From an uncultured Chromatiaceae bacterium (lineage in GTDB: Bacteria > Pseudomonadota > Gammaproteobacteria > SZUA-140): a stretch of DNA of 64,000 nucleotides. Both the position numbers and the translations under genes were made by a program. Location of the stretch: assembly GCA_964605155.1 (NCBI GenBank), contig CAZSAK010000016.1, forward strand, positions 2,935-66,934. Reading direction: 5' to 3'. This document shows, in pieces, positions 1 through 64,000 of this stretch (position 1 is the first letter of the stretch; each line of letters starts with the position of its first letter). The notes beneath the pieces were generated by a model. It worked only from the letters and a program-made list of their open reading frames with translations. It was not told the DNA's origin and made no database searches.

Positions 1-981
1 CGACTCGCCCAGAAACATTACCAGTATCTGGTTATGCGTACTGCCCAGGGCGCGCAATAAACCGATTTCAGATGTCCTTTCCTTTACGGCGATGATCATG
101 ATGGTCAATATTCCCACGCCGCCGACCAGCAACGAGATCCCGCCCAATGCACCAACGGCGAAGGTCAGGATATCGAGTACGGAACCGAGTACGTCCAGCA
201 TCTGCTCCTGTGTTGTGATCGTGTAATCCTCGCGCCCATGACGGGCAGTCAGTATGCGGTGCATCCCGGCGACTACCTCATGCACGGGGGCGCCTTCACG
301 ATATAACAGATCGATCTCCATCAGGCTGTCGCGATTGAACATCTCCAGCGCCCGGGCTGCGGGGATATAGACACTGTCATCGAGATCCACGCCTAATATC
401 TGACCCTTCGACTCCATGCTGCCGACGACGCGATAACGGTCGCCACCGATACGGATGAGTTCGCCAAGGGGATTCTTATCGCCGAATAATTCTCTGCGCA
501 GCTTGCTACCGAGTACCGCAAAGGCGCGCGGTGAAGTGGGATCGTCATCTGGCAGGAAATGGCCGGCACCGACATCAATGGAAAAGACCGTGGGCATATC
601 CGGACCGACGCCGTAAACGGTGGTTCGCCTGCGCCTGTTATCGGCCTCGACCTCAGCGTTACCTTGTATTGCCGGAACCACCGCGATGGTATATGGAACA
701 TGTCTCAGGGCCTCTGCATCAGCCAGCGTCAACGGTCGATCAGTACCGAAGATACCGATAGATGTACCGTGTGTCGTCGCCTTGCCGGGATTCACGGCAA
801 CCAGATTCGTGCCAAACTGGGTGAACTCGTCGAGCACAAAGCGGTGTATCCCTTCGCCGATCGAGGTCAGCAGCACAACGGCGGCTATACCGATTGAAAT
901 ACCAAGCATGGTTAAAAAGCTGCGCAGGCGGTGGGCGATAATGGTGCCGACGGCAAAACGTATATAATCCATGAGTATCAT
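1..981 (-). CDS. ABC transporter permease, MacB/LolE-like FtsX family. Complete N-terminus; the C-terminus runs off the window start.
   Basis: Reverse-strand translation from the ATG at 981 gives MILMDYIRFAVGTIIAHRLRSFLTMLGISIGIAAVVLLTSIGEG..., paralogous to the adjacent permease. The ORF track omitted it because it has no in-window stop. Confidence 0.8.
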   Translation of the reverse strand, partial: MILMDYIRFAVGTIIAHRLRSFLTMLGISIGIAAVVLLTSIGEGIHRFVLDEFTQFGTNLVAVNPGKATTHGTSIGIFGTDRPLTLADAEALRHVPYTIAVVPAIQGNAEVEADNRRRRTTVYGVGPDMPTVFSIDVGAGHFLPDDDPTSPRAFAVLGSKLRRELFGDKNPLGELIRIGGDRYRVVGSMESKGQILGVDLDDSVYIPAARALEMFNRDSLMEIDLLYREGAPVHEVVAGMHRILTARHGREDYTITTQEQMLDVLGSVLDILTFAVGALGGISLLVGGVGILTIMIIAVKERTSEIGLLRALGSTHNQILVMFLGES

Positions 982-988
982 ATAATGG

Positions 989-2197
989 TTACCGTCTGCT
1001 CAGGGCCTGTACCGGATCAAGCCGCGCTGCCCGACGTGCGGGCAGTGTACCGAACACTATCCCGGTAATGACGGCAATGATGGCGGCGGCAATTACTGCC
1101 CATAAGGGTGGACCAACGGGCAGTGCCGGATAAAGGTAACCGATAAACCAGCTGCCCGCCTCGCCGATTCCCAGCCCGAGCAGGGCGCCGATCAGGGACA
1201 GTACCGCAGCCTCGGTCAGGAACAGGGTCTGTATTTGGCGTCCTGAAGCACCGATAGCCTTCAGCAGGCCAATCTCGGTGGTGCGCTGGGTGATGGCGAC
1301 CAGCATGACATTCATGATCAGGATCCCTGCGACGATCAGGCTGATGGTTGCAATGCCCGCGACGGTGAGGGTCAGGGCATTGAATATGCGGTCAAATGTG
1401 GCCAGAACGGCATCCTGGGTGACAATGGTTACATCTTCTTCACCCTGATGCCGCTCACGCAGTGTGTTACGTGTAAATTCGATTGCCGTTCCTACGGCAT
1501 CGCGGTTTCTTGCCTCGATAAGAATACGGAACAAGGACGGTGAGTTGAAAAGCATCTGGGCGGATGCCACCGGGATAACAACGAGTTCCTCGACATCGAT
1601 ACCGATTGATCGTCCTTCCGTCGCCAGCACGCCGATCACGCGGAAGCGCCGGTCACCGATGCGCACCCATTCACCAAGCGCCGAATGAGATCCGAAGAGT
1701 TCGTCACGTACCTTTGCACCGATCACACATACCGGAACTGCCTTTTCGGGATCTTCGGGCGGCAGGAAGCGTCCTTGCCCCATCGTCCAGTGCCGGATCT
1801 CGAGCAGGTCGGCGGTCGAACCAAGTATGGGTACCTCACGTTCCCGTTCCTGCCATGATACAGCGGCGGAACCCACCGATATAGGAGCTATACGGCGGAT
1901 ACTGCTGCTGCGCGTCAGCGCCATGCTGTCATCCAGGGTAAGGTCACGCGGGGTTTCACCGATAAACATGGGCGGTCCTTCACCCGTGGTCTCTGCTTTA
2001 CCGGGCAGGACGATGATCAGGTGGGTACCGAGCGAGGCAAATTCTCCCGTGACATAGCGTCTTGCTCCTTCACCCAGTGAGGTCAGTATCACCACGGCGG
2101 CAACACCGATGGCCATTGCCGATAACATCAGTACGCTGCGCAGGCGATGGCCTTCGAGCGAACCGGTGATAAACTTCATGATGTCAACAAAGCTCAT
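989..2197 (-). CDS. ABC transporter permease, FtsX/MacB-like, four TM segments plus a periplasmic domain.
   Basis: 402-aa ORF. N-terminal TM helix then a large periplasmic domain; C-terminal FtsX-type TM bundle (TEIGLLKAIGASGRQI motif). Confidence 0.85.
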   Translation of the reverse strand: MSFVDIMKFITGSLEGHRLRSVLMLSAMAIGVAAVVILTSLGEGARRYVTGEFASLGTHLIIVLPGKAETTGEGPPMFIGETPRDLTLDDSMALTRSSSIRRIAPISVGSAAVSWQEREREVPILGSTADLLEIRHWTMGQGRFLPPEDPEKAVPVCVIGAKVRDELFGSHSALGEWVRIGDRRFRVIGVLATEGRSIGIDVEELVVIPVASAQMLFNSPSLFRILIEARNRDAVGTAIEFTRNTLRERHQGEEDVTIVTQDAVLATFDRIFNALTLTVAGIATISLIVAGILIMNVMLVAITQRTTEIGLLKAIGASGRQIQTLFLTEAAVLSLIGALLGLGIGEAGSWFIGYLYPALPVGPPLWAVIAAAIIAVITGIVFGTLPARRAARLDPVQALSRR

Positions 2198-2874
2198 GCT
2201 GTACGACTGTTATCCGTGTCGATTCTGCCGTCGATCATGTGTATTTGCCGTCCGGCACGACCACCTATCTCCGGATCATGGGTGACGATGATCAGGGTGA
2301 TGCCTCTTTGATTGAGCCGCTCCAGTATCTCGATCACTTCTCCGCCGGAAGTCCTGTCAAGATTTCCAGTCGGTTCATCAGCGAGTAGAACCTTTGGTTC
2401 CATGATTGTCGCCCGTGCGATTGCTACCCGTTGGCGCTGGCCGCCCGACAATTGATCCGGACGATGATGCGCGCGCTCTGATAAACCGGTTGCCTTGAGT
2501 ATTCGCTCACTACGCGCATTTCTTTCATTCTGCGGCAATCCGGCGAGGACCAGTGGCAGCTCGATATTCTGTTTTGCCGTAAGCCTGGGGACCAGATGGA
2601 AAAACTGGAAGACAAAACCGATGGTTTCACGGCGTGTCCGTGCCTGTTCCTCGTCTGTCAGTGACGTCACATCCTTGTTGTCAAGTGTGTAACGTCCTGC
2701 AGTAGGCCTGTCCAGTAATCCGATGATATTAAGCAGTGTGGATTTACCCGAACCGGATGGTCCCATGATGGAAAGATATTCACCTGCCGGCACGTCAAGG
2801 TACACCTTGTCCAGGGCGTGTACCTGCTGATCACCGACCTTGAATATACGCTCGATGGCTTCCAGATTGATCAT
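2194..2874 (-). CDS. ABC transporter ATP-binding protein (MacB/LolD-like).
   Basis: Walker A GPSGSGKST, signature LSGGQRQRVAIARA and Walker B LLADEPTGNLD. 4-nt overlap with the downstream permease. Confidence 0.9.
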   Translation of the reverse strand: MINLEAIERIFKVGDQQVHALDKVYLDVPAGEYLSIMGPSGSGKSTLLNIIGLLDRPTAGRYTLDNKDVTSLTDEEQARTRRETIGFVFQFFHLVPRLTAKQNIELPLVLAGLPQNERNARSERILKATGLSERAHHRPDQLSGGQRQRVAIARATIMEPKVLLADEPTGNLDRTSGGEVIEILERLNQRGITLIIVTHDPEIGGRAGRQIHMIDGRIDTDNSRTA

Positions 2875-4043
2875 TTACCCGGCATACCCTTACCGGAATC
2901 ATTTTCAGCCTGCGCTGCAGTTCCGGCTTTGACACCTTCGCGATCGATGGATGTAACTACCTGATCTCCGGCCTGTAGTCCGGAGACTATCTCGGTGTAT
3001 TTCCAGTTGGACAACCCGGTTTCAACATTACGTTCTTCAAGGGGTTCGCCATCACCGTTGTAGACCAATACCCGGTTGCCCTCCATGATGGCCTCGGTGG
3101 GTATGCGCAGGACATCACGATGAATTGCCAGGATGACCTCGACATCGGCACTGTAACCGGGCAACATCTGCTTGAAATCGCCCGGATTGGCGAAAACTGT
3201 TTCGACATCCACCGTGCGCGCCTGTTTTTCAACATCAAGTACATAGGGAGCAATGCGTTGAACGATGCCGGGAAACGATTTATCGGAAAATGCATCGAGG
3301 GTAATTCGTGCATCCATTCCCGGTTTGATTTCAGGTGCATCCACTTCATCTATCGGTGCGGAGATATACAGGCAACTATCGTCGATCAGATCAACGGCAG
3401 GGGGTGTGATCACACCTACCGGTGAGGGCGTGACGAATTCATAGAGTTCACCGTTGATCTTGGCGACTGTTCCCGCGAATGGCGCGCGGAGTATTGTCCT
3501 GTCGAGAGTGGCCTGTGCCACGGCCACACGGGATTTACTGACGCTTGCAGTGGCTTTGGCAGCTTCACAACTGGCACGTTGTGCCTTCGCATTGGTCTCG
3601 GCCTGATCAACACTCTCTTCGGAGGACAATTGCTTGTTAAAGAGCCTGCGTTGACGGATTGCATTGCGTTCAGCCTCATCGGCCACCAGGCAGGCCTGTT
3701 CTGCCTGTGCATTTGAGGCCATTGCTTCGCTCTTTGCGAGTTCCAGTTGTGCGGCAAGGTCGTCATTCCATAATTCCAACAGGATTTGTTCAGCCTTTAC
3801 CTGATCCCCTTCATGGACAAGCAATTTTGCGATCTGACCGCCGGTTGTCGGTGCCAGGCCAGCGCGCCTGCATGCCTTTACCGTCCCGGCCCGGGTGTTG
3901 GCAACCGTCGATTCAACGGGGCCCAGTCCAACCTGTTGGATAACGACTGGAAGCGGTTTTTCCCGCGAGAAAAACATGAATATGCCGGCTACCAGGAAGA
4001 TTATGATGATCAGGATTACAATTCGGCGTGTTTTTTTTGTCAT
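2871..4043 (-). CDS. Efflux periplasmic adaptor subunit (HlyD/MFP family).
   Basis: N-terminal TM anchor (IVILIIIIFLVAGIFMFF), long coiled-coil region and beta-barrel/MP-domain motifs. Overlaps the ATPase gene by 4 nt. Confidence 0.85.
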   Translation of the reverse strand: MTKKTRRIVILIIIIFLVAGIFMFFSREKPLPVVIQQVGLGPVESTVANTRAGTVKACRRAGLAPTTGGQIAKLLVHEGDQVKAEQILLELWNDDLAAQLELAKSEAMASNAQAEQACLVADEAERNAIRQRRLFNKQLSSEESVDQAETNAKAQRASCEAAKATASVSKSRVAVAQATLDRTILRAPFAGTVAKINGELYEFVTPSPVGVITPPAVDLIDDSCLYISAPIDEVDAPEIKPGMDARITLDAFSDKSFPGIVQRIAPYVLDVEKQARTVDVETVFANPGDFKQMLPGYSADVEVILAIHRDVLRIPTEAIMEGNRVLVYNGDGEPLEERNVETGLSNWKYTEIVSGLQAGDQVVTSIDREGVKAGTAAQAENDSGKGMPGK

Positions 4044-4182
4044 CTATAGATACTCGCACAGGTTTGCGTAAATTACGGGTTTCATCTTTTGATGTTATGT
4101 TTATGATTAATGATACTACAATCGTAAAATATATTAACGATGGTTGGTAATGGTAAATAAACTGCTATAAGGAATTCAGGAT

Positions 4183-4488
4183 ATGGTGAGAGAAAAAATT
4201 TATCCGGGCATCAATAAAGACAAATACTGTGGCATGACACCAACAGGCAATATCATCAAGGATGCGTGGGTGTTCGGTATTATACCTGAAGAACAGACCT
4301 GTGAGGGTTGGAGCTTGTCCCGTATTCAGGCGTTGTATGACAAGGTTTGCGATGCATGGGCACCTTACGGACATCTGGTCAGTAAATTGCCACAGGATCT
4401 CTTCGAACGTCACACCCGGATTTATGACAAAGCTATTAAACAGGCGCGAGAGAAGGGATGGGCCCCGGATGTCGATGAAGAAACGTAA
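4183..4488 (+). CDS. Hypothetical protein, 101 aa.
   Basis: Clean ORF after an AT-rich promoter-like spacer. No recognisable motif. Confidence 0.45.
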   Translation: MVREKIYPGINKDKYCGMTPTGNIIKDAWVFGIIPEEQTCEGWSLSRIQALYDKVCDAWAPYGHLVSKLPQDLFERHTRIYDKAIKQAREKGWAPDVDEET

Positions 4489-4652
4489 TCTTTCGGAATC
4501 CATACGGGTATGGTCGATGAAGAGAAAATAAACAGGTTGCCAAGCGCAAGGGTCCTGACAAATGGGCTTATGCAATCAGGTTAATCAGTATTATAGGCTG
4601 GTTCCTGCTGCTGACCGCCTTATTGTTGGTTGACAGGGCAAGACCGTAGACT

Positions 4653-5048
4653 GTGATTAGTATGATCGCCATTTTTGCGGTCATCAACGGAGCCTTGATA
4701 CATATAATCATGGCCTCCAGAATCATCTACGGCATCAGTTACCAGGCTTGGTTACCGTCTTTTATGACCAGGGTCAATGTAGTAACCCGCACACCCTTAT
4801 ATGCAACCTCTCTTGTGGTTATATTAGTCCTTGTGTTTGCCTTGTGGTTGCCCGTTGTCACGCTCGCGAGGATTATCAGTTTTATCGTGCTGGCGGTTTT
4901 TATCATGGTTAATTCAGCCCTGTTGCTGATCAAGCGCCAGGATCCACGCCCCCCGGATATCAGGGTGATATCCGGCTGGGTGCCGCTGTCGGGCATCGTG
5001 ACCAGCCTTGGGCTGGTCACATTCGAGATGTATTCACATATCGGATAA
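4653..5048 (+). pseudogene. C-terminal fragment of an APC-family amino acid permease (remnant).
   Basis: 131-aa ORF made of hydrophobic TM helices ending in ...RTPLYATSLVVILV..., as in APC permease C-termini. No N-terminal 300+ aa. Upstream frames are broken. Confidence 0.5.
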
Positions 5049-5160
5049 TGACTGGAGGAAAGAGCTGGCAGGATCAAGTCCAGTATCCATCACCACTAAT
5101 GAATATGTCTGGCAGGACGATATTACATCATATCCTGATAGCGTCCAGTGGATTGTAGCA

Positions 5161-6300
5161 ATGAAGACAGATGTATTTGAACATGAAGATGTTTTGCGTG
5201 AACTGAATACCAATATCCCGTTACGGGACAAACTGCATTACATTCACAAGCTATTACGCAAGAAGTTCGACTTTATTGCCAGGATTGCAGCCACCATCTA
5301 TGACCCTAAAACTGACCTGTTGAAGACATTCGCGTACAGCAGCGATGACGGTAGTCCGCTTGTCCATTACCAGGCCAGTCTTTCAGACAGTGGAGCACTT
5401 ACCGAGATTCTGGAAAAAGGTCGTCCGCGAGTAGTCAATGACCTGGAAATCTATGCCGCGGGAGAGAAGCAACATACCAAAAGTATCCAGGCGATTGGTT
5501 ATCGTTCGAGTTATACCATGCCGATGTATCTGAACGGGACGTTTTTCGGTTTTGTATTCTTCAATTCATATCGCACAAACCCCTTCAATCAGGAAGTATT
5601 GCATTATCTTGATGTATACGGTCATCTGATTTCCCTGTTGATCATCAACGAGGTTGGTTCGATTCACACTTTACTTGCAGCACTCAAGACCGCACGCGAG
5701 GTGACGCACCATCGTGACGTGGAGACTGGTGCCCACCTCGACCGGATGTCAAGATATGCCCGATTGATCGCCAGGCAACTGGCGGAGAAATACAACTTCA
5801 ATGATGAATATATCGAGAATGTTTTTTTGTTCGCACCGTTACACGATATAGGAAAAATCGGTATTCCTGATAGTATTTTGTTGAAACCGGGCAAACTCGA
5901 TGAAGAGGAATTCACCATCATGCAGGGGCATGTTGAAAAGGGCCGGCAAATCATTGATGAAATGCTGGAAAACTTCGGCCTGGATGGCTTCCATCATGTC
6001 GATATACTGCGGAATATTGCCCAGTATCATCATGAGGCGTTGGATGGGTCAGGATATCCGCTGGGACTGCAAGGTGAGGAGATTCCCATTGAAGCACGGA
6101 TCATCGCCGTGGCCGACATTTTCGATGCCCTGACCAGTCGGCGACCCTACAAGGAGCCCTGGAGTAATGATGAAGGTTTCGAGGCATTGCGGCTGTTGGC
6201 TGGCAAGAAGCTTGACCGTGAATGTGTCGAGGCACTGATAAACAATCGCAACCAGGTTGAAGAGATTCAGACACGCTTTAAAGAGGATCACTTCGGCTAG
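5161..6300 (+). CDS. HD-GYP domain c-di-GMP phosphodiesterase with an uncharacterised N-terminal sensor domain.
   Basis: HHRDVETGAHLDRM...HDIGKIGIPDSILLKPGKL...HHEALDGSGYPLGL (HD and GYP motifs). The track ORF starts at TTG 5008, overlapping the permease fragment; ATG 5161 (MKTDVFEHEDVL) is preferred. Confidence 0.8.
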   Translation: MKTDVFEHEDVLRELNTNIPLRDKLHYIHKLLRKKFDFIARIAATIYDPKTDLLKTFAYSSDDGSPLVHYQASLSDSGALTEILEKGRPRVVNDLEIYAAGEKQHTKSIQAIGYRSSYTMPMYLNGTFFGFVFFNSYRTNPFNQEVLHYLDVYGHLISLLIINEVGSIHTLLAALKTAREVTHHRDVETGAHLDRMSRYARLIARQLAEKYNFNDEYIENVFLFAPLHDIGKIGIPDSILLKPGKLDEEEFTIMQGHVEKGRQIIDEMLENFGLDGFHHVDILRNIAQYHHEALDGSGYPLGLQGEEIPIEARIIAVADIFDALTSRRPYKEPWSNDEGFEALRLLAGKKLDRECVEALINNRNQVEEIQTRFKEDHFG

Positions 6301-6554
6301 TCCGGGGTTATCGCCGTTTCGGGCTGATTCGGATCACGTCGCTTTATATAAAACAATTACTTAACCCAGGAATCCGGGATCAGGCAACATACGCTTGTTG
6401 CTTGGCCGCCCGACCGGATTGAAGGCTTTCGACCCAGGGATAGTGAAGTCCTTCACAAAATATAACTTATTGGATACTAAAGAAAACATAGCGTTTTACC
6501 GATATACGAATATATCCGATGAGTCTTCTTTTATCCCAAGGTTTAACAAAAAAG

Positions 6555-7454
6555 ATGAAATATCCCTGGTTACTGACTGTCCTGTTATTGTTGTACGTGC
6601 ACACCACACAGACAGCGGCACTGGATGACGAGTACCTCGTCGAGCACAACTACAACACTGTCGAGATGCTTGATCATTGGATCGACGAAGCCGAACAGGG
6701 TATTGTGGAAGCACAGTACCAACTGGCCAGAATGCAACTGAGTGGCCAATTGATGTTGCGTGATTACAGCGCTGCACGTTACTGGATGGAGCAGGCGGCG
6801 GGAGAAGGACACCATGTAGCCCAATATTACCTGGGCGTGCTCTATGAAGAGGGTATAGGAACCGGGCGGGATATTGCGCGTGCGTTTGATTGGTACCATA
6901 AGTCCGCAATGGCCGGATACGCACCCGCTCAATATCAACTTGGTATCTTGTACAGTGAGGGGGTGCTGGTTCCACAGAATCCGGAAGTCAGCGCATACTG
7001 GCACCTGCAGGCGGCTGCGCAGGGTATGCCGGAAGCGCAGTATGATCTCGGCGTGCGTTATCTTAAAGGCAGGGGTGTACCGCAGAATTATCAGGTTGCA
7101 GCCTCATGGCTTGAAAAGGCGGCGCAACATGGTCATGCAGATGCCCTGACCAGCCTGGGAGAATTATATCTTCAAGGATTCGGGGTTACTCAGGATTATT
7201 ACAAGGCAATGGAACTGTTTTTCGAGGCTGCCGCGAAGAATCATCCCGAGGCTGAATATCATCTCGGCATGATGTATGCCCGAGGCATCGGGGTACTTAA
7301 ACAAGACGACAAGGCCTGCAAGTGGTTACAAAGGGCTGTTGAGCAGGGGGATGAAAGGGCCCAGCAGGAAATCAGGTTGATTAGGGAGCGCCAGGTAAAG
7401 GAGCGCAGGGAACGGTTTCCAGCACTTTCATCTGATTACAGCCAGCTTGGCTGA
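6555..7454 (+). CDS. Secreted Sel1-repeat (TPR-like) protein.
   Basis: Signal peptide MKYPWLLTVLLLLYVHTTQTAA. About seven tandem Sel1 repeats (AQYxLGxxYxxGxGVxxD/N...A..W..KAA.QG). An alternative start lies at 6519. Confidence 0.85.
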   Translation: MKYPWLLTVLLLLYVHTTQTAALDDEYLVEHNYNTVEMLDHWIDEAEQGIVEAQYQLARMQLSGQLMLRDYSAARYWMEQAAGEGHHVAQYYLGVLYEEGIGTGRDIARAFDWYHKSAMAGYAPAQYQLGILYSEGVLVPQNPEVSAYWHLQAAAQGMPEAQYDLGVRYLKGRGVPQNYQVAASWLEKAAQHGHADALTSLGELYLQGFGVTQDYYKAMELFFEAAAKNHPEAEYHLGMMYARGIGVLKQDDKACKWLQRAVEQGDERAQQEIRLIRERQVKERRERFPALSSDYSQLG

Positions 7455-7593
7455 TTAGTCACCTTTCCATCCAATACCGTTGATACTGCTGTTCATCCAG
7501 TGGAATGTGGTAGGATCTACTACTGCAGCGCTGCTGTTCCACGTCAGGAATACCGCTGTAGCCTGATAATAACAATGAATACACATCTTTCCC

Positions 7594-8334
7594 ATGAGCA
7601 GCCTGGTTAGAGTTTTGGCCATCCTGGTGGCCGTTTGCTGGTATAGGAGTCTGTTTGCACAGGAAACGAACGCTATGGACAACAGGACGCTCAGAATGAT
7701 CGTGGTATCGTCAAAGGGAGATGTCCAAGGCGTAGAGGAATTGCTGCATGAGGGGATGAACATCGAGAGTACCGATGTAGTCGGCAATACACCGTTGATT
7801 TTCGCGGCACGTTACGGTCGTCTCGAGGAGGTCCGTTACCTGATCAAGCGGGGGGCAAATGTCAATGCCCGTTCCAGCACAGGTGGGACACCGTTGCGAG
7901 AGGCAGTCAATAAGATGGATCCAGCAACGGTGCGTCTGCTGCTTAATGCGGGTGCTGCCGTTGACACCATGGATATGGGCGGCGAAACAGCCGTTTTCTA
8001 TGCGGTCAGATATGGATACATACCGGCGCTTGAGATGTTGTTGGCACAGGGTGCGAATCCCGATATTGCAGACAACCACGGAGATACACCTTTGATCTAT
8101 GCGATCAGGCAGTCGCCTACACGCCCGGATCATTGGTTACGCATTATCGAACTATTGATCACCCATGGCGCAGATCCGGCCATTATCAATCAGAAGGGTG
8201 AGAATGCCATATGTATCGCACGACGGCAGGGAAAATCAGCCATTTACAATATGCTGATGGATTATGATACCCGGCAGATCGGGTGTCACGCGCATGCAGG
8301 CGATCTGATAGGTGCGGTTGGTAGCAGAGAATAA
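7594..8334 (+). CDS. Secreted ankyrin-repeat protein.
   Basis: Signal peptide MSSLVRVLAILVAVCWYRSLFAQ. Five ANK repeats (GNTPLIFAARYGRLEEVRYLIKRGANVNA, GGTPLREAV..., GETAVFYAVRYG..., GDTPLIYAIRQ...). Confidence 0.85.
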   Translation: MSSLVRVLAILVAVCWYRSLFAQETNAMDNRTLRMIVVSSKGDVQGVEELLHEGMNIESTDVVGNTPLIFAARYGRLEEVRYLIKRGANVNARSSTGGTPLREAVNKMDPATVRLLLNAGAAVDTMDMGGETAVFYAVRYGYIPALEMLLAQGANPDIADNHGDTPLIYAIRQSPTRPDHWLRIIELLITHGADPAIINQKGENAICIARRQGKSAIYNMLMDYDTRQIGCHAHAGDLIGAVGSRE

Positions 8335-8870
8335 AACGCTCGAGTAGTTGCGCGGCACTCATTAAAAATATCCCAATTGCCTGGCAACACTATAATTATT
8401 ATTTATAACAATGAGATACTGATAATACATAAACTAATTACTTAGATTATGCATAATGCGCGTCATTACATTGCTACATCAGGATATTACCTTTTCCAAT
8501 GAATCGGTGGCCTCATGAAAACAGGGTTGTCTCATCGTATCGGTATGTATCTGTGATTTCCGTATTCAATTTATAACGGTTTGTTGTACCATTCTATACC
8601 GAGAGTAGGGAGGGATAACCGGAGGAATATATCTTCATATTTCATTGGCCATCACAATAACAAGAAGGCCATGGATTTCATTTTGTAACACTTCTTATCT
8701 GTATCCCGCACTGTCTGCAGCTGTCGGGTCAGGTGTCGACTATGGATTACACTAGGTGGCCAACGGCCGCTGTTTTTTTATAATGATTTGGCCTAACTTG
8801 CGGAACGTGAATAATGAGCAAAGACGGTTTGTCTTGATGACCGCTGCGGTTTGTATCACTTCGATTTTAC

Positions 8871-10085
8871 ATGCAATCCAAGAGAATCCGGTTTAAAAAT
8901 AGCAACGGACAGGAACTGGCGGCATATCTGGACCTGCCTGTGGCTGGAAAGCCCCACAGTTATGCAATTTATGCCCACTGTTTTACATGTGGCAAAAATC
9001 TCAAGATCAGTCATTACATAAGTCGGGCATTGACACAGCATCACATCGCCGTGCTGCGTTTTGATTTCACCGGCATCGGGGAGAGTGAAGGTGATTTTTC
9101 TCAAACCAATTTTTCGTCCAGCGTCGATGATGTAGTAAGCGCAGCGCGGTTTCTTGATGAAAATTACGAGGGACCAAAGATCCTGATTGGTCACTCCCTG
9201 GGAGGTACAGCTGTGCTGGCCGCCACGCAAGAGATATCTTCCTGCAGGGCAGTCACTATCATTGCTTCTCCCTTTGAACCGATCCATATCATGGACCACT
9301 TTGCCCGGGAGAGGAAAATCATCGAAACAAGAGGTGAGGCAGAGATTACATTAGGTGGCCAGCAATTTATCCTAAAGAAGCAGTTCCTCGATGACCTGTC
9401 TGCCACGGATATGCATGCAGTAATCAGGGAACTCAAATGCCCGCTATTGATCATCCATTCACCCAAGGATGCCACCGTAGACATAGAGAATGCCGCGCGT
9501 ATCTATCAGGCTGCACATCACCCCAAGAGTTTTATATCGCTCGATAATGCGGATCATCTGTTATCCCGGAAAGAGGATGCCTGTTATTCGGGCACAATGA
9601 TTGCCGTATGGGCAGGCAGATATCTGTATATCGAGCATCCGCCGGATGAGTCAGGAGCGGCAGGCTATACGGTAACCAGTACCGCTGAAGAGGGCTTCTA
9701 TACAGAGATCGATGCCGATGGGCACAGTATTGTCGCCGATGAACCTGTAAGTGCAGGAGGCACAAACCAGGGAGCAAGTCCGTATGAGCTGTTATCGGCC
9801 TCTCTGGGGGCATGTACGGGTATGACACTACGGATGTATGCTGATCGCAAGGGTTGGCCACTGGAAAGCGTCAATGTCAGGCTCAAGCATGATAAGATTC
9901 ATGCCGAGGATTGCGAAAACTGTCCGGAATCCCGTGCCATGATCGATGTTATTACCCGGGAAATCGAACTGATCGGTGATTTGTCGGAGTCACAGCAAGA
10001 ACGGCTCCTGGAGATCGCCAGCCGTTGCCCGGTACACCGTACCATGCAGGAAAAGGTTGCGATTACAACACGACTAATAAAATAG
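8871..10085 (+). CDS. Bifunctional alpha/beta hydrolase / OsmC-Ohr family fusion protein.
   Basis: N-terminal half has GHSLGG (nucleophile elbow) plus a downstream Asp and His. C-terminal about 140 aa is an OsmC fold (GASPYELLSASLGACTGMTLRMYADRKGWPL...CPV). Confidence 0.8.
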   Translation: MQSKRIRFKNSNGQELAAYLDLPVAGKPHSYAIYAHCFTCGKNLKISHYISRALTQHHIAVLRFDFTGIGESEGDFSQTNFSSSVDDVVSAARFLDENYEGPKILIGHSLGGTAVLAATQEISSCRAVTIIASPFEPIHIMDHFARERKIIETRGEAEITLGGQQFILKKQFLDDLSATDMHAVIRELKCPLLIIHSPKDATVDIENAARIYQAAHHPKSFISLDNADHLLSRKEDACYSGTMIAVWAGRYLYIEHPPDESGAAGYTVTSTAEEGFYTEIDADGHSIVADEPVSAGGTNQGASPYELLSASLGACTGMTLRMYADRKGWPLESVNVRLKHDKIHAEDCENCPESRAMIDVITREIELIGDLSESQQERLLEIASRCPVHRTMQEKVAITTRLIK

Positions 10086-10313
10086 ATATTGTGAAAAATT
10101 GCCATGAACATATCGATCCAGTATTCAAGCCGCGGGCTTGATACAAAACCGCTTTAATTCAGGCGCTGAATCCTTTCTTCACAAGTCCTGTCCAGGAATT
10201 TGTCCACTATTACCGTGATACTTTTGTGATACTTCTGTTATGACCCTGAGAACTGTTTACTGTGAAATAGACAAGGTAAATATTCTTTACAATCTTAATC
10301 ACAGGAGATCGCG

Positions 10314-10526
10314 ATGTATATAAAATTAATTTCAGGGTTGTTTTCGGGTTTTATACTGTTGTTAGCATTGTCAGTCGGAGGTTGCGCGACTGATGACATG
10401 CATGATGACGGCATGATGATGAAGGAAGACAAGATGATGAAAGACGACAGTATGATGAAGGATAACGGGATGATGAATGATGACAAGATGAAGGACGATG
10501 AGGGGATGATGAAGGATTCAATGTAG
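10314..10526 (+). CDS. Small Met-rich repeat lipoprotein (predicted periplasmic).
   Basis: Signal peptide with lipobox-like LSVGGC. Mature about 45 aa is about 40% Met in degenerate MMKDD/MMKxD repeats (15-18 nt DNA repeats ATGATGAAGGA...). GGAG 8 nt upstream of the ATG. Confidence 0.6.
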   Translation: MYIKLISGLFSGFILLLALSVGGCATDDMHDDGMMMKEDKMMKDDSMMKDNGMMNDDKMKDDEGMMKDSM

Positions 10527-10536
10527 GATAGACATG

Positions 10537-10577
10537 GACATTGCCCTCTCCCGTTAGGCGGGAGAGGGCACAATGTC
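10537..10577. terminator. Stem-loop between convergent genes, probably a bidirectional terminator.
   Basis: Perfect 11-bp stem GCCCTCTCCCG / CGGGAGAGGGC extended by GACATTG / CAATGTC. T-run TTTTTTATTT follows at 10584 on the + strand. Confidence 0.5.
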
Positions 10578-10587
10578 AGCGAGTTTT

Positions 10588-11211
10588 TTATTTCTTACCC
10601 CAAAGTTCCTCGAGGCGGTCATCACGTCCGCATCTGTATCGATAAAATTTATATTTCAGCTCGTGTGTTTCATGGAAATTCTGATGATAGTCTTCAGCCG
10701 GATAGAACATTGAGGCGGGGACGATTTGCGTCACAACAGAGGCACTGAACGGCTTGGTCTTTTCCAGTTTATTTTTGGATTGTTCTGCAAGTTTGTGCTG
10801 TTCCTCATTCAGATAAAAAATGGCTGAACGGTATTGGGAACCATGGTCACAAAATTGCGCATTTGCGGTAGTGGGATCGATATTGTGCCAGAAATAATCG
10901 AGCAGTTCCTTGTAGCTGACCTTGCCGGGATCATAGGTGATCCGTACTGATTCAGCGTGTCCGGTACCACCATTAGATACCTGCTCATAGCTCGGATCTT
11001 TCACGTGACCACCGGTAAATCCCGAGGTAGTGTCAATGACACCGGGTATCTTGTCGAAGTCTGCTTCCACGCACCAGAAGCAACCCCCGGCGAAGATCGC
11101 GATTTTGTATTGGTGGTCATCCATCATACTATTCGCGGATGCATGCATGGCGTGTGATGTACTGTATAGCACCAGGGAGATCAACAACATCAGGCTCTTT
11201 TTCAGGATCAT
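10588..11211 (-). CDS. msrA: Peptide methionine-S-sulfoxide reductase MsrA, secreted (Sec signal peptide).
   Basis: GGCFWC active-site motif. Start chosen at MILKKSLMLLISLVLYSTSHAMHASA (signal peptide), 25 nt after the msrB stop. The track ORF extends to 11343 in-frame inside msrB. Confidence 0.85.
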   Translation of the reverse strand: MILKKSLMLLISLVLYSTSHAMHASANSMMDDHQYKIAIFAGGCFWCVEADFDKIPGVIDTTSGFTGGHVKDPSYEQVSNGGTGHAESVRITYDPGKVSYKELLDYFWHNIDPTTANAQFCDHGSQYRSAIFYLNEEQHKLAEQSKNKLEKTKPFSASVVTQIVPASMFYPAEDYHQNFHETHELKYKFYRYRCGRDDRLEELWGKK

Positions 11212-11236
11212 TACATTACCTCTGTAAAAAATGGTG

Positions 11237-11743
11237 TTACGCCGGAATAAAATCGAGTGCCAGACCGTTATTGCACCAACGCTGTCCGGTGGGTTCCGGT
11301 CCATCATCAAAGACATGTCCCTGATGACCGCCACATCGGGCACAATGGTATTCCGTGCGGGGAATGATCATTTTCCAGTCCCGTTTTGTTTCGACTGCAC
11401 CGGCAAGTGTGGTGTAGAAACTCGGCCACCCGGTACCACTGTCATATTTCATATCGGAGGTAAACAAGGGAAGTGCACAACCGGCACAGACATAGGTACC
11501 TTTGCGCTTTTCATCGTTTAATGGGCTGGAATGGGCTTCTTCAGTCTCTTCTTCCCGCAGTATATGGAATTCATCGGGCGTAAGGATGGCCCGCCATTCC
11601 TCTTCGGTCTTGACGATCTTATCGATCTTGCCGCTGCCTGCAGGCATGTCACTGTCTCCAAAGGTCCTTGATATGATGAGAGGCAGGACTGTCAGTCCCA
11701 GGCTCCCGAGGATGAAATGTCGTCTGTTCATCATGGTCTCCAT
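11237..11743 (-). CDS. msrB: Peptide methionine-R-sulfoxide reductase MsrB with a twin-arginine (Tat) signal.
   Basis: N-terminus MNRRHFILGSLGLTVLPLI (RRxFIL Tat motif). CxxC...CxxC zinc site (CAGC, CARCGGH) and SelR catalytic region. Confidence 0.85.
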   Translation of the reverse strand: METMMNRRHFILGSLGLTVLPLIISRTFGDSDMPAGSGKIDKIVKTEEEWRAILTPDEFHILREEETEEAHSSPLNDEKRKGTYVCAGCALPLFTSDMKYDSGTGWPSFYTTLAGAVETKRDWKMIIPRTEYHCARCGGHQGHVFDDGPEPTGQRWCNNGLALDFIPA

Positions 11744-11829
11744 GAATGCTGTCTTGTTGTTAGATAATCATACGGACTGTATATCACCTGCTTATCGCAA
11801 AATGATCACAATTTTATAACATCGGGATT

Positions 11830-13197
11830 TCAGGCGGTTTTACGGCTACCTGTAGCCGGATTTTTCAGTGGGGTTGCATGGAGATCATGTGTATCTGAAT
11901 CAGTGATTCTCACATCGACAAAATCACCGGGTTGGAGGGTATTATCAGGTGACAGGATAACGACACCGTCGATTTCTGGAGCATCAGCGTGACTGCGGGC
12001 GATAATTTCATTTTCGGTGACCTCATCGACCAGTACTGTCAAGATATTTCCGATATGTCGCTGCAGCCTGGTGGCACTGATGGATTCCTGTGTTGCCATA
12101 AACTCGGCCATCCGTTCCTGCTTGATTTCCTCCGGTACGTGACCGGGTAACGAGTTGGCGGCGGCGCCTGCGACCGGCGAATAGGTAAAGCAACCTACAC
12201 GGTCAAGCTGAGCCTCATTCAGGAAATCCAGCAGACACTCGAAATCCTGCCGGGTTTCACCCGGAAACCCCACGATGAAGGTACTGCGGATAGTGATGTC
12301 AGGACAGATCTGCCGCCAACGCCGGATTCGATGCAATACATTTTCACTGTGGGCGGGCCGCCTCATGGCCCTGAGTATCGCAGGACTGGCATGCTGGAAC
12401 GGTATGTCCAGATAAGGTAATACCTTGCCTTCAGCCATTAACGGGATAATATCGTCGACATTTGAATACGGGTAGACATAGTGCAGTCTGATCCATACAC
12501 CCAGATTACCCAACGTATTAGCCAGATCATACAAACGTGTTTTTAACGGACGCCCTTCCCAGAATCCGGTGCGGTATTTCACATCCACGCCGTAAGCGCT
12601 GGTGTCCTGAGAAATAACGAGCAGTTCCTTGACTCCTGCATTGACGAGGTTGTGTGCCTCCTGCATTATTTCACCGATCGGACGGCTGACCAGTTTCCCT
12701 CGCATGGATGGTATGATGCAGAAACTGCAACGGTGATTGCATCCTTCCGAGATCTTCAGGTAGGCATAGTGTCCGGGGGTTAGCCTGATACCTTGCGGGG
12801 GTATCAGGCTGTTGTAAGGGTCATGTAACGGTGGCAGCTGATGATGTACCGCCGCCATGACATCCGTCAAGGCATGCGGCCCGGTCACGGCCAATACCTG
12901 GGGAAAATTCTTTCTGACTATATCCGCCTTTGCCCCCAGGCAGCCGGTGACAATGACCTTGCCGTTTTCATCGATGGCTTCCCCGATGGCCTCAAGCGAT
13001 TCTTCAATAGCAGTATCGATAAAGCCGCAGGTATTTACGATCACCAGGTCGGCATTTTCATAATCGGGGCAGATCTCATAACCCTCTGCACGCAAACGGG
13101 TGATGATCCCTTCGGAGTCAACCAGCGCTTTCGGACAACCGAGGCTGACAAAGCCGACTCTCCCGGTTCCGGAACTATTGTATTGTAAAATACTCAT
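11830..13197 (-). CDS. rimO: Ribosomal protein S12 methylthiotransferase RimO.
   Basis: [29 protein letters not shown]..., radical-SAM CNHRCSFC and a TRAM domain. Collinear with E. coli RimO. Confidence 0.9.
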
Positions 13198-13272
13198 AGT
13201 GATATAGTATACCAACACTCATTTATCCATACTCGATTTCTTGAACAACGCCGACCCCCTGATGCAGTATCA

Positions 13273-14466
13273 GTGAAAATCCGTTATCCAAAGACATTTC
13301 TGTTCATCATTATAGTAGCTGCCGCTATAGCCGCTTTCGTATTGATCTTGCCTGAATCTACCCAACCGCAATCGCCTGGTTACGCGTTGTACACATTGAA
13401 ACGAGGCGATATTACCGCAACGGTTTCTGCAACCGGCACAGTTAATCCGCTCATAACCGTTCAGGTCGGCAGCCAGGTCTCCGGTACCATCCAGGATCTT
13501 TATGCTGACTTTAATACACTGGTACACAAAGGTGATGTGATTGCCCAGATAGATCCCGCGCTGTTCAAGGCAAGTCTGGCCGAGGCGCAGGCCAGTCTCA
13601 AAAGTGCACAGGCGGCGCGTGAGAAGGCCGCAGTGGAGGTGGAGGATACCAAACGTAAACTGGCACGGGTGGAGGGGCTGCGCAAGCAGAATCTGGTTGC
13701 CGAGAGCGAGGTCGATGTTGCCAGATTTGAATACGAGGGGGCGGTGGCGGAACATCAGTTAAGATCCGCTGCGGTGGAACAGGCTGAGGCGGCCCGCAAT
13801 CGCCAACAGGTGAATCTTGATTACACAACGATATACGCACCCATCGACGGTGTCGTGATATCACGTGATGTCGATGTTGGACAAACCGTGGCTGCCAGTT
13901 TACAGGCACCTACCTTGTTTACTATCGCACACGATCTGGCGCGAATGCAGATTGAAACCGATGTCGATGAGGCATTCATCGGTATGATTGACCAGGGACA
14001 AGAGGTCACATTCACTGTTTTTGCCTATCCGGATAGAAAGTTCAAGGGCAATGTTGCCCAGGTACGATTGAATCCTACTGTCGAAGCGGGTGTAGTAAAG
14101 TATAACTGTATCATCCATGTCGATAACGAGGACCTGGCACTGAAACCGGGAATGACTGCAACCGTCGCGATCGAGGTAGCACACCGTGACAATGTCTTCA
14201 AGGTACCAAATGCTGCGCTGCGTTATATCCCGGACTGGCCTGAGGAACGCCTGCAACAGATTCGGGAAGGCCTGAAAACTAATGAAGCAATAGTCTGGCA
14301 GCCCGGGACCAGGGAACTCAAGCCGATAAAGGTTCGCATGGGGATCGTTGCAGATAAAGAAACCGAGGTCATTTCCGATGAATTGCAGGAAGGGTTGAAG
14401 ATAGCCATACCTGGCAATCCGGTCGAGAGTGAAAGAAGACGGCGTTTTGGCCTGAGCCTGTTCTAG
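13273..14466 (+). CDS. Efflux periplasmic adaptor (MacA/HlyD family).
   Basis: TM anchor then coiled coil; conserved MFP C-terminal domain. Divergent from rimO. Confidence 0.85.
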   Translation: MKIRYPKTFLFIIIVAAAIAAFVLILPESTQPQSPGYALYTLKRGDITATVSATGTVNPLITVQVGSQVSGTIQDLYADFNTLVHKGDVIAQIDPALFKASLAEAQASLKSAQAAREKAAVEVEDTKRKLARVEGLRKQNLVAESEVDVARFEYEGAVAEHQLRSAAVEQAEAARNRQQVNLDYTTIYAPIDGVVISRDVDVGQTVAASLQAPTLFTIAHDLARMQIETDVDEAFIGMIDQGQEVTFTVFAYPDRKFKGNVAQVRLNPTVEAGVVKYNCIIHVDNEDLALKPGMTATVAIEVAHRDNVFKVPNAALRYIPDWPEERLQQIREGLKTNEAIVWQPGTRELKPIKVRMGIVADKETEVISDELQEGLKIAIPGNPVESERRRRFGLSLF

Positions 14467-14471
14467 TTTCC

Positions 14472-15149
14472 GTGGAAACCAACCTTATACAAATGTCAGG
14501 GGTACACAAATCCTATGCCCTCGATGGTGTGAAGGTCCATGCGTTGCGTGGTATAGACCTGAGCGTCCCACAGGGAGAGTATCTTGCCATCATGGGACCC
14601 TCAGGGTCGGGAAAATCCACCCTGATGAATATCCTTGGATGTCTTGATATTCCGGATGAAGGCAGTTACCTGCTTAATGGCGAGGATGTCTCACACATGC
14701 AGGGTGATGAGCTTGCAAGGCTGCGCAATCGTGAAATAGGGTTCGTCTTCCAGAATTTCAATCTCTTATCAAGGACAACGGCGATCGAAAATGTGGAAAC
14801 ACCGCTGATTTATGCCGGAATCGGCAAGAAGGCACGACGTCAAAAGGCGCAGGACATGTTACAGCGTATGGGCCTGGGTGATCGGATATATCATATGCCC
14901 AACCAGCTGTCAGGAGGCCAACAGCAACGAGTCGCGATAGCCCGGGCGCTGGTCACCCGCCCGTCTTTATTGCTGGCTGATGAACCGACCGGTAACATGG
15001 ATTCCGTGACCAGCGCAGAATTTCTCAACTTGCTGGAAAAACTGAATATTGAGGATGGGTTAATGATCGTGTTGATCACTCATGAAACGGAGGTTGCTGC
15101 ACGTGCACGGCGCAGATTGACCTTGCGTGACGGCCGCCTGGAGACATGA
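14472..15149 (+). CDS. ABC transporter ATP-binding protein (MacB-type ATPase domain).
   Basis: GPSGSGKST, LSGGQQQRVAIARA, LLADEPTGNMD. Paralogue of the 2194-2874 gene. Confidence 0.9.
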   Translation: METNLIQMSGVHKSYALDGVKVHALRGIDLSVPQGEYLAIMGPSGSGKSTLMNILGCLDIPDEGSYLLNGEDVSHMQGDELARLRNREIGFVFQNFNLLSRTTAIENVETPLIYAGIGKKARRQKAQDMLQRMGLGDRIYHMPNQLSGGQQQRVAIARALVTRPSLLLADEPTGNMDSVTSAEFLNLLEKLNIEDGLMIVLITHETEVAARARRRLTLRDGRLET

Positions 15150-16366
15150 TGATGGAGTGGGGTGCGGCAATCCAACTTGCTCTGTCAGCTTTGTGGCGTA
15201 ACAAGATACGCGCAATGTTGACGACGTTGGGTGTAGTGATCGGTGTCGCATCGGTGATCGCCATGGTATCCATCGGGTCGGGAGCCCAAAAACGTGTCGC
15301 CGAACAAATGGAAAGTATGGGCACCAATAATCTGGTAGTACGACCCGGCAGTACATTTCATGGCGGCGTTCAAACGGGTGCCGGCACTTCACAAAAACTG
15401 ACGCGAGAAGACGCTGAGGCGTTGCGTGATATACCGGGTGTTGTCGCCGTCGCCCCGAGTGTCCGGGCTACGGAACAACTGCGCTATCGCGGCACAAACT
15501 GGAATACCGATATCGAAGGTGTGACACCTGATTATATTGCAGTGCGTTCCTGGCCGGTTGAAGAAGGATCATTTTTCACTGATCAGCATGTCGCTTCGGC
15601 AGCGCATGTCTGTGTCCTCGGACGGACAGTTGTTCGTGAATTGTTCGGCTTGGCAAACCCCATTGGAGAATCGATCCTGTTGAAAGGCCTGTCGTGCAAT
15701 GTACTGGGTATACTGAGCACAAAGGGGGCATCTCCATGGGGCTCGGACCAGGATGATACGGTCATGATGCCTATCACCACTGTGCAAAGAAAAATCAGGG
15801 GTATTACTCATATAGACCGTATGGAAATCCAGACATCCGGCCGTGAAGCATCGTTCCGGGTAAAGACCGAGGTAACGAGAATCCTGCGACAACGTCATCG
15901 CTTACAGGAAGAACAGGAAGATGATTTCAGGATCTTCAACCGTGCAGAACTCGCCCAGGCATCTGAAGAGAGTGCGCGGGTGTTTACCTGGTTACTGGGT
16001 AGTATTGCGTCAGTGTCGTTATTGGTTGGCGGTATAGGTATCATGAATATCATGCTGGTCTCGGTAACGGAACGTACACGTGAAATCGGTATCCGTATGG
16101 CACTTGGCGCCAGGCGCCAGGATATTCTCTGGCAGTTTTTACTGGAGGCGCTCATGTTGAGTTGTGCAGGCGGAATTTTGGGGATCCTGCTGGGTCTGGG
16201 CAGTGCAACCATCCTGGCCAGATTTTCGGAATTTCCAATTACCATCACCACGTGGTCCATTACGGTTGCGTTCTTGTTTTCAGCACTGGTAGGGATATTT
16301 TTCGGTATTCACCCTGCAAGGAGGGCCTCGAGCCTGCGACCCATCGAGGCATTAAGATATGAATAG
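15146..16366 (+). CDS. ABC transporter permease (FtsX/MacB family).
   Basis: 406 aa. TM, periplasmic domain, three C-terminal TMs with TEIGIRMALGARRQDI. Confidence 0.85.
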   Translation: MMMEWGAAIQLALSALWRNKIRAMLTTLGVVIGVASVIAMVSIGSGAQKRVAEQMESMGTNNLVVRPGSTFHGGVQTGAGTSQKLTREDAEALRDIPGVVAVAPSVRATEQLRYRGTNWNTDIEGVTPDYIAVRSWPVEEGSFFTDQHVASAAHVCVLGRTVVRELFGLANPIGESILLKGLSCNVLGILSTKGASPWGSDQDDTVMMPITTVQRKIRGITHIDRMEIQTSGREASFRVKTEVTRILRQRHRLQEEQEDDFRIFNRAELAQASEESARVFTWLLGSIASVSLLVGGIGIMNIMLVSVTERTREIGIRMALGARRQDILWQFLLEALMLSCAGGILGILLGLGSATILARFSEFPITITTWSITVAFLFSALVGIFFGIHPARRASSLRPIEALRYE

Positions 16367-16376
16367 ATGATTATCC

Positions 16377-17315
16377 GTGGCGGAGTCATCCAGAAAAGTT
16401 ATCTATGCCGCGCTGGCCGGTAATACCTTGATAGCAATTACCAAATTTATTGCGGCCGGTATCACCGGGAGTTCCGCCATGTTATCTGAAGGGATTCACT
16501 CAATGGTGGATACGGGTAATCAGGGTCTACTGTTGCACGGCATGCATCAGGCACAAAAGCCACCCAGTGACCGTTTTCCCTTTGGTCACGGCAAGGAGAT
16601 CTATTTCTGGAGTTTTGTGGTTGCCATCCTGATTTTTGCCCTGGGTTCCGGAATCTCCATCTACGAAGGCATCGTGCATATCCTGCATCCTGAACCGATC
16701 AAAAACCCGATGGTGAATTATTTTGTCCTCGGAGCGGCATTGATCTTTGAAGGTATAGCCTGGTTGATTGCTTTATCCGAATTCAGCAAGGCTAAGGGTA
16801 AATGGGGTTATATCGAGGCTGTAAGACGTGGTAAGGACCCGACTAAGTTCGTGGTATTGTTCGAGGACTCAGCGGCCATGTTGGGTCTCGTGGTTGCATT
16901 CATGGGTATATGGTTGTCCAGCACAAAGGGTATCGTGCTGGGTGACGGCATCGCCTCGGTTATCATCGGATTGATTCTCGGTGGCACAGCTGTATGGCTC
17001 GCTTATGAAACCAAGGGACTACTCATTGGCGAAAGTGCAAATATACGTGTTATAGAAGGTATCCGGGCCATCTTACGGGAGTTTGCAGAGATCGACCAGG
17101 TCAATGAAGTGTTAACGATGCATATGGGGCCGGAGTATATCCTGGTAAACATCAGTATAGATTTTCAGGACAGACTGTCCGCCAATCAACTGGAAGAGGT
17201 CATTGCCGAGATGGATCAGCAGATAAAACAGGCCTATCCGGACGTCAAAAGAATTTTTATCGAAGCCGAGTCGTGGCAGATCAATCGCGAGATGTCGGAT
17301 AACCGGTTCCAGTGA
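16377..17315 (+). CDS. Cation diffusion facilitator (CDF) family divalent-metal efflux transporter.
   Basis: Six TM segments with HSMVDTGNQ (TM2 metal site) and HxxxD in TM5. C-terminal cytoplasmic domain. Confidence 0.85.
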   Translation: MAESSRKVIYAALAGNTLIAITKFIAAGITGSSAMLSEGIHSMVDTGNQGLLLHGMHQAQKPPSDRFPFGHGKEIYFWSFVVAILIFALGSGISIYEGIVHILHPEPIKNPMVNYFVLGAALIFEGIAWLIALSEFSKAKGKWGYIEAVRRGKDPTKFVVLFEDSAAMLGLVVAFMGIWLSSTKGIVLGDGIASVIIGLILGGTAVWLAYETKGLLIGESANIRVIEGIRAILREFAEIDQVNEVLTMHMGPEYILVNISIDFQDRLSANQLEEVIAEMDQQIKQAYPDVKRIFIEAESWQINREMSDNRFQ

Positions 17316-17515
17316 ATTTATTTAATATAGAAGGGAATTTATAGAAAACCCAACAAGGGCACAATGGAGACTGTGAACCGCACCAATATCTTGATGAAGA
17401 AAAACAAATCCTGCAAAAATCTATGTTGCGAAACCATACCGGTACAGGACAGTGTTTGGTGATGAAATGCTTAAGGGAGTTTTCCAGGTAATGTTTTTGC
17501 AACAAGCTTGCACAT

Positions 17516-17776
17516 ATGAACGATTGTGTCGAGTGTCATACAGTGAGTGTTGCTACAGTTGGACCATCATGGATAGCTGTTGCTGAACGTTACAAGTCAC
17601 TGTTACGCATCGAAGCCAGGAACATATTGATTGAGAGTGTCAAGAAGGGTAGTAAGGGGAAGTGGCTGACAATGAAAAGTGCCGGAGGAATGCCGCCCCT
17701 GGAGGAGCGGGTTTCAGGGGCGGATATTGACGAGTTCAGTGGATTTTATTCTGTCAGTGAATCGGACATACAGTGA
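17516..17776 (+). pseudogene. Cytochrome c551/c552-like (class I c-type) fragment lacking a signal peptide.
   Basis: CVECH heme-binding motif 4 residues from the start. Downstream VGPSW...Y...GSKGKW...MPP matches the c551 pattern. In-frame TAA 27 nt upstream and no signal peptide in any frame. Confidence 0.5.
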
Positions 17777-17799
17777 AGTTAGTTGATGATCAGGTGTGA

Positions 17800-18288
17800 T
17801 TATTCATGATCATGGCCGCCTGCTCCGTGCACATGGCCGTGCTCGATCTCTTCAGCTGTCGCATCACGGACATCGACGACCTTGATGTCAAAATTAAGAT
17901 TGACACCCGCGAGCGGATGATTGCCGTCGATGGTAATATTTTCGCCCTCGATATCTGTAATCGTAATGATCATAGGTTGTTTATCCGGTGTTTCGCCTTG
18001 AAACTGCATGCCTACCTCAATATTTTCAACCGATTCAAAAATATCGCGTGACACCACCTGGGTAAGTTGTTCATTGCGCTGACCATAGCCTTCGTCTGGA
18101 CTTATCTTTACAGACAGTTCTTCACCCGTTTTTTTGCCGGAGAGTGCATTTTCCAGTCCCAGTATGATATTGCCTGCGCCATGAAGATAGGATAAGGCCT
18201 CGCGACCCTCCGAGGTATCGAGTAGGTTGCCTTCGTCATCTCTTAAGGTATATTCGATACTGACAACAGAGTTATTGGCAATTTGCAT
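17800..18288 (-). CDS. slyD: FKBP-type peptidyl-prolyl isomerase SlyD with a His-rich metal-binding tail.
   Basis: FKBP domain with an IF insertion. C-terminal EHGHVHGAGGHDHE. Confidence 0.85.
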   Translation of the reverse strand: MQIANNSVVSIEYTLRDDEGNLLDTSEGREALSYLHGAGNIILGLENALSGKKTGEELSVKISPDEGYGQRNEQLTQVVSRDIFESVENIEVGMQFQGETPDKQPMIITITDIEGENITIDGNHPLAGVNLNFDIKVVDVRDATAEEIEHGHVHGAGGHDHE

Positions 18289-18515
18289 TGAGAACCTCTT
18301 TCTGGAATATATTCAAAAACATACAGCAATTTTTTTACAACACTCAAGATATACGTGCCACGTCACGATGAAGCTGATAGCCGGATAAATCCTGTGGTAT
18401 ATACAGTTATCCTAACAGTTATAAAGGACAGATGCCATTATTGCGTATATTTGGATCATGTCTGATAAACAATCAAAAGGCTTGGTGTAATGATATTCGA
18501 TGAAGGTGACTTATC

Positions 18516-18818
18516 ATGGCCGGGATATCCATGACCGATACCGCTGTTCAGTGGTATATCTATATAGTCAGATGTTCGGATGACAGTCTATATACAGGTA
18601 TCACTACAGACATCAAACGGCGAATGCGGGCACACAACAATGATACCGGACCATCAACAGCAAAGTACACACGAGCAAGAAGACCGGTATATCTGGTATA
18701 CCAGGAAACAGCCACGTCAAGGTCACATGCAGCCAGACGTGAGAGCGAGATAAAAAACCTGAGCCGGCGGGATAAAGAACTCCTAATTGACGGATGTAAG
18801 GCTGGAAGTTACTTGTAG
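18516..18818 (+). CDS. GIY-YIG nuclease family protein (UPF0213/YhbQ-like).
   Basis: WYIYIVRCSDDSLYTGITTDIKRRMRAHN...ESEIKNLSRRDKELL. Confidence 0.75.
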   Translation: MAGISMTDTAVQWYIYIVRCSDDSLYTGITTDIKRRMRAHNNDTGPSTAKYTRARRPVYLVYQETATSRSHAARRESEIKNLSRRDKELLIDGCKAGSYL

Positions 18819-18883
18819 TTTCCACAAAGTTTATGGTGCCTGTATCCTGAAAGAAAATAATCGTATGTTCAATCGAATTTATA

Positions 18884-19777
18884 ATGCTTGTATTACAGCG
18901 CCTGAATAATCTATTACGTATGTGTATGTTACTGCTCTTGTGCCTGTGTATTCTGCCTATCATCCCTGTATTTGCGGCAAGCAATATTGATTACAGGCAA
19001 AACACGGAAGAATTGGATGAGGCGAATCAGGCTGAAGATGCTCCGGGAATGAGATTGGATCCAGTTATGTTTCGACTATCAACCGGGTTAACCCAATATA
19101 AGGAGATATTTGTTAATCCGGTGACATGGAGTGAGGAATTCAAGAATAATGATATGGAAATCATTTATCAGTTGAGTGTGAAAGTCCGTTTGTTTGACAT
19201 GAATTTGTATTTTGGCTATACACAGAATTCATTCTGGCAGGCTTTTAACAGCAGTAATTCTTCGCCATTCAGGGATACAGACTACAATCCGGATATATTT
19301 TACCGGATTCCTCCGGGATCATATCCGTTACAGAAGATTGGCATAGATGCGGGTATCGAGCATGAATCCAATGGACAATCATTGCCTTTTTCGCGCAGCT
19401 GGAACAGGGCCTATATGAGACCGTATTTCACTCGTTCGAATGATTTGTTTTATATAAAGCTGTGGTACCGGATTCCGGAGGATGAAAAGACATCAGTCCT
19501 GGATCCCACCGGAGATGATAATCCTGATATTCACCATTATTACGGGTATTCGGAACTGAATTATGTTTATTTATCCAATGGTATGCAGCGATTTCATATA
19601 ATGATGCGAGGCAATCCCGAGACAGGTAAAGGTGCAGTTAGACTGAGCTACGAAATGCCAAGTGGATCAAAGGATATGTATTACAGAATTTCTTTGTGGA
19701 GTGGATATGGCGAAAGTCTTTCAAATTACAATCAATCGATAACTCGACTTGCCATTGGCGTATCATTTTATCGGTAA
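18884..19777 (+). CDS. pldA: Outer-membrane phospholipase A (OMPLA).
   Basis: Signal peptide. YTQNSFWQ, catalytic H-x-S-N-G (HESNGQS) and the calcium-site region. Beta-barrel length fits. Confidence 0.85.
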   Translation: MLVLQRLNNLLRMCMLLLLCLCILPIIPVFAASNIDYRQNTEELDEANQAEDAPGMRLDPVMFRLSTGLTQYKEIFVNPVTWSEEFKNNDMEIIYQLSVKVRLFDMNLYFGYTQNSFWQAFNSSNSSPFRDTDYNPDIFYRIPPGSYPLQKIGIDAGIEHESNGQSLPFSRSWNRAYMRPYFTRSNDLFYIKLWYRIPEDEKTSVLDPTGDDNPDIHHYYGYSELNYVYLSNGMQRFHIMMRGNPETGKGAVRLSYEMPSGSKDMYYRISLWSGYGESLSNYNQSITRLAIGVSFYR

Positions 19778-19835
19778 GATGCGAAACACAGATCATGAAA
19801 GTATGCCTTTCTGGATATTCGGCCAGGCAATACGG

Positions 19836-20663
19836 TTATTGTGACCTGCGGTAGAGGATCAACGTCATATCATCAGGTTTGGATGGCTGGTCTATGGATG
19901 GGTGCAGCATACGATTATTACATTCCTCGATGAGCGATGTTGATGCCGCCTCCAGGGAACCCTTACGGGTACGCTCAATAATTTCACTCATCAATAAATT
20001 ATCGAATAGTCCATCAGTTGCAAGCACTACCGTATCGTAACGGGCGAGTGTCAAAGCCGGTCCGACTTCGATGTGCATTTCAGAACTCCCCAGCATGTTG
20101 GATACAAGATGGCGTTCTTCATGATGGATAGCTTCATCTTCATCAAGAATACCAGCCTGGACGGCGTAACCAACAGGGGAATGTGAAGTAGTCTGGAGTT
20201 TGATCTTACCTTTCTGACCGATAACAAGGATCATCGAATCACCTACATGATAAGGCCGAAGTATATTCCCGTTAATTTCAACTGCAGCCAATGTTGAGCC
20301 TGCGCCCACACCCAGGGAGTTGATCCTGAAACTGGCTTGCTCAATTCCATCAAGTATATTTTCACGTAATGATGAGTTCTGCAGGGAGGTGTTTTTTAAA
20401 GAACCATGAATCGATGTAATTGCCAATGCGGAGGCTTCCCTTGCAGAAGGCATTCCGCCCATACCATCGGCAACCACGAATACACCGGTGTGATTATTCA
20501 GGCAAAACAGGGCAGCCGAATCTTCATTTATCGTTTCCTTTTGTGGCGATCGATGCGTATATATGACAACCTCACCGGAACAACAGGTATGCATTTCACA
20601 TGAGGGCGCCATGTCGAAATTTGAATATATCTTGCTTTTCAGGACGGGGTGCGGGGCAGACAT
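19836..20663 (-). CDS. PP2C-family Ser/Thr protein phosphatase.
   Basis: NEDS...VADGMGG...TDGL...DD(M)T PP2C motifs. An alternative start at 20612 (MAPSCEMH...) is more typical in length. Confidence 0.8.
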   Translation of the reverse strand: MSAPHPVLKSKIYSNFDMAPSCEMHTCCSGEVVIYTHRSPQKETINEDSAALFCLNNHTGVFVVADGMGGMPSAREASALAITSIHGSLKNTSLQNSSLRENILDGIEQASFRINSLGVGAGSTLAAVEINGNILRPYHVGDSMILVIGQKGKIKLQTTSHSPVGYAVQAGILDEDEAIHHEERHLVSNMLGSSEMHIEVGPALTLARYDTVVLATDGLFDNLLMSEIIERTRKGSLEAASTSLIEECNNRMLHPSIDQPSKPDDMTLILYRRSQ

Positions 20664-20684
20664 ACAATTCTTGTTATAGTGATA

Positions 20685-21431
20685 TTATTGCCACTGCATG
20701 GTCTCGAGATATTCACGTAGTTGTCCTGCAGATCGGAATTTTTTCAGTATCAAGCTGCGTTTCAGTCCGCAACATATTGCCTTTATTTCGCTGGATTGCT
20801 TAAAGTAATGTTTCTGACCACCTATGGCATCATAAAAAATCCGGATGAGATCACAAACGTCATCATAAATATTGGCTCTTACCGGGGCCCCCCAGTGAAA
20901 CATATCAAGCAGTTTTAAATTATAACCAAGACCGTATTGCTGGATAATTATATTATCCATATGTAGATCACCATGGTATTCACCCATATGATGTATGTTT
21001 TCGATTCCCGATGCCAGTGCATGCAGCAGAAGCAGGCCATGAATTGCCGATATCCGTTTAGCCGGTTGTCGGTTGAGGTATGCGCTCATTATTTCACCTT
21101 CAACATAATCCGAGACCAGAAATGTTATCGGTATACGTTGGAAGATAATAGTTTCCTGGGTGAGATACTGGATCAAGATAGGACAGTGGCGGAGTTTATA
21201 CAGTTTGTTTGCGTAAAAACGTAATGCTGAATTATTAGGGTTTCTTTGCGGGAAAAAGAATTTCGCCGCACGCTCAATTCCGGTGATAAGTTCCCGGACC
21301 AGATAGACTTCACTTTCCCAGCCTTCTCCAAGTTTACCGATTACCTCGTACTTTTTTGCAAGTATACGGCCTGGCTGGAGGTTAAATGAATCGATGAATA
21401 TTTCTTTTCGATTTCTGGCCATTAGGGTCAT
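20685..21431 (-). CDS. Atypical protein kinase, RIO/Kdo-kinase-like fold (kinase domain only).
   Basis: G-loop GKLGEGWESEVY, lysine in AAKFF, catalytic loop HGDLHMDNIII (HGD type, as in RIO/Kdo/InaA kinases). Immediately upstream of the PP2C gene on the same strand. Confidence 0.65.
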   Translation of the reverse strand: MTLMARNRKEIFIDSFNLQPGRILAKKYEVIGKLGEGWESEVYLVRELITGIERAAKFFFPQRNPNNSALRFYANKLYKLRHCPILIQYLTQETIIFQRIPITFLVSDYVEGEIMSAYLNRQPAKRISAIHGLLLLHALASGIENIHHMGEYHGDLHMDNIIIQQYGLGYNLKLLDMFHWGAPVRANIYDDVCDLIRIFYDAIGGQKHYFKQSSEIKAICCGLKRSLILKKFRSAGQLREYLETMQWQ

Positions 21432-21615
21432 TATATATACGACTGATATAATTTTAAATACAGGTTATTCCGCGAAGGCATATTATCATACATAATATTA
21501 CATCCATGCCTGTATATAATGTTACAAATTGCATGTATCCAATCCCGACTAGATTAAGATCGGACAAAAGATATGGGAGAATGGAGATTGATATTAAAGA
21601 TAATTGAGGTGGAAT

Positions 21616-21879
21616 ATGACGAAATCGTTGTTTGATATAGATGAAATTCTCGAAAGCCTTAAACAACAGAGAGACGAACTCAAGTTGCAGCTTCAGCTTG
21701 CAAAGGCGGAAGCACGTGATGAATGGGAAAAAACAGAACATAAATTTGAGCAATTCAGGGGCAAAGCAGAAGCTGTGCGCGATGAAATCGGGGGAGCCTC
21801 AGAAGATGTGCTGGCCGCATTGAAAATGACAGCTGAAGAGATCAAGCATGGATATGACCGGGTTCGAAAAAAACTTTGA
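21616..21879 (+). CDS. Small coiled-coil protein (hypothetical), divergent from the kinase.
   Basis: GAGGTGG SD 8 nt upstream of the ATG. About 88 aa of charged heptad-like sequence (ELKLQLQLAKAEARDEWEKTEHKFEQFRGKAEAVRDE). Confidence 0.55.
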   Translation: MTKSLFDIDEILESLKQQRDELKLQLQLAKAEARDEWEKTEHKFEQFRGKAEAVRDEIGGASEDVLAALKMTAEEIKHGYDRVRKKL

Positions 21880-22390
21880 TCGAGACTAATGGAATTATTT
21901 GTATAAAAAACGGTGGAATTTATTGTGACCCCGTATAATAAGAAGGGCCGACTTTGGACGGCCCTGCAATCAAACCTCTATGCCCGGTTGCATCAAGTGA
22001 CGTAAATTATCCTGATCCTCTGAAATGGTTTTGTGATTCAGATTATAAATGATTGATGCCGTTTCCTATTCATTGGCGGAGGCGGATTTGTTATTGGTTA
22101 TTTTCTGGAGTGCGATTTTTTTCAGATATGCATGGATGATAGTGAAAATCCATCAGGGTATCCGTCATTGTATTGATAGGATTGGGCTATTCAATCATGT
22201 AATAGATACAAGTGCAGGTAATCCGAGAGTCCTATATGCGTTTATACCTTCTGAGTCACTGACAAAGGTCTCGGTGTAGTATGTAATCAGGCAATATGCC
22301 TTCTTCCCTCGTGTATGTATGAGGCACCATAGTTTACGTCACGATGAACACCCGCGACCCGGTCTTATGACGAGATAGGCCCTGATTACA

Positions 22391-22504
22391 TCAGGGAATG
22401 CCGGAAAGAATAAAAAAGGCTACGGCAAGTACGATGGGGACCGCAATGATTACATGAATAATGTCGCTTTTGCTGAATTTAATAGGCTTGTATTTACCAT
22501 GCAT
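22391..22504 (-). CDS. Candidate 37-aa single-TM small membrane protein.
   Basis: Strong SD GAGGAG 7 nt upstream of the ATG. MHGKYKPIKFSKSDIIHVIIAVPIVLAVAFFILSGIP. Not in the ORF track (<60 aa). Confidence 0.35.
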   Translation of the reverse strand: MHGKYKPIKFSKSDIIHVIIAVPIVLAVAFFILSGIP

Positions 22505-22749
22505 CTTGATAACTCCTCACAAATCAATTCTCGTGTTTATAACGATCGTTAATCTAAATCGTAAAGTAAGCATATTATTATAAACAGCTACTGGATTTCG
22601 CACCAAGGAAAGCATGCGCCGGTTGCCGATGGAATTTTGACGTATAATCCCTGCAGCTGTCTTATGTGTCCGGATAGGCTCTATATCCTTATAATAGCGT
22701 GGATTATGTGATATTCAAACTGTCGTCTGGTGTATCCATCTACCGTTTT

Positions 22750-23448
22750 TTAACGTCTACGAAACCGTGGGGGAGCGAACAAGCGCACTCCTTTGCGGCG
22801 AAACAATGGAATCATTGCCATGCCCATGGCAAATCCCCCGATATGCGCGCCAAAGGCCACACCGCCCTGGGTGCCGGAGAATACCGAGCTTATCAATTGC
22901 AGGACAAACCAGAATCCCAGCACAATGCCTGCTGGCAGTCGCATGGTATACAGAAAAAATCCCAGGGGAATTACAACCAGGATGCGTGCATGTGGAAACA
23001 AGAGTAAATATGCACCCAAAACCCCTGATATTGCGCCGCTTGCACCTACCATAGGTATGTCCGAGTGAGGGTCCGGGATGACCTGTGCGAAGACAGCTGC
23101 TGTTCCGCATAACAGATAAAAGAGGATGAACCGCCCATGGCCCATGACATCCTCAACATTATTACCGAAAATCCAGAGATAGAGCATATTGCCGATCAAA
23201 TGCAGCCACCCTCCATGCAGGAACATCGAGGTGAATATGGTAGCGACAGGGGGCACTATGGTCAGTTCGGGAGATAATGACTTGGAGTGAAACAACACTG
23301 AGGGGATTACTCCAAGGCTGAAGATCGATTGCTGTATGGCGGAACCCAGGGATACCTGCCATAAAAAAACTAATGTACAAAGTACAATCAGTGTAACTGT
23401 AACATATGGATTTAGATTCGTCGGGTTATCGTCGTGAAGCGGAATCAT
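22750..23448 (-). CDS. Rhomboid-family intramembrane serine protease.
   Basis: Six TM segments. GASGAISG (catalytic Ser) and AHIGGF (catalytic His). Confidence 0.85.
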   Translation of the reverse strand: MIPLHDDNPTNLNPYVTVTLIVLCTLVFLWQVSLGSAIQQSIFSLGVIPSVLFHSKSLSPELTIVPPVATIFTSMFLHGGWLHLIGNMLYLWIFGNNVEDVMGHGRFILFYLLCGTAAVFAQVIPDPHSDIPMVGASGAISGVLGAYLLLFPHARILVVIPLGFFLYTMRLPAGIVLGFWFVLQLISSVFSGTQGGVAFGAHIGGFAMGMAMIPLFRRKGVRLFAPPRFRRR

Positions 23449-23608
23449 TCTTCAATATTATTAATATAAAAGATGTATTCATAAAGCTGGATATATTAGC
23501 AGATAGAATTGTTAATTGACGGCTTTTCGTCAAGGAATATCACGAGAATACGATCACACAGGACTTTGAACATATATGAGGTGATGATCTATCACGAGGT
23601 ATATTGAA

Positions 23609-24010
23609 TTGCATAAGGCAGAGCAACGGGTTTTTGTTTACGGTACATTGCGCAAGGGCGGGGAAAATCATGCCTTACTGACCGGAAGTGAGAATCTCGG
23701 TATGGCCATGACGACCGGGAAATATACTATGCTTGATATGGGTGATTATCCGGCAGTTATTGATCAAGGTTTTCATGCCATCGTCGGAGAAGTTTATATG
23801 GTCTCCGGAGAAATCATAGCAAAACTCGATGTGCTTGAAGAATACCCGGATTATTATCAACGCATAATTATCTCCACTCCTTATGGTGATGCCTGGATAT
23901 ATGTGCTGAAAAATATGCCTGATCAACAGCTGCCCGAGGTCAATAGCGGTGATTGGATCGAGTACAAGATCCGCAGGTATGTTGGGATAAAGGATAAACC
24001 GGTATCCTGA
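23609..24010 (+). CDS. Gamma-glutamylcyclotransferase-like (AIG2/GGCT family) protein.
   Basis: VFVYGTLRKGGENHALL ... EEYP motif. Confidence 0.8.
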   Translation: MHKAEQRVFVYGTLRKGGENHALLTGSENLGMAMTTGKYTMLDMGDYPAVIDQGFHAIVGEVYMVSGEIIAKLDVLEEYPDYYQRIIISTPYGDAWIYVLKNMPDQQLPEVNSGDWIEYKIRRYVGIKDKPVS

Positions 24011-24130
24011 ACTAAACCAGCGATAGGCCTTACTCTTAGATGGACATGATGCAAGCAAACTAAAAAACTTAAGCTTGAGCGTCGCATTGCCGATAATATG
24101 GTGTAAGGAAAGCAGCATCATAGTGGCTTT

Positions 24131-24379
24131 ATGCAATACTCATATCCAAAACCGCAGGATGTGAATATCAGGATTCCAAGGCATTTAATCAAAGAGCGAT
24201 TCAATGCCGGTTTCCAGCATGCACTCCAAGGTGGTCAACTCAACAAAATAGAGCAGTTACGACTTTCGTTTCGTGAAGGTTATCGTGCCGGAAAACTGTA
24301 CCTGCGTGAATTGCGACGTTCACGTGGAATCCTGACATTCCCGGTACAAGGCAAATTAAAGATTAAAACTGCTATTTGA
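24131..24379 (+). CDS. Hypothetical basic protein, 82 aa.
   Basis: ORF with reasonable codon usage. No recognisable domain. Confidence 0.4.
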   Translation: MQYSYPKPQDVNIRIPRHLIKERFNAGFQHALQGGQLNKIEQLRLSFREGYRAGKLYLRELRRSRGILTFPVQGKLKIKTAI

Positions 24380-24484
24380 TCGCAGGGAACTGATTCTGAA
24401 TTGATATTTTGTAAGGTATTGTAATCAGCGTAGAAGATATCTATTCAATATACAGGACCTTTTGCAGTCTGGAATATGAATGTA

Positions 24485-25177
24485 CTATAAATGGATCCCG
24501 CATTCGGTTTTCGGAAAATTATTCCATCGACCACTACGATCATCGCCCGGTACAGTGCAATGTACACATCCTATCGATGAATAACCTTTCGCCACCAGCG
24601 GATGGAAAGGCAGATCATGATCCTTGATATACGCATCGCGTTCGTTCCTGGAGACGTCAATCAGCGGATAGAATTTGATTATATCATTACGATCTTCAAA
24701 GATATCCAGGGTTGAGCGATGGTCGCTTTGCCATCTCATCAGACCGGAAACCCATACATCATAATCTTTCTTTAAGGCATCAAGTGGCTCCACTTTATTA
24801 ATCGAGCAACACAGGTCCGGATCGCTTTTATAGGTTTGATCCTTTTCAGTGAATTCATGCTTCCAATCTTCAGCCCTGACATCAACAACATCAAGATTGA
24901 ATAATTCCGTCAGCCTGCGCTTGTATTCGAGTGTTTCCGGGAAATGGTATCCCGTATCAATGAAAAATATTTTTTGATCAGGTACGATCCTGGAGAAAAC
25001 ATGCAGCAAAAATGCAGATGTTGCAGCGAATGAAGAAGTGATCATCACCCTGTCGAGGGGGAAATCACTGTAAAGCTGACGCACACGCTCATCGATCGTT
25101 AGAGAATGATATTTTTCGTTCAGTGCCGCAACAGTGTGCTGCAGTTTATCATTATTCATTGCATTTTGTGGTGACAT
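24485..25177 (-). CDS. cysH: Phosphoadenosine phosphosulfate (PAPS/APS) reductase family protein, CysH-like.
   Basis: Collinear with E. coli CysH (ITSSFA..., FFIDTGYHFPETLEY, C-terminal ECGIHL). The track ORF extends to 25336; start MSPQNAM at 25177 is preferred. Confidence 0.7.
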   Translation of the reverse strand: MSPQNAMNNDKLQHTVAALNEKYHSLTIDERVRQLYSDFPLDRVMITSSFAATSAFLLHVFSRIVPDQKIFFIDTGYHFPETLEYKRRLTELFNLDVVDVRAEDWKHEFTEKDQTYKSDPDLCCSINKVEPLDALKKDYDVWVSGLMRWQSDHRSTLDIFEDRNDIIKFYPLIDVSRNERDAYIKDHDLPFHPLVAKGYSSIGCVHCTVPGDDRSGRWNNFPKTECGIHL

Positions 25178-25387
25178 AAAATCCGGTGAATTGCTGAGAA
25201 AAGTATCAGGCTGTATCGAACTGATTAAGCGTGCCCATTCTAACAAAAAATCCAGATTTTGTCTATAGTTAGCAATGCTGACTGAATGATTCGCGTGCGA
25301 GTCTGAATTCGATATTTGGTTGATTAATATAATCAAATATTCTGCCGATCTTGAATTTTAGGTCTAACGATATATTCGAGCACACGG

Positions 25388-26632
25388 ATGAAGACGAACA
25401 AACTGGTCAATGCCTCTATTTTGAAATCACTGGCACCGATCCGTGATATTCCCGAGAATGCCGTTGACGATCTTGCCGATCATACTTATTACGAAACACT
25501 TACCAAGGACGAATACCTGTTCACCAATGGTACAAATGATCCCTGGGCGTACTATATTTTAAGCGGAAATATTGATCTGATATATCCTGATGGCAGAGTG
25601 GAAGTATTATCGGGCGGCAGCACCGAGTCACAAGAACCGTTAGCGGATCTTAAACCGAGGCCTGCATCAGCGAAGGCCGCTAATGATGTCATTTTTATTC
25701 GCTTTAAATCCGATGATATAAGCGCCTTAAAGATTTCAGCTATTACAGAGTGCGTTTCGGTTGAAAGATCTTCAATTAATGAGGAGGACATAGAAGCTGA
25801 GCTTCTAAAAGAAATAGATCAAGCAAACAAAACGGACAAGCTGATCGTGCCCGGTTTTCCGGACATCGTCATGAAGGTGCAGGATGCCGTCAAGGATCCG
25901 GATGGTGATACTAACATGATCATCAGGCTGATACAGGCAGATCCATCGCTTGCCGCGCGAATCGTGCGTGTGGCCAATAGCCCAATATACCGTGGCCAGA
26001 ACACCATCACGAATTTACGTATGGCGGTTTCACGGCTCGGGATCAAGGTGACACGAGAAACTGTAATGAGTTTTTCTTTACAACAGGTCTTTACCGGCGA
26101 TATCCCCGCTTTGCACCAGAAAATGAATGAATTATGGCGATATAGCACAATGGTTGCTGCGATCAGCGCTATTTTGGCTCGTCTTGATCCAAAACTGGAT
26201 GCGGAACGGGCCTGGCTCGCCGGGTTGATACACAATATCGGCGCATTGCCGGTGCTTGCATATGCCGAAAATTACCCTCAATTGAGGGAGAATACTGAAC
26301 TTCTCGATACGATGATCTGTAAACTGAGCAGAAGGATCGGTGAGTCGGTGTTGCGTCGATGGCAATTTGATAGTGAATTCGTCACGGTCGTCAGGGATTG
26401 CCGTGACTGGATGCGTGATCCCGATCCCAGCACCGATTATTGTGATATCGTCCTGTTGGCCCAGTTATTTGCCTATCTCGAAACATCATCGATGGTGGAA
26501 TATCCCGCTATCAACATGGTACCTGCATACTCGAAACTCCCGTTTGGAAGACTCGGCCCAAAGATGACTGTCAAAGTGCTGAAGGAGGCCCGTGCTTATA
26601 CAGGCAAGATTCAACAAATCCTCCAGGGCTGA
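25388..26632 (+). CDS. HDOD-domain signalling protein with an N-terminal cNMP-binding-like region.
   Basis: C-terminal HDOD motifs (FPDIVMKVQDAV...DPSLAARIVRVANSPIYRGQNTITNLRMAVSRLG...LAGLIHNIGALP). Confidence 0.8.
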   Translation: MKTNKLVNASILKSLAPIRDIPENAVDDLADHTYYETLTKDEYLFTNGTNDPWAYYILSGNIDLIYPDGRVEVLSGGSTESQEPLADLKPRPASAKAANDVIFIRFKSDDISALKISAITECVSVERSSINEEDIEAELLKEIDQANKTDKLIVPGFPDIVMKVQDAVKDPDGDTNMIIRLIQADPSLAARIVRVANSPIYRGQNTITNLRMAVSRLGIKVTRETVMSFSLQQVFTGDIPALHQKMNELWRYSTMVAAISAILARLDPKLDAERAWLAGLIHNIGALPVLAYAENYPQLRENTELLDTMICKLSRRIGESVLRRWQFDSEFVTVVRDCRDWMRDPDPSTDYCDIVLLAQLFAYLETSSMVEYPAINMVPAYSKLPFGRLGPKMTVKVLKEARAYTGKIQQILQG

Positions 26633-26974
26633 TTGTGGGATAGCCCATAAAAAACAAAAAAAACAATATAAATCATTATGATATAACATTACACGGCGGC
26701 CATGGAGCTATAGATCCATGTCATTCTGCCGATATAGATATGTCCTTTATTGCATGGTCTGTTAGCTATCAGGTTGAGTTGTTGACGTCCGGACATACCG
26801 AAATACGGGTCTATGATCATGCAGGACCTTGGCAAGGAAAATAACAATTCATCCGATCATAAAGGCTAACGTGTATACAATACTTTTTATTGTTGGCCCG
26901 TGTAGTAAAGTATCGGTTTAACATCGTACAAATGTCATATCCATAACAATAATATTCCTTAGCGAGGTAAAGCC

Positions 26975-27310
26975 ATGGCTGAAAGACGCAAGTACAGACG
27001 AGAAGAAGTATTTGTTGATGCAGAGATATCATGTCCTGATTTCGGTAAATCCATCATGCAAGTACGTGATTTAGGTATGGGAGGTATCTATCTTGAAGCG
27101 GATGATGGACGTTTTCCCGCAGTTGGGACTGAGGTTGATGTCACATTACTGGTCCATATGGGTGGTGAGGACATTCATACTCTCAAGTCACGCGTTACCC
27201 GTGTGGATGCCGATGGGATTGCCTTGAAGTTTCTAAATGTTGATGTGCGATATTTATCTTTCCTTGAAAGGCTTCTGGATTACAAGGCAACCAAAATCAT
27301 TGTTGCCTGA
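26975..27310 (+). CDS. PilZ-domain c-di-GMP-binding protein.
   Basis: RRKYRREEV (RxxxR) and DLGMGGIYL (D/NxSxxG) motifs. Confidence 0.8.
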   Translation: MAERRKYRREEVFVDAEISCPDFGKSIMQVRDLGMGGIYLEADDGRFPAVGTEVDVTLLVHMGGEDIHTLKSRVTRVDADGIALKFLNVDVRYLSFLERLLDYKATKIIVA

Positions 27311-27399
27311 TACCCGATAACAGTCCTGAAAAGGCTGGCATATTAGCCGTGGTTGTACTGCGATTCTGGGTATTGTGTGACAGTATCCGGATTTATTCG

Positions 27400-28107
27400 T
27401 TAGTTGATGTGGCACTCTTCCCCAATCTTTTCCGGATAAATATCTCCAAAGTCAGTTACCTGTTTATATTCCGCAGCAGGGTCGATCTCTCCACTCCTTA
27501 CCAACCAGATGGTATGCATGCCGGCCTGGTGAGCTGCCTCAAGTTCTTGCTTGATATCCGATAAAAACAGGCAGTTCTTCGGTTTGACAGCTATCTCCTC
27601 GCTAATTCGCTGATAGGAATTCACAGAAGTTTTTGATCCGATCTTGGTATCGAAATAACCGCTGAAAAGCGGGTTCAGATCTCCATATTCAGTATTTCCG
27701 AAGAGAAGTTTTTGAGCATGTATGGAGCCTGAAGAAAAAACGTAGAGTCTGATATCATTATCGTTCCATTTTTTGAGATTGTGGACCGCATCTTCATAAA
27801 TGTGTCCATTGAAATGCCCATTCAGGTATCCCTGTTCCCATAATAATCCCTGTATCGTCTTGAGTGGTGTGATCTTTTTGTCATCGTCAATCCATTGAAT
27901 CAATGAACGGATTATTTGATTTATATCAGGGGATTCCTCACCGATAATATTCGCTGCTTCGTCAAGAGCCTGTCGAACTAGGATATCGTTTTCATGAGCG
28001 TGGATAAATTGCTCAATATTGTCTCGGGCATATGGAAAGAGGGTGTCCTTGACAAAGGCAAGCGATGAGGTTGTACCTTCAATGTCGGTAATGATGGCTT
28101 TTATCAT
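27400..28107 (-). CDS. mtnC: Enolase-phosphatase E1 (methionine salvage, HAD family).
   Basis: ITDIEGTTSS...; HAD motifs. Operon with mtnD and mtnB. Confidence 0.85.
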   Translation of the reverse strand: MIKAIITDIEGTTSSLAFVKDTLFPYARDNIEQFIHAHENDILVRQALDEAANIIGEESPDINQIIRSLIQWIDDDKKITPLKTIQGLLWEQGYLNGHFNGHIYEDAVHNLKKWNDNDIRLYVFSSGSIHAQKLLFGNTEYGDLNPLFSGYFDTKIGSKTSVNSYQRISEEIAVKPKNCLFLSDIKQELEAAHQAGMHTIWLVRSGEIDPAAEYKQVTDFGDIYPEKIGEECHIN

Positions 28108-28664
28108 GAATGTTGTGCGACAAACTCGTCAAAATCAGGGTAACGGGTTGCAATATCATTACCGGTAAAGTTGGCTTGCCAGCCGTCAGGCGTGGTGAAA
28201 AACCGGATACATTTGAATTGTGGGTGTTCGCCCATGTCAAACCAATGTGCTGTGAGGGCCGGGACTGTGATGAGATCACCCTTTTCACATAGAACAATGA
28301 ACACATGACCGTCGACATGCAAATAAAAAAGCCCTCGGCCATCTACAAAAAAGCGCACTTCGAAATCATCGTGCGTGTGTTCTGCAAGGAACTTTTGCCT
28401 GAATGTGGCTTTTTCCGGATGATCTGGATGCAGGCTGACCACATCGATGGTTTTAAAACCATATTGTTCAACAAGGCTGTCAACTGAAGAGCGAAATGCC
28501 TCGATAATTTGTTCCTGGGATAAGCTGTTGTTGAGTTCTTTTTCAGCGGTCCAGCGTTCGAATCCGACGTGGATCCCTGCAAGTCTGCGCGCGATTTCTG
28601 CCGGATCTGTTGTAGTTTCAAAGGCATCACTGGCCGTATCGGTATATATGCTTAATACGCTCAT
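28104..28664 (-). CDS. mtnD: Acireductone dioxygenase (ARD, cupin).
   Basis: Cupin His/Glu metal ligands (HxH...E...H). Collinear with ARD. Confidence 0.85.
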   Translation of the reverse strand: MSVLSIYTDTASDAFETTTDPAEIARRLAGIHVGFERWTAEKELNNSLSQEQIIEAFRSSVDSLVEQYGFKTIDVVSLHPDHPEKATFRQKFLAEHTHDDFEVRFFVDGRGLFYLHVDGHVFIVLCEKGDLITVPALTAHWFDMGEHPQFKCIRFFTTPDGWQANFTGNDIATRYPDFDEFVAQHS

Positions 28665-29317
28665 ACTCTATCATACCCCTTTAACTTAAGTTCGCATTCA
28701 AACATGAATTCAAATGCTTCCAGATAACGCAAGGTTTCCTGGATTGATCGACCCCATGTATACAAACCATGTCCGGCAATCAGGAATCCGAAAATGGGAG
28801 GATTGTTTTCAAGATACATTACTACCTTATGTGAGAGACGTGCAATGTCCTGATCGTTCAGGAAGATTGGAATGCAGATTGAGGTTTCATGTGTGCTGAT
28901 CCGGTCAAAGGCCTTCAGGATCTCGTAGCCGCTCAATCTCAGTTCGTTATTATTTAATCGCGATATCAGGGTTGCATTGATTGAATGAGTATGCAGGACG
29001 GTATACGTTTCCGGGAAGTGTGTGTAGATCACTGTATGTAGTAAAGCCTCGGCGGATGGTTTCCTGTTATCCACCGCTCGTCCTTGGAAGTCGATGGTCA
29101 TTATATCTTCCGGAGTCAGCGCACCTTTATCCCTGCCTGAGACGGTAATGGCAATTTTGTCATGATCATATCTGGCAGAGAAGTTGCCGCTGGTTGCTGG
29201 TACCCAGCCTCTGGCATAAAGCGACTTGCCTGCATCAACCAGGGCTGATGCTATATGCTGCAATGTTTTTACTGATTGATCCATAAATTGGGTAATCTGG
29301 AAAATCGTGAAATACAA
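28661..29317 (-). CDS. mtnB: Methylthioribulose-1-phosphate dehydratase (class II aldolase/adducin family).
   Basis: Class II aldolase fold motifs (GNFS..., HTHS). Confidence 0.85.
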   Translation of the reverse strand: MYFTIFQITQFMDQSVKTLQHIASALVDAGKSLYARGWVPATSGNFSARYDHDKIAITVSGRDKGALTPEDIMTIDFQGRAVDNRKPSAEALLHTVIYTHFPETYTVLHTHSINATLISRLNNNELRLSGYEILKAFDRISTHETSICIPIFLNDQDIARLSHKVVMYLENNPPIFGFLIAGHGLYTWGRSIQETLRYLEAFEFMFECELKLKGYDRV

Positions 29318-29545
29318 TCTGGTTCATTTTGATTGTAATCTGCCGGTCTTGGCGTGACAATCACGTTATAGTTCTATAGGAGAATTGCGAATATTCATGA
29401 ATACGTTAAAACGTACTGTTGATCAGGTTTATCCCTGATAGTTCCAGTATGATTGGATGCGATGATCATGATGTTTGTCTATTCGGAAAACGCCATCTGT
29501 CTGATGTTTGAGGTGGATCTGAGGTAAGTCTACGAGGATTTTTAA

Positions 29546-29848
29546 ATGAATACACGGACTTCAACAAATTACACACAGCAATTTGATATCAGGGCAACCA
29601 TTGAACGTCTCACAAATGAAGGGAGACTGGATGAATGCTTTGCGAATATGCTGGGAGCAATCACACATATTGAGGGCGTATGTAATCTTTTGCAGGGACT
29701 GGAAGAAGACGGTGTATTATTTCCAAGTTCACAAGATGAATTCAAGCAGGAGTTCGCTGAACTGATCAGTTCAATAAAGGCGCTGATCAATAATGGCATA
29801 TATCCTGATCTCGTGCATATAAATCAGGAAGGTGACGCTGTCAATTAA
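29546..29848 (+). CDS. Hypothetical acidic protein, 100 aa.
   Basis: ORF in an AT-rich accessory stretch. No known motif. Confidence 0.4.
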   Translation: MNTRTSTNYTQQFDIRATIERLTNEGRLDECFANMLGAITHIEGVCNLLQGLEEDGVLFPSSQDEFKQEFAELISSIKALINNGIYPDLVHINQEGDAVN

Positions 29849-30113
29849 AGAAAGCGCATGGGACGATGATCCCATCGATTGTTTAGCTCATCGGAAGATT
29901 TCAGCTAAAAAACTGCATCGTCACGATGCATGGAGTCGGATACGTGGCACTGGCTCATAAAATAATCGTAACACATTGTAATTAAATGATATTTAATCAA
30001 GCCTGGATCTTAAATTTCCCTCTGTTGTGTCGATAAACAATCATAGTGGCACCTATAAGGCGTCGTTACCCAATAAAGAGATAAACTGAAGAATCACACG
30101 GGATGGGATAACT

Positions 30114-30440
30114 ATGTTTGAAACAGAGACAGAAGAAGTAATCGAGGTACCCAAGTGGGATGTAGCGTTGGAGGCCTTGTTGAGGGAAGAATATGTCAGC
30201 GTTGGCAGGATGTTAATGATTGAAGATTTTCACAAACTCTCCATGGAATACTCGATTCGATTTGATGATATCATGGATACGGTTTTTGCAATGACGCTCG
30301 AAGGCAAGTGGGTATACCGCAATGTTGACGGATTTGACACTGAAATCACCCAGGATATGGTCGATGGTTTATATGTCAATGCCCGTCTTCATGAAAATGA
30401 TGTCAGAGGATTTAATGGGGGGTGGCTGCCGGCGGCATGA
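30114..30440 (+). CDS. Hypothetical acidic protein, 108 aa.
   Basis: ORF with an AAGG-like SD region. No known motif. Confidence 0.4.
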   Translation: MFETETEEVIEVPKWDVALEALLREEYVSVGRMLMIEDFHKLSMEYSIRFDDIMDTVFAMTLEGKWVYRNVDGFDTEITQDMVDGLYVNARLHENDVRGFNGGWLPAA

Positions 30441-30539
30441 GAGAGCCCCAAGATCAAATATCGATGATCCACAGTATCTGTTTTAACAGGTAGTTTGTCC
30501 CTGAGGATCGTCCTGTACTCAACCTCGCGAGATTTTTCA

Positions 30540-30836
30540 TTATCTGAAGTCCCGCGGTGGCAGTTGTTCATATAACCACATCAACTGGTCCACGTTAGTC
30601 ATGACGGTGTCAACATAGCTAATACAACATACCGTTGCGGTACGCATTTTCCTGTATAAACATCCGATTTCATAAAACGGATCCGGTATGCCGTTTAATT
30701 CATGCCACCCAGGCTCTGGAAGCACGGTCCGCTTTGAAACGAATTTGACATTGCCATCACAAAGTACCTGTAAATCGAAACCCGTGATGACATTTCCCGA
30801 AAACAGTGGATCTCCAGCGACTGGCTGAGGTGACAC
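30540..30836 (-). CDS. Hypothetical protein, 98 aa.
   Basis: Convergent with the previous ORF. No known motif. Confidence 0.35.
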   Translation of the reverse strand: MSPQPVAGDPLFSGNVITGFDLQVLCDGNVKFVSKRTVLPEPGWHELNGIPDPFYEIGCLYRKMRTATVCCISYVDTVMTNVDQLMWLYEQLPPRDFR

Positions 30837-31328
30837 CTAAAACCGAGATGTATTTTCAAGTGTTAAATGTCCAGGGTTGTCCAATATCGAACAGTTCGCA
30901 GTTAATCGCTCATGTCCAGTCCATACAAATAATCAGTATTAACCCGACGGACTATTCCTCTGTCCGTATTCTTACCAGTCATCGGAATTGACATAAAATT
31001 CCGGATGCTTATTTGAGTAATGAAGGGTTAGGCGATATCAGGAAGGATATATAAATTTAGGTATATTATAACATAATAAAATACTAATATTTAATTTGCC
31101 GATCCCCTCAAACATCTACATCCCTTTTACTTTCAATTCACAGGGTTAATCGATCGAAATATTTTAACTTACTGTTATTATAAGTTTAATATTAAAAACA
31201 TGATTATCTTCGTCCTGCGTATCCTGTTATAATATTACAAAATCATAATAAGGGGGCAGGGCATATTACAGCTTGGAAAAGGGAACAGCCTGACTTAATA
31301 TGTCGCTAAACCCGAGGTAGGGATATTT

Positions 31329-31691
31329 ATGAAGATATCAACCGTATCTTTACAGTGTTATCAGCTGCGCACATCTCCTCATTTCAGGCATCGCAATTAT
31401 ATTACGTATCTCATAATACCGCTGCTGATAGTCATGTCTTTCTTCATCAGTAACCGGTGTCGAGCGGATGAAAAGTACGATGACTTAAAGTCCCGCCTGG
31501 AAAACTACACCGGTATTTACAAGCACAAGCTTGATGACGGATTTACTATAAGAGGCTGGCAGTTAACGCCCCATATCTATCTGGGACAGACTAGGACATT
31601 TGGTAACAATAGTTACGGCCTGCTAGTCGATAAAGGTGATTATGCCTACGGTCTGATTGACCAGCAGATTTCTATACTAAAAAGTTTCTAG
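31329..31691 (+). CDS. Hypothetical membrane-anchored protein, 120 aa.
   Basis: One TM/signal-anchor (YLIIPLLIVMSFFI). GAGG upstream of the ATG. Confidence 0.45.
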   Translation: MKISTVSLQCYQLRTSPHFRHRNYITYLIIPLLIVMSFFISNRCRADEKYDDLKSRLENYTGIYKHKLDDGFTIRGWQLTPHIYLGQTRTFGNNSYGLLVDKGDYAYGLIDQQISILKSF

Positions 31692-31955
31692 TCCGGTCAT
31701 CTAACCTTCCTGTATTTTTATGTTTTTATCCCAGGGCAGCGCCAGAGGGGTGTTGCCCGTCATAATACCTGTTCCCGTTTATGCTCTTCTCCCGAGATTG
31801 AGTCATTGTTTGCTGTACCAGGAAAATTGACCCGCTCAAGGAGTATCTTGTGCGGATATTTTATGAGTATTGGGGCCGATCGGCTGGAATGATAGAGTGG
31901 ATACAAGTAAATTATCATATTTTTGGTAATCCAATGACCATTTGAAAGGAAATAG

Positions 31956-32600
31956 ATGAGTACACGTCGAATTCTGGTCCTGAACCCCAAGGGAGGATGT
32001 GGAAAAACCACCCTGGCAGTCAATATCGCCAGCTTTTATGCCAATCAAGGTAAATCTGTCGTATTGGCCGATTTTGACCCACAGGGATCAGCGATGGAGT
32101 GGATTGAGGCGCGTCCTGAATCATACGCCACGATTAAGAGGGTCCCGGCCTGGAAAGATGATGTGCGTCTGCCAAGGGACGTCGATTATGTGGTTATGGA
32201 TGCTCCTGCGGCCGTGCATAGCAGAGAGATCAGCAATCTGTTAAAACGTGCGGAATCTGTAGTTATACCCGTCCTGCCTTCACCTATTGACATCCGCGCT
32301 GCTGCCCATTTCATCCAAGATATCTTGCTCAATAAAAGGGTGTCGCATAAAAATACTAAACTTGCCGTGGTGGCCAATCGTGTTCGTGAAAATACTATCG
32401 TCTACCAAAAACTGCAACGGTTCCTCAAGCGCCTGGATATCCCGTTTGTTGCCGTATTCCGTGATACTCAAAATTATATCCGGGCCGCTGATCGGGGGAT
32501 AAGTATTTTTGAGATGGCACCTTCAATGGTTACCCAAGACCTTGATCAGTGGAGATCGTTGACCAGATGGTTAAACAGTAAGCGCAGTTTACCCGGTTAA
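31956..32600 (+). CDS. Orphan ParA/ParF-like (type Ib, about 210 aa) deviant Walker-A ATPase.
   Basis: KGGCGKTT deviant Walker A, DFDPQGS, VVMDAPA, PSPID. The size and architecture are like plasmid ParF/McdA-type positioning ATPases. Confidence 0.8.
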   Translation: MSTRRILVLNPKGGCGKTTLAVNIASFYANQGKSVVLADFDPQGSAMEWIEARPESYATIKRVPAWKDDVRLPRDVDYVVMDAPAAVHSREISNLLKRAESVVIPVLPSPIDIRAAAHFIQDILLNKRVSHKNTKLAVVANRVRENTIVYQKLQRFLKRLDIPFVAVFRDTQNYIRAADRGISIFEMAPSMVTQDLDQWRSLTRWLNSKRSLPG

Positions 32601-32646
32601 TGTCGATGTTAATTAATGTCAGAATAGTATTTTTGCAAATACTGAG

Positions 32647-33045
32647 TTGTATCCAAACATGACCAGTGGAAAACAAAAAATGGTAAATCGGCCAAGACCT
32701 GTCATGGTGTTTATCTATGTCATTGCTGGAGTTGTCATGATTGCCGCATCAGCCTGTTCCGATATATCTGGCTCGAGGGATGCCGTATGGTTATACGGTG
32801 TATGGGAGTTGACCCATAATCCGGATCATGATGATTCCGACACGCTGGTGTTCAAGGATGACGGTACAGTGAAAGTGCAAACGGAAGACGGACGGGAGAT
32901 CGACGGCAAATATGCGATTAATGACAATCAGTTGAAAATGACCCTTGCAACACCACGGGATGTGATTGACGTTGAATTCACTATATCAAAAGATAAATCC
33001 AAATTGATATACAGAAACGGTGCCTATTATACCAGGCAACACTAA
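32647..33045 (+). CDS. Lipoprotein (hypothetical), 132 aa.
   Basis: Signal peptide with lipobox AASAC. Beta-rich periplasmic domain. Confidence 0.6.
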   Translation: MYPNMTSGKQKMVNRPRPVMVFIYVIAGVVMIAASACSDISGSRDAVWLYGVWELTHNPDHDDSDTLVFKDDGTVKVQTEDGREIDGKYAINDNQLKMTLATPRDVIDVEFTISKDKSKLIYRNGAYYTRQH

Positions 33046-33094
33046 CCGATCCTGAAGAGCGTAGCTGATTACCTAAGTGAAACTCAGATTCCTT

Positions 33095-33277
33095 TCAGCG
33101 GGAAATGTTGTTGGTTAGACGCTCGGTAACGATTTCGAATAATTCCGTTGGCGTGCTGAATTTGCGCGGAAATAATGAATTATCAATGGTAGCTACCCAG
33201 TAATCAGGTTCGCATCCATGCTTGAATTTCGGGTGTGCCTCAACTGATTTACCGCATATCTTTCTTTTGACAACCAT
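33095..33277 (-). CDS. Hypothetical small protein with a possible Cys/His metal site.
   Basis: 60 aa (KICGKS...HPKFKHGC). Confidence 0.25.
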   Translation of the reverse strand: MVVKRKICGKSVEAHPKFKHGCEPDYWVATIDNSLFPRKFSTPTELFEIVTERLTNNISR

Positions 33278-33647
33278 AATTATTCTCTCTCTTATTGAAT
33301 GGTGGCCTTGCGCAATAACGGGATGAACGGTTATTGCGCCGTCGATATTAGGTTATTGATAATTCCAGAGTAACATAGTGTTAACCAGTAATATAGAATT
33401 AAATTATTGGTTATTGTTCTAACTGTTAATAATCCCGACATTTATAAGCGCAGTTCCAGGCCGCATCGCTATCTTATTGAATATATAATACTTAAAATAT
33501 ACCGAGGGTGGACCGGTTACTGATTTGTCTTCCAAGCTAAATACTCTATCCGTCAGATTATGAGATTACTTCGATATACCCATGCCAGAGTTCCTGGCTG
33601 ATCATATGACCGTTTACCGGGATGGTTCTGTTTTTTATTAAGCGCAT

Positions 33648-34382
33648 ATGATATTTCCTGAGAAGATCTGGATATATATTAGCGGGGAGCTGTCTTTGCA
33701 ACAAATCAAATATTGGCGGCAGTGTATTGCAATAACAGGTCTGTTGATACAGGGCACCGGTTATGCAGTGGATTTGGCATCCGTCGAATCACCGGGGACG
33801 GAGGCCGCACTACTGATACAAAGGCTTGAGACGGATCTGAAGCTTGACCAATCGATCTCTCAAACCAGGATCAACCGTGTCGGCCTGATTATCCTTGAAC
33901 CAGCCAATTCCGCGGTTCAAGCGGGCTTACAGATCGGGGCACTGGAAATACATCAAAGCGATAATTCGATAACGGCAGGCCTGGATCTGACCGGCAATTA
34001 CATCGGTATCATGTTTCGCACGAACCTGTACCGTAGCAACCATTCTGCGATACGTCTGGACGGAGGCTATACCTATAATGAGGCTGACAAGCATACAAAT
34101 GATCAGCAAATAAAATACGACTGGCATGAATTTTTGTTAAGAGCCCTGTTTGAATGGAAATTTGGGGATTTTAATATGTCTCTCGGTAGATATACGCAAA
34201 TAATAAACGGAGATGAGACTGCATTTGGTGTGGTAACACGCACTCGGGAAATTGAGCAGGTGGATAAGGCCGGTACCCGTCTTGAAGTTGATTACAGGGT
34301 CGATGTTACCGGGAAGATCGGTATCCAGCTTGACAATGGGAGTCGCGATGCGGTTGCTCTGATATTTGCACGGGAATTTTGA
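33648..34382 (+). CDS. Putative outer-membrane beta-barrel protein.
   Basis: N-terminal signal region, alternating amphipathic beta-strands, C-terminal aromatic (…FAREF). Confidence 0.55.
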   Translation: MIFPEKIWIYISGELSLQQIKYWRQCIAITGLLIQGTGYAVDLASVESPGTEAALLIQRLETDLKLDQSISQTRINRVGLIILEPANSAVQAGLQIGALEIHQSDNSITAGLDLTGNYIGIMFRTNLYRSNHSAIRLDGGYTYNEADKHTNDQQIKYDWHEFLLRALFEWKFGDFNMSLGRYTQIINGDETAFGVVTRTREIEQVDKAGTRLEVDYRVDVTGKIGIQLDNGSRDAVALIFAREF

Positions 34383-34518
34383 GTTTCGGGCAGATGACCG
34401 CGATCGTGATTTCAGTATGCATCCTTATCAAGACGAGATTGTGTAATCAATCATATGAGTTTAATATTTCATTCAGGTTGCAGATAATTATTTACGAGTC
34501 TAAACGGGAGAAAAGCAC

Positions 34519-34728
34519 ATGGGTGATCATGTATATAAAATGATAGAACTGACGGGCTCTTCATCCAAGAGTATAGAAGATGCTGTTGAAAATGCCGTTG
34601 TCCGGGCAGCCAAGACGGTGCGGAATATGCGCTGGTTTGAGGTTATCGATACACGTGGACATATCGATAACGGCAAGATCAATTACTGGCAAATCACTAT
34701 CAAGGTTGGATTTACGTTGGAGGATTAA
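34519..34728 (+). CDS. Dodecin (flavin-binding) family protein.
   Basis: [24 protein letters not shown]...WFEV...G.I..WQ dodecin signature. 69 aa. Confidence 0.85.
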
Positions 34729-34792
34729 TACCGAGGTTATACCTTTACCAGGGCTGCCCGGCCCATCCTGCAGAATGTCCAAAAGGGCTGCA

Positions 34793-35074
34793 TCAATCAT
34801 TACGAGAAGTGACTTCTACCAGATGATATCCAAACTGGGTATGAATCGGACCGTGCACCTTGCCGATCTCTTCATTGAAGACAACTTGATCGAATTCCTT
34901 TACCATCTGTCCCGGACTGAATTCACCCAGGTCACCGCCACGTCTTCCCGATGGGCACAATGAATGTTTCTGGGCGATTTCAGCAAAATCCGCACCGTTT
35001 TCGATTTCTGTTTTCAGTTGTTCGCAGTCTTCTTGTGTGGAAACGAGGATATGTCGTGCGCTTGCGGTTGCCAT
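34793..35074 (-). CDS. ppiC: Parvulin-type peptidyl-prolyl isomerase PpiC.
   Basis: Collinear with E. coli PpiC (ARHILV...GADF..IA.KHS.CPSGRRGGDLGEF..GQMV..FD.VVF...HTQFGYH). Confidence 0.85.
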   Translation of the reverse strand: MATASARHILVSTQEDCEQLKTEIENGADFAEIAQKHSLCPSGRRGGDLGEFSPGQMVKEFDQVVFNEEIGKVHGPIHTQFGYHLVEVTSRND

Positions 35075-35145
35075 GTCGTATGTCCCGTTGTTAGCCAAGT
35101 TTGAGATGATACCAGATATTGTCTACAGATAACGGCTATAACGGG

Positions 35146-35604
35146 TCAGAATAACAACCCTCTGCTGACAGCACTCTTGTCGCTGATATTGGAACTGAGT
35201 GTGATTCGGCTTGCTGGACTATCGCCGCCGTTTCTGTCAGGCCATGAAACAGATACATCCAGTTGAATGTTGCCAGCTGCAACATCTCCTGTAACCGACC
35301 ACAGGCATGTATATATGGTATTCAGCCCTTCAAGTATCAAGTCGGCATTCGAGCCTGGTGGTCCAACGCTCTCTGTGCCATTCGTGATCGCCTGAAAAGT
35401 TGTATGATCGGTAATATTTCTCATGGCCTCGATTTTGTTCTGTGCAAGATTAACGGCAATGGTTCTTGAGTTGGCCAGGCGGTTATTCTGCAATGCGGTA
35501 ACCTGAAATCGTGCAAGGGCGATCAATACCATTGATATCAGCAACAAGGTTATCATAGCCTCGATCAGCAGGAACCCTCTGTGAGCATTGCAAGATAAAA
35601 TCAT
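35146..35604 (-). CDS. Type IV pilus minor pilin (PilV/PilE-like).
   Basis: Prepilin leader ending G|FLLIEAMITLLL. Confidence 0.7.
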   Translation of the reverse strand: MILSCNAHRGFLLIEAMITLLLISMVLIALARFQVTALQNNRLANSRTIAVNLAQNKIEAMRNITDHTTFQAITNGTESVGPPGSNADLILEGLNTIYTCLWSVTGDVAAGNIQLDVSVSWPDRNGGDSPASRITLSSNISDKSAVSRGLLF

Positions 35605-35607
35605 CTG

Positions 35608-36744
35608 TTAAAAATCTTTCCAAGAACCCGCAATGGCAACGAACGGACCATTTCCTCCCCTTGGAGGTACCAGAACATCATTGTTATATTGAATGGTCAG
35701 ATTACCGCTGACTAGAAAGTCCTCGTTAGCCGCTATCAGTGCCCCGTAAATAAAACCGGTGTCTGAAGCATCAAGTATCCGGCCATTTTCCGTAACATAA
35801 ACCAGCCCATAAATCGATTTTTCTCCTTCAAGGACAAGATCTCCGTCCACGATCAGTACAACCGGCAGATCCTCAGAGCCGATATCAGAATCTATAGTAA
35901 TGTCACCCGTGATCCAGATATTTTCTCCGGGAAAATCATCCGGTTTTACCTGTTGATTATCCTGGTCGGCACATGCGGAATCATCGCAGGTGAGATGGAT
36001 GATCTGGTTGACCACGGTGACTTGTTGCATACCGAAAAAATGCGCAAAAAAGTCATCATTGGCGGCCAGGCCCTGTAATTCTGCGCTATGTTCTTCTATA
36101 CCGCTGTTTCCCTCGGTACTGGTCATTGCATGTGAACCTGCCGACAGGGTGATGGTTCCCCCTGCCATTATGGATTTATCGGTTTCTGTGTTGATAAACT
36201 CGGCTGCGCCATCGGTCACGACATTGTTTCTTGCCGTAAAGCCGGCTTCGGGCGGAACCAGGAGCAGAGGCATGATCTGCATTTTTTGTACGAGGACTGC
36301 AGTTGAAGAGCTGTCGTCGGATGAGCCGGTAACGCTGAGTTCGATAAGCCTGAACTGATTCGGCCACGCATGATTACTATAACTGATCACATAACCGGCA
36401 TTGTCGGCCAGTATGGTGGAGGTTATATTTGCCGGCTGTTCGTCAATCAGGCCGTCATTGTTGACGTCAAGCAAGATCTGTTTTCTGAAAACCCGATCGT
36501 TCAGGTTGGCAACACCCTTCTCCAGTCCGGCCTGGGCCGCTTCAAAGGCCTGCTTTGCCCTGTATTCATTGGCCGTTATCTGCTGCTCGACAACACTGAC
36601 GCGTGCACTGTAAAAGGTAATCAGACTGAGGGAAAACAGTAATATCATAGTGATTGTGAGAGTGGCGGTCCCGGTTTCGCGCCCCTGCAGGTCAATGAAT
36701 GCCGCCGATTTCAGATGCCCGTACACTGACCTGGGTGCAGGCAA
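35608..36744 (-). CDS. PilX N-terminal-domain pilus assembly protein, unusually long (378 aa).
   Basis: PilX-like hydrophobic N-terminus (TATLTITMILLFSLSLITFYSARVSVVEQQ) then about 300 aa with no recognisable domain. Confidence 0.6.
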   Translation of the reverse strand: MPAPRSVYGHLKSAAFIDLQGRETGTATLTITMILLFSLSLITFYSARVSVVEQQITANEYRAKQAFEAAQAGLEKGVANLNDRVFRKQILLDVNNDGLIDEQPANITSTILADNAGYVISYSNHAWPNQFRLIELSVTGSSDDSSSTAVLVQKMQIMPLLLVPPEAGFTARNNVVTDGAAEFINTETDKSIMAGGTITLSAGSHAMTSTEGNSGIEEHSAELQGLAANDDFFAHFFGMQQVTVVNQIIHLTCDDSACADQDNQQVKPDDFPGENIWITGDITIDSDIGSEDLPVVLIVDGDLVLEGEKSIYGLVYVTENGRILDASDTGFIYGALIAANEDFLVSGNLTIQYNNDVLVPPRGGNGPFVAIAGSWKDF

Positions 36745-37442
36745 AACCGGTCATTGCGTACGTGAACGCCAGCGATTAAAGTACGCTGGATAGCAGCATC
36801 CTGTTTCAGCCTTCCTCGCAGTTCAATCTCGATATGCCGTGTAATCAACTGACCTGTGGTGACATTGATGTCGGTCACCTTGCTGGGTTCGCTGTTGAAT
36901 TGCAGATCGGTGATTATCACCGAGCGTGGGTCACTGATATCCTGCCAACCGCCTGTATCACAATCAGCACCGGCCTGACGCATTTCGACGGCGCCGCTGT
37001 TGAGACGAAACCCAAACCGTTCATCCGGTATATTATCCGCATTTGGCGCTGTATCCAGTATACCGTTGGCTGTTGCATCGTAGCTGTAGAGAATACAGGA
37101 CCTGTTCATGTCAATGATTATCATATCAAACGGATTTTGCAGTCCGGCGATTCCAGCGCAATAATCGGCTATGAGTGAAGCGGAGAGGATATTTGCATTT
37201 ACAGAACAGACCGCATTCAGCCAGTAACCACTGCGCCGGATATCCTGAACCATTACGTCCATGATCGCGCGCAGTTCCTGATGAAGATGTGTCACCTTCA
37301 ACGTATCGGTATTCGCCTTGACGATATGGGTGAACAAGAATGTGATACCGGCCAGTAGCATCAGACCGATCGCGGTTGCGACCATCATCTCTACCAGATT
37401 GAAACCAGCATGACGGGATCTTGATGAAATAATTGTCAGCAC
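36711..37442 (-). CDS. Type IV pilus minor pilin PilW-like.
   Basis: G|FNLVEMMVATAIGLMLLAGI prepilin N-terminus. Confidence 0.65.
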   Translation of the reverse strand: MLTIISSRSRHAGFNLVEMMVATAIGLMLLAGITFLFTHIVKANTDTLKVTHLHQELRAIMDVMVQDIRRSGYWLNAVCSVNANILSASLIADYCAGIAGLQNPFDMIIIDMNRSCILYSYDATANGILDTAPNADNIPDERFGFRLNSGAVEMRQAGADCDTGGWQDISDPRSVIITDLQFNSEPSKVTDINVTTGQLITRHIEIELRGRLKQDAAIQRTLIAGVHVRNDRFCLHPGQCTGI

Positions 37443-37957
37443 GGAGGATAACCCGTGAGATCATCCGAGCACACCCGGATACGACCGCGTGAACTGACAA
37501 TGACCTTCGATGATTTACGTTCCGTTGTCAATAATATACTGCCGCTGTTCGATGTGCCCCGGACTGGATTGAAGGAGGCGGAGTTGGAGCTGAAATTGGT
37601 TTCCAGATTGACATTATGGTAATCCTGACCGGATACTATTCTGGAGAAGTGATTGTCCAGCCGGCAATTATTCAATACATTGCAATCACAGCTGCTGCTG
37701 TCATGCATCGCATAACACCAATGTCGATATCCTCCTTCATGAAAACTGATAGAGATATTTTTATTACGCTTTATGGCCTCCATACGTGCGAGTTGCAAAT
37801 CACCATAGATTGATTCCGTGGCACCTTTGAGGCGATGCCTGGTGATCAGATCGAGAAAAGAAGGGACGCCAATTGTAGCCATGATACAAACGACCAGCAT
37901 CGTGACCAGAAATTCCAGCAGTGTGTAACCGCTATAGCGCCAGTCGCACATGGACAT
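37436..37957 (-). CDS. Type IV pilus minor pilin FimT/FimU (GspH-domain).
   Basis: G|YTLLEFLVTMLVVCIMATIGVPSF... then GspH-like beta domain. Confidence 0.7.
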   Translation of the reverse strand: MSMCDWRYSGYTLLEFLVTMLVVCIMATIGVPSFLDLITRHRLKGATESIYGDLQLARMEAIKRNKNISISFHEGGYRHWCYAMHDSSSCDCNVLNNCRLDNHFSRIVSGQDYHNVNLETNFSSNSASFNPVRGTSNSGSILLTTERKSSKVIVSSRGRIRVCSDDLTGYPPC

Positions 37958-38037
37958 ACCTTCGTAGACAGTGATTAACGTTGTTATAACCTTATAACAA
38001 GGTTTATGATGGGGAGGAGATTACGGGGAGGAATCAG

Positions 38038-38493
38038 GTGCTGCTGTTAAACAGGCAACATACATATGGTATCACGCTTCTTGAGTTGGTAATAGTTATT
38101 TTAATCATCGGTATTGTAGCTGCGGTGGCCTATCCGTCCTATATTGACACGGTACGCAAGGGCAGACGTGCCGACGCCGTCACGAGCCTGTTGAAACTGC
38201 AGATTGATCAGGAGCAATGGCGTGCCAACCACAGCGGATATACAAGTCAACTGGCAGGGAATGGATGCGGCTCTGCGCAGGCCACCGGACTGTGCTGGGC
38301 TAGCGACGAGATTGTTCGCAGATATTATCATATCGCCATCAATGAAGGTTCGGTGAATTCAACCGGATTTATGGCTACCGCTACCGCCAGAGCGGGAACC
38401 GACCAGATCAATGACCAATGCCAAATTATTGTTATTACCCAGGACGGCCCGGATCTGGCCGCATCTTCATATCCGTTTTGCTGGAGCCACTGA
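38038..38493 (+). CDS. Type IV pilin PilE-like (divergent from the minor pilin operon).
   Basis: G|ITLLELVIVILIIGIVAAVAYPSY prepilin motif. C-terminal Cys pair. Confidence 0.7.
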   Translation: MLLLNRQHTYGITLLELVIVILIIGIVAAVAYPSYIDTVRKGRRADAVTSLLKLQIDQEQWRANHSGYTSQLAGNGCGSAQATGLCWASDEIVRRYYHIAINEGSVNSTGFMATATARAGTDQINDQCQIIVITQDGPDLAASSYPFCWSH

Positions 38494-38498
38494 ATTGC

Positions 38499-39545
38499 AT
38501 GGCACGATGTTTAACTTTGGTCGTACCCGATACCCTCTGGCCCTATCACCTGGCGTATCGACCTTCATTCCGGAATGATCTCAAACTGACCGCGTTGAAG
38601 AAGATCCACGCACGCTCGAGGGTCAGGACAGTTGATCCAAAGCAGTTTCACAGGCGGTTGTTCGAGCTTTTTAATATTCAGACAGCGGAACAGGATGAAC
38701 TGCCGCTGGCCGCCGTGATACGCTCGATTGATAGCGTGGTGGCGCCGGATCGATATTATATGTTTGCGGATCCCGTTCACCTGCAAGCCGATCGGGACAG
38801 TATTGTCATGCTGGGCAATGCGGATCTCGATATCGATAAGAAGGAAAGTGATGAGCTTCTGCAAATAATCAATGCCCATCTAAGTACTGATGGAATCCAT
38901 GTTGAACCCGTGAGCGGACAACAACATTGGTGTCTGTCGATTCCGCGACCTCAGAAATTGCATACCTATCCCCTGGATCAGGTTGTCGGTCACACGATCC
39001 AGGATTATCTGCCTTATGGTGAAGACGGCCGATACTGGCGCAACACTCTCAATGAGATTCAAATGTTGTTGAATATCTGCGAGTTAAATCGTAAACGTGA
39101 GCAAAAAGGTGAACTGGCAATCAACAGCGTATGGTTCTGGGGGGGTGGTGTCTTACCCTCGATGGGCGACGTTTCGTGGATCTCTGTGAGTGGTAATGAC
39201 GATGTCTTGCGAGGGCTTGCAAGACTCAGCGGTTTAGTTTGTAAACCACCCGACTCGGATGCCGAAAGCTGGGCCGAAACCGCTGACCCAGGCGAACATC
39301 TCGTCGTATTTAATGATGCTCGTAAATCCATGCATAAGGGGGATATCGAGGCGTGGCGCAACTTCATTATGGCTTTGGAGATGCATTGGTTTGTTCCCTT
39401 GCTGGATTTCCTGAAGACAAACAGGCTCACAAACCTTACCATCTACCTTGATTCGAACCATTGTTTGCAGATTACACCACGCCGTGCCCGGAAGTGGTGG
39501 AGGGATATCCTGTCACATAAAATGGCAATAAAATTTACATATTAA
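38499..39545 (+). CDS. Hypothetical protein (about 349 aa) between pilE and recJ.
   Basis: The track ORF begins at 38418 inside pilE. The ATG at 38499 directly follows the pilE stop. No recognisable motif. Confidence 0.55.
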   Translation: MARCLTLVVPDTLWPYHLAYRPSFRNDLKLTALKKIHARSRVRTVDPKQFHRRLFELFNIQTAEQDELPLAAVIRSIDSVVAPDRYYMFADPVHLQADRDSIVMLGNADLDIDKKESDELLQIINAHLSTDGIHVEPVSGQQHWCLSIPRPQKLHTYPLDQVVGHTIQDYLPYGEDGRYWRNTLNEIQMLLNICELNRKREQKGELAINSVWFWGGGVLPSMGDVSWISVSGNDDVLRGLARLSGLVCKPPDSDAESWAETADPGEHLVVFNDARKSMHKGDIEAWRNFIMALEMHWFVPLLDFLKTNRLTNLTIYLDSNHCLQITPRRARKWWRDILSHKMAIKFTY

Positions 39546-39601
39546 ATAATATATTAAATCGTATTGATCATGTTTTTTATTAAGACAAAGGACGCTCACG
39601 G

Positions 39602-41350
39602 ATGACTCGATCCGGTATCAAGAAGATTATTGTCAGGCGCAAGTCCACTGTCTCGCATGATGGACTTCCGGTCAGTCTCCATCCTGTCCTGGCACGAGTC
39701 TATGCCGCGCGGAATCTGAAATCGAGTCAGGAGCTGGAACACTCATTGGAGCATATCCTGCCCCTTGATGATTTGTCAGGGATAGAAATGGCTGCACAAT
39801 TGTTGCAGGACATGCTGGTCAAGAATGGCCGTATTCTGATCGTCGCCGACTTTGATGCGGATGGTGCCACCAGTTGTGCAGTTGCGATCCGTGCCCTGCG
39901 GGCGATGGGATGCGAACATGTAGATTACATTGTCCCTAACCGGTTTGAATTCGGTTACGGATTGACTCCCGAGATCGTCGGGGTTGCGAGTCTTCGCAAC
40001 CCCGATCTCATTATCACCGTAGATAACGGGATTTCGAGTGTCGAGGGGGTCAAGACCGCAAGGAAACTCGGCATCAAGGTGCTGGTCACCGATCACCACC
40101 TGCCGGGTGCCAGTCTCCCCGAGGCCGACGTTATAGTAAATCCCAATCAGCCGGGAGACATATTTCCAAGTAAAAACCTTGCCGGGGTGGGTGTCATCTT
40201 CTATGTGATGCTGGCACTGCGCGGTATGCTGCGCAAGCAGGGATGGTTTTCAGATAACAATATTCCGGACCCGAACCTGGCACAGTTGCTGGACCTGGTA
40301 GCCCTGGGGACGATCGCGGATATCGTCACCCTCGATCACAACAATAGAATCCTGGTTGAACAGGGATTGGCGCGCATCCGGCGACGACGTTGCTGTACAG
40401 GAATTCGTGCCCTGATCGAAGTATCCGGAAGACGACCGGACAGGATCATCGCCGCAGACCTTGGTTATGCGCTCGGCCCGAGGCTCAATGCGGCGGGACG
40501 TCTCGAGGATATGTCTCAGGGCATCGAATGTCTGATAACCGATGACGAGGCGTCGGCCATGCATATAGCCCGGCGTCTGGATGAGCTGAACCGTGAGCGT
40601 CGCGCCATCGAATCGCAAATGCGTGAACAGGCCCTGGCTACCTTGACACATTTACCTGTCCAGGAGGATAACGAAACCCTGCCAATTGGCCTGTGCCTGT
40701 ATGACGCGGCCTGGCACCAGGGTGTCACCGGAATCCTGGCATCCAGGCTCAAGGAACGGTTTCATCGTCCGGTCATCGTATTTGCGCCCGGAAGGGATGA
40801 TGAAATCAAGGGTTCCGCACGGTCGATACCCGGCCTTCATATCCGCGATACCCTGGAGGCCATCTCGACACGGTATCCTGCCATGTTGAGGAAATTCGGC
40901 GGGCATGCGATGGCTGCGGGACTGGCCTTGAAGTCAGCAGATTTCGACGCCTTCCGGACAGCCTTCGATACCGAGGTCAGAAAACACCTCGATGCCGAAG
41001 ATTTGCAGGGTGTTGTCTTGAGTGATGGTGAACTCTCGGCCGGTGATCTCAATCTGGAGGTCGCTGAGATATTGCGTTCCGGCGGTCCATGGGGTCAGGG
41101 ATTTCCCGAACCCGTTTTTGATGGCGTATTTGCCGTCGCAGGGCGCCGGATCGTCGGAAACAGTCATCTCAAATTACTGCTTCAGGTGCCGGGTGATGAC
41201 CACTTGATTGATGCGATTGCCTTTAATTCAGGGGATATCGATTTGCCCGAGGACCTTGATAAGGTCCATATAGCCTACAAACTTGATGTCAACGATTATC
41301 GTGGGAAACGCTGCCCACAGTTAATCGTTGAACATATTGCATCCGACTGA
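39602..41350 (+). CDS. recJ: Single-stranded-DNA-specific exonuclease RecJ.
   Basis: DHH motifs (ADFDADG, VTDHH), DHHA1 domain (GGHAMAAG) and C-terminal OB. Confidence 0.9.
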   Translation: MTRSGIKKIIVRRKSTVSHDGLPVSLHPVLARVYAARNLKSSQELEHSLEHILPLDDLSGIEMAAQLLQDMLVKNGRILIVADFDADGATSCAVAIRALRAMGCEHVDYIVPNRFEFGYGLTPEIVGVASLRNPDLIITVDNGISSVEGVKTARKLGIKVLVTDHHLPGASLPEADVIVNPNQPGDIFPSKNLAGVGVIFYVMLALRGMLRKQGWFSDNNIPDPNLAQLLDLVALGTIADIVTLDHNNRILVEQGLARIRRRRCCTGIRALIEVSGRRPDRIIAADLGYALGPRLNAAGRLEDMSQGIECLITDDEASAMHIARRLDELNRERRAIESQMREQALATLTHLPVQEDNETLPIGLCLYDAAWHQGVTGILASRLKERFHRPVIVFAPGRDDEIKGSARSIPGLHIRDTLEAISTRYPAMLRKFGGHAMAAGLALKSADFDAFRTAFDTEVRKHLDAEDLQGVVLSDGELSAGDLNLEVAEILRSGGPWGQGFPEPVFDGVFAVAGRRIVGNSHLKLLLQVPGDDHLIDAIAFNSGDIDLPEDLDKVHIAYKLDVNDYRGKRCPQLIVEHIASD

Positions 41351-41504
41351 ACTCGAATGGCAGACTGACCTGAGTCGAACGTCCTGCCGTTGTCACTCAT
41401 TCGGTATTCAACCAGTCATTCTGCCATGATTATTTCATCAGCAGTGTTTTCACACGCATTTTCCCTGGTGTAGACTTAGCGTCTTTATTCTGACGGAAGA
41501 TATT

Positions 41505-42603
41505 ATGCTCGAATTGAACCCCGTTTATGAGCGTATCAAGGATATGCAGGGACGACTTGATGTCCTGAGGAGGTACCTTTGACGTTGATACCAAACAGGA
41601 ACGCCTGACCGAGGTTACGCGTGAACTCGAGAATCCTGCAATATGGGAGAATACTGAGAAGGCACAATCCCTGGGCAGAGAGCGCTCCCAGTTGCAAGAT
41701 GTCGTTGCGGCCATTGCAACCTTGACACAAGGTTTGATGGACGCTCATGCATTGCTTGAACTTGCTGAAGAAGAGCAGGATGAGGAGACAAGCCGGGAGG
41801 TCGCATCTGATCTCGAAACTCTGGAAAAGAAGCTGGCAGGACTTGAGTTTCGCCGGATGTTTTCCGGTGAAATGGATGCCAAAAATGCCTTCCTGGATAT
41901 TCAGGCCGGTTCCGGAGGAACGGAGGCCCAGGATTGGGCGGAAATGCTGTTGCGGATGTATTTGCGTTGGGGGGAGCGGCGCGGCTTTGCAACCGAACTG
42001 ATAGAGGTATCACCCGGAGAGGTGGCGGGGATTAAAAGCGCGACCATCAGGGTGGAAGGGGAATATGCTTATGGATGGTTGCGCACCGAAACGGGCGTAC
42101 ATCGGCTGGTACGCAAATCTCCGTTCGATTCGGGAAACCGTCGTCATACCTCTTTTGCTGCCGTGTTCGTCTCACCGGAGGTCGAAGATGACATCGACAT
42201 CGATATCAATCCGGCTGATTTAAAGGTCGATACCTATCGTGCCAGCGGTGCGGGAGGGCAGCATGTGAATCGTACGGATTCCGCTATTCGCATTACCCAT
42301 ATGCCGAGCGGTATCGTGGTACAGTGCCAGAGTGATCGTTCGCAACACAAGAATCGCTCAACTGCGATGAAACAGCTCAAGGCCAAGCTCTACGAACTGG
42401 AAATGCAGAAACGCACCGAACAGCAACAGGCGCTGGAGGATAGCAAGTCCGATATTGGCTGGGGTAGCCAGATTCGGTCATATGTGCTGGATCAGTCACG
42501 CATCAAGGATCTGCGCACCGGTGTTGAAACCGGTAACACACAGGCCGTGTTGGATGGGGATCTGGATGAATTTATCGAGGCGAGTTTGAAAAGTGGAATC
42601 TGA
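41505..42603 (+). CDS. prfB: Peptide chain release factor 2, expressed via programmed +1 frameshift.
   Basis: Frame 0 reads [25 protein letters not shown] then TGA at 41580-41582. The +1 frame continues [12 protein letters not shown]... with SPF and GGQ motifs. The frameshift site is AGGAGGTACCTTTGAC. Confidence 0.9.
41558..41585 (+). other. prfB programmed +1 ribosomal frameshift site (internal SD AGGAGG, slippery CUU U, in-frame UGA C).
   Basis: Seen directly in the sequence. Same organisation as E. coli prfB. Confidence 0.85.
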
Positions 42604-44095
42604 CCGGGTGACGGATACGGATGAAAATGAACAGATAGCACAGCGACGTGCCAAGCTGGCCGAATTGCGTATGCGCGGCAATCCGTTCCCGAGCGACTTT
42701 CGGCGCAATGTGGTGGCGGGTGAACTGCACGCCGAGTACGACCAAGCGGACCCTCTGACACTCGAAAACGAGCCGATCCGGGTAAAGGTCGCCGGGCGTC
42801 TCATGACGCGCCGGATCATGGGTAAGGCAAGTTTCATCCACCTCCAGGATATGTCGGGTCAGATCCAGCTCTACATTCAGCGTGACGGGGTCTCATCCGA
42901 CGTTTATAAAGAGTTCAAAAACTGGGATATCGGCGATATCGTCGGGGCTGAAGGTGTTCTCTTCAAGACCAGGACAGGTGAGCTCTCGATCCGTGCGGAA
43001 CGTATCATGTTATTAACCAAGGCATTGCGCCCGTTACCGGAAAAGTATCATGGCATTGTCGATAAGGAGATGAGGTATCGACAGCGTTATCTTGACCTGA
43101 TCATGAATGACGTTACTCGCAAGACCTTTCGCATCCGTACCGAGATCATCAACTTTATAAGGCAGTTCCTGATCGGGCAAGGATTTCTCGAGGTCGAAAC
43201 TCCGATGATGCAGGTTGTTCCCGGTGGTGCCGCGGCACGGCCGTTTCAGACCTATCATCATGCCCTGGACATCAATCTCTATTTGCGTATTGCACCGGAA
43301 CTCTATCTGAAACGCCTGGTAGTCGGTGGTTTCGAGAAGGTATTCGAAATCAACCGCAATTTCCGTAATGAGGGTTTGTCCACCCGCCATAATCCCGAGT
43401 TTACCATGCTCGAGTTTTATCAGGCATACGTGGACTATTATGATCTGATGGATCTGACCGAAACGATGTTGCGGGAACTCACCCTTGTGATCCACGGCGA
43501 TACCATCATTGAATATCAGGGACAACGCTATGATTTTGGCAAGCCCTTCAGGCGTATGACTCTGGTTGAATCGATCCTGGAGTTCAATCCTGCTATCAAC
43601 AGGGATGAGCTGTTTGCAATCGATTCTGCCAGATCCATCGCGAAAAAATTTGATATACCTGTGTTGGAACACTATGGAATCGGCAAGATCCAGCTAGAAC
43701 TGTTTGAAAAGACAGTCGAAGGCAAGCTGCATGATCCCACCTTCATAACATCCTACCCCAAGGAGGTCTCACCTCTCGCCCGTGCCAACGACGACGACCC
43801 GTTTGTGACGGATCGTTTTGAACTTTTTATCGGTGGTCATGAGATCGCAAACGGGTTTACCGAGTTGAATGATGCCGAGGATCAGGCAGATCGCTTTCGC
43901 AAACAACTGCAGGCACGGGAGGGTGGAGACATTGAGGCGATGCATTTTGACCAGGACTATATCCGGGCCCTGGAACATGGCATGCCACCGACGGCGGGTG
44001 AAGGCATTGGGATAGACCGTCTGGTGATGTTGTTGACCGATTCAGCCTCAATCCGGGACGTGTTGCTGTTTCCCCATATGCGACCTGAAGTGTAA
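42593..44095 (+). CDS. lysS: Lysine--tRNA ligase (class II).
   Basis: Collinear with E. coli LysS, including class II motifs 1-3 ([30 protein letters not shown]). The start is uncertain (TTG 42593 or GTG 42608). Confidence 0.9.
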
Positions 44096-44124
44096 CCACA
44101 CCCCTGTAGGGGTGTCGCGGAACG

Positions 44125-44976
44125 TCAGGCGGAGATCAACTGCCGTATCTCGGCAATTTCGTCCTTGGCAGCCTTGATGGTGGCGATACAGTCCTCAGGC
44201 GGGATACTGAGCCGGCTGAATGCCGGGATCTCGGACCAGTCCAGCTGGGTATAGGGGTGGTCGGTTCCGATGTAACTCAGCATGTTGGCGATCAGTACGA
44301 CATCGACATAATCGGCCTCAAATCCTATTGGTTCGCGGTACAGATCCTCATGATCGGTGGCCACTGCAACCAGATCAGGCTGGAAATTCCATGTCTTGAG
44401 GATCAGGCTGCCTATCCTGGGATGCAATACCGCCAGGACTTTCATGAGCGTCTTATTGTTGGACAGCAACTCGGGGATCCTTTCGGAGTACTCGAGGATG
44501 GGTAGTTTACCGATATCGTGTACCAGACCTCCCAGCATGGCCTCTTCAGGCGAGAGAGAAGTGAATTTCTGGGCGATGATCTGACTGAGCGCCGCCACCT
44601 GGACACTGTGTTCCCAGTTTTTCTCCAGCAGTACATTGGTTTGCGCGGTCAGCCTGGTGCGGTATACCTGTTCCATGGCAAGGCTGGTGATCAGGCTGCG
44701 GACGATGGAATTGCCGAGTCGGGTAATGGCTGCACGCACATCCTCGATCTGATTTTGAGTCCGGTACAGGGGGCTGTTGGCTACCCGCAACAGGCGGGTG
44801 GATAGCACCGCATCGGCACTGATGACCTTCGAAATCTGTGTGGAAGTGGCCTTGTTATCATGTAACAGCTTTCTGGCCTTGAGTGCGATCTCCGGCAACG
44901 TGGGAAGTACAATCTTGTTGTGCGTGATATCAAAGACGATATCACGGGTGAATTTTTCGAGCAGGGATGAAGCCAT
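44125..44976 (-). CDS. HDOD-domain signalling protein.
   Basis: LPTLPEIALKARKLL...LLRVANSPLYRTQNQIEDVRAAITRLG...GLVHDIGKLP. Confidence 0.8.
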   Translation of the reverse strand: MASSLLEKFTRDIVFDITHNKIVLPTLPEIALKARKLLHDNKATSTQISKVISADAVLSTRLLRVANSPLYRTQNQIEDVRAAITRLGNSIVRSLITSLAMEQVYRTRLTAQTNVLLEKNWEHSVQVAALSQIIAQKFTSLSPEEAMLGGLVHDIGKLPILEYSERIPELLSNNKTLMKVLAVLHPRIGSLILKTWNFQPDLVAVATDHEDLYREPIGFEADYVDVVLIANMLSYIGTDHPYTQLDWSEIPAFSRLSIPPEDCIATIKAAKDEIAEIRQLISA

Positions 44977-45061
44977 TTTGTGTTATGCAGGCGGATGTCT
45001 TGCTTAATAAAACCCTTTATAAATCCCACATAATCTATTGAGAATAAATAAATATATGGCC

Positions 45062-46102
45062 TTAGTCCACGCCGTATGGCAATCTCTGAAATTGCAATTT
45101 CGCACCTTTGTCATCATACAGACGTACCTCGTCCGATTCGGCATAGGGTATTCGTATGACCACCAGTACATCATAACCGCCGGCGGGATCGGCCTCGGCG
45201 TCGACGACCATTCCCGCACCCTCCGCACTGCCTGCGTTCGGGGAATATAACGTGTCACCTGGTTGTGGCGCAATCGCAGAATCGGTATGGGCGATGTACA
45301 TACGACGCTTGAGGTTACCGCGATAATGTAATCTCGCCACTACCTCCTGACCCGTGTAACAGCCCTTCTTGTAATTAATGCCATCGAATGCTTGCAGATT
45401 GACCATTTGCGGTACAAACATGTCCATCGTCTGCGTATAAATGGCAGGGATTCCCGCCAGAATATTGAGACGCCGCCACGCTGCAGTGCCTACAGGCCTT
45501 GCATCTTCGCGGAGTTTTTCCCAAAGTGTCTTGATATCGTCCGGTCGGCCAAATAACTCAAAGCGTGGCTGTATCCCCGGGATACGGATCACGGTGATCC
45601 TGTCAGTCACAGCGACCTGATCGACATCCTGAGGCAATACACCGACAGTATCCTCGAGAAGCTTGCCGCTCTCTGGACCCGACAGGCCTGCATGAATCAG
45701 CGAATCACTGGCATCCTCAAGCGTAACCTGCGAACGCAGCACAAACATGCCAAGCCGCTTGAGTATCGCCGACAATATATCGGCAGGCAGTTGCATGTAA
45801 TACCTGTCAGCGACATAAAAAAGGCGGATCAAGGCCAGCAAACGCCCCTTCGGACTGCAATAACCCGTGAGTTGGCTGTGTTGTGTATTCACTTCCAGCA
45901 CATCATTGGTCAGCTGACCCTGCAGGAACATCTGTGAATCATCCCCGTGAGCGGATATCAGGCCCATGTGAGAGAGGTCACTTATGACTTCACTGTCAGT
46001 GACACATTCCATCTCCTCAGTGATGTTACCGAAGTGGACAACGACGTTGTTTTCTATGACGGCACCGGCGTTTTCCAGATACGTCTTCCAATTACTCATC
46101 AT
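45062..46102 (-). CDS. ygfZ: tRNA-modifying folate-binding protein YgfZ (GcvT-like).
   Basis: GcvT-fold aminomethyltransferase-like protein with the KGCYTGQE motif near the C-terminus. Divergent from the sdh operon. Confidence 0.8.
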   Translation of the reverse strand: MMSNWKTYLENAGAVIENNVVVHFGNITEEMECVTDSEVISDLSHMGLISAHGDDSQMFLQGQLTNDVLEVNTQHSQLTGYCSPKGRLLALIRLFYVADRYYMQLPADILSAILKRLGMFVLRSQVTLEDASDSLIHAGLSGPESGKLLEDTVGVLPQDVDQVAVTDRITVIRIPGIQPRFELFGRPDDIKTLWEKLREDARPVGTAAWRRLNILAGIPAIYTQTMDMFVPQMVNLQAFDGINYKKGCYTGQEVVARLHYRGNLKRRMYIAHTDSAIAPQPGDTLYSPNAGSAEGAGMVVDAEADPAGGYDVLVVIRIPYAESDEVRLYDDKGAKLQFQRLPYGVD

Positions 46103-46199
46103 ATTGATATCTGCAGACGTGAAAAATGCAGATGATAACGTAATTTTAAAGCATTAGTAATACTGGACGCACGGGCTGAATCAGCTAAACTAACGCAAC

Positions 46200-46580
46200 A
46201 TGATACAAAAAGATCGACGACCGGTATTTCTCGATATTACACGTATTGATCTGCCGATCACGGCAGTGATCTCCATTATCCATCGTTCGACAGGCATCCT
46301 GTTCTTTCTTCTCATTCCACCCCTGATCTATTTGTTTGATCTTTCGCTATCGAGCTGGCAAGGATTTGAGGCGGTATCACAACTGCTGGATCACTGGCTG
46401 GCAAGATCATTGCTGGTTTTGTTGTCATGGGGCTTTGCTCATCACCTTCTGGCAGGCATTCGGTATTTACTGATCGATGTAGACATCGGTGTGGGGCTTG
46501 AATCATCACGTATAACGGCCTGGTGTGTCGTGGGCGGAGGATTGATTGTCCTGTTTGCAGTGGCGTTGACTGTGTTATGA
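46200..46580 (+). CDS. sdhC: Succinate dehydrogenase cytochrome b556 subunit.
   Basis: Three TM helices; HRSTG heme ligand region. Confidence 0.85.
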   Translation: MIQKDRRPVFLDITRIDLPITAVISIIHRSTGILFFLLIPPLIYLFDLSLSSWQGFEAVSQLLDHWLARSLLVLLSWGFAHHLLAGIRYLLIDVDIGVGLESSRITAWCVVGGGLIVLFAVALTVL

Positions 46581-46915
46581 ACCGCCGCAGTTATGGACTA
46601 CGCGCCTGGATACTACAACGTCTGAGCGCGGTTTATATGACAGTCTACCTGCTGTTTTTCATCTTGCATGTCAGTACGAATCCTCCGCAGTCCTATGTCG
46701 CATGGCATGGCTGGATGGCAGGGCCAGTCATCAGTCTGGCGACCGCCCTGTTTTTCATTGCCATACTTGTGCATGCCTGGGTGGGGATACGTGATGTGAT
46801 CATGGATTATGTCAAACCCCCTGCACTACGCTTCAGCCTGTTGTCATTGATTGGTATGGTGCTGCTGATCTGCGGTTTATGGGTGTTGAGAATCTTGATC
46901 CAGGTGAGCCAGTGA
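46577..46915 (+). CDS. sdhD: Succinate dehydrogenase hydrophobic membrane anchor.
   Basis: ATGA start/stop overlap with sdhC. Three TM helices. Confidence 0.8.
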
Positions 46916-48690
46916 ACCAGGATGTCAACAAGGTGGATAGGCGTCGCTTTGACACCCTGGTGATCGGTGCAGGCGGCGGGGGCTTGCGCGCCGCGCTTCA
47001 GCTGGCACAGGCCGATGCCGCCGTCGCCGTAGTATCGAAGGTGTTTCCGACCCGTTCACACACGGTTGCCGCCCAGGGTGGTATGAACGCCGCATTGGCG
47101 AATGTACTGCCGGATAACTGGCACTGGCACATGTATGACACGGTCAAGGGCAGTGATTACCTTGGTGACCAGGATGCCATCGAATACATGTGCCGTGCCG
47201 CATCCCGACTCGTGATTGAACTGGAGCATTTCGGAGTTCCGTTTTCCCGCCTTGAGAACGGCAGTATCTATCAGCGCCCTTTTGGTGGACAAAGCCAGAA
47301 CTTTGGAGGTGAGCAGGCGGCCCGCACGTGTGCTGCCGCGGACCGAACCGGCCATGCCATCCTGCATGCCTTGTATCAGCAGAATATCCGTGCCAAGACA
47401 CATTTTTTTGATGAATATTTCGCCGTCGACCTTATCAAGGATCAACAGAATTTCATCCTCGGCGCCGTAGTCATCAGCATTGAAACAGGACAACCGCTGA
47501 TCATAGAGGCCAAGACCACATTGCTGGCGACCGGTGGCGCGGGTCAGTTATACCGTACCAACACCAATGCCAGAATCAATACCGGTGACGGCATGGCTAT
47601 GGCGTTGCGTGCTGGTATACCGCTGCAGGATATGGAATTTGTACAGTTCCATCCCACCGGTATCGCCGGTAAAGGGATGTTGATCTCGGAAGGCGCTCGC
47701 GGCGAAGGCGGTTACCTGATCAATAAGGATGGTGAACGTTTTATGGAACGTTATGCTCCCCATGCCAAGGATCTTGCAAGCCGGGATGTTGTGAGCCGGG
47801 CGATTGCAACCGAGGTCAGGGAAGGGCGAGGATGTGGTCCCAATGGCGACCATGTCTTGTTGAAACTGACCCATCTGGATGCGGATGTCATTCTCAAACG
47901 GTTGCCCGGTATCCGGGATCTGTCCATGACCTTTGCCCACGTAGACCCCATCAACAAATCCATTCCGGTTGCACCTACGGCTCATTATACAATGGGTGGT
48001 ATCCCGACCAATCGTTACGGCCAGGTGGTGGTGCCAGAGTTCCAGGGCGCCGAAGAACCCATTCCGGGGCTCTATGCGGTGGGTGAGTGCGCCTGTGTCT
48101 CGGTTCATGGTGCCAATCGATTGGGGGGGAATTCCCTGCTGGATATCGTAGTGTTCGGCCGCGCCGCAGGCAATCATATCATCGAATTCCTGGGTGAAAC
48201 CCGCTATCACCGTGTACTCGATCAGGACAGCGTGGACCGCGCCCTTGAACACCTGGCCCGCTGGGATCTAAAGGGTGACGGAGAATCGGTCGATGACCTG
48301 CGTAATGAGTTGCAACGCACCATGGAGGATTATTGCAGTGTGTTTCGTGACCATGACGTACTCGATGAGGGTATCAGCAAGGTGCTGGATATCAGTCGAC
48401 GATTAGAGGATGTACGTTTAAAGGATCATAGCAGTGTGTTCAATACGGCGAGGATCGAGGCGCTGGAGCTGGAAAATCTTGTAGACGTAGCCTGTGCCGC
48501 CGTGAACTCGGCGTTTGCACGTCAGGAAAGCCGTGGGGCCCATTCGCGTATCGATTATCCGGAGCGAGATGACAAGCACTGGATGAAGCATACGCTCTAT
48601 TTCAAGGAAGGACATCAACTTGATTACAAGCCGGTACGCATGAAACCATTAACCGTAGAGGCCTTTCCCCCCAAGGCAAGGATTTACTAG
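46912..48690 (+). CDS. sdhA: Succinate dehydrogenase flavoprotein subunit.
   Basis: GTGA overlap start. [20 protein letters not shown] site, HTVAAQGG (covalent FAD His), catalytic HPTG and RLGGNSLLD. Confidence 0.9.
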
Positions 48691-48692
48691 TT

Positions 48693-49397
48693 ATGTCGAC
48701 CGTTCATCTGTCTGTCTACCGATACAATCCCGAGAGCGATAGTGAGCCCTATATGCAGGACTACGAACTATCGGGGGTTACCCCCGATACGATGGTCCTG
48801 GACGCAATGATCCGTATCAAGGCCCAGGATGAAACCCTGAGTTTCAGGCGTTCCTGCGGCGAGGGTGTGTGTGGATCTGATGCAATCAACATCAATGGCA
48901 GAAACAGCCTGGGGTGTATTACACCCTTGTCCATCCTGAAACAGCCCGTTGAAATCCGACCTTTGCCAGGCATGTCGGTTATCCGCGACCTGGTAGTCGA
49001 TATGGAGCCTTTTTACCGGCAATACCGTGCGGTACAACCGTATCTGAAAATCAAGGATCCCATCCCGGAGGTAGAATTCAGGCAATCCCCCGAGCAGCGC
49101 GAACGTCTGGACGGCCTGTATGAATGTATCCTGTGCGGTTGTTGCTCCACTGCCTGTCCATCCTTTTGGTGGAATCCGGACAAGTTTCTGGGTCCCGCAG
49201 CCTTGTTGCAGTCCTACAGATTCCTTGCGGACAGTCGCGATCAGGCCGGCGAAGAACGCCTTAACGCCCTGGAAGATTCATATAAACTTTTTCGGTGCCA
49301 TACCATCATGAATTGTGTCCAGGTCTGTCCAAAAGGACTTAATCCGACCAAGGCCATTGGCGAGATCAAACAAATGATGGTCAAACAATTGATCTGA
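48693..49397 (+). CDS. sdhB: Succinate dehydrogenase iron-sulfur subunit.
   Basis: 2Fe-2S CxxxxCxxC...C, 4Fe-4S CILCGCCSTAC and 3Fe-4S CHTIMNCVQVCP. Confidence 0.9.
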   Translation: MSTVHLSVYRYNPESDSEPYMQDYELSGVTPDTMVLDAMIRIKAQDETLSFRRSCGEGVCGSDAININGRNSLGCITPLSILKQPVEIRPLPGMSVIRDLVVDMEPFYRQYRAVQPYLKIKDPIPEVEFRQSPEQRERLDGLYECILCGCCSTACPSFWWNPDKFLGPAALLQSYRFLADSRDQAGEERLNALEDSYKLFRCHTIMNCVQVCPKGLNPTKAIGEIKQMMVKQLI

Positions 49398-49452
49398 AAG
49401 ATCTACGGGGCAACTTACCGAGCGATGACAGCAAATCACGGTTCATCAGGCT

Positions 49453-49713
49453 ATGACTGAATCTGATACTAAAATTCTTCGATCACGACTTTATTGGCAG
49501 TGCCGTCGCGGCATGCGTGAGTTGGACATTGTTTTACAGGATTTTATGGAAACCTGCTATGAGTCAATGTCTGAAGCGGATATTCGTTCATTTCAGGATT
49601 TACTCAATTACCCCGATGCCCTGTTGCTTGAGTATGTCATGGGTCGTATGCAACCGAGTGACCAGGCCCTGGCCGATGTCGTCTCAAGAATCCGCTCCGA
49701 CACTCCTAATTAG
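49453..49713 (+). CDS. sdhE: FAD assembly factor SdhE (YgfY).
   Basis: RGMRELD (RGxxE) signature. 86 aa. Confidence 0.85.
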   Translation: MTESDTKILRSRLYWQCRRGMRELDIVLQDFMETCYESMSEADIRSFQDLLNYPDALLLEYVMGRMQPSDQALADVVSRIRSDTPN

Positions 49714-50125
49714 GCCGCGTCGCTCAGCTATCCTCACAGGGTTTATTATCCTGACCCACGGTCTTGCGCTTGCCTGCCTGTTGGTGTCCCTGCCGCTCTG
49801 GGTGGGTGCATTGGCTGCAATCGGAGTCGTATACAGTCTTGTTTATACGCTCAATCGCCATGCGCTGATGACGGCCGATGATGCTATTACAGAACTAGCC
49901 TGGGAAGGTAATGGCGATTGGTTATTGGTATTACGAAATGGGATGCGAATCAGTGCACAATTACTGCGGTCAGCCTACCTGCATGCCGGACTGGTGGTAT
50001 TGAACTTTGTCCTGAACGGGCGTAATCGATCTATCATATTGTTACCGGATACACTGGATCCCGATACTTTCAGGCGGCTGAGGGTACGTTTACAACTGCA
50101 TCATTACAAGGTTACCGATCAGTAA
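49676..50125 (+). CDS. YgfX/CptA-like inner-membrane protein (DUF1434), overlapping the sdhE 3' end.
   Basis: Two TM helices (ILTGFIILTHGLALACLLVSLPLWVGALAAIGVVYSLVY) then a soluble domain. The start is uncertain (ATG 49676, or TTG/GTG about 49774). Confidence 0.6.
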   Translation: MSSQESAPTLLIRPRRSAILTGFIILTHGLALACLLVSLPLWVGALAAIGVVYSLVYTLNRHALMTADDAITELAWEGNGDWLLVLRNGMRISAQLLRSAYLHAGLVVLNFVLNGRNRSIILLPDTLDPDTFRRLRVRLQLHHYKVTDQ

Positions 50126-50137
50126 TCGCCCGTCTAT

Positions 50138-51781
50138 TTATGCAGATTGGCGTTCTACTGCCCATCTTCCGGCAAGATAGTTAGCGGGCATAAGGATGGT
50201 GTTTGTCGCGGGTTGCCGTTGATCCGGTTCTGGATAATCCAGTGTGTAATGCAGACCCCGACTCTCCTTGCGTTGTATGGCGCTGCGTATGATCAAGTCC
50301 GCGACAATGACCAGATTGCGTAATTCAATCAGATCGCTCGTGACCCTGAAGTTACTGTAATACTCCGCAATTTCCTGTAATAACAGATCCGTGCGATGTT
50401 TTGCCCGTTGCAACCTTTTATTCGTTCGTACGATGCCGACATAGTCCCACATAAAACGACGCAGTTCGTCCCAGTTATGGGTAACGACCACTTCTTCATC
50501 GGAATCCGTTACGCGGCTTTCATCCCATGGTGGCAATTCACCTGGTAGCGGGTAATTCTGTAATTGATGCAGAATATCAAGACTGGCGGATTCGGCGAAC
50601 ACAATACATTCCAGCAGGGAATTACTGGCCATCCTGTTCGCGCCATGCAGCCCGGTAAAGGCCATTTCGCCGACGGCATAGAGACCTTCAATATCCGTGC
50701 GGCCGTGGATATCGGTCATCACTCCGCCACACAGATAATGAGCCGCGGGTACCACGGGGATGGGTTTTTTGGTGATGTCATAACCAAATTCCAGACAACG
50801 TTTATAGACATTGGGAAAATGCTGCCTGATAAAATCAGCAGGCTTATGACTGATATCGAGATAAACACATTTCTCGCCCAGCCGTTTCATCTCATGATCG
50901 ATGGCGCGGGCGACAATATCCCGAGGGGCCAACTCCCCGCGTGTATCGAATGACTTCATGAAGGGGATGCCATCCGGTAACAGCAGTTTACCGCCTTCAC
51001 CCCGCACCGCTTCTGTAATCAGAAATGATTTGGCCTGAGGATGGTACAGACAGGTCGGATGGAACTGGATAAATTCCATATTAGCGACACGACATCCCGC
51101 CCGCCAGGCCATGGCAATACCGTCGCCGTTTGCAACATCGGGATTACTGGTATAAAGATAGACCTTGCCGGCACCACCGGTCGCGAGGATAACATGTCGG
51201 GCGCTGAACACATCGACCTTGTGCAAGCCCTGGTCGAGAACATAGGCGCCCAGGCAGCGATTAACGTTAAAACCCATCTTGTTTCCAGTAATCAAATCGA
51301 TAGCGATATGATTTTCGAATATGTCTATATTGGTATGTTCACGTGCCTGTTGTGCCAAGGTTTTTTCGATAGCTCTGCCAGTGGCATCGGCGGAGTGGAT
51401 GATACGCCGGTGGCTGTGTCCGCCTTCGCGGGTAAGATGGAATTCATTGCCGCCGTTGGCCTGCAGATCGCGGGTAAAGGGTACCCCGTGATCGATCAGC
51501 CATTGGGCGCACGTCCTGGCGTGGTTGACGGTGTAGGTTACGACGTCACTGTCGCATAGACCGGCACCGGCATTCAGGGTATCCTCGATATGTGATTCGA
51601 TGGAATCATGCTTGTCTAGCGCTACCGAAATTCCTCCCTGGGCGTATAATGTCGAACTTTCCGTCAGGGAAGTCTTTGAAATCAGGGCGATATGCGCATG
51701 GTCGGCAAGGCGCAGGGCCAGGCACAGTCCTGCTGCGCCGCTACCGACAATCAGGACATCATGATGGTACTGGATACTCAT
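50138..51781 (-). CDS. nadB: L-aspartate oxidase.
   Basis: [15 protein letters not shown] motif. Fumarate-reductase/succinate-DH flavoprotein fold. Divergent from rpoE as in E. coli. Confidence 0.9.
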
Positions 51782-51981
51782 ATAGTGTGTGTCCTATAAC
51801 AGCACGTATTTATTTGATAATTTACGGTCTTAAACACCGCGTTATCGAGAGTATTGCTAGAGGCGCGCTAAATAGTTATATATAATCGTAAAAAGGCTAA
51901 AATCGCTGAACTTTACCAACTATATATTGTCTATGAATATTAGCAAAGGGATTTGCTCCCTTGCGAGAGGGGTTTGCCCGG

Positions 51982-52557
51982 ATGGGCGAGAGTAATGTCG
52001 ATCAGCATCTTGTTGAACGTGTACAAAAGGGTGATAAACAGGCATTTGATGTCCTTGTACGTAAATATCAACATAAACTGGTAAAACTGATCTTGCGTTA
52101 TGTTCATGATCCTGATGAAGTTATGGACGTCGCCCAGGAAGCCTTTATCAAGGCCTACCGTGCTCTCCCCGGATTTCGCGGAGACAGTGCGTTCTATACC
52201 TGGCTATACAGAATTGCCATCAATACGGCCAAGAATCACCTTATATCGCAAGGACGCCGGCCGCCCGACGAGGATATTAATGTCGAGGATGCTGAACAAA
52301 TGGAGGCAGATTCTGGTCTAAAGGAATATGCGACACCGGAGCATCTGCTCGCCAAGGATCAGGTTGAGGCAACGGTGTATGAGGCGATAGAAAACCTGCC
52401 TGATGATTTACGGACCGCGATAACATTACGTGAATTAGAAGGCCTGAGTTATGAGGAGATAGCTGAAGCGATGGGTTGTCCTGTTGGAACTGTACGTTCC
52501 AGGATTTTCAGGGCAAGAGAAGTCATTAACAACAAGCTTAAACCGTTTTTGGATTAA
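51982..52557 (+). CDS. rpoE: ECF sigma factor sigma-E (RpoE/AlgU).
   Basis: LVERVQKGDKQAFDVLVRKYQHKL...; sigma-70 regions 2 and 4. Confidence 0.9.
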   Translation: MGESNVDQHLVERVQKGDKQAFDVLVRKYQHKLVKLILRYVHDPDEVMDVAQEAFIKAYRALPGFRGDSAFYTWLYRIAINTAKNHLISQGRRPPDEDINVEDAEQMEADSGLKEYATPEHLLAKDQVEATVYEAIENLPDDLRTAITLRELEGLSYEEIAEAMGCPVGTVRSRIFRAREVINNKLKPFLD

Positions 52558-52583
52558 GGTTGGCTTAGAAAGTGGTGGAAGAT

Positions 52584-53228
52584 ATGAGCAAGAATTCAGC
52601 TGAAGAAGTATCCATGTTGATGGATGACGAGGTCGATGAGTTTAGCAGGGTTCGTATCGTTAACAGATTGCGAGATGATGCCTACATGAAGTCCTGTTGG
52701 GAGCGTTACCATCTCATTGGCGAAGCCTTGCGTAACAACCTCCCTGATGTAATCAATCCAGACCTTCCTGATCGAATAGCCAACTTCCTGCGTAACGAGC
52801 CCGACCACCATACTGAAACGCCCCGATCCACGACTGCCGCACGACCCCGCAAGGCAATGACCGGCATGGCGCTCGCTGCATCCCTCGCTGTTGTGGCGGT
52901 GGTCGGACTGCTCCAGATAACCAGGCAGGATGAATCACCTCTTCAGCAGGTAGCGACGACGCAGGATAACACCACTCTTCCATCACCCAATGTGGAGCTC
53001 GCAACGACGTCCCAGGAACAGACCGTGGCTTCACTGCCAGTTACGAGACAACCGGTCACGAGACAAACCGTGGATTTTCGAATCAAACAGGCTGAAACAA
53101 ATCGCCAGGTTGTGGACACAACCCTGTATGATTATTTGATGCATCATAACGAGTATACCGCCACGATGCCGGTGCAGGCAGGCATGATTCCCTATGCCAG
53201 GGTGGTCGGCTACGCCTCGGATGAATGA
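52584..53228 (+). CDS. rseA: Anti-sigma-E factor RseA/MucA.
   Basis: N-terminal RseA anti-sigma domain (LMDDEVDEF...WERYHLIGEALR), TM helix and periplasmic tail. Confidence 0.8.
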   Translation: MSKNSAEEVSMLMDDEVDEFSRVRIVNRLRDDAYMKSCWERYHLIGEALRNNLPDVINPDLPDRIANFLRNEPDHHTETPRSTTAARPRKAMTGMALAASLAVVAVVGLLQITRQDESPLQQVATTQDNTTLPSPNVELATTSQEQTVASLPVTRQPVTRQTVDFRIKQAETNRQVVDTTLYDYLMHHNEYTATMPVQAGMIPYARVVGYASDE

Positions 53229-53472
53229 TGTCAAAGTGAATTTCGACAATTGAAGCAGGGGATAACCGGTACGTATTAGACAATACCGCGTTTATTTTAT
53301 CTCCTTTCATGAAATAGATAAGTTATTCGCGTTGGATCCCCCTTTAGTGGTGAGCTTCATTCATGATAATAATCATCGACAAGCCATATCCCCCCCGCCA
53401 TGCCTGCTCGCGTTCCGTGACGTATCAAGGCTCAAATAAAATACGTCGCATTTGCGAACCAGTAAGTTCGAA

Positions 53473-54468
53473 ATGATGTTTAAACCCCTGTCCCGAATCA
53501 TCCCGATCATACTTCTTGCCGTCACATCCAGTATAGCGTATGCATCAGAAAACAAGGATGATGCGGCTTCCTGGCTGATCAGGATGTCCCAGGCGATGAA
53601 TACGAAAAGTTACAGTGGAACTTTCGTGTATCAGAGCCTTGGTTTGCCGATGGTGGCAATGAAGATCCTGAGGGTGAATGATGAAAATGGCCCTCGCGAG
53701 CGGTTGATACTGCTGAACGGAGGACAGGGAGAGGTCATTCGGAACCATGATGGCGTAACCTGCAAGTTACCAAACTCGAATCCTATGGTGATGAACAGAC
53801 GAGGACCAAAAAAAGTCTTTCCTCCGAGGAATATCAATGTATTTAAACAGGCATCAGGCCTGTATTTACTATCGATGAAACCGGCACACCAGGTTGCAGG
53901 AAGACACGCGCGACTGATCGAGATTATCCCGACGGATAATCTACGCTATGGATATCGTGTCTGGCTGGATAAAGAAACCGGGCTGTTGTTGAGATCACAG
54001 TTAATTGGTACGTCAGGCAAGATACTGGAACAATTAATGTACACATCCATTGACGTTTACGACGACGCACCGGATATACTTAACCGGGAAATACCTGTAC
54101 AGGTGGTCGCGGATGATCGAGATAAATCTATCGAATTTTCCAAACCTATTGATGGTGACGCTCATACATGGCAGGTTAATAACCTTCCTAAAGGGTTTGA
54201 GCTGGCGGAACGTAACAAGGAATCATTTCAAAAACACAAGCAGTTCGAGCATCTGGTTTATACCGACGGGCTCGCATCAGTTTCTGTATTCATTGAAAAA
54301 GGGAACGATCAACCGTCATTTATTGGAGAATCGCATATGGGTGGGATAACAGCATACAGCAGCGTGGTGGATAAGCATCGTGTAACAGTTGTCGGAGAGG
54401 TCCCAATCGAAACATTGAAGATGATGAGCAGCGCTGTCAGTTACACAGCGGCTGATTTGCGCAGATGA
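53473..54468 (+). CDS. rseB: Sigma-E regulatory protein RseB/MucB.
   Basis: Signal peptide. MucB/RseB family order and length. Confidence 0.8.
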   Translation: MMFKPLSRIIPIILLAVTSSIAYASENKDDAASWLIRMSQAMNTKSYSGTFVYQSLGLPMVAMKILRVNDENGPRERLILLNGGQGEVIRNHDGVTCKLPNSNPMVMNRRGPKKVFPPRNINVFKQASGLYLLSMKPAHQVAGRHARLIEIIPTDNLRYGYRVWLDKETGLLLRSQLIGTSGKILEQLMYTSIDVYDDAPDILNREIPVQVVADDRDKSIEFSKPIDGDAHTWQVNNLPKGFELAERNKESFQKHKQFEHLVYTDGLASVSVFIEKGNDQPSFIGESHMGGITAYSSVVDKHRVTVVGEVPIETLKMMSSAVSYTAADLRR

Positions 54469-54950
54469 TCGAGGAAAAAGGCAAGATAATAGACGTTCAG
54501 GATGATATGGCGTTGGTTGAAATTCAGCGTAAATCGGTATGTCATACATGTTCGTTGAACAAGGGATGCGGAACGGGTGTGATTTCCAGTATGATCGGGA
54601 ACAAGAGATTCCGGTTTTCCGTGTATAATTCCATAAATGCAGCTGTCGGAGATAACGTCACTATTGGAATCGAGGACGACCTGTTATTAAAAAGTTCGTT
54701 TGCAGTGTATATTACACCGTTGTTACTGATGTTTATCGGTGCCTGGTCGGGAACTTATGTGGCCAATCTGTTCACGATGGCATCTTCGGAAGGAATATCG
54801 GTGATATTCGGCATGTTGGGCCTGGCTTTAGGTTTTGTATGGTTGAAACGCTATTCAGAGAAAATCAGGAATGATGATCGCTATCGCCCTATCTTATTGG
54901 GATGCCGGCCTGATATTGATGTTATAGCCCCGCCAAATTCCGTTAATTAA
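54465..54950 (+). CDS. rseC: RseC/MucC (SoxR-reducing system) family protein.
   Basis: N-terminal Cys cluster (CHTCSLNKGCG) and two C-terminal TMs. Confidence 0.75.
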   Translation: MIEEKGKIIDVQDDMALVEIQRKSVCHTCSLNKGCGTGVISSMIGNKRFRFSVYNSINAAVGDNVTIGIEDDLLLKSSFAVYITPLLLMFIGAWSGTYVANLFTMASSEGISVIFGMLGLALGFVWLKRYSEKIRNDDRYRPILLGCRPDIDVIAPPNSVN

Positions 54951-54984
54951 TAATTCAATATTTTTCTGTTTATCAGGAGTAATC

Positions 54985-56418
54985 ATGAGTCATTTTGTCA
55001 AGGTGAAACCTTTATTTTTTGTTGCTACCGTATTCTTGTTTTTTGGGACGTTCAATGCGGATGTCAGGGCTGCAGTCAGTGGATTACCCAACTTTACCTC
55101 TCTTATTGAGCAGAGCAGTGCGGCCGTTGTAAATATCAGTACTACACAAAAAATCAAGCGGAGTCAGGGTATGTCACCACATGGCGGAATGCCGGATACT
55201 CCATTTGATGATTTTTTCAGGCGGTTTTTTGGTGATGAAGGCGACGACCTGAGAGAATATGATGTCAATTCACTTGGGTCGGGTTTTATCATTTCCAAGG
55301 ATGGCTATGTATTGACCAATTATCATGTCATCAAGGATGCAGATGAAATCATTGTCCGTCTAAGTGACAGGCGCGAACTTGTTGCCGAAGTTATCGGTTC
55401 GGACAAGCGTAGCGATATTGCCTTGCTAAAAATCGACGCCGACAATGATTTGCCCGTCGCAAAAATCGGCAGATCGAAGGATCTGAAAGTCGGCGAATGG
55501 GTGCTGGCAATCGGATCCCCATTCGGTTTCGACCATACCGCAACCGCCGGTATCGTCAGCGCCAAGGAACGCAATCTGCCGAATGAAAATTACGTACCTT
55601 TTATCCAGACTGATGTTGCGATAAATCCCGGAAATTCCGGTGGGCCCTTGTATTCCATGGATGGCGAGGTTGTTGGAGTTAACTCACAGATATACAGCCG
55701 TACCGGTGGATTTATGGGCTTATCATTCGCGATTCCCATTGATGTTGCAATGAACGTTGTCGAACAACTTAAAAAGACGGGTTCGGTTACCCGTGGGTGG
55801 TTAGGCATACTTATTCAGGATGTCACTCGCGAGCTGGCCGAATCATTTGATATGCCTAAACCAACAGGAGCACTGGTGGCGAGGGTATTGCCCGACAGCC
55901 CCGCAAGTGATGCGGGTATCCAGGTCGGGGATATCATTGTGGAATTCAATGGTAAGGAAGTGATCAGTTCATCGAATCTTCCGCCTATGGTCGGTATTAT
56001 CGATGTTGGAGACAAGGTGAATGTCAAGATCATCCGTGACGGGAAGACCATTACCAAGACCGTCAAGATCGGTGAACTGCCGCAGGAAGATGAGCTCGCC
56101 TTTGCCGGAGGCGATGAAGGCAAGAATGTCAGGGTAAAGCGGCTTGAGATTATGGTTTCCGACCTTGATGACGAGCAGAAAGACCAGTTGGAAGATGACA
56201 AATCCGGAGTCTACGTTGATGATGTCGCGAACGGTCCTGCATCCATGGCCGGACTGCGCAAGGGGGACATCATATTGATGATTGATAATAAAGATGTCAA
56301 GGATACCAAGGAATTCAAGGATCTCGTCGACGACCTTCCGGCAGATAAATCGGTGCCGTTACTGATACAACGGCGTGGAGGCCCGATATTCCTCGCGCTC
56401 AAAATCACAGAAGATTGA
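54985..56418 (+). CDS. Periplasmic serine endoprotease DegP/DegQ/MucD (HtrA family).
   Basis: Signal peptide. Trypsin-like catalytic H, D and GNSGGPL. Two PDZ domains. Confidence 0.9.
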   Translation: MSHFVKVKPLFFVATVFLFFGTFNADVRAAVSGLPNFTSLIEQSSAAVVNISTTQKIKRSQGMSPHGGMPDTPFDDFFRRFFGDEGDDLREYDVNSLGSGFIISKDGYVLTNYHVIKDADEIIVRLSDRRELVAEVIGSDKRSDIALLKIDADNDLPVAKIGRSKDLKVGEWVLAIGSPFGFDHTATAGIVSAKERNLPNENYVPFIQTDVAINPGNSGGPLYSMDGEVVGVNSQIYSRTGGFMGLSFAIPIDVAMNVVEQLKKTGSVTRGWLGILIQDVTRELAESFDMPKPTGALVARVLPDSPASDAGIQVGDIIVEFNGKEVISSSNLPPMVGIIDVGDKVNVKIIRDGKTITKTVKIGELPQEDELAFAGGDEGKNVRVKRLEIMVSDLDDEQKDQLEDDKSGVYVDDVANGPASMAGLRKGDIILMIDNKDVKDTKEFKDLVDDLPADKSVPLLIQRRGGPIFLALKITED

Positions 56419-56534
56419 TCTGGCCTGTATTTATACGCATACACAATTTATAAATCAGGTGTTTACTACAGAAGGGGGATTGTACAATCCCCCTTTTAAT
56501 ATTTTTGGGGTCCCGTATACATCATAATCAACAC

Positions 56535-58331
56535 ATGAAGAACATCAGGAATTTTTCAATCATTGCTCATATAGATCACGGAAAATCAACACTTGCAGAT
56601 CGATTGATTCAGATATGTGGCGGACTCAGCGAGCGTGAAATGTCTGAGCAGGTATTGGATTCGATGGATCTCGAAAGGGAGAGGGGAATTACAATCAAGG
56701 CACAGAGTGTTTCGCTCAATTATCAAGGCAGTGACGGTAACCAGTATCTGCTTAACTTTATTGATACACCGGGTCATGTTGATTTTTCCTATGAAGTATC
56801 TCGATCCCTGTCTGCATGCGAGGGCGCATTACTGGTTATAGATGCCTCACAGGGTGTCGAAGCGCAAACAGTGGCGAATTGCTACACCGCAATCGAACAG
56901 GGGCTGGTGGTAGTTCCTGTCCTGAATAAAATAGATCTCCCGACAGCAGAGCCGCAGAGAGTAGTTACAGACATTGAAGAGATCATCGGTATCGAAGCCC
57001 ACGATGCCGTGTGCGTCAGCGCAAAAACCGGCGCAGGTGTGGAACAATTACTCGAAGAGATTATTTTCAGGATTCCGCCTCCAGACATCGACACGGATGC
57101 CCCGCTGCAGGCCCTTATTATAGATTCATGGTTTGATAATTATCTCGGAGTCATCTCACTTGTCAGAATCATGAAGGGGACTCTTAAGGTAGGACAGAAA
57201 GTCACGGTGATGTCGACAGGAAGAAGTTATCAGGTTGACAAATTGGGGATCTATACACCAAAACCTCGTGACATGGTGTCATTAAACTCGGGAGAAGTTG
57301 GTTACATTAATGCCGGTATCAAGGATGTGGAAGGGGCGCCGGTCGGAGATACCCTGACACTGACAGACCGTCCGGCAGTAAAGCCATTACCGGGATTCAA
57401 GGCGGTGAAACCACAGGTATTTGCCGGGTTGTTTCCGGTAAATGCCGCCGATTACGAATTATTGCGCAATGCGCTGGCTAAGCTACGCCTCAATGATGCA
57501 GCGTTGTTTTATGAGCCCGAAACATCCCAGGCACTTGGTTTTGGATTTCGCTGTGGTTTTCTGGGCATGCTGCACATGGAAATTGTGCAGGAGCGTCTGG
57601 AGCGTGAATACGATCTTAACCTGATTACCACCGCGCCCACTGTTATATATGAAATCCTGAATGCGAGCGGTGAGATTCTGTATGTAGATAATCCATCCAA
57701 ACTCCCGGAATCCGGGCAGATTGCGGAAATACGTGAGCCTATTATTCGCGTCGACATACTGGTTCCGCAAACTTATTTAGGCGCGATAATGACGCTTTGT
57801 ATCGAGAAACGGGGCGTCCAGAAAAAGATTCAATATCACGGAAATCATGTCGTAATATCCTTTGAGTTACCCATGAACGAGATTGTCCTGGATTTCTATG
57901 ATCGTCTGAAGTCAGTGAGCCGTGGTTATGCATCCATGGATTATGCATTTCAACGTTACCAGGTCGCGCGGCTGGTAAAACTGGATTTATTGATAAATGG
58001 TGAGCGCGTGGATGCCCTTTCGGTCATCGTCCATCAGGATCGTGCCCATTATCGGGGCAGGGAACTGGCGGAGAAAATGCGGGAACTGATTCCTCGCCAG
58101 ATGTATGATGTTGCAATCCAGGCCGCTGTCGGATCTCATATCATCGCGCGTGAGACTGTCAAGGCACTGCGTAAAAATGTTACGGCAAAGTGTTACGGCG
58201 GTGATATTACTCGCAAGAAGAAGCTTCTGGAAAAGCAAAAAGCAGGCAAGAAACGGATGAAACAACTGGGCAATGTTGAGGTCCCCCAGGAGGCGTTTCT
58301 TGCTGTACTACAAACAGGGAAAAAAAGATGA
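56535..58331 (+). CDS. lepA: Elongation factor 4 (LepA).
   Basis: [27 protein letters not shown] and the LepA C-terminal domain. Confidence 0.9.
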
Positions 58332-59155
58332 ATTTTGATTTTCAGGCAATAATGGCTCTGGCGCTGCTGGCGTCAGGTGTGATATGGGCGCTGGATGTTT
58401 TTTTGTGGGCACCGCGAAGAAAAGACGCAGCTGAAAAACTCAAGCAGCAAAAAGAGAAAGTCGATGAGGAAACTATCGCCAACACCTTGAAAGAGTCTGT
58501 GCTGGTTGAATATGCCAGATCATTTTTTCCTATTATATTGATCGTCCTGTTATTACGTTCATTTCTGATTGAACCTTTCCGTATACCGTCAGGATCGATG
58601 ATCCCGACATTGCATGTGGGTGATTTTATCCTGGTTAACAAATATTCATATGGTATCAGGCTGCCGTTGTTCGGTAGCAAAATAGTAGATATCGGCGAAC
58701 CGAAACGTGGTGACATAGTCGTTTTCAGGTTTCCCGAGGATCCATCGATAGACTATATCAAGCGCGTGATCGGACTGCCCGGAGATCGTATCTCCTATAT
58801 TGACAAGACTGTCTATATAAACGGCAAACCGGCACGACAGGAGCCGTTGGGTATGTATACAGGGATGGGATCCAGCCGCAAGATGTCCGGTGCAAATTTG
58901 CGTATTGAGCATCTGGACGGCGTTGATCATCAGATCCTGATACAGCTGATGAGAAGATCAATGGACGGTGAGTATGAAGTGCCCCCGGGTCACTATTTTG
59001 TAATGGGGGATAATCGCGATAACAGTAATGACAGCCGGTTTTGGGGGACTGTCCCGGAGGAGAATTTAATTGGTAAAGCCTTTATGATATGGATGAACTG
59101 GGATTCGGCCAAGGGCGGCATTACGTGGGATCGGATAGGCTCGGAGATCAAATAA
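58328..59155 (+). CDS. lepB: Signal peptidase I.
   Basis: SGSMIPTL (catalytic Ser), KRVIGLPGD (catalytic Lys) and [11 protein letters not shown] box E. Confidence 0.9.
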
Positions 59156-59408
59156 GAACTACAGATCAGACTGGAATAAAATCTGGATTCAATGATGAGC
59201 TGTGTAATGGGGAATATCAAGCAGCTTCGGAACTGAATCCTGCCGGATCAAGATACGGGAATCGGATATAGCAATATAATCCGGAGATATCTGTTGTAGT
59301 CGTGATCTGAATTTAACAGGGGATAATGCTTTAATATTTTTGCATGTCGAATACAGGATCGTGTTTATTGTTTGGAGATTCTCTTATCTTGAAACAGAGG
59401 AGACCAGG

Positions 59409-59786
59409 ATGAAAGAACAGAAGATATATCAAGGAGGCTTTTCGGCGATAGGCTTTATCGTTATTTTATTAATTATCGTCTTTATTACCATGACCGCATT
59501 AAAGCTTGCGCCGATCTATTATGAGAATTTCAAGGTTAATTCCGTCATCAAATCCCTGGATGAAGAACAGGGCATCACTGAAATGTCTCACCTGGAGATA
59601 AATACAATCATCTCGAAACGATTCAGGATCGATAATATCGATCGCGTTGAGCCGAAAGATATCAAGATTGCTTACGGTAAAAAAAAGCTCTTGATTAATG
59701 TGAATTATGAAATTCGAGAAAATTTTTTCGCTAATATAGATGTCGTTGTCGTCTTTAATGACAAGTATGAAATTACAGGCCGTTGA
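59409..59786 (+). CDS. DUF4845-family membrane-anchored protein (conserved between lepB and rnc).
   Basis: AGGAG SD. N-terminal TM (FSAIGFIVILLIIVFITMTALKLAPIYY). Conserved position. Confidence 0.65.
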   Translation: MKEQKIYQGGFSAIGFIVILLIIVFITMTALKLAPIYYENFKVNSVIKSLDEEQGITEMSHLEINTIISKRFRIDNIDRVEPKDIKIAYGKKKLLINVNYEIRENFFANIDVVVVFNDKYEITGR

Positions 59787-60472
59787 ACCCAGATCCAGCA
59801 AAACTGTCCGACAAACTCTTTTATCAATTTATCCGGATTGAATTGCTGGAGACTGCATTGACTCATCGCAGCGCCGGCAGCCCGAATAATGAACGCCTCG
59901 AGTATCTCGGTGACTCGGCATTAAACTTTATTATTGCAGATGCCTTGTACAAGCAATTTGTAACGGCCAGCGAAGGGAAATTAAGTCGAATCAGGGCAAA
60001 TCTGGTTAACGGTGATACGCTTGCCGGATTAGCACGGGGCCTGAACCTCGGTGATTTTCTCAGGCTTGGACCGGGTGAATTTAAAAGCGGCGGTTACCGC
60101 CGTGATTCCATTCTTGCCGGTGCGCTGGAGGCTGTTATTGGCGCAGTCTATCTGGATGGCGGGTTTGACCACTCCCGGCAACTGGTGATGAGGATTTTTC
60201 AAGATGTGCTGGATAGTATATCCCTGGAAATGGTCATCAAGGATCCGAAGACACGCTTGCAGGAATATCTACAATCAAAGAAATTGCAGTTGCCTGTGTA
60301 TAATATATTATCTACAAGCGGACATGATCATGATCAGATATTCAAGGTGGGATGTGTAATAGAAGGCTGGAGTACACCCTTTCTCGGAGAGGGTGGCAGC
60401 AGGCGTAAAGCAGAGCAGGATGCCGCTGACAAGGCATTGAAACTCATTATCCAGGAGGATAAGAAACAGTAA
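59783..60472 (+). CDS. rnc: Ribonuclease III.
   Basis: ALTHRSA...ERLEYLGDS signature. dsRBD at the C-terminus. Confidence 0.9.
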   Translation: MNPDPAKLSDKLFYQFIRIELLETALTHRSAGSPNNERLEYLGDSALNFIIADALYKQFVTASEGKLSRIRANLVNGDTLAGLARGLNLGDFLRLGPGEFKSGGYRRDSILAGALEAVIGAVYLDGGFDHSRQLVMRIFQDVLDSISLEMVIKDPKTRLQEYLQSKKLQLPVYNILSTSGHDHDQIFKVGCVIEGWSTPFLGEGGSRRKAEQDAADKALKLIIQEDKKQ

Positions 60473-60481
60473 CATTTAGAA

Positions 60482-61402
60482 ATGACCAGCAATGATGAAA
60501 CGATACCTGATGTAAAACTCAGCCATTGCGGATACGCAGCCATTATCGGCCGTCCGAATGTAGGCAAATCGACGTTGCTCAACAAGATTCTGGGTCAGAA
60601 AGTCACGATCGCTACACCCAAGCCTCAAACTACCCGTCATCAAATACTTGGTATAAAAAGCACACGGGACAGCCAGGTGATCTATGTCGATACACCCGGA
60701 CTGCACCGGAGTATAAAACGAACAATCAATCGTTATATGAATCGTGCGGCGATGAGCATCTTGAATGATGTAGATGTGATCATTTTTGTTATCGAGGGAC
60801 TGTCCTGGAGGAATGAGGATCAATATATCCTTGAAAAACTCGGATCTACCGGCATCCCCGTTATACTTGTCATAAACAAGATTGATAGAATAAAAGATAA
60901 GGAAATCCTGCTGCCCCACATCAAGGAGCTGTCAAAAAAGGCGGATTTTGCCGAAATTATTCCGGTTTCTGCAAAAAGCAGTGAGAATCTCCAGCATCTG
61001 GAGGAAGCGGTTACGAAACTTTTGCCCGTAGGCCAGGCGTTTTTCCCAATGAATCAGGTAACGGATCGCAGCGAACGATTCCTTGCAGCCGAGATCGTAC
61101 GTGAAAAACTGATGGCATGTTTGTCCAAGGAACTGCCCTATGCAGTAACCGTGGAAATCGTGAAATTCCTGTTTGAGAACGACGTCATGAATATAGATGC
61201 ACTGATATGGGTTGAGCGCGAGGCGCAAAAAGCCATTGTCATCGGCAGGCATGGAGATCATTTGAAAACGATCGGTATGCGGGCAAGGAAAGATATGGAG
61301 AAGATATTCGGTAAGAAGGTATTCCTGCAGTTGTGGGTCAAGGTCCGTAAGGGCTGGCTGGATGATGAACGGGCCTTGCGAAGCTTTGGCTATATGGAAT
61401 GA
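60482..61402 (+). CDS. era: GTPase Era.
   Basis: GRPNVGKST, DTPG, NKID and a KH domain. Confidence 0.9.
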   Translation: MTSNDETIPDVKLSHCGYAAIIGRPNVGKSTLLNKILGQKVTIATPKPQTTRHQILGIKSTRDSQVIYVDTPGLHRSIKRTINRYMNRAAMSILNDVDVIIFVIEGLSWRNEDQYILEKLGSTGIPVILVINKIDRIKDKEILLPHIKELSKKADFAEIIPVSAKSSENLQHLEEAVTKLLPVGQAFFPMNQVTDRSERFLAAEIVREKLMACLSKELPYAVTVEIVKFLFENDVMNIDALIWVEREAQKAIVIGRHGDHLKTIGMRARKDMEKIFGKKVFLQLWVKVRKGWLDDERALRSFGYME

Positions 61403-61465
61403 ATTTATGATGGATAGTGTTACAGGAACCCATACCGCTGATAACAAGGACGGTATGATCGTCCC

Positions 61466-62332
61466 ATGAGCACCCGAAACAAGGTGGAAATGCAACCCGG
61501 CTATGTCCTCCATCACTGGCCTTATCGCGATACAAGTCTGCTGGTTGAGATATTGACACGTGATTACGGCAGGATTGGCCTGGTGGCAAGAGGTGCCAAA
61601 CGTTCAAGATCGCGTATATATGGAGTCCTGCAGCCGTTTATCCCTCTGATCGTTTCATGGACAGGTAGGGGAGACCTTGGCACCTTGACTGCTGCAGAAA
61701 CATATGGACCCATGGCATCCCTGGGCGGGCGGGGTATGATGAACGGATTTTATGTCAATGAATTATTGGTACGATTATTACATCGCCATGATCCACACCC
61801 AAAACTTTTTGAAGCATACATCGAGGTGCTGTTACGCTTGGAGGATCTGACGGGAGACAATATTTCGGGGCCGGGGCTTGATTCTGAAACAGTGATGAAC
61901 CTTCTTGAACAGCGTGCACTTCGCATATTTGAAAAGAATCTGTTGCGTGAACTGGGCTACGGACTTGTACTGGATCATGATGTCGTCACAGGACAACCTA
62001 TTTGCCAAGATGCCCGTTACGATTATCATATTGAAAAGGGTCCCATCCCCAGAGTTGGGACGACAAACTTGCCAAGATCCGGCAATCGAGATGCTGAAGT
62101 GAACAAACATGATGCAAATGATGTCATTGATCTGCGCGGTTTCAGTCTTGTCTCGTTGGCAAGAGACGAACTCGAAGATGAACTAAGCCTGCAAGACGCA
62201 AAAAGACTGATGCGGGCAGCGTTAAAAAGATACCTGGGAGATAAACCGCTAGGCAGTCGTAAGTTGTTTCGTGCCTATGTTCATGCAAATATCCAACAGA
62301 ATCCTGATATGATCGAGCATGATAATGGATAA
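61466..62332 (+). CDS. recO: DNA repair protein RecO (about 45-aa internal insertion relative to E. coli).
   Basis: N-terminal OB fold (GYVLHHWPYRDTSLLVEILTRDYGRIGLVARGAKR). Confidence 0.85.
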   Translation: MSTRNKVEMQPGYVLHHWPYRDTSLLVEILTRDYGRIGLVARGAKRSRSRIYGVLQPFIPLIVSWTGRGDLGTLTAAETYGPMASLGGRGMMNGFYVNELLVRLLHRHDPHPKLFEAYIEVLLRLEDLTGDNISGPGLDSETVMNLLEQRALRIFEKNLLRELGYGLVLDHDVVTGQPICQDARYDYHIEKGPIPRVGTTNLPRSGNRDAEVNKHDANDVIDLRGFSLVSLARDELEDELSLQDAKRLMRAALKRYLGDKPLGSRKLFRAYVHANIQQNPDMIEHDNG

Positions 62333-62379
62333 CTATTCATATCCATTAAGAAGAAACTGTAATCGCGATCAATACATCC

Positions 62380-63120
62380 ATGCCCACTGACAATACGATT
62401 CTGCTCGGAGTCAACATCGATCATGTCGCCACACTGAGACAGGCGAGGGGAACCCTTTACCCTGATCCCATACAGGCCGCAGTCGAGGCCGAACTGGCCG
62501 GGGCTGACAGCGTTACCCTGCATTTACGTGAAGACAGGCGCCATATACAGGAACGCGATGTGATATTGCTCAAGGACATCCTCCAGACGCGTATGAACCT
62601 GGAAATGGCGGTAACCGACGAGATGATCGCCATTGCCGAAAGGGTCCGTCCGCATAACTGCTGTCTGGTTCCGGAGCGGCGGGAAGAGCTGACCACCGAG
62701 GGAGGTCTGGATGTCGCCGGAAACGAGGACAGGATCAGAGAAGCATGCAATCGTCTTGCAGCTGCGGGATGTATTGTTTCCCTGTTTATCGACGCGGATA
62801 CCAGGCAAGTGGATGCCGCAGCCCGAACCGGTGCTCCCGCCATGGAGATACATACCGGTCACTATGCCGATGCAACTGATGACAAACAGCGTAGCAGTGA
62901 ATACAACAAGATCAGGGATGCGATGGCGCAGGGTGTCAATGCAGGGTTGCAAGTGAATGCAGGCCATGGTCTCAATTATCACAATGTTCAGCCCATTGCG
63001 GCGATAACATCGATAAAGGAATTGAATATCGGTCATGCAATTGTTGCACGCGCTCTGTTCACGGGCATGCAGGAAGCTGTCAGGGAGATGAAAAGATTGA
63101 TGATCGAGGCAAGGCGATGA
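62380..63120 (+). CDS. pdxJ: Pyridoxine 5'-phosphate synthase.
   Basis: [16 protein letters not shown]...HLREDRRHI. Confidence 0.9.
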
Positions 63121-63494
63121 TCTACGGGATAGGAGCTGATCTTGTTCGTATCAGCAGGATGCAGGAAAAGCTCGATCATTATGGCGAAAAGTTTGCGCGC
63201 CGTATTCTTACCCCGGACGAACTGGAAGAATACCTCAACCATCAGCTACCCGCATATTTTGTGGCAAAACGCTTTGCGGCCAAGGAGGCTACCGCCAAGG
63301 CGATGGGTATCGGTTTCAGCAACGGTCTCAGTTTGCGCCATATCGGAATACGGCACGATCAAAGGGGAAAACCCTATATCGAATATAATGGACGCGGCAG
63401 AGAATTGTACGATTCGCTGGGCATCACGAGCAGCCATATCAGTATCGCAGACGAACGTGATTATGCGCTTGCATTCGTAACATTAACGGCATGA
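63117..63494 (+). CDS. acpS: Holo-[acyl-carrier-protein] synthase.
   Basis: [11 protein letters not shown]...FAAKEA...LSISH/IADE motifs. Confidence 0.9.
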
Positions 63495-63588
63495 AAAGGC
63501 CATAAGTGATGGATTTACGGTCCAAGGTGCCTCTTATGCGCCTTGTCAGATGATGAACTATTCTGGTAATATGCGCCGCTTCAACTGG

Positions 63589-63665
<77 letters not shown>

Positions 63666-63672
63666 AATAATC

Positions 63673-63705
63673 AAGGGGTTACATCCGTGTGACCCCTTTT
63701 TCATT
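63673..63705. terminator. Rho-independent terminator hairpin between the tRNA and the integrase 3' end.
   Basis: AAGGGGT-(12-nt loop)-ACCCCTT followed by TTTTCATTT. Confidence 0.7.
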
Positions 63706-64000
63706 TCAGGCGTGTGCCAGATTTGTGTCAACATCGCGGACCAGTCTCGGTTGCGCAAGCATCTCTGCGTAGTCGGCCAGATGCTCGGACGACAAGTGCG
63801 CATAGCGTCTCACCATCTCCGCGCTTTCCCACCCACCCAGTTCCTGCAAGGCGTGCAGCGGAGTGCCGGCCTGCACATGCCAGGACGCCCATGTGTGCCG
63901 CAAGTCGTGCCAGCGGAAGTCCTGAATGCCCGCACGTTGCAGGGCAGCGCGCCAAGCCTTGGTACCCGCCTTGTGCACCGGTCGCCCCCGGAATGTAAAC
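63706..64000 (-). CDS. int: Tyrosine-type site-specific recombinase/phage integrase, C-terminal catalytic part (N-terminus beyond the window).
   Basis: ...FRWHDLRHTWASWHVQAGTPLHALQELGGWES.EMVRRYAHLS contains the R-H-R-Y catalytic signature region (HxLRHT, LGH-like, YAH). The frame stays open to the window edge. Confidence 0.8.
   Translation of the reverse strand, partial: FTFRGRPVHKAGTKAWRAALQRAGIQDFRWHDLRHTWASWHVQAGTPLHALQELGGWESAEMVRRYAHLSSEHLADYAEMLAQPRLVRDVDTNLAHA

Follow-up and report, generated by a model that had tools for sequence, protein, structure and literature searches.

The window, by which we mean the whole 64-kb stretch of DNA analysed here, carries a small gene for a methionine-rich lipoprotein that converges on an operon for two reductases with export signals, MsrB and MsrA, and these two units share a specific operator-like motif. 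We favour, with somewhat better than even confidence, the reading that the locus is a module for methionine redox cycling in the envelope and a variant of the MrpX/BcrX–MsrP system that works with thiol enzymes; this reading is drawn from protein motifs, promoter architecture and conserved gene context. The concept of a sacrificial methionine peptide paired with a repair enzyme is already known. What is new is the partner, thiol-type MsrA and MsrB that are predicted to be exported separately; the lipid anchor and the probable type of regulator differ as well.

A conserved methionine-rich lipoprotein gene

The small gene (10314–10526, plus strand) is predicted to encode a 70-aa, MxKDx-type lipoprotein precursor: a 23-aa signal of the lipoprotein type, MYIKLISGLFSGFILLLALSVGGC (10314–10382), followed by the mature peptide ATDDMHDDGMMMKEDKMMKDDSMMKDNGMMNDDKMKDDEGMMKDSM. 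The lipobox, SVGG-C24, with the codon of the Cys to be lipidated at 10383–10385, matches the PROSITE PS51257 lipoprotein pattern as applied by eye; in front of it lie an n-region with Lys and a hydrophobic core of 16 residues. After the signal come the units MMKED, MMKDD, MMKDN, MKDD and MMKDS, with three exact M.KD matches, encoded by a tandem DNA repeat on the plus strand (10415–10517) for which Tandem Repeats Finder gives periods of 18 nt (5.7 copies) and 54 nt (1.9 copies), with scores of 108 and 143. A first-pass annotation of this DNA had recognized the lipoprotein signal, the MMKDD-like repeats and the matching DNA repeats, all of which stand; its figure of about 45 residues with about 40% Met becomes a mature peptide of 47 aa with 14 Met (30%), 15 Asp/Glu and 7 Lys, and a precursor with 21% Met. 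This is the only ORF of at least 35 aa with more than 16% Met in the whole 64 kb.

At least nine orthologues, at 57–81% identity, keep the start, the signal peptide, the C-terminus and the Shine–Dalgarno sequence, which we read here as AGGAG (10303–10307, plus strand), 6 nt 5′ of the ATG, with GGAG invariant. Across nine orthologues, G23-C24 and an MHDDG motif behind the lipid-anchored Cys are invariant and a C-terminal MMKDSM is conserved; substitutions are biased to the third codon position (for example, 13/8/21), and gene callers predict the gene in independent assemblies. The small ORF is a real, conserved gene whose product is a predicted exported, Met-rich lipoprotein. As the exact sequences of the window lipoprotein and MsrA matched no protein record, gene context was taken from a near-identical cluster member (P0011) and the orthologues. 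An alpha/beta-hydrolase–OsmC gene upstream (8871–10085) was considered as a module member and rejected: a 562-aa ORF intervenes at two loci (L001, L005) and a different upstream gene is found at two others (L003, L004). Rfam returned only sub-threshold C/D-box chance matches on the locus, caused by the ATGATGA repeats.

In the database search that the first-pass annotation had proposed, the window lipoprotein gave nothing significant in Pfam or NCBIfam, and TIGR02953 did not match it at E≤10, so membership was judged through its orthologues, a positive control and hhalign. TIGR02953, the 'pentapeptide MXKDX repeat protein', resembles the window protein in having a signal peptide and then Met-x-Lys-Asp-x repeats. 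Against its cut-off of 41 bits, orthologue P0005 scored 21.8 bits (E=1.4e-4) and L007 22.8 bits, with the Bradyrhizobium control (L022) at 71 bits; hhalign of the orthologue alignment against canonical penta_MxKDx gave 98% probability and E=7.7e-14, a low-complexity similarity of a sort that can be convergent. The window protein differs from TIGR02953 in its lipobox in place of an AxA site, its MM doublets, its 5–6-residue period and its MHDDG and MMKDSM ends, which are specific to the window clade. A profile search of 1.84 billion representatives found 56 matches at E≤1e-3, a count that composition correction makes uninformative on family size.

Two methionine sulfoxide reductases with predicted export signals

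The convergent operon, whose end lies 61 nt from that of the lipoprotein gene, consists of msrB (11237–11731, minus strand; 164 aa; PF01641, 6.6e-44; TIGR00357, 141 bits) and msrA (10588–11211, minus strand; 207 aa; PF01625, 8.8e-64; TIGR00401, 190 bits), which encode, respectively, a peptide-methionine (R)-S-oxide reductase and a peptide-methionine (S)-S-oxide reductase; the first bears a probable twin-arginine signal, the second a Sec-type one. The N-terminal extensions before the PF01625 and PF01641 domains are 21 and about 25 residues long. Signal peptides of all three proteins were judged by motif rules and conservation, and on this footing the Sec assignment of the first-pass annotation is upheld and its Tat assignment is probable.

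The MsrB signal, MNRRHFILGSLGLTVLPLIISRTFG, is followed by D and carries the motif MNRRHFIL together with a T-F-G site. The stretch N-R-R-H-F-I-L is invariant in orthologues, as is RR in five MsrB orthologues, all of which start with MNRR behind GGAGA. A signal of the N-R-R-x-F-I kind recurs in all 12 sampled MsrB homologues, 11 of them with RR and one with KRR; the Pfam TAT_signal model gives 13.6 bits, below its threshold of 22.7. An alternative start at 11743, the one chosen in the first-pass annotation, gives way to MNRR at 11731 as the most likely start of the 164-aa protein. MsrB has two Zn CxxC pairs and a catalytic RWCNNG, the resolving Cys is missing (SGTGWPSF), and the closest PDB entries are of 1-Cys types. 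In MsrA, the signal MILKKSLMLLISLVLYSTSHA is followed by M and the active site is GCFWC; a small-x-A cleavage site (SHA, AQA or AHA) and a K-rich n-region are conserved among orthologues, and among solved structures E. coli MsrA comes closest.

Exported MsrB had been presented as unusual, and here the picture changes: Tat-signal MsrB proteins of about 162 aa form a very large clade in environmental Gammaproteobacteria. The window itself was placed taxonomically by gene order and by the names of its nearest MsrB homologues. In three sampled genomes that carry the same clade, a Met-rich ORF is missing from the surrounding 7 kb. The enzymes evidently do not need the peptide in order to function, and the chief task of Tat-MsrB and MsrA may be repair of the envelope in general.

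An operator-like motif common to both promoters

Upstream of the lipoprotein gene (10215–10247, plus strand) lie three 11-bp-phased direct repeats, GTGATACTTTT GTGATACTTCT GTTATGACCCT, and upstream of msrB (11777–11820, minus strand) four more, GTTATAAAATT GTGATCATTTT GCGATAAGCAG GTGATATACAG. Tandem Repeats Finder gives the lipoprotein-side array an 11-nt period, and its columns are invariant in six orthologous upstream regions with diverged flanks. It is followed by a promoter-proximal block, GAGAACTGTTTACTGTGAAATAGACAAGGTAAATAT (10248–10283, plus strand), that is near-invariant in orthologues and includes a possible −10 element, TAAATA (10277–10282); the likely −10 of msrB is TATGAT (11767–11772, minus strand). 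A sigma-70 scan called neither promoter, and the promoters were assigned from conservation for that reason.

The pattern GTGATMNNNNNGYGATA, defined post hoc, has exactly two matches in the 64 kb, at these two promoters, where 0.05 would be expected; it also matches upstream of msrAB at a Zetaproteobacteria locus (L007), which has an array 5′ of those genes that is nearly identical to the one at msrB. A phased triple motif, also defined after the sites had been seen, has 43 matches in 1.23 Mb against a chance expectation of about 0.3 by our own estimate, all at lipoprotein or msr promoters of these two clades. The 11-bp-phased GTGATA/GTTATA layout looks like the type of site typical of OmpR/PhoB-family response regulators. 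A more specific regulator was sought and rejected: the response regulators of L007, L047 and L019 match only generic OmpR/PhoB models, below equivalog cut-offs, those of L007 and L047 falling below the HprR and heavy-metal response-regulator cut-offs, and neither HprR nor CusR is among them. For the conserved block upstream of the lipoprotein gene we also weighed an ECF-type promoter (GAAC...CGT), and discarded it because the spacing of about 21 nt does not fit. SigF/NrsF-type control found no match in the window either; the sole ECF sigma factor there belongs to rpoE–rseABC (51961–54950), 40 kb off, and both promoters bear GTGATA direct repeats in place of GTAAC...CGAA.

Linkage across lineages and alternative readings

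Genes of the MxKDx type adjoin exported MsrA/B in at least five lineages, with differing gene orders. Zetaproteobacteria (L007/L036, L047) place the lipoprotein gene beside exported MsrAB and a response-regulator/histidine-kinase pair, and divergent from the operon of that pair. Desulfovibrio-like loci (L019, L055–57) run from MxKDx through response regulator and histidine kinase to CcdA–Trx and MsrAB, and an Alphaproteobacterium-like locus (L062) has MxKDx, Tat-like MsrB and Sec MsrA in that order on one strand. At four loci (L059/60/63/64) CcdA is followed by a Trx with a C-terminal MxKDx tail and then by MsrA/B, and at three (L008, L025, L058) MxKDx adjoins MsrPQ. Synteny inside the window clade comes from close relatives and was not treated as independent evidence. 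The co-occurrence with Tat-MsrB that the first-pass annotation had suggested looking for is found in related genomes, other lineages pair MxKDx genes with exported Msr, and the comparative context argues strongly for a tie between MxKDx-repeat proteins and envelope methionine-sulfoxide reduction.

The same survey bears on the possibility that the two units are uncoupled neighbours, MsrB and MsrA performing general envelope repair and the lipoprotein serving some other purpose, for example as a hydrophilic spacer, as a protectant under stress or to store methionine, and being neither a dedicated sink nor a preferred substrate. Members of the very common Tat-MsrB clade mostly lack an adjacent Met-rich gene, many MxKDx loci (Actinobacillus, L020, L022, L024, L052, L061) have no Msr gene within 6–8 kb, and the periplasmic MsrAB of the H. 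influenzae ccdA–trx–msrAB system repairs many native envelope proteins (PMC9404787). We nevertheless consider this reading unlikely, while giving it more weight than any other rival: an operator-like motif conserved across clades is common to both promoters, the pairing recurs in varied gene orders, the repeats are fused to a thioredoxin of the Msr pathway, and the homologues MrpX and BcrX act in HOCl defence.

Methionine-rich periplasmic proteins such as CusF, PcoE/SilE and the CueO insert are classical Cu(I)/Ag(I) ligands. A second alternative is that the lipoprotein is a periplasmic sponge for Cu(I)/Ag(I) or another soft metal, binding through Met thioethers and MHDDG, with the proximity of msr genes being incidental or serving to protect the metal site from oxidation. 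The clade-invariant MHDDG behind the lipid-anchored Cys suits such a role, as do the CDF-type cation-efflux gene and MacAB-like pumps that lie 3–7 kb from the locus. The mature peptide, however, contains neither MxxM nor HxxM, and in its richness in Asp and Lys it departs from the Cu(I) Met motifs that are known. Searches with six E. coli proteins (CopA, CueO and CusC/F/B/A; tblastn) found no homologue in the window or near about 50 MxKDx loci, with the sole exception of a generic, 26%-identical MFP, whereas genes for Msr, Trx or CcdA are present at many of the same loci. The copper-ligand option of the first-pass annotation is accordingly not supported, and we judge a metal sponge improbable.

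Still less probable is that the peptide reports on oxidation and does not buffer it, its oxidation state being read by a linked histidine kinase for which it is a co-sensor or ligand. The divergent arrangement in Zetaproteobacteria and the position of MxKDx directly upstream of the response-regulator/histidine-kinase pair in Desulfovibrio-like loci would fit a signalling component, as would loci (L018/L051, L049) with MxKDx and a two-component system and no Msr gene in reach. Against it, the window clade has no two-component system near the locus, the published homologues behave as abundant sinks, and a stoichiometric sink more simply accounts for the density of Met and the variable repeat number.

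Comparison with known systems

The redox-cycling reading has clear precedents. MrpX of Azospira suillum PS is oxidized by HOCl and then regenerated, in a pairing with YedY1Z1 (MsrPQ) (Melnyk et al. 2015; PMC4436054); BcrX, an 'MXKDX repeat protein' and MrpX homologue, is part of Brucella BcrXQP under BcrS/AbcS (PMC8315932); and the UPEC operon c3566–c3568 encodes MsrP, MsrQ and a Met-rich peptide, with OrhK/OrhR (C3564/C3565) as its two-component system (PMC8550376). The pairing of a Met-repeat peptide with a periplasmic Msr, which the first-pass annotation took to be undescribed, is thus on record in all three. The window locus resembles MrpX and BcrX in that the gene of a periplasmic methionine sulfoxide reductase adjoins that of a small exported peptide consisting almost entirely of Met and charged residues. 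The logic proposed for them would also be the same: Met is oxidized sacrificially, an enzyme regenerates it, and an envelope-stress regulator governs peptide and reductase together. The differences are considerable. They rely on the molybdoenzyme MsrP, which receives electrons from the quinone pool through the membrane protein MsrQ, whereas here the reductases are thiol-type MsrA and MsrB with predicted Sec and Tat signals, respectively; their peptides are soluble with a type I signal, whereas the window peptide has a lipobox; their regulator is an ECF sigma/anti-sigma pair, SigF/NrsF or BcrS/AbcS, whereas the window promoters bear OmpR/PhoB-style direct repeats; and their genes form one operon, whereas the window units converge.

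In E. coli, HprRS governs hiuH–msrPQ. Control by HprRS or by UPEC OrhK/OrhR parallels the response-regulator/histidine-kinase pairs at L007, L019, L047 and L058; both regulate MsrPQ, however, and the window is without a two-component system. The reported OrhR site is, moreover, an inverted repeat, TCACA-N15-TGTGA, and not an array of 11-bp-phased direct repeats.

As in Neisseria PilB (Trx–MsrA–MsrB), H. influenzae and F. nucleatum, where extracytoplasmic Msr acts in HOCl and peroxide defence, the MsrA and MsrB domains carry export signals. The F. nucleatum ccdA–trx–msrAB–modRS system includes a linked OmpR-type two-component system (PMC9239216), as do L019 and L055–57. In PilB-type systems MsrA and MsrB are fused behind a Sec or lipoprotein signal, and CcdA/DsbD and Trx are encoded next to them; in the window, by contrast, MsrB and MsrA are separate, MsrB has a predicted Tat signal and no resolving Cys, and there is no CcdA/Trx in the 64 kb. 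A Met-rich partner is not mentioned in the papers on the F. nucleatum (PMC9239216) and H. influenzae (PMC9404787) systems, although the related loci L059–L064 have a Trx with an MxKDx tail.

A proposed redox cycle and its electron supply

We propose that Sec exports the 70-aa lipoprotein precursor and that Cys24 then receives the lipid. The residue at lipoprotein position +2 is Ala or Ser, which by E. coli sorting rules probably directs it to the outer membrane, and once anchored there, the 47-aa peptide would reach into the periplasm as a disordered, acidic tail that exposes 14 methionines. By analogy with MrpX and BcrX, the thioethers of this tail would react with HOCl, chloramines or peroxides to give a mixture of R- and S-methionine sulfoxides. 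MsrB, which binds Zn, would be exported folded via Tat, and MsrA via Sec, bringing both stereospecific reductases into the same compartment; given their signals and catalytic motifs, they could restore the sink to its reduced form and act on other oxidized envelope proteins too. The same 11-bp-phased array at both units, and its presence beside a response-regulator/histidine-kinase pair in Zetaproteobacteria, suggest that the units are probably co-induced by a two-component system, which would be encoded outside the window.

To be recycled in turn, the reductases would depend on a reductant in the periplasm whose gene lies elsewhere, with DsbD/CcdA working through a Trx-like protein as the likeliest candidate; in other lineages CcdA–Trx is in the same cluster, or MxKDx repeats are fused to that Trx. 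The first-pass annotation had noted no such partner nearby, and its absence extends across all 64 kb: Pfam scans of the window ORFs found no Trx, DsbD or CcdA domain, no real ORF contains [WFY]CxxC, and tblastn with the L019 CcdA–Trx fusion and the L011 Trx found no match. E. coli MsrP and MsrQ also had no tblastn match in the window, where Pfam found no Oxidored_molyb or Ferric_reduct domain, and no two-component system or other candidate regulator was found in the 64 kb. The cycle is, on these grounds, incomplete as seen in the window.

A bolder version dispenses with the DsbD/CcdA–thioredoxin relay altogether. MxKDx lipoprotein, Tat 1-Cys MsrB and Sec MsrA would then form a self-contained antioxidant cycle of the outer envelope, drawing electrons from, for example, exported low-molecular-weight thiols or an unrecognized donor, with MxKDx as a modular substrate or docking element for thiol Msr enzymes in general, which would explain its fusion to the periplasmic Trx of ccdA–trx–msrAB clusters. 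We hold this version to be improbable. If true, it would mean that electrons reach envelope Msr by a route not described before, and would assign a widespread repeat to a functional class of its own.

To our knowledge, every demonstration of the sacrificial methionine peptide paradigm to date has involved the molybdoenzyme MsrP. If the redox-cycling reading is right, the paradigm would extend to thiol MsrA and MsrB acting outside the cytoplasm, and MxKDx repeats, as free peptides, lipoproteins or Trx tails, would be a recurrent module for methionine redox buffering in the envelopes of many phyla. The locus offers convenient handles, namely a defined operator motif, a candidate OmpR-type regulator family and an easily synthesized 47-aa peptide, and it sharpens the question of what reduces the very common Tat-exported 1-Cys MsrB in the periplasm of environmental Gammaproteobacteria that lack an adjacent CcdA–Trx.

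The 3′ hairpin and the antisense reading frame

Between the lipoprotein stop (10526) and the msrA stop (10588–10590) lies a perfect 11-bp stem-loop (10543–10569), GCCCTCTCCCG/TTAGG/CGGGAGAGGGC, which the first-pass annotation had rightly described as common to the ends of both genes. Its fold z-score is about −5.5 on either strand, and in orthologues the stem is kept and the loop varies. A terminator scan did not call it, the canonical U-tract being absent; a T-run follows only on the plus strand and after a gap, so that the hairpin is not a canonical intrinsic terminator, and it may be a bidirectional terminator or a 3′-end stabilizer. A dispersed, REP-like hairpin was considered and rejected, because the 64-kb window contains just one further copy of the arm word CCCTCTCCC, at 56677.

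Finally, the notion that the small ORF is a repeat-driven artefact (a non-coding repeat or an antisense frame), which the first-pass annotation had named as the outcome that would overturn its reading and which low-complexity composition, the lack of a Pfam or NCBIfam match and an equally long opposite-strand ORF might encourage, is effectively refuted by the orthologues with their invariant lipobox Cys, by their coding-type substitutions, by conservation of the upstream promoter and operator and by the independent gene calls. The opposite-strand ORF itself (10295–10573, minus strand; 92 aa) was rejected as a gene; the repeat gives rise to it, since the complement of ATGATGAARGAYGAY is expected to be free of stops, and L007 has it too.

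A methionine-rich lipoprotein gene beside msrB and msrA with predicted export signals

The small ORF at 10314-10526 (+) follows an AGGAG at 10303-10307 (+) and encodes 70 aa with a lipoprotein signal and MMKDD-like repeats, exactly as the first-pass annotation described it. A 23-residue signal peptide is closed by the lipobox SVGG-C24, leaving a mature lipoprotein of 47 residues with 14 Met (30%, where about 40% had been estimated), 15 Asp/Glu, 7 Lys and 1 His; among window ORFs of at least 35 aa, it alone exceeds 16% Met. Tandem Repeats Finder places an 18-nt period (5.7 copies) and a 54-nt period (1.9 copies) at 10415-10517 (+), which correspond to the MMKDD units at the DNA level. A search of 5.8 billion proteins returned nine orthologues (57-81% identity), in all of which G23-C24 is invariant; an MHDDG motif follows the lipobox, and most carry a C-terminal MMKDSM. 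The gene is predicted at the same position in independent assemblies, and pairwise differences among orthologues over the ungapped first 33 codons are skewed to codon position 3 (for example, 13/8/21). We take the small ORF to be a real gene. A 92-aa ORF on the opposite strand was rejected as the stop-free complement of the repeat, as also seen in an unrelated locus.

The repeats recall the MxKDx (Met-x-Lys-Asp-x) class of NCBIfam TIGR02953. Against a cut-off of 41 bits, a Bradyrhizobium protein scores 71 and the orthologue P0005 scores 21.8, and the window protein gives no match; profile-profile comparison relates the window clade to canonical MxKDx members at 98% probability, with convergence possible for such low-complexity sequence. 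We treat the window protein as belonging to the same repeat class, not as a formal member of TIGR02953. Sub-threshold Rfam matches to the archaeal C/D-box snoRNAs sR30 and sR5 at 10473-10530 (+; 19.8 bits against gathering scores of 38-40) arise because the Met codons give repeated ATGATGA; such false matches are to be expected with MxKDx genes. Directly 5' of the lipoprotein gene, a possible oxidative-stress gene (8871-10085, +) encodes an alpha/beta-hydrolase fused to an OsmC-like (peroxiredoxin-family) domain. It adjoins the lipoprotein gene in the closest relatives; a 562-aa ORF without a Pfam match intervenes in two other loci (L001 and L005), and the hydrolase gene is therefore probably not part of the module.

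On the opposite strand, the identities of msrA (10588-11211, -; PF01625, 8.8e-64) and msrB (11237-11731, -; 164 aa; PF01641, 6.6e-44) are secure; the start of msrB is set by its orthologues, all of which begin MNRR after a GGAGA site. The export signals proposed for both proteins, RR on MsrB and Sec on MsrA, are predicted by motif and are conserved across orthologues. MsrB orthologues keep N-R-R-[HQK]-F-I-[LI], a hydrophobic core and an SRTFG/D site (13.6 bits against Pfam TAT_signal, below the threshold of 22.7), and MsrA combines a Lys-rich n-region and a hydrophobic core with a small-x-A site, conserved as SHA, AQA or AHA, ahead of the cleavage point. MsrB retains two Zn CxxC pairs and the catalytic Cys (RWCNNG) and has Thr at the resolving-Cys position (SGTGWPSF), its closest solved structures being 1-Cys MsrBs; the MsrA active site is of the GCFWC form.

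At least 120 protein clusters (65-82% identity) span the full MsrB query including the signal, and the 12 homologues inspected all have an RR or KRR motif together with the same kind of 1-Cys active site; those that are named come largely from Gammaproteobacteria MAGs and Thiohalophilus. MsrB proteins with a Tat signal are not rare. Homologues P0029-P0131 and loci L031-L033 represent a very large clade of ~162-aa MsrB from environmental Gammaproteobacteria (Thiohalophilus, Competibacteraceae and many MAGs) with twin-arginine signals and no resolving cysteine; the genes are often solitary, or arranged msrB-msrA, with no CcdA or Trx nearby. Pfam scans and tblastn across the whole 64 kb found no thioredoxin-fold protein, DsbD/CcdA or MsrP/MsrQ, and the initial statement that no reductant partner is encoded nearby was therefore correct, extending to the entire window.

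Shared putative regulatory elements

A 70-nt block 5' of the lipoprotein gene is almost invariant in orthologues and its flanks diverge (alignment A2, of this upstream region). At its 5' end lie three 11-bp-phased direct repeats, GTGATACTTTT GTGATACTTCT GTTATGACCCT (10215-10247). Upstream of msrB (alignment A3) are four repeats in 11-bp phase, GTTATAAAATT GTGATCATTTT GCGATAAGCAG GTGATATACAG (11820-11777, -), followed by a TATGAT box. A pattern built from both sites matches the window exactly twice, at these sites (0.05 expected, a post hoc pattern that overstates significance). Among the loci scanned with it, it also matches upstream of msrAB in the zetaproteobacterial L007, whose array, GTTATACAATC GTGATCATTTG GCGATAACAGC, is almost identical to that of the window; this cross-clade match is independent of the post hoc design. 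The lipoprotein genes of L007, L041 and L047 are preceded by GTTATC/GTTATA arrays in the same phase. In total, the three-unit phased pattern has 43 matches in 1.23 Mb (window plus loci) against ~0.3 estimated by chance, a contrast overstated by its post hoc origin, and all 43 sit at lipoprotein or msr promoters of the window clade and Zetaproteobacteria.

In Zetaproteobacteria, 11-bp-phased GT(G/T)AT arrays like those of the window (L007 4291-4340 (+), 6122-6166 (-) and 4231-4256 (-); L041 1148-1190; L047 5246-5290) precede the MxKDx lipoprotein gene and msrAB and, in inverse orientation, the neighbouring operon for an OmpR-type response regulator and histidine kinase. This points to a two-component regulon that regulates itself and is conserved across two classes of Proteobacteria. 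OmpR/PhoB-family regulators usually bind phased direct repeats, and one such regulator, matching generic family models only, is encoded beside the array in Zetaproteobacteria. We infer that the lipoprotein gene and msrBA are probably controlled as a single regulon by a two-component system whose genes lie beyond the window; the whole 64 kb contains neither an OmpR-type regulator nor a SigF/NrsF pair.

The two units also share their 3' ends: sequence and a fold test bear out the perfect 11-bp hairpin reported there, at 10543-10569 between the lipoprotein and msrA stops (z about -5.5 against shuffled sequence on both strands). Orthologues keep the stem and vary the loop. The arm word has only one further copy in the window, so the hairpin does not look like a dispersed repeat. 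Because a terminator scan found no canonical U-tract, we regard it as a shared 3' stem-loop and not as a proven terminator.

Recurrence of MxKDx repeats with Msr and thioredoxin genes

Scanning the clade alignment over species-representative genomes (19 loci) and metagenome contigs (31 loci) recovered members from many phyla, and the loci were probed by tblastn for MsrA, MsrB, MsrP, MsrQ, CcdA-Trx fusions, Trx and response-regulator/histidine-kinase pairs. At least five lineages, the window clade among them, have an MxKDx gene no more than 5 kb from genes for exported thiol Msr enzymes. In Zetaproteobacteria (L007/L036, L047), the MxKDx lipoprotein gene adjoins a gene for an exported MsrA-MsrB fusion, with genes for a response regulator and histidine kinase of OmpR type alongside; in Desulfovibrio-like loci (L019, L055-57), the order is MxKDx, response regulator, histidine kinase, CcdA-Trx, exported MsrAB; and an alphaproteobacterium-like locus (L062) has the window's triad on one strand, MxKDx, Tat-like MsrB (with KR instead of RR) and Sec-MsrA. 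Classical MsrPQ, the molybdoenzyme and its membrane partner, is found at three loci (L008, L025 and L058). This recurrence with both thiol Msr and MsrPQ loci points to the MxKDx peptide as an accessory that has repeatedly joined envelope Msr systems of either chemistry.

The repeat also occurs fused to thioredoxin. At four loci that count as one of the five lineages above (L059 1144-1773, L060 4944-5603, L063 5521-6129 and L064 4095-4703), a TlpA-like periplasmic thioredoxin inside a ccdA-trx-msrA/B cluster carries a C-terminal MxKDx tail. Gene order at these loci matches the published F. nucleatum ccdA-trx-msrAB-modRS locus, the description of which does not mention a Met-rich Trx tail (PMC9239216). 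At eight others (L009 7983-8627, L011 1418-1966, L013 2445-2879, L016 2077-2625, L017 1296-1988, L039, L053 and L054), the repeats are N-terminal to an exported thioredoxin-fold domain with a WCPxC motif; such fusions occur in Pyrinomonadaceae, Saccharibacteria and other MAGs. These N-terminal fusions link the repeat to thiol redox chemistry in a single polypeptide.

The association is not universal. Many MxKDx loci, including those of Actinobacillus and several Alphaproteobacteria, have no Msr gene within 6-8 kb, and three genomes that carry a Tat-MsrB of this clade lack any Met-rich ORF within 7 kb. The Actinobacillus genes (L010 7983-8321, L014 7995-8333 and L023 7983-8357) encode secreted proteins of 112-124 aa with near-perfect 12-residue MMKDDKMMSDKH repeats and 26-28% Met; no gene for Msr, Trx or a two-component system lies within 8 kb of them.

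Proposed function and relation to known systems

Pairing of a Met-repeat peptide with periplasmic Msr had been put forward as undescribed, but published examples of the idea exist. Hypochlorite induces and oxidises MrpX, a periplasmic Met-rich peptide of Azospira suillum, and the MsrP homologue YedY1 regenerates it; the operon, yedY1-yedZ1-mrpX, is controlled by SigF/NrsF (PMC4436054). Brucella BcrXQP is the same system, with BcrX named there as an MXKDX repeat protein homologous to MrpX (PMC8315932), and UPEC c3566-c3568 is a two-component-controlled version with MsrPQ (PMC8550376). Extracytoplasmic thiol Msr systems are likewise known, with CcdA and Trx in H. influenzae (PMC9404787) and with CcdA, Trx and the ModRS two-component system in F. 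nucleatum (PMC9239216). Whereas the MrpX/BcrX partner is MsrP-type, the window appears to combine a lipid-anchored MxKDx peptide with thiol MsrB and MsrA that are exported separately and with a probable operator for a response regulator, and it encodes no reductant of its own. A sink with dedicated repair is plausible and better supported than before; its claimed conceptual novelty is not supported.

On balance, we think methionine redox cycling in the envelope the probable explanation. The lipoprotein would anchor in the periplasm an acidic, disordered tail bearing 14 methionines, where oxidants would turn its thioethers into R- and S-sulfoxides; Tat-exported MsrB and Sec-exported MsrA would reduce these, and those of other envelope proteins, and would themselves be recycled by a remote reductant, probably DsbD/CcdA through a Trx-like protein. 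The two-component system would co-induce both units.

That the genes are neighbours without functional coupling is the strongest competitor, yet an improbable one, weakened by the operator common to both units and by the MxKDx fusions to thioredoxin. Less likely still is a copper or silver sponge: a composition and motif scan found none of the MxxM motifs suggested as Cu(I) ligands in the mature peptide, and no cop/cus/cueO homologue lies near ~50 MxKDx loci. A role for the lipoprotein as candidate co-sensor for the kinase seems very unlikely, and conservation refutes a repeat artefact. Two points hold most interest: what donates electrons to the 1-Cys MsrB proteins with Tat signals that are so abundant, and the modular use of MxKDx in thiol Msr systems. 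The latter is apparently unreported; a literature search, incomplete in coverage, returned no account of MxKDx peptides paired with exported MsrA/MsrB or fused to Trx.

Genomic surroundings

Pfam scans of the other ORFs reveal rpoE-rseABC followed by a DegP/HtrA-type protease gene, lepA, lepB, rnc, era, recO, pdxJ and acpS, together with sdhCDAB and prfB-lysS, a gene order that suggests a gammaproteobacterium-like chromosome (GC 48%). Three adjacent genes at 27400-29317 (-), with matches to a HAD hydrolase, acireductone dioxygenase (ARD) and class II aldolase, make up the gene set of a methionine-salvage mtnC/mtnD/mtnB cluster and lie 16 kb from the lipoprotein gene. The release-factor-2-like ORF at 41692-42603 (+; PCRF and RF-1 domains) has only 303 aa and begins at PCRF profile position 35; prfB usually carries a programmed +1 frameshift, and this start is consistent with a first exon upstream in another frame. 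Finally, an 86-aa ORF at 17516-17776 (+) starts MNDCVECH, with a CxxCH haem-binding motif and no obvious signal peptide, and may represent a small c-type cytochrome that is truncated or has a misassigned start; at its position, the relative L027 has a predicted ORF of 34 aa.

Follow-up and report, generated by a model that had tools for sequence, protein, structure and literature searches.

The gene at 31956-32600 of the window, by which we mean the whole 64-kb stretch of DNA analysed here, probably encodes an orphan member of the ParA/MinD ATPase superfamily that is functional, inherited with the chromosome and folded like ParF (small, type Ib-like). Its orthologous group is a distinct one with a wide distribution among Gammaproteobacteria, and the genes around the ATPase gene in the window's lineage are not its partners. 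We hold this identity, taken jointly with the absence of linkage to the neighbouring genes, with considerable confidence. ParA/MinD ATPases organise chromosomes, plasmids, carboxysomes, flagella, chemoreceptor arrays and division sites, and every new cargo assignment for them has so far been informative on bacterial cell organisation. The features discussed in the following are:

30469..30899, minus strand: decayed remnant of a gene for a cNMP-binding protein, intact in sister species
31329..31691, plus strand: 120-aa exported or anchored small beta protein, the upstream neighbour, clade-restricted
31878..31927, plus strand: non-coding block, conserved in a three-species alignment, 30-80 nt ahead of the start codon of the ATPase
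31956..32600, plus strand: ParF-like ParA/MinD ATPase of 214 aa (ORF, Pfam, AF2, Foldseek)
31989..32012, plus strand: deviant Walker A box KGGCGKTT, residues 12-19, read from the sequence, with the signature Lys12 and an invariant Cys15
32538..32594, plus strand: C-terminal motif D-L-D-QW-RSLTR-WL-N-SKRS-L-P, residues 195-213, comprising the last core helix and a short basic tail
32647..33045, plus strand: lipocalin-like (DUF5640) lipoprotein, the downstream neighbour, with a probable start at ATG 32659
33095..33277, minus strand: gene for a 60-aa cytoplasmic protein, in convergent orientation to the genes for the ATPase and the lipoprotein, restricted to the clade

The three plus-strand reading frames of the initial annotation (31329-31691, 31956-32600 and 32647-33045) are as it described them. 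The ATPase frame, which has an AAGGA ribosome-binding site 6 nt on its 5' side, is intact and under strong purifying selection, with a dN/dS of 0.04-0.07 against sister species, and the identical protein is found on ~10 metagenome contigs. In Pfam, it matches CbiA (E 7e-18) and AAA_31. The best curated NCBIfam model is ParA_partition (NF041546), with 136.5 bits against a cutoff of 180; the MinD model minD_bact (TIGR01968) reaches 47.4 bits (cutoff 212.9) and the BcsQ model 37 bits (cutoff 158). The nearest solved relative by sequence is ParF (PDB 4dzz, E 2.5e-16), which is also the top fold match (4e07, TM 0.78) of the AF2 monomer model (pLDDT 85, pTM 0.87). Foldseek assigns a probability of 1.0 to the matches of this model with ParF, Soj, MipZ, MinD and NifH, which marks a SIMIBI-type fold, and aligns it end to end with ParF (205 aa), in keeping with its length of 214 aa and its lack of an N-terminal HTH domain. 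The description as a 214-aa ParF-like ATPase with a deviant Walker A box is thus borne out, ParF being closest both by sequence and by fold.

The resemblance to ParF of plasmid TP228 (PDB 4dzz, 4e07, 5u1g) extends to a size of ~205-215 aa, the absence of an N-terminal DNA-binding domain, the deviant Walker A box with its signature lysine and a proline-rich IPV(L/T)PSP(I/L)D stretch. However, the two proteins are only ~24% identical, and the C-terminus of the window protein, QW-x5-WL-x-SKRS-x-P, lies beyond their sequence alignment. Moreover, ParF comes from a plasmid on which parG and iterons accompany it; the gene in the window lies on the chromosome and has neither a partner nor repeats. Of the hallmarks of type Ib systems, the window ATPase shares the small size without an HTH domain, but it scores below the model cutoff and lacks an adjacent partner, iterons and a plasmid location.

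The superfamily pattern xKGGxxK[ST] is present as NPKGGCGKTT (residues 10-19). Across 66 homologues, K12, G13, G14, C15, G16, K17 and W49 are invariant, as are D39 and D41 among the Walker A'/Walker B aspartates, with D82 nearly so; the IPVLPSPID stretch, N141 and R142 vary little or not at all. KGGCGK[ST] was found in 92 of 92 loci and a C-terminal [QE]W-x5-W in 84 of the 92, and among the 150 best representatives of clusters at 50% identity, 118 have W-x5-W. Within the C-terminal motif, which is missing from plasmid ParAs, D195, Q198, W199, W205 and S208 are invariant. In the AF2 model, the helix spanning residues 189-207 belongs to the core and is given with confidence, unlike the tail 208-214, and the C-terminus as a whole reads DQWRSLTRWLNSKRSLPG, with a basic S[KR][KR]S-x-P tail following the tryptophan helix as in the rest of the group. 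As a signature of this group, we propose KGGCGK[ST] together with the C-terminal helix and tail QW-x5-WL-x-S[KR][KR]S-x-P.

A profile search returned 440 clusters at 50% identity (E up to 1e-30), and GTDB species genomes yielded 553 relatives, of which the best 80 are 45-63% identical. In a neighbour-joining tree, the orthologous group forms one contiguous block. Homologues at 45-80% identity lie on chromosomal contigs of many Gammaproteobacteria amid housekeeping genes, and in most genomes the gene is found either between ubiD and fre/hemY (ubiD-parA-fre-hemYXDC) or beside dapF/xerC. UbiD is encoded upstream at 30 loci, Fre recurs at 35 and HemY at 34, also with HemX/D/C, and a second recurrent set comprises DapF, DUF484, XerC and HslUV (~27 loci). 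When the ORFs within ±6 kb of 85 non-redundant loci encoding relatives were clustered, this housekeeping synteny alone recurred. A Pfam scan of the gene just downstream at 81 loci gave Epimerase (16), Fre (10), HemY (7), DUF4136 (5) and DUF5640 (2), with no recurrent ParB, ParG or RHH family. The window, too, is chromosomal core, carrying recJ, prfB, lysS, sdhAB, nadB, rseB, degP, lepA and era, but in this lineage the ATPase gene lies instead within a patch of lineage-specific small genes. Cultured carriers of the family include Sulfuriflexus mobilis and Povalibacter uvarum, and a literature search found no publication on any member of the subfamily.

The block at 31878..31927 can be aligned between three species in spite of saturation at their synonymous sites (GATYGGCTGGAWTGAT...AGTAAAKTA), and we infer that it is probably the promoter or operator of the ATPase gene. 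We rely here on cross-species conservation, because a consensus scan for promoters and terminators was not clearly above shuffled sequence (12 versus 9.2±3.3 and 5 versus 2.2±1.4).

The neighbours of the ATPase gene have a much narrower distribution. The 120-aa protein has no match in Pfam or NCBIfam, its family comprises only 10 clusters among 5.8 billion proteins, and its dN/dS is ~0.14. In the AF2 model, a single hydrophobic helix at the N-terminus is accompanied by a beta domain (residues 63-118, pLDDT ~80), and no fold match was found in the PDB. This small, conserved all-beta domain ends in ...ILKSF; the N-terminal tail is not conserved, and a possible cleavage site of the A-x-A type was identified by eye. 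Rather than a transmembrane protein, as in the initial annotation, it is better called exported or N-terminally anchored. The downstream lipoprotein is 132 aa long from TTG 32647, or 128 aa from ATG 32659 in public gene calls; it scores 34.2 bits for DUF5640 (cutoff 28.5) with a dN/dS of 0.12-0.18. Its lipobox, already recognized in the initial annotation, is conserved, the cysteine being kept in three species ([AS]-A-C), and it lies downstream of the ATPase in the window's clade only. The 60-aa protein has a dN/dS of 0.04-0.07 and no family match in Pfam, NCBIfam or PADLOC, and belongs to a family of only 3 clusters among the same 5.8 billion proteins.

The two envelope neighbours had been put forward as a cargo or adaptor of the ATPase, and a new envelope-positioning module of this kind, possibly including a 244-aa protein as well, would fit with several observations: the order of 120-aa gene, ATPase gene and lipoprotein gene is kept in three sister species, the gap between the latter two is short (20-141 nt), and a different lipoprotein, of the DUF4136 family, is encoded directly 3' of the ATPase gene at 5-7 other loci. 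We nevertheless consider it very unlikely. Among the 85 non-redundant loci, the 120-aa, lipoprotein and 60-aa families are confined to the window's own clade, in which the ATPases are at least 78% identical, and the co-occurrence of the trio breaks down accordingly, the neighbour families being missing from the 80 other loci. Neighbour families of 10 and 3 clusters stand against hundreds of clusters at 50% identity for the ATPase, and DUF5640 and DUF4136 are unrelated. Furthermore, both envelope neighbours seem to be exported in their mature form and would therefore be out of reach of a cytoplasmic ATPase; the sole possible cytoplasmic tail, the N-terminus of the 120-aa protein, is the part that is not conserved, and upstream of the ATPase gene lies a conserved block of its own. 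Since the neighbours are lineage-specific genes, the three genes are not a conserved module. An origin as the remnant of an integrated plasmid or ICE, in which a type Ib partition cassette would have lost parG/parB and its centromere, was the other proposal. It draws on the size and fold of ParF, on ParA_partition as the best NCBIfam model, and on the small ORFs of unknown function and the pseudogene nearby; against it stand the strong purifying selection on the ATPase, orthologues in housekeeping synteny across orders, and the lack of an integrase, a tRNA-flanked boundary, repeats or a compositional break, so that we regard it as improbable in the extreme.

Plasmid-borne ParAs are clearly set apart from the family. 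The partition ATPases of the NF041546 type (e.g. of pXAC33, pOCEGK01 and a C. freundii IncC plasmid) have the same size and motifs, but they are 33-39% identical to the window ATPase, which falls below the cutoff of their model. No plasmid ParA reaches 40% identity; the top value, 38.7%, comes from Ralstonia replicons of 1.6-2.3 Mb. Most of the alignments that rank highest end near residue 190, ahead of the C-terminal motif that these proteins lack. In three plasmid controls, the parA gene is overlapped by 4 nt by a parG/parB-like gene and lies beside a gene for a replication initiator or DNA-binding protein, and the control ParAs fall outside the window's family in the neighbour-joining tree. 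The close relatives, by contrast, are all on chromosomal contigs with conserved housekeeping synteny. Homologues that consistently sit beside a canonical ParB or ParG on plasmids, which the initial annotation had named as evidence against its own reading, are therefore not what is observed.

The 'AT-rich island' of the initial annotation dissolves on comparison, region 29318-34518 having 42.7% GC against 43.3% for the whole surrounding 17-35 kb stretch and 44.4% for the mtn housekeeping genes within it. Nor are the two supposed intergenic regions empty: 33050-33650 (39.6% GC) holds the conserved 60-aa gene on the minus strand (33095-33277), and the 5' end of 30841-31328 (34.8% GC) overlaps the decayed cNMP-binding gene, which tblastn with the 153-aa L006 protein recovers as two pieces in different frames with 37% and 48% identity. 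The orphan status of the ATPase, on the other hand, is upheld by the searches for repeats, parS sites and neighbouring genes, which revealed no partner gene or centromere close to it. There is no parB gene in the 64-kb window and no canonical parS within 3 mismatches, no ParB/ParG gene or parS-like repeats were seen nearby, and a repeat search and TRF on the flanks (30800-33700) found no tandem array or iterons, just two-copy repeats at chance level. One weak 12-nt repeat of 2.1 copies is located at 34576-34600. PADLOC returned only noise-level P-loop matches and no link to a defence system.

What the ATPase does can be approached by analogy with its superfamily, and its most likely mode of action is that of an ATP-dimer switch on the nucleoid. 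ATP binding would induce a sandwich dimer through the signature lysine, and the dimer would dock on a matrix, most likely nucleoid DNA, possibly via R200, R204, K209 and R210, basic residues that are conserved in the C-terminal helix and tail. Hydrolysis and release would then be stimulated by a partner protein whose gene lies elsewhere, and the cycle would position or partition a cargo. For the nucleoid ratchet specifically, we see somewhat less than an even chance. In this superfamily, basic C-terminal regions go along with the use of the nucleoid and membrane-targeting helices with that of the membrane (PMC11407121). A switch akin to MinD, docking on the inner membrane or an envelope-spanning complex via the Trp/Leu and Lys/Arg residues of its C-terminus and organising an envelope machine rather than a nucleoid-borne cargo, is an alternative that we judge unlikely. 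By eye, the C-terminal helix is amphipathic (W199, L202, W205 and L206 versus R200, R204 and K209), and in a paralogous clade at ~45% identity, with at least five 50%-cluster representatives, the same W-x5-WL helix leads directly to a linker, a single transmembrane helix and a ~75-aa domain that is conserved. This domain has a weak, sub-threshold match to HofP/PilP (E 0.01, 16 bits versus a cutoff of 24) and no significant match in Pfam or the PDB. Such fusions hint, at the level of sequence, that part of the wider family may work at the membrane. However, they form a separate clade in the tree, outside the window's orthologous group, and a search of the window and of the surroundings of 91 homologues gave no separately encoded copy of the fused module. 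The window protein lacks a transmembrane segment, and the confidently modelled core helix 189-207 is followed by just 7 residues; a detachable amphipathic helix of the MinD type is therefore absent. The MinD and BcsQ models remain far below their cutoffs, and the conserved neighbours include no envelope machinery. With MinD and FlhG, the window ATPase thus has in common the superfamily fold and presumably the logic of the ATP-dimer switch, but unlike them it lacks a C-terminal amphipathic membrane-targeting helix, and there are no minC/minE or flagellar genes beside it.

Another reading makes the protein an accessory factor of chromosome segregation, a second, Soj-like ATPase acting with the canonical ParB-parS system of the host, encoded elsewhere near oriC. 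Its chromosomal, vertically inherited and highly conserved nature, its intact ParA-type motifs and the lack of a dedicated partner would agree with such an accessory role in segregation. We find this quite improbable, as fold and size are those of ParF rather than Soj, which aligns by sequence over residues 1-55 only, and as a C-terminal motif peculiar to the family speaks for a dedicated interaction. Neither the adjacent parB nor the oriC-proximal parS of chromosomal ParABS (Soj/ParA) systems is found; the window contains no parS, and the context is not oriC-proximal. A carboxysome-positioning ATPase of the alpha-McdA type, encoded away from the cso operon, is a reading to which we give practically no credence. 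Alpha-McdA is likewise a small proteobacterial ParA-type ATPase with the signature lysine, some of its genes lie away from the cso operon, and the conserved central tryptophan reported for it (PMC8359340) may correspond in position to the invariant W49. Many carriers of the family are sulfur-oxidising autotrophs, and by eye we identified an upstream phosphoribulokinase gene at 5 loci and an alpha-carbonic-anhydrase-like gene at 3. Yet the carriers also include Povalibacter and Steroidobacter, as well as Ralstonia for a more distant homologue, all of them apparently heterotrophs, and McdA (6non) matches the fold less well than ParF does. What defines alpha-McdA is a neighbouring McdB, small, disordered and with V/I-WPD at its end (PMC8359340); at none of 91 loci is the ATPase followed by an ORF ending in WPD, and the window contains neither such an ORF nor cso genes. 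By description, the closest parallel may be Hn0255 of Halothiobacillus neapolitanus, an unstudied ParA/MinD ATPase with a poorly conserved neighbourhood (PMC10241942). It, too, is a chromosomal ParA/MinD-type ATPase of a sulfur-oxidising gammaproteobacterium with no assigned cargo, but it has been loosely grouped with 'nitrogen metabolism' neighbours (PMC10241942), none of which were seen at the window ATPase.

For the window alone, the outcome is mostly corrective, in that neither the partnership with the envelope genes nor the 'island' nor the descent from a plasmid stands up. The wider interest lies in a large, conserved chromosomal subfamily with a sharp signature and cultured carriers, the definition of which makes the question of its cargo directly testable. 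Tentatively, and as no more than one possibility among others, the KGGCGK / QW-x5-WL-x-SKRS-x-P group could represent a positioning ATPase of Gammaproteobacteria that is passed on vertically and has so far gone unstudied, with a partner and cargo new to the ParA/MinD superfamily; if so, the window gene would be an ordinary member of a new system, not part of a new module with its neighbours. Other paralogues fuse the same ATPase to a receiver domain. In this tentative reading, the fusions to a transmembrane helix or a receiver suggest that ATP-dependent patterning would be linked, in the wider family, to a complex that spans the envelope or acts in signalling. Indioceanicola was also among the hits. 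More distant relatives with W-x5-W occur in Betaproteobacteria (Ralstonia), where, from a reading of the ORFs, the homologue sits between cobQ-like and panC-like genes.

The window encodes a 214-aa ParA/MinD-type ATPase whose catalytic motifs are intact and whose fold resembles that of ParF; its gene is under strong purifying selection and is inherited vertically on the chromosome. The three open reading frames reported in the initial annotation are present, and the features that bear on their interpretation are:

~30469–30899, minus strand: broken remains of a gene for a cNMP-binding protein, matched in two pieces and different frames by the intact 153-aa gene of the sister species L006
31329–31691, plus strand: open reading frame for a 120-aa protein assigned to no Pfam family and without a fold match
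31956–32600, plus strand: the ATPase, with NPKGGCGKTT at residues 10–19
32647–33045, plus strand: lipoprotein, 132 aa from a TTG start; public gene calls begin at ATG 32659
33095–33277, minus strand: conserved 60-aa gene product with a basic N-terminus (MVVKRKICGK...) and no family match

The ATPase matches CbiA (E 7e-18) and AAA_31 in Pfam, and its top curated NCBI model is NF041546 ('ParA family partition ATPase'; 136.5 bits, under the cutoff of 180), with far weaker scores for the MinD, BcsQ, RepA and VirC1 models. ParF of plasmid TP228 is the nearest solved protein by sequence (E 2.5e-16, residues 6–190 of the ATPase) and also leads the fold ranking (4e07, TM 0.78), with Soj, MipZ, McdA, MinD and FlhG behind, for an AlphaFold2 model computed with 66 homologues as input (pLDDT 85, pTM 0.87); the label 'ParF-like' is therefore correct. 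In a comparison with two sister species whose synonymous sites are saturated, purifying selection acts on all four genes, with dN/dS of 0.04–0.07 for the ATPase and 60-aa genes and 0.12–0.18 for the 120-aa and lipoprotein genes. Upstream of the ATPase start codon, a non-coding block (31878–31927, GATYGGCTGGAWTGAT...AGTAAAKTA) is likewise kept in three species despite saturated synonymous sites, and may be a promoter or operator of the ATPase gene.

Alignments of 20 and 66 homologues define a family signature of invariant positions that comprises K12, G13, G14, C15, G16, K17, D39, D41, W49 and R53, most of IPVLPSPID, N141, R142, R169 and a QNYI motif, and, at the C-terminus, D195, Q198, W199, W205 and S208. 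KGGCGK[ST] is found in all 92 loci and [QE]W-x5-W in 84 of them, and WL-x-S[KR][KR]S-x-P forms the C-terminal end of most members. When 1.84 billion 50%-identity representatives were searched with a profile, 440 clusters had E up to 1e-30; among the best 150 representatives, 118 have W-x5-W and only about eight a basic SKRS-type tail, and these eight or so are the orthologous group of the window ATPase. The definition of the subfamily by KGGCGK[ST] and the C-terminal Trp motif appears new to us, and no published work on it was found in the literature searched. Residues 189–207 are modelled confidently as a terminal helix, which probably belongs to the ParF-like core, since the alignment to ParF runs almost end to end in both proteins. 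With this helix packed and just seven, poorly modelled residues after it, the ATPase is predicted to lack the detachable membrane-targeting helix of MinD.

Relatives of this ATPase are widespread. A word-indexed search of a collection of 5.8 billion protein clusters yielded 8000 scored candidates, 7536 of them with E up to 0.001; almost all of the best 120 are ~207–231 aa long and 58–100% identical, and most come from gammaproteobacterial metagenome bins, with Sulfuriflexus mobilis (63%) among them. Among GTDB species genomes, at least 553 relatives were confirmed, of which the best 80 (45–63% identity) belong to Chromatiales, Thiohalophilus, Sedimenticola, Sulfuricaulis, Woeseiaceae, Steroidobacteraceae (Povalibacter, Steroidobacter), Arenicellales, Porticoccaceae, Legionellales and a few others. 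When every open reading frame within ±6 kb of the ATPase was clustered for 85 non-redundant loci, the recurrent neighbours were a co-directional UbiD gene immediately upstream (30 loci) and, downstream, a Fre-like Fer2/FAD/NAD reductase (35 loci), HemY (34) and HemX/D/C; an alternative context (~27 loci) has a divergent DapF-DUF484-XerC-HslVU group upstream and an SDR epimerase downstream. Two independent look-ups agree with this picture, and these contexts are ordinary chromosomal synteny. In some lineages, the gene directly upstream of the ATPase was identified by eye as phosphoribulokinase-like (5 loci) or alpha-carbonic-anhydrase-like (3 loci); such loci include L066, L074, L078 and L080, and L022 and L039.

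The initial annotation had regarded the ATPase as an orphan and, as one option, as the remnant of an integrated plasmid partition system. Its orphan status holds: a Pfam scan of 81 related loci revealed no recurrent ParB, ParG or RHH family directly downstream, where the next gene instead encodes Epimerase (16), Fre-type domains (9–10), HemY (7), DUF4136 (5) or DUF5640 (2). The reported lack of parS-like repeats was likewise confirmed, as 30800–33700 contains only weak two-copy repeats and no iteron-like array, and the window no canonical parS; one low-scoring 12-nt repeat (2.1 copies) lies at 34576–34600. The partner and cargo would be encoded away from this locus. The plasmid origin, however, we rejected on plasmid identities, tree position and controls. 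A tblastn search against 72,556 plasmids matched 4987 records, every one below 60% identity, so that no close homologue beside ParB or ParG was found on a plasmid. The top match (38.7%) is to Ralstonia replicons of 1.6–2.3 Mb, where the homologue keeps the C-terminal Trp motif and is flanked, by eye, by cobQ-like and panC-like genes. Genuine plasmid ParAs share 33–39% identity, with most of the best-ranked alignments ending near residue 190. In each of three plasmid controls (pXAC33, pOCEGK01 and an IncC plasmid), a small gene, annotated once each as ParG, ParB and hypothetical, overlaps parA by 4 nt, and the vicinity includes a gene for a replication initiator or DNA-binding protein; in a neighbour-joining tree, the three control proteins fall outside the whole chromosomal family. 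The window ATPase differs from type Ib plasmid partition systems in model score, partner gene, centromere and location.

A second suggestion, that the ATPase forms a positioning module with its two neighbours, was also rejected, and the three genes form no system. Among the 85 clustered loci, the 120-aa, lipoprotein and 60-aa families are confined to the window's own clade (L001–L009), where identity of the ATPase is 78% or more, and the 60-aa and 120-aa families comprise only 3 and 10 clusters in the 5.8-billion-protein collection. Moreover, the 120-aa protein and the lipoprotein apparently lie outside the cytoplasm; the sole candidate cytoplasmic tail, the N-terminus of the 120-aa protein, is not conserved. 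This protein, described initially as a TM protein, has a single N-terminal hydrophobic helix, with a possible signal-peptidase site by eye, and a small, conserved all-beta domain that ends in ...ILKSF; it is predicted to be exported or anchored rather than polytopic. The downstream lipoprotein was correctly recognized, with a lipobox Cys kept in three species and a DUF5640/lipocalin-like domain. In one subclade (L017, L029, L032, L034, L035), a DUF4136 lipoprotein gene lies 1–47 nt downstream of the ATPase; it is unrelated to the DUF5640 lipoprotein, and the recurrence of lipoprotein genes in two clades is probably coincidence. Further downstream, a 244-aa protein (33648–34382, plus strand) with a hydrophobic N-terminal segment and no family match ends in ...ALIFAREF, which by eye looks like an outer-membrane beta-barrel C-terminal signature; we note it beside the ...ILKSF end of the 120-aa protein.

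The surrounding DNA is no AT-rich island, as had been proposed: 29318–34518 has 42.7% GC, close to the whole 17–35 kb stretch (43.3%) and the adjacent mtn genes (44.4%). Only 30841–31328 is clearly low, at 34.8%, and its 5' end overlaps the cNMP-binding gene remnant, while the supposedly intergenic 33050–33650 holds the 60-aa gene. The cNMP-binding gene is intact in sister species, which at its position also have DUF6763, DUF6524, response-regulator/TPR and HATPase genes missing from the window; this decay and these absences indicate gene loss and flux in the region. On a larger scale, an 18-kb domain (17000–35000) that includes mtnBCD, PAPS reductase and the small-ORF patch has ~43% GC, against 50–55% in much of the flanks.

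The ATPase belongs to a known category, the orphan ParA/MinD ATPases, several of which are encoded by about a third of bacteria (Pulianmackal et al., PMC10241942). One of them, Hn0255 of H. neapolitanus, was left unstudied for its poorly conserved neighbourhood (PMC10241942) and may be an orthologue. By analogy with ParF and the superfamily (reviewed in PMC11407121), the ATPase would form an ATP-dependent sandwich dimer via its signature Lys and dock on a matrix, a basic N-terminal peptide of a partner would stimulate hydrolysis, and the outcome would be a gradient or ratchet that positions a cargo. As the matrix we tentatively favour the nucleoid, because the C-terminal helix is packed, bears conserved Arg/Lys and is followed by a short basic tail. 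It is conceivable, if rather doubtful, that the family positions a kind of cargo so far unconnected with ParA/MinD proteins, which might be envelope-associated.

A membrane or envelope role for the ATPase itself, the main rival to nucleoid docking, we consider unlikely. It draws on a paralogous clade of ~45% identity, in which the same W-x5-WL helix is followed by a linker and a transmembrane helix (P0174, P0178, P0179, P0183, P0185, also P0212 and P0240; loci L094–L097) and, at the end of P0174, P0178, P0179 and P0185, by a conserved ~75-aa domain (W-L-G-V...DGW-V...G-D-AVL...RL-L) with no significant match beyond a sub-threshold HofP/PilP hint (E 0.01); no split copy of this C-terminal module was found near other homologues. 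To our knowledge, no membrane-anchored ParA-type architecture of this kind has been described. Another relative, P0208, carries a response-regulator receiver domain fused at its C-terminus (Response_reg, E 3e-27). A Soj-type chromosomal ParA was rejected, as the window has neither parB nor parS and only the first 55 residues resemble Soj in sequence; the ATPase could conceivably act with a distant ParB. Alpha-McdA, which needs an adjacent disordered McdB ending in V/I-WPD (PMC8359340), was rejected as well, since no open reading frame with this ending occurs in the window or downstream of any of 91 homologues; the weak association with carbon fixation seen in the upstream phosphoribulokinase-like and alpha-carbonic-anhydrase-like genes gained no support from this test. 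A defence system was rejected, with PADLOC matches at noise level only.

Elsewhere in the window, AGGAGG TAC CTT TGA C at 41568–41583 resembles the classical site of programmed +1 frameshifting in prfB; it lies ~110 nt upstream of an open reading frame (41692–42603) whose match to RF2 begins only at position 35 of the PCRF domain profile. Finally, 6519–8334 and 19836–21431 encode Sel1-repeat and ankyrin-repeat proteins and a Ser/Thr kinase adjoining a PP2C phosphatase, eukaryote-like domains that are common in host-associated Gammaproteobacteria.
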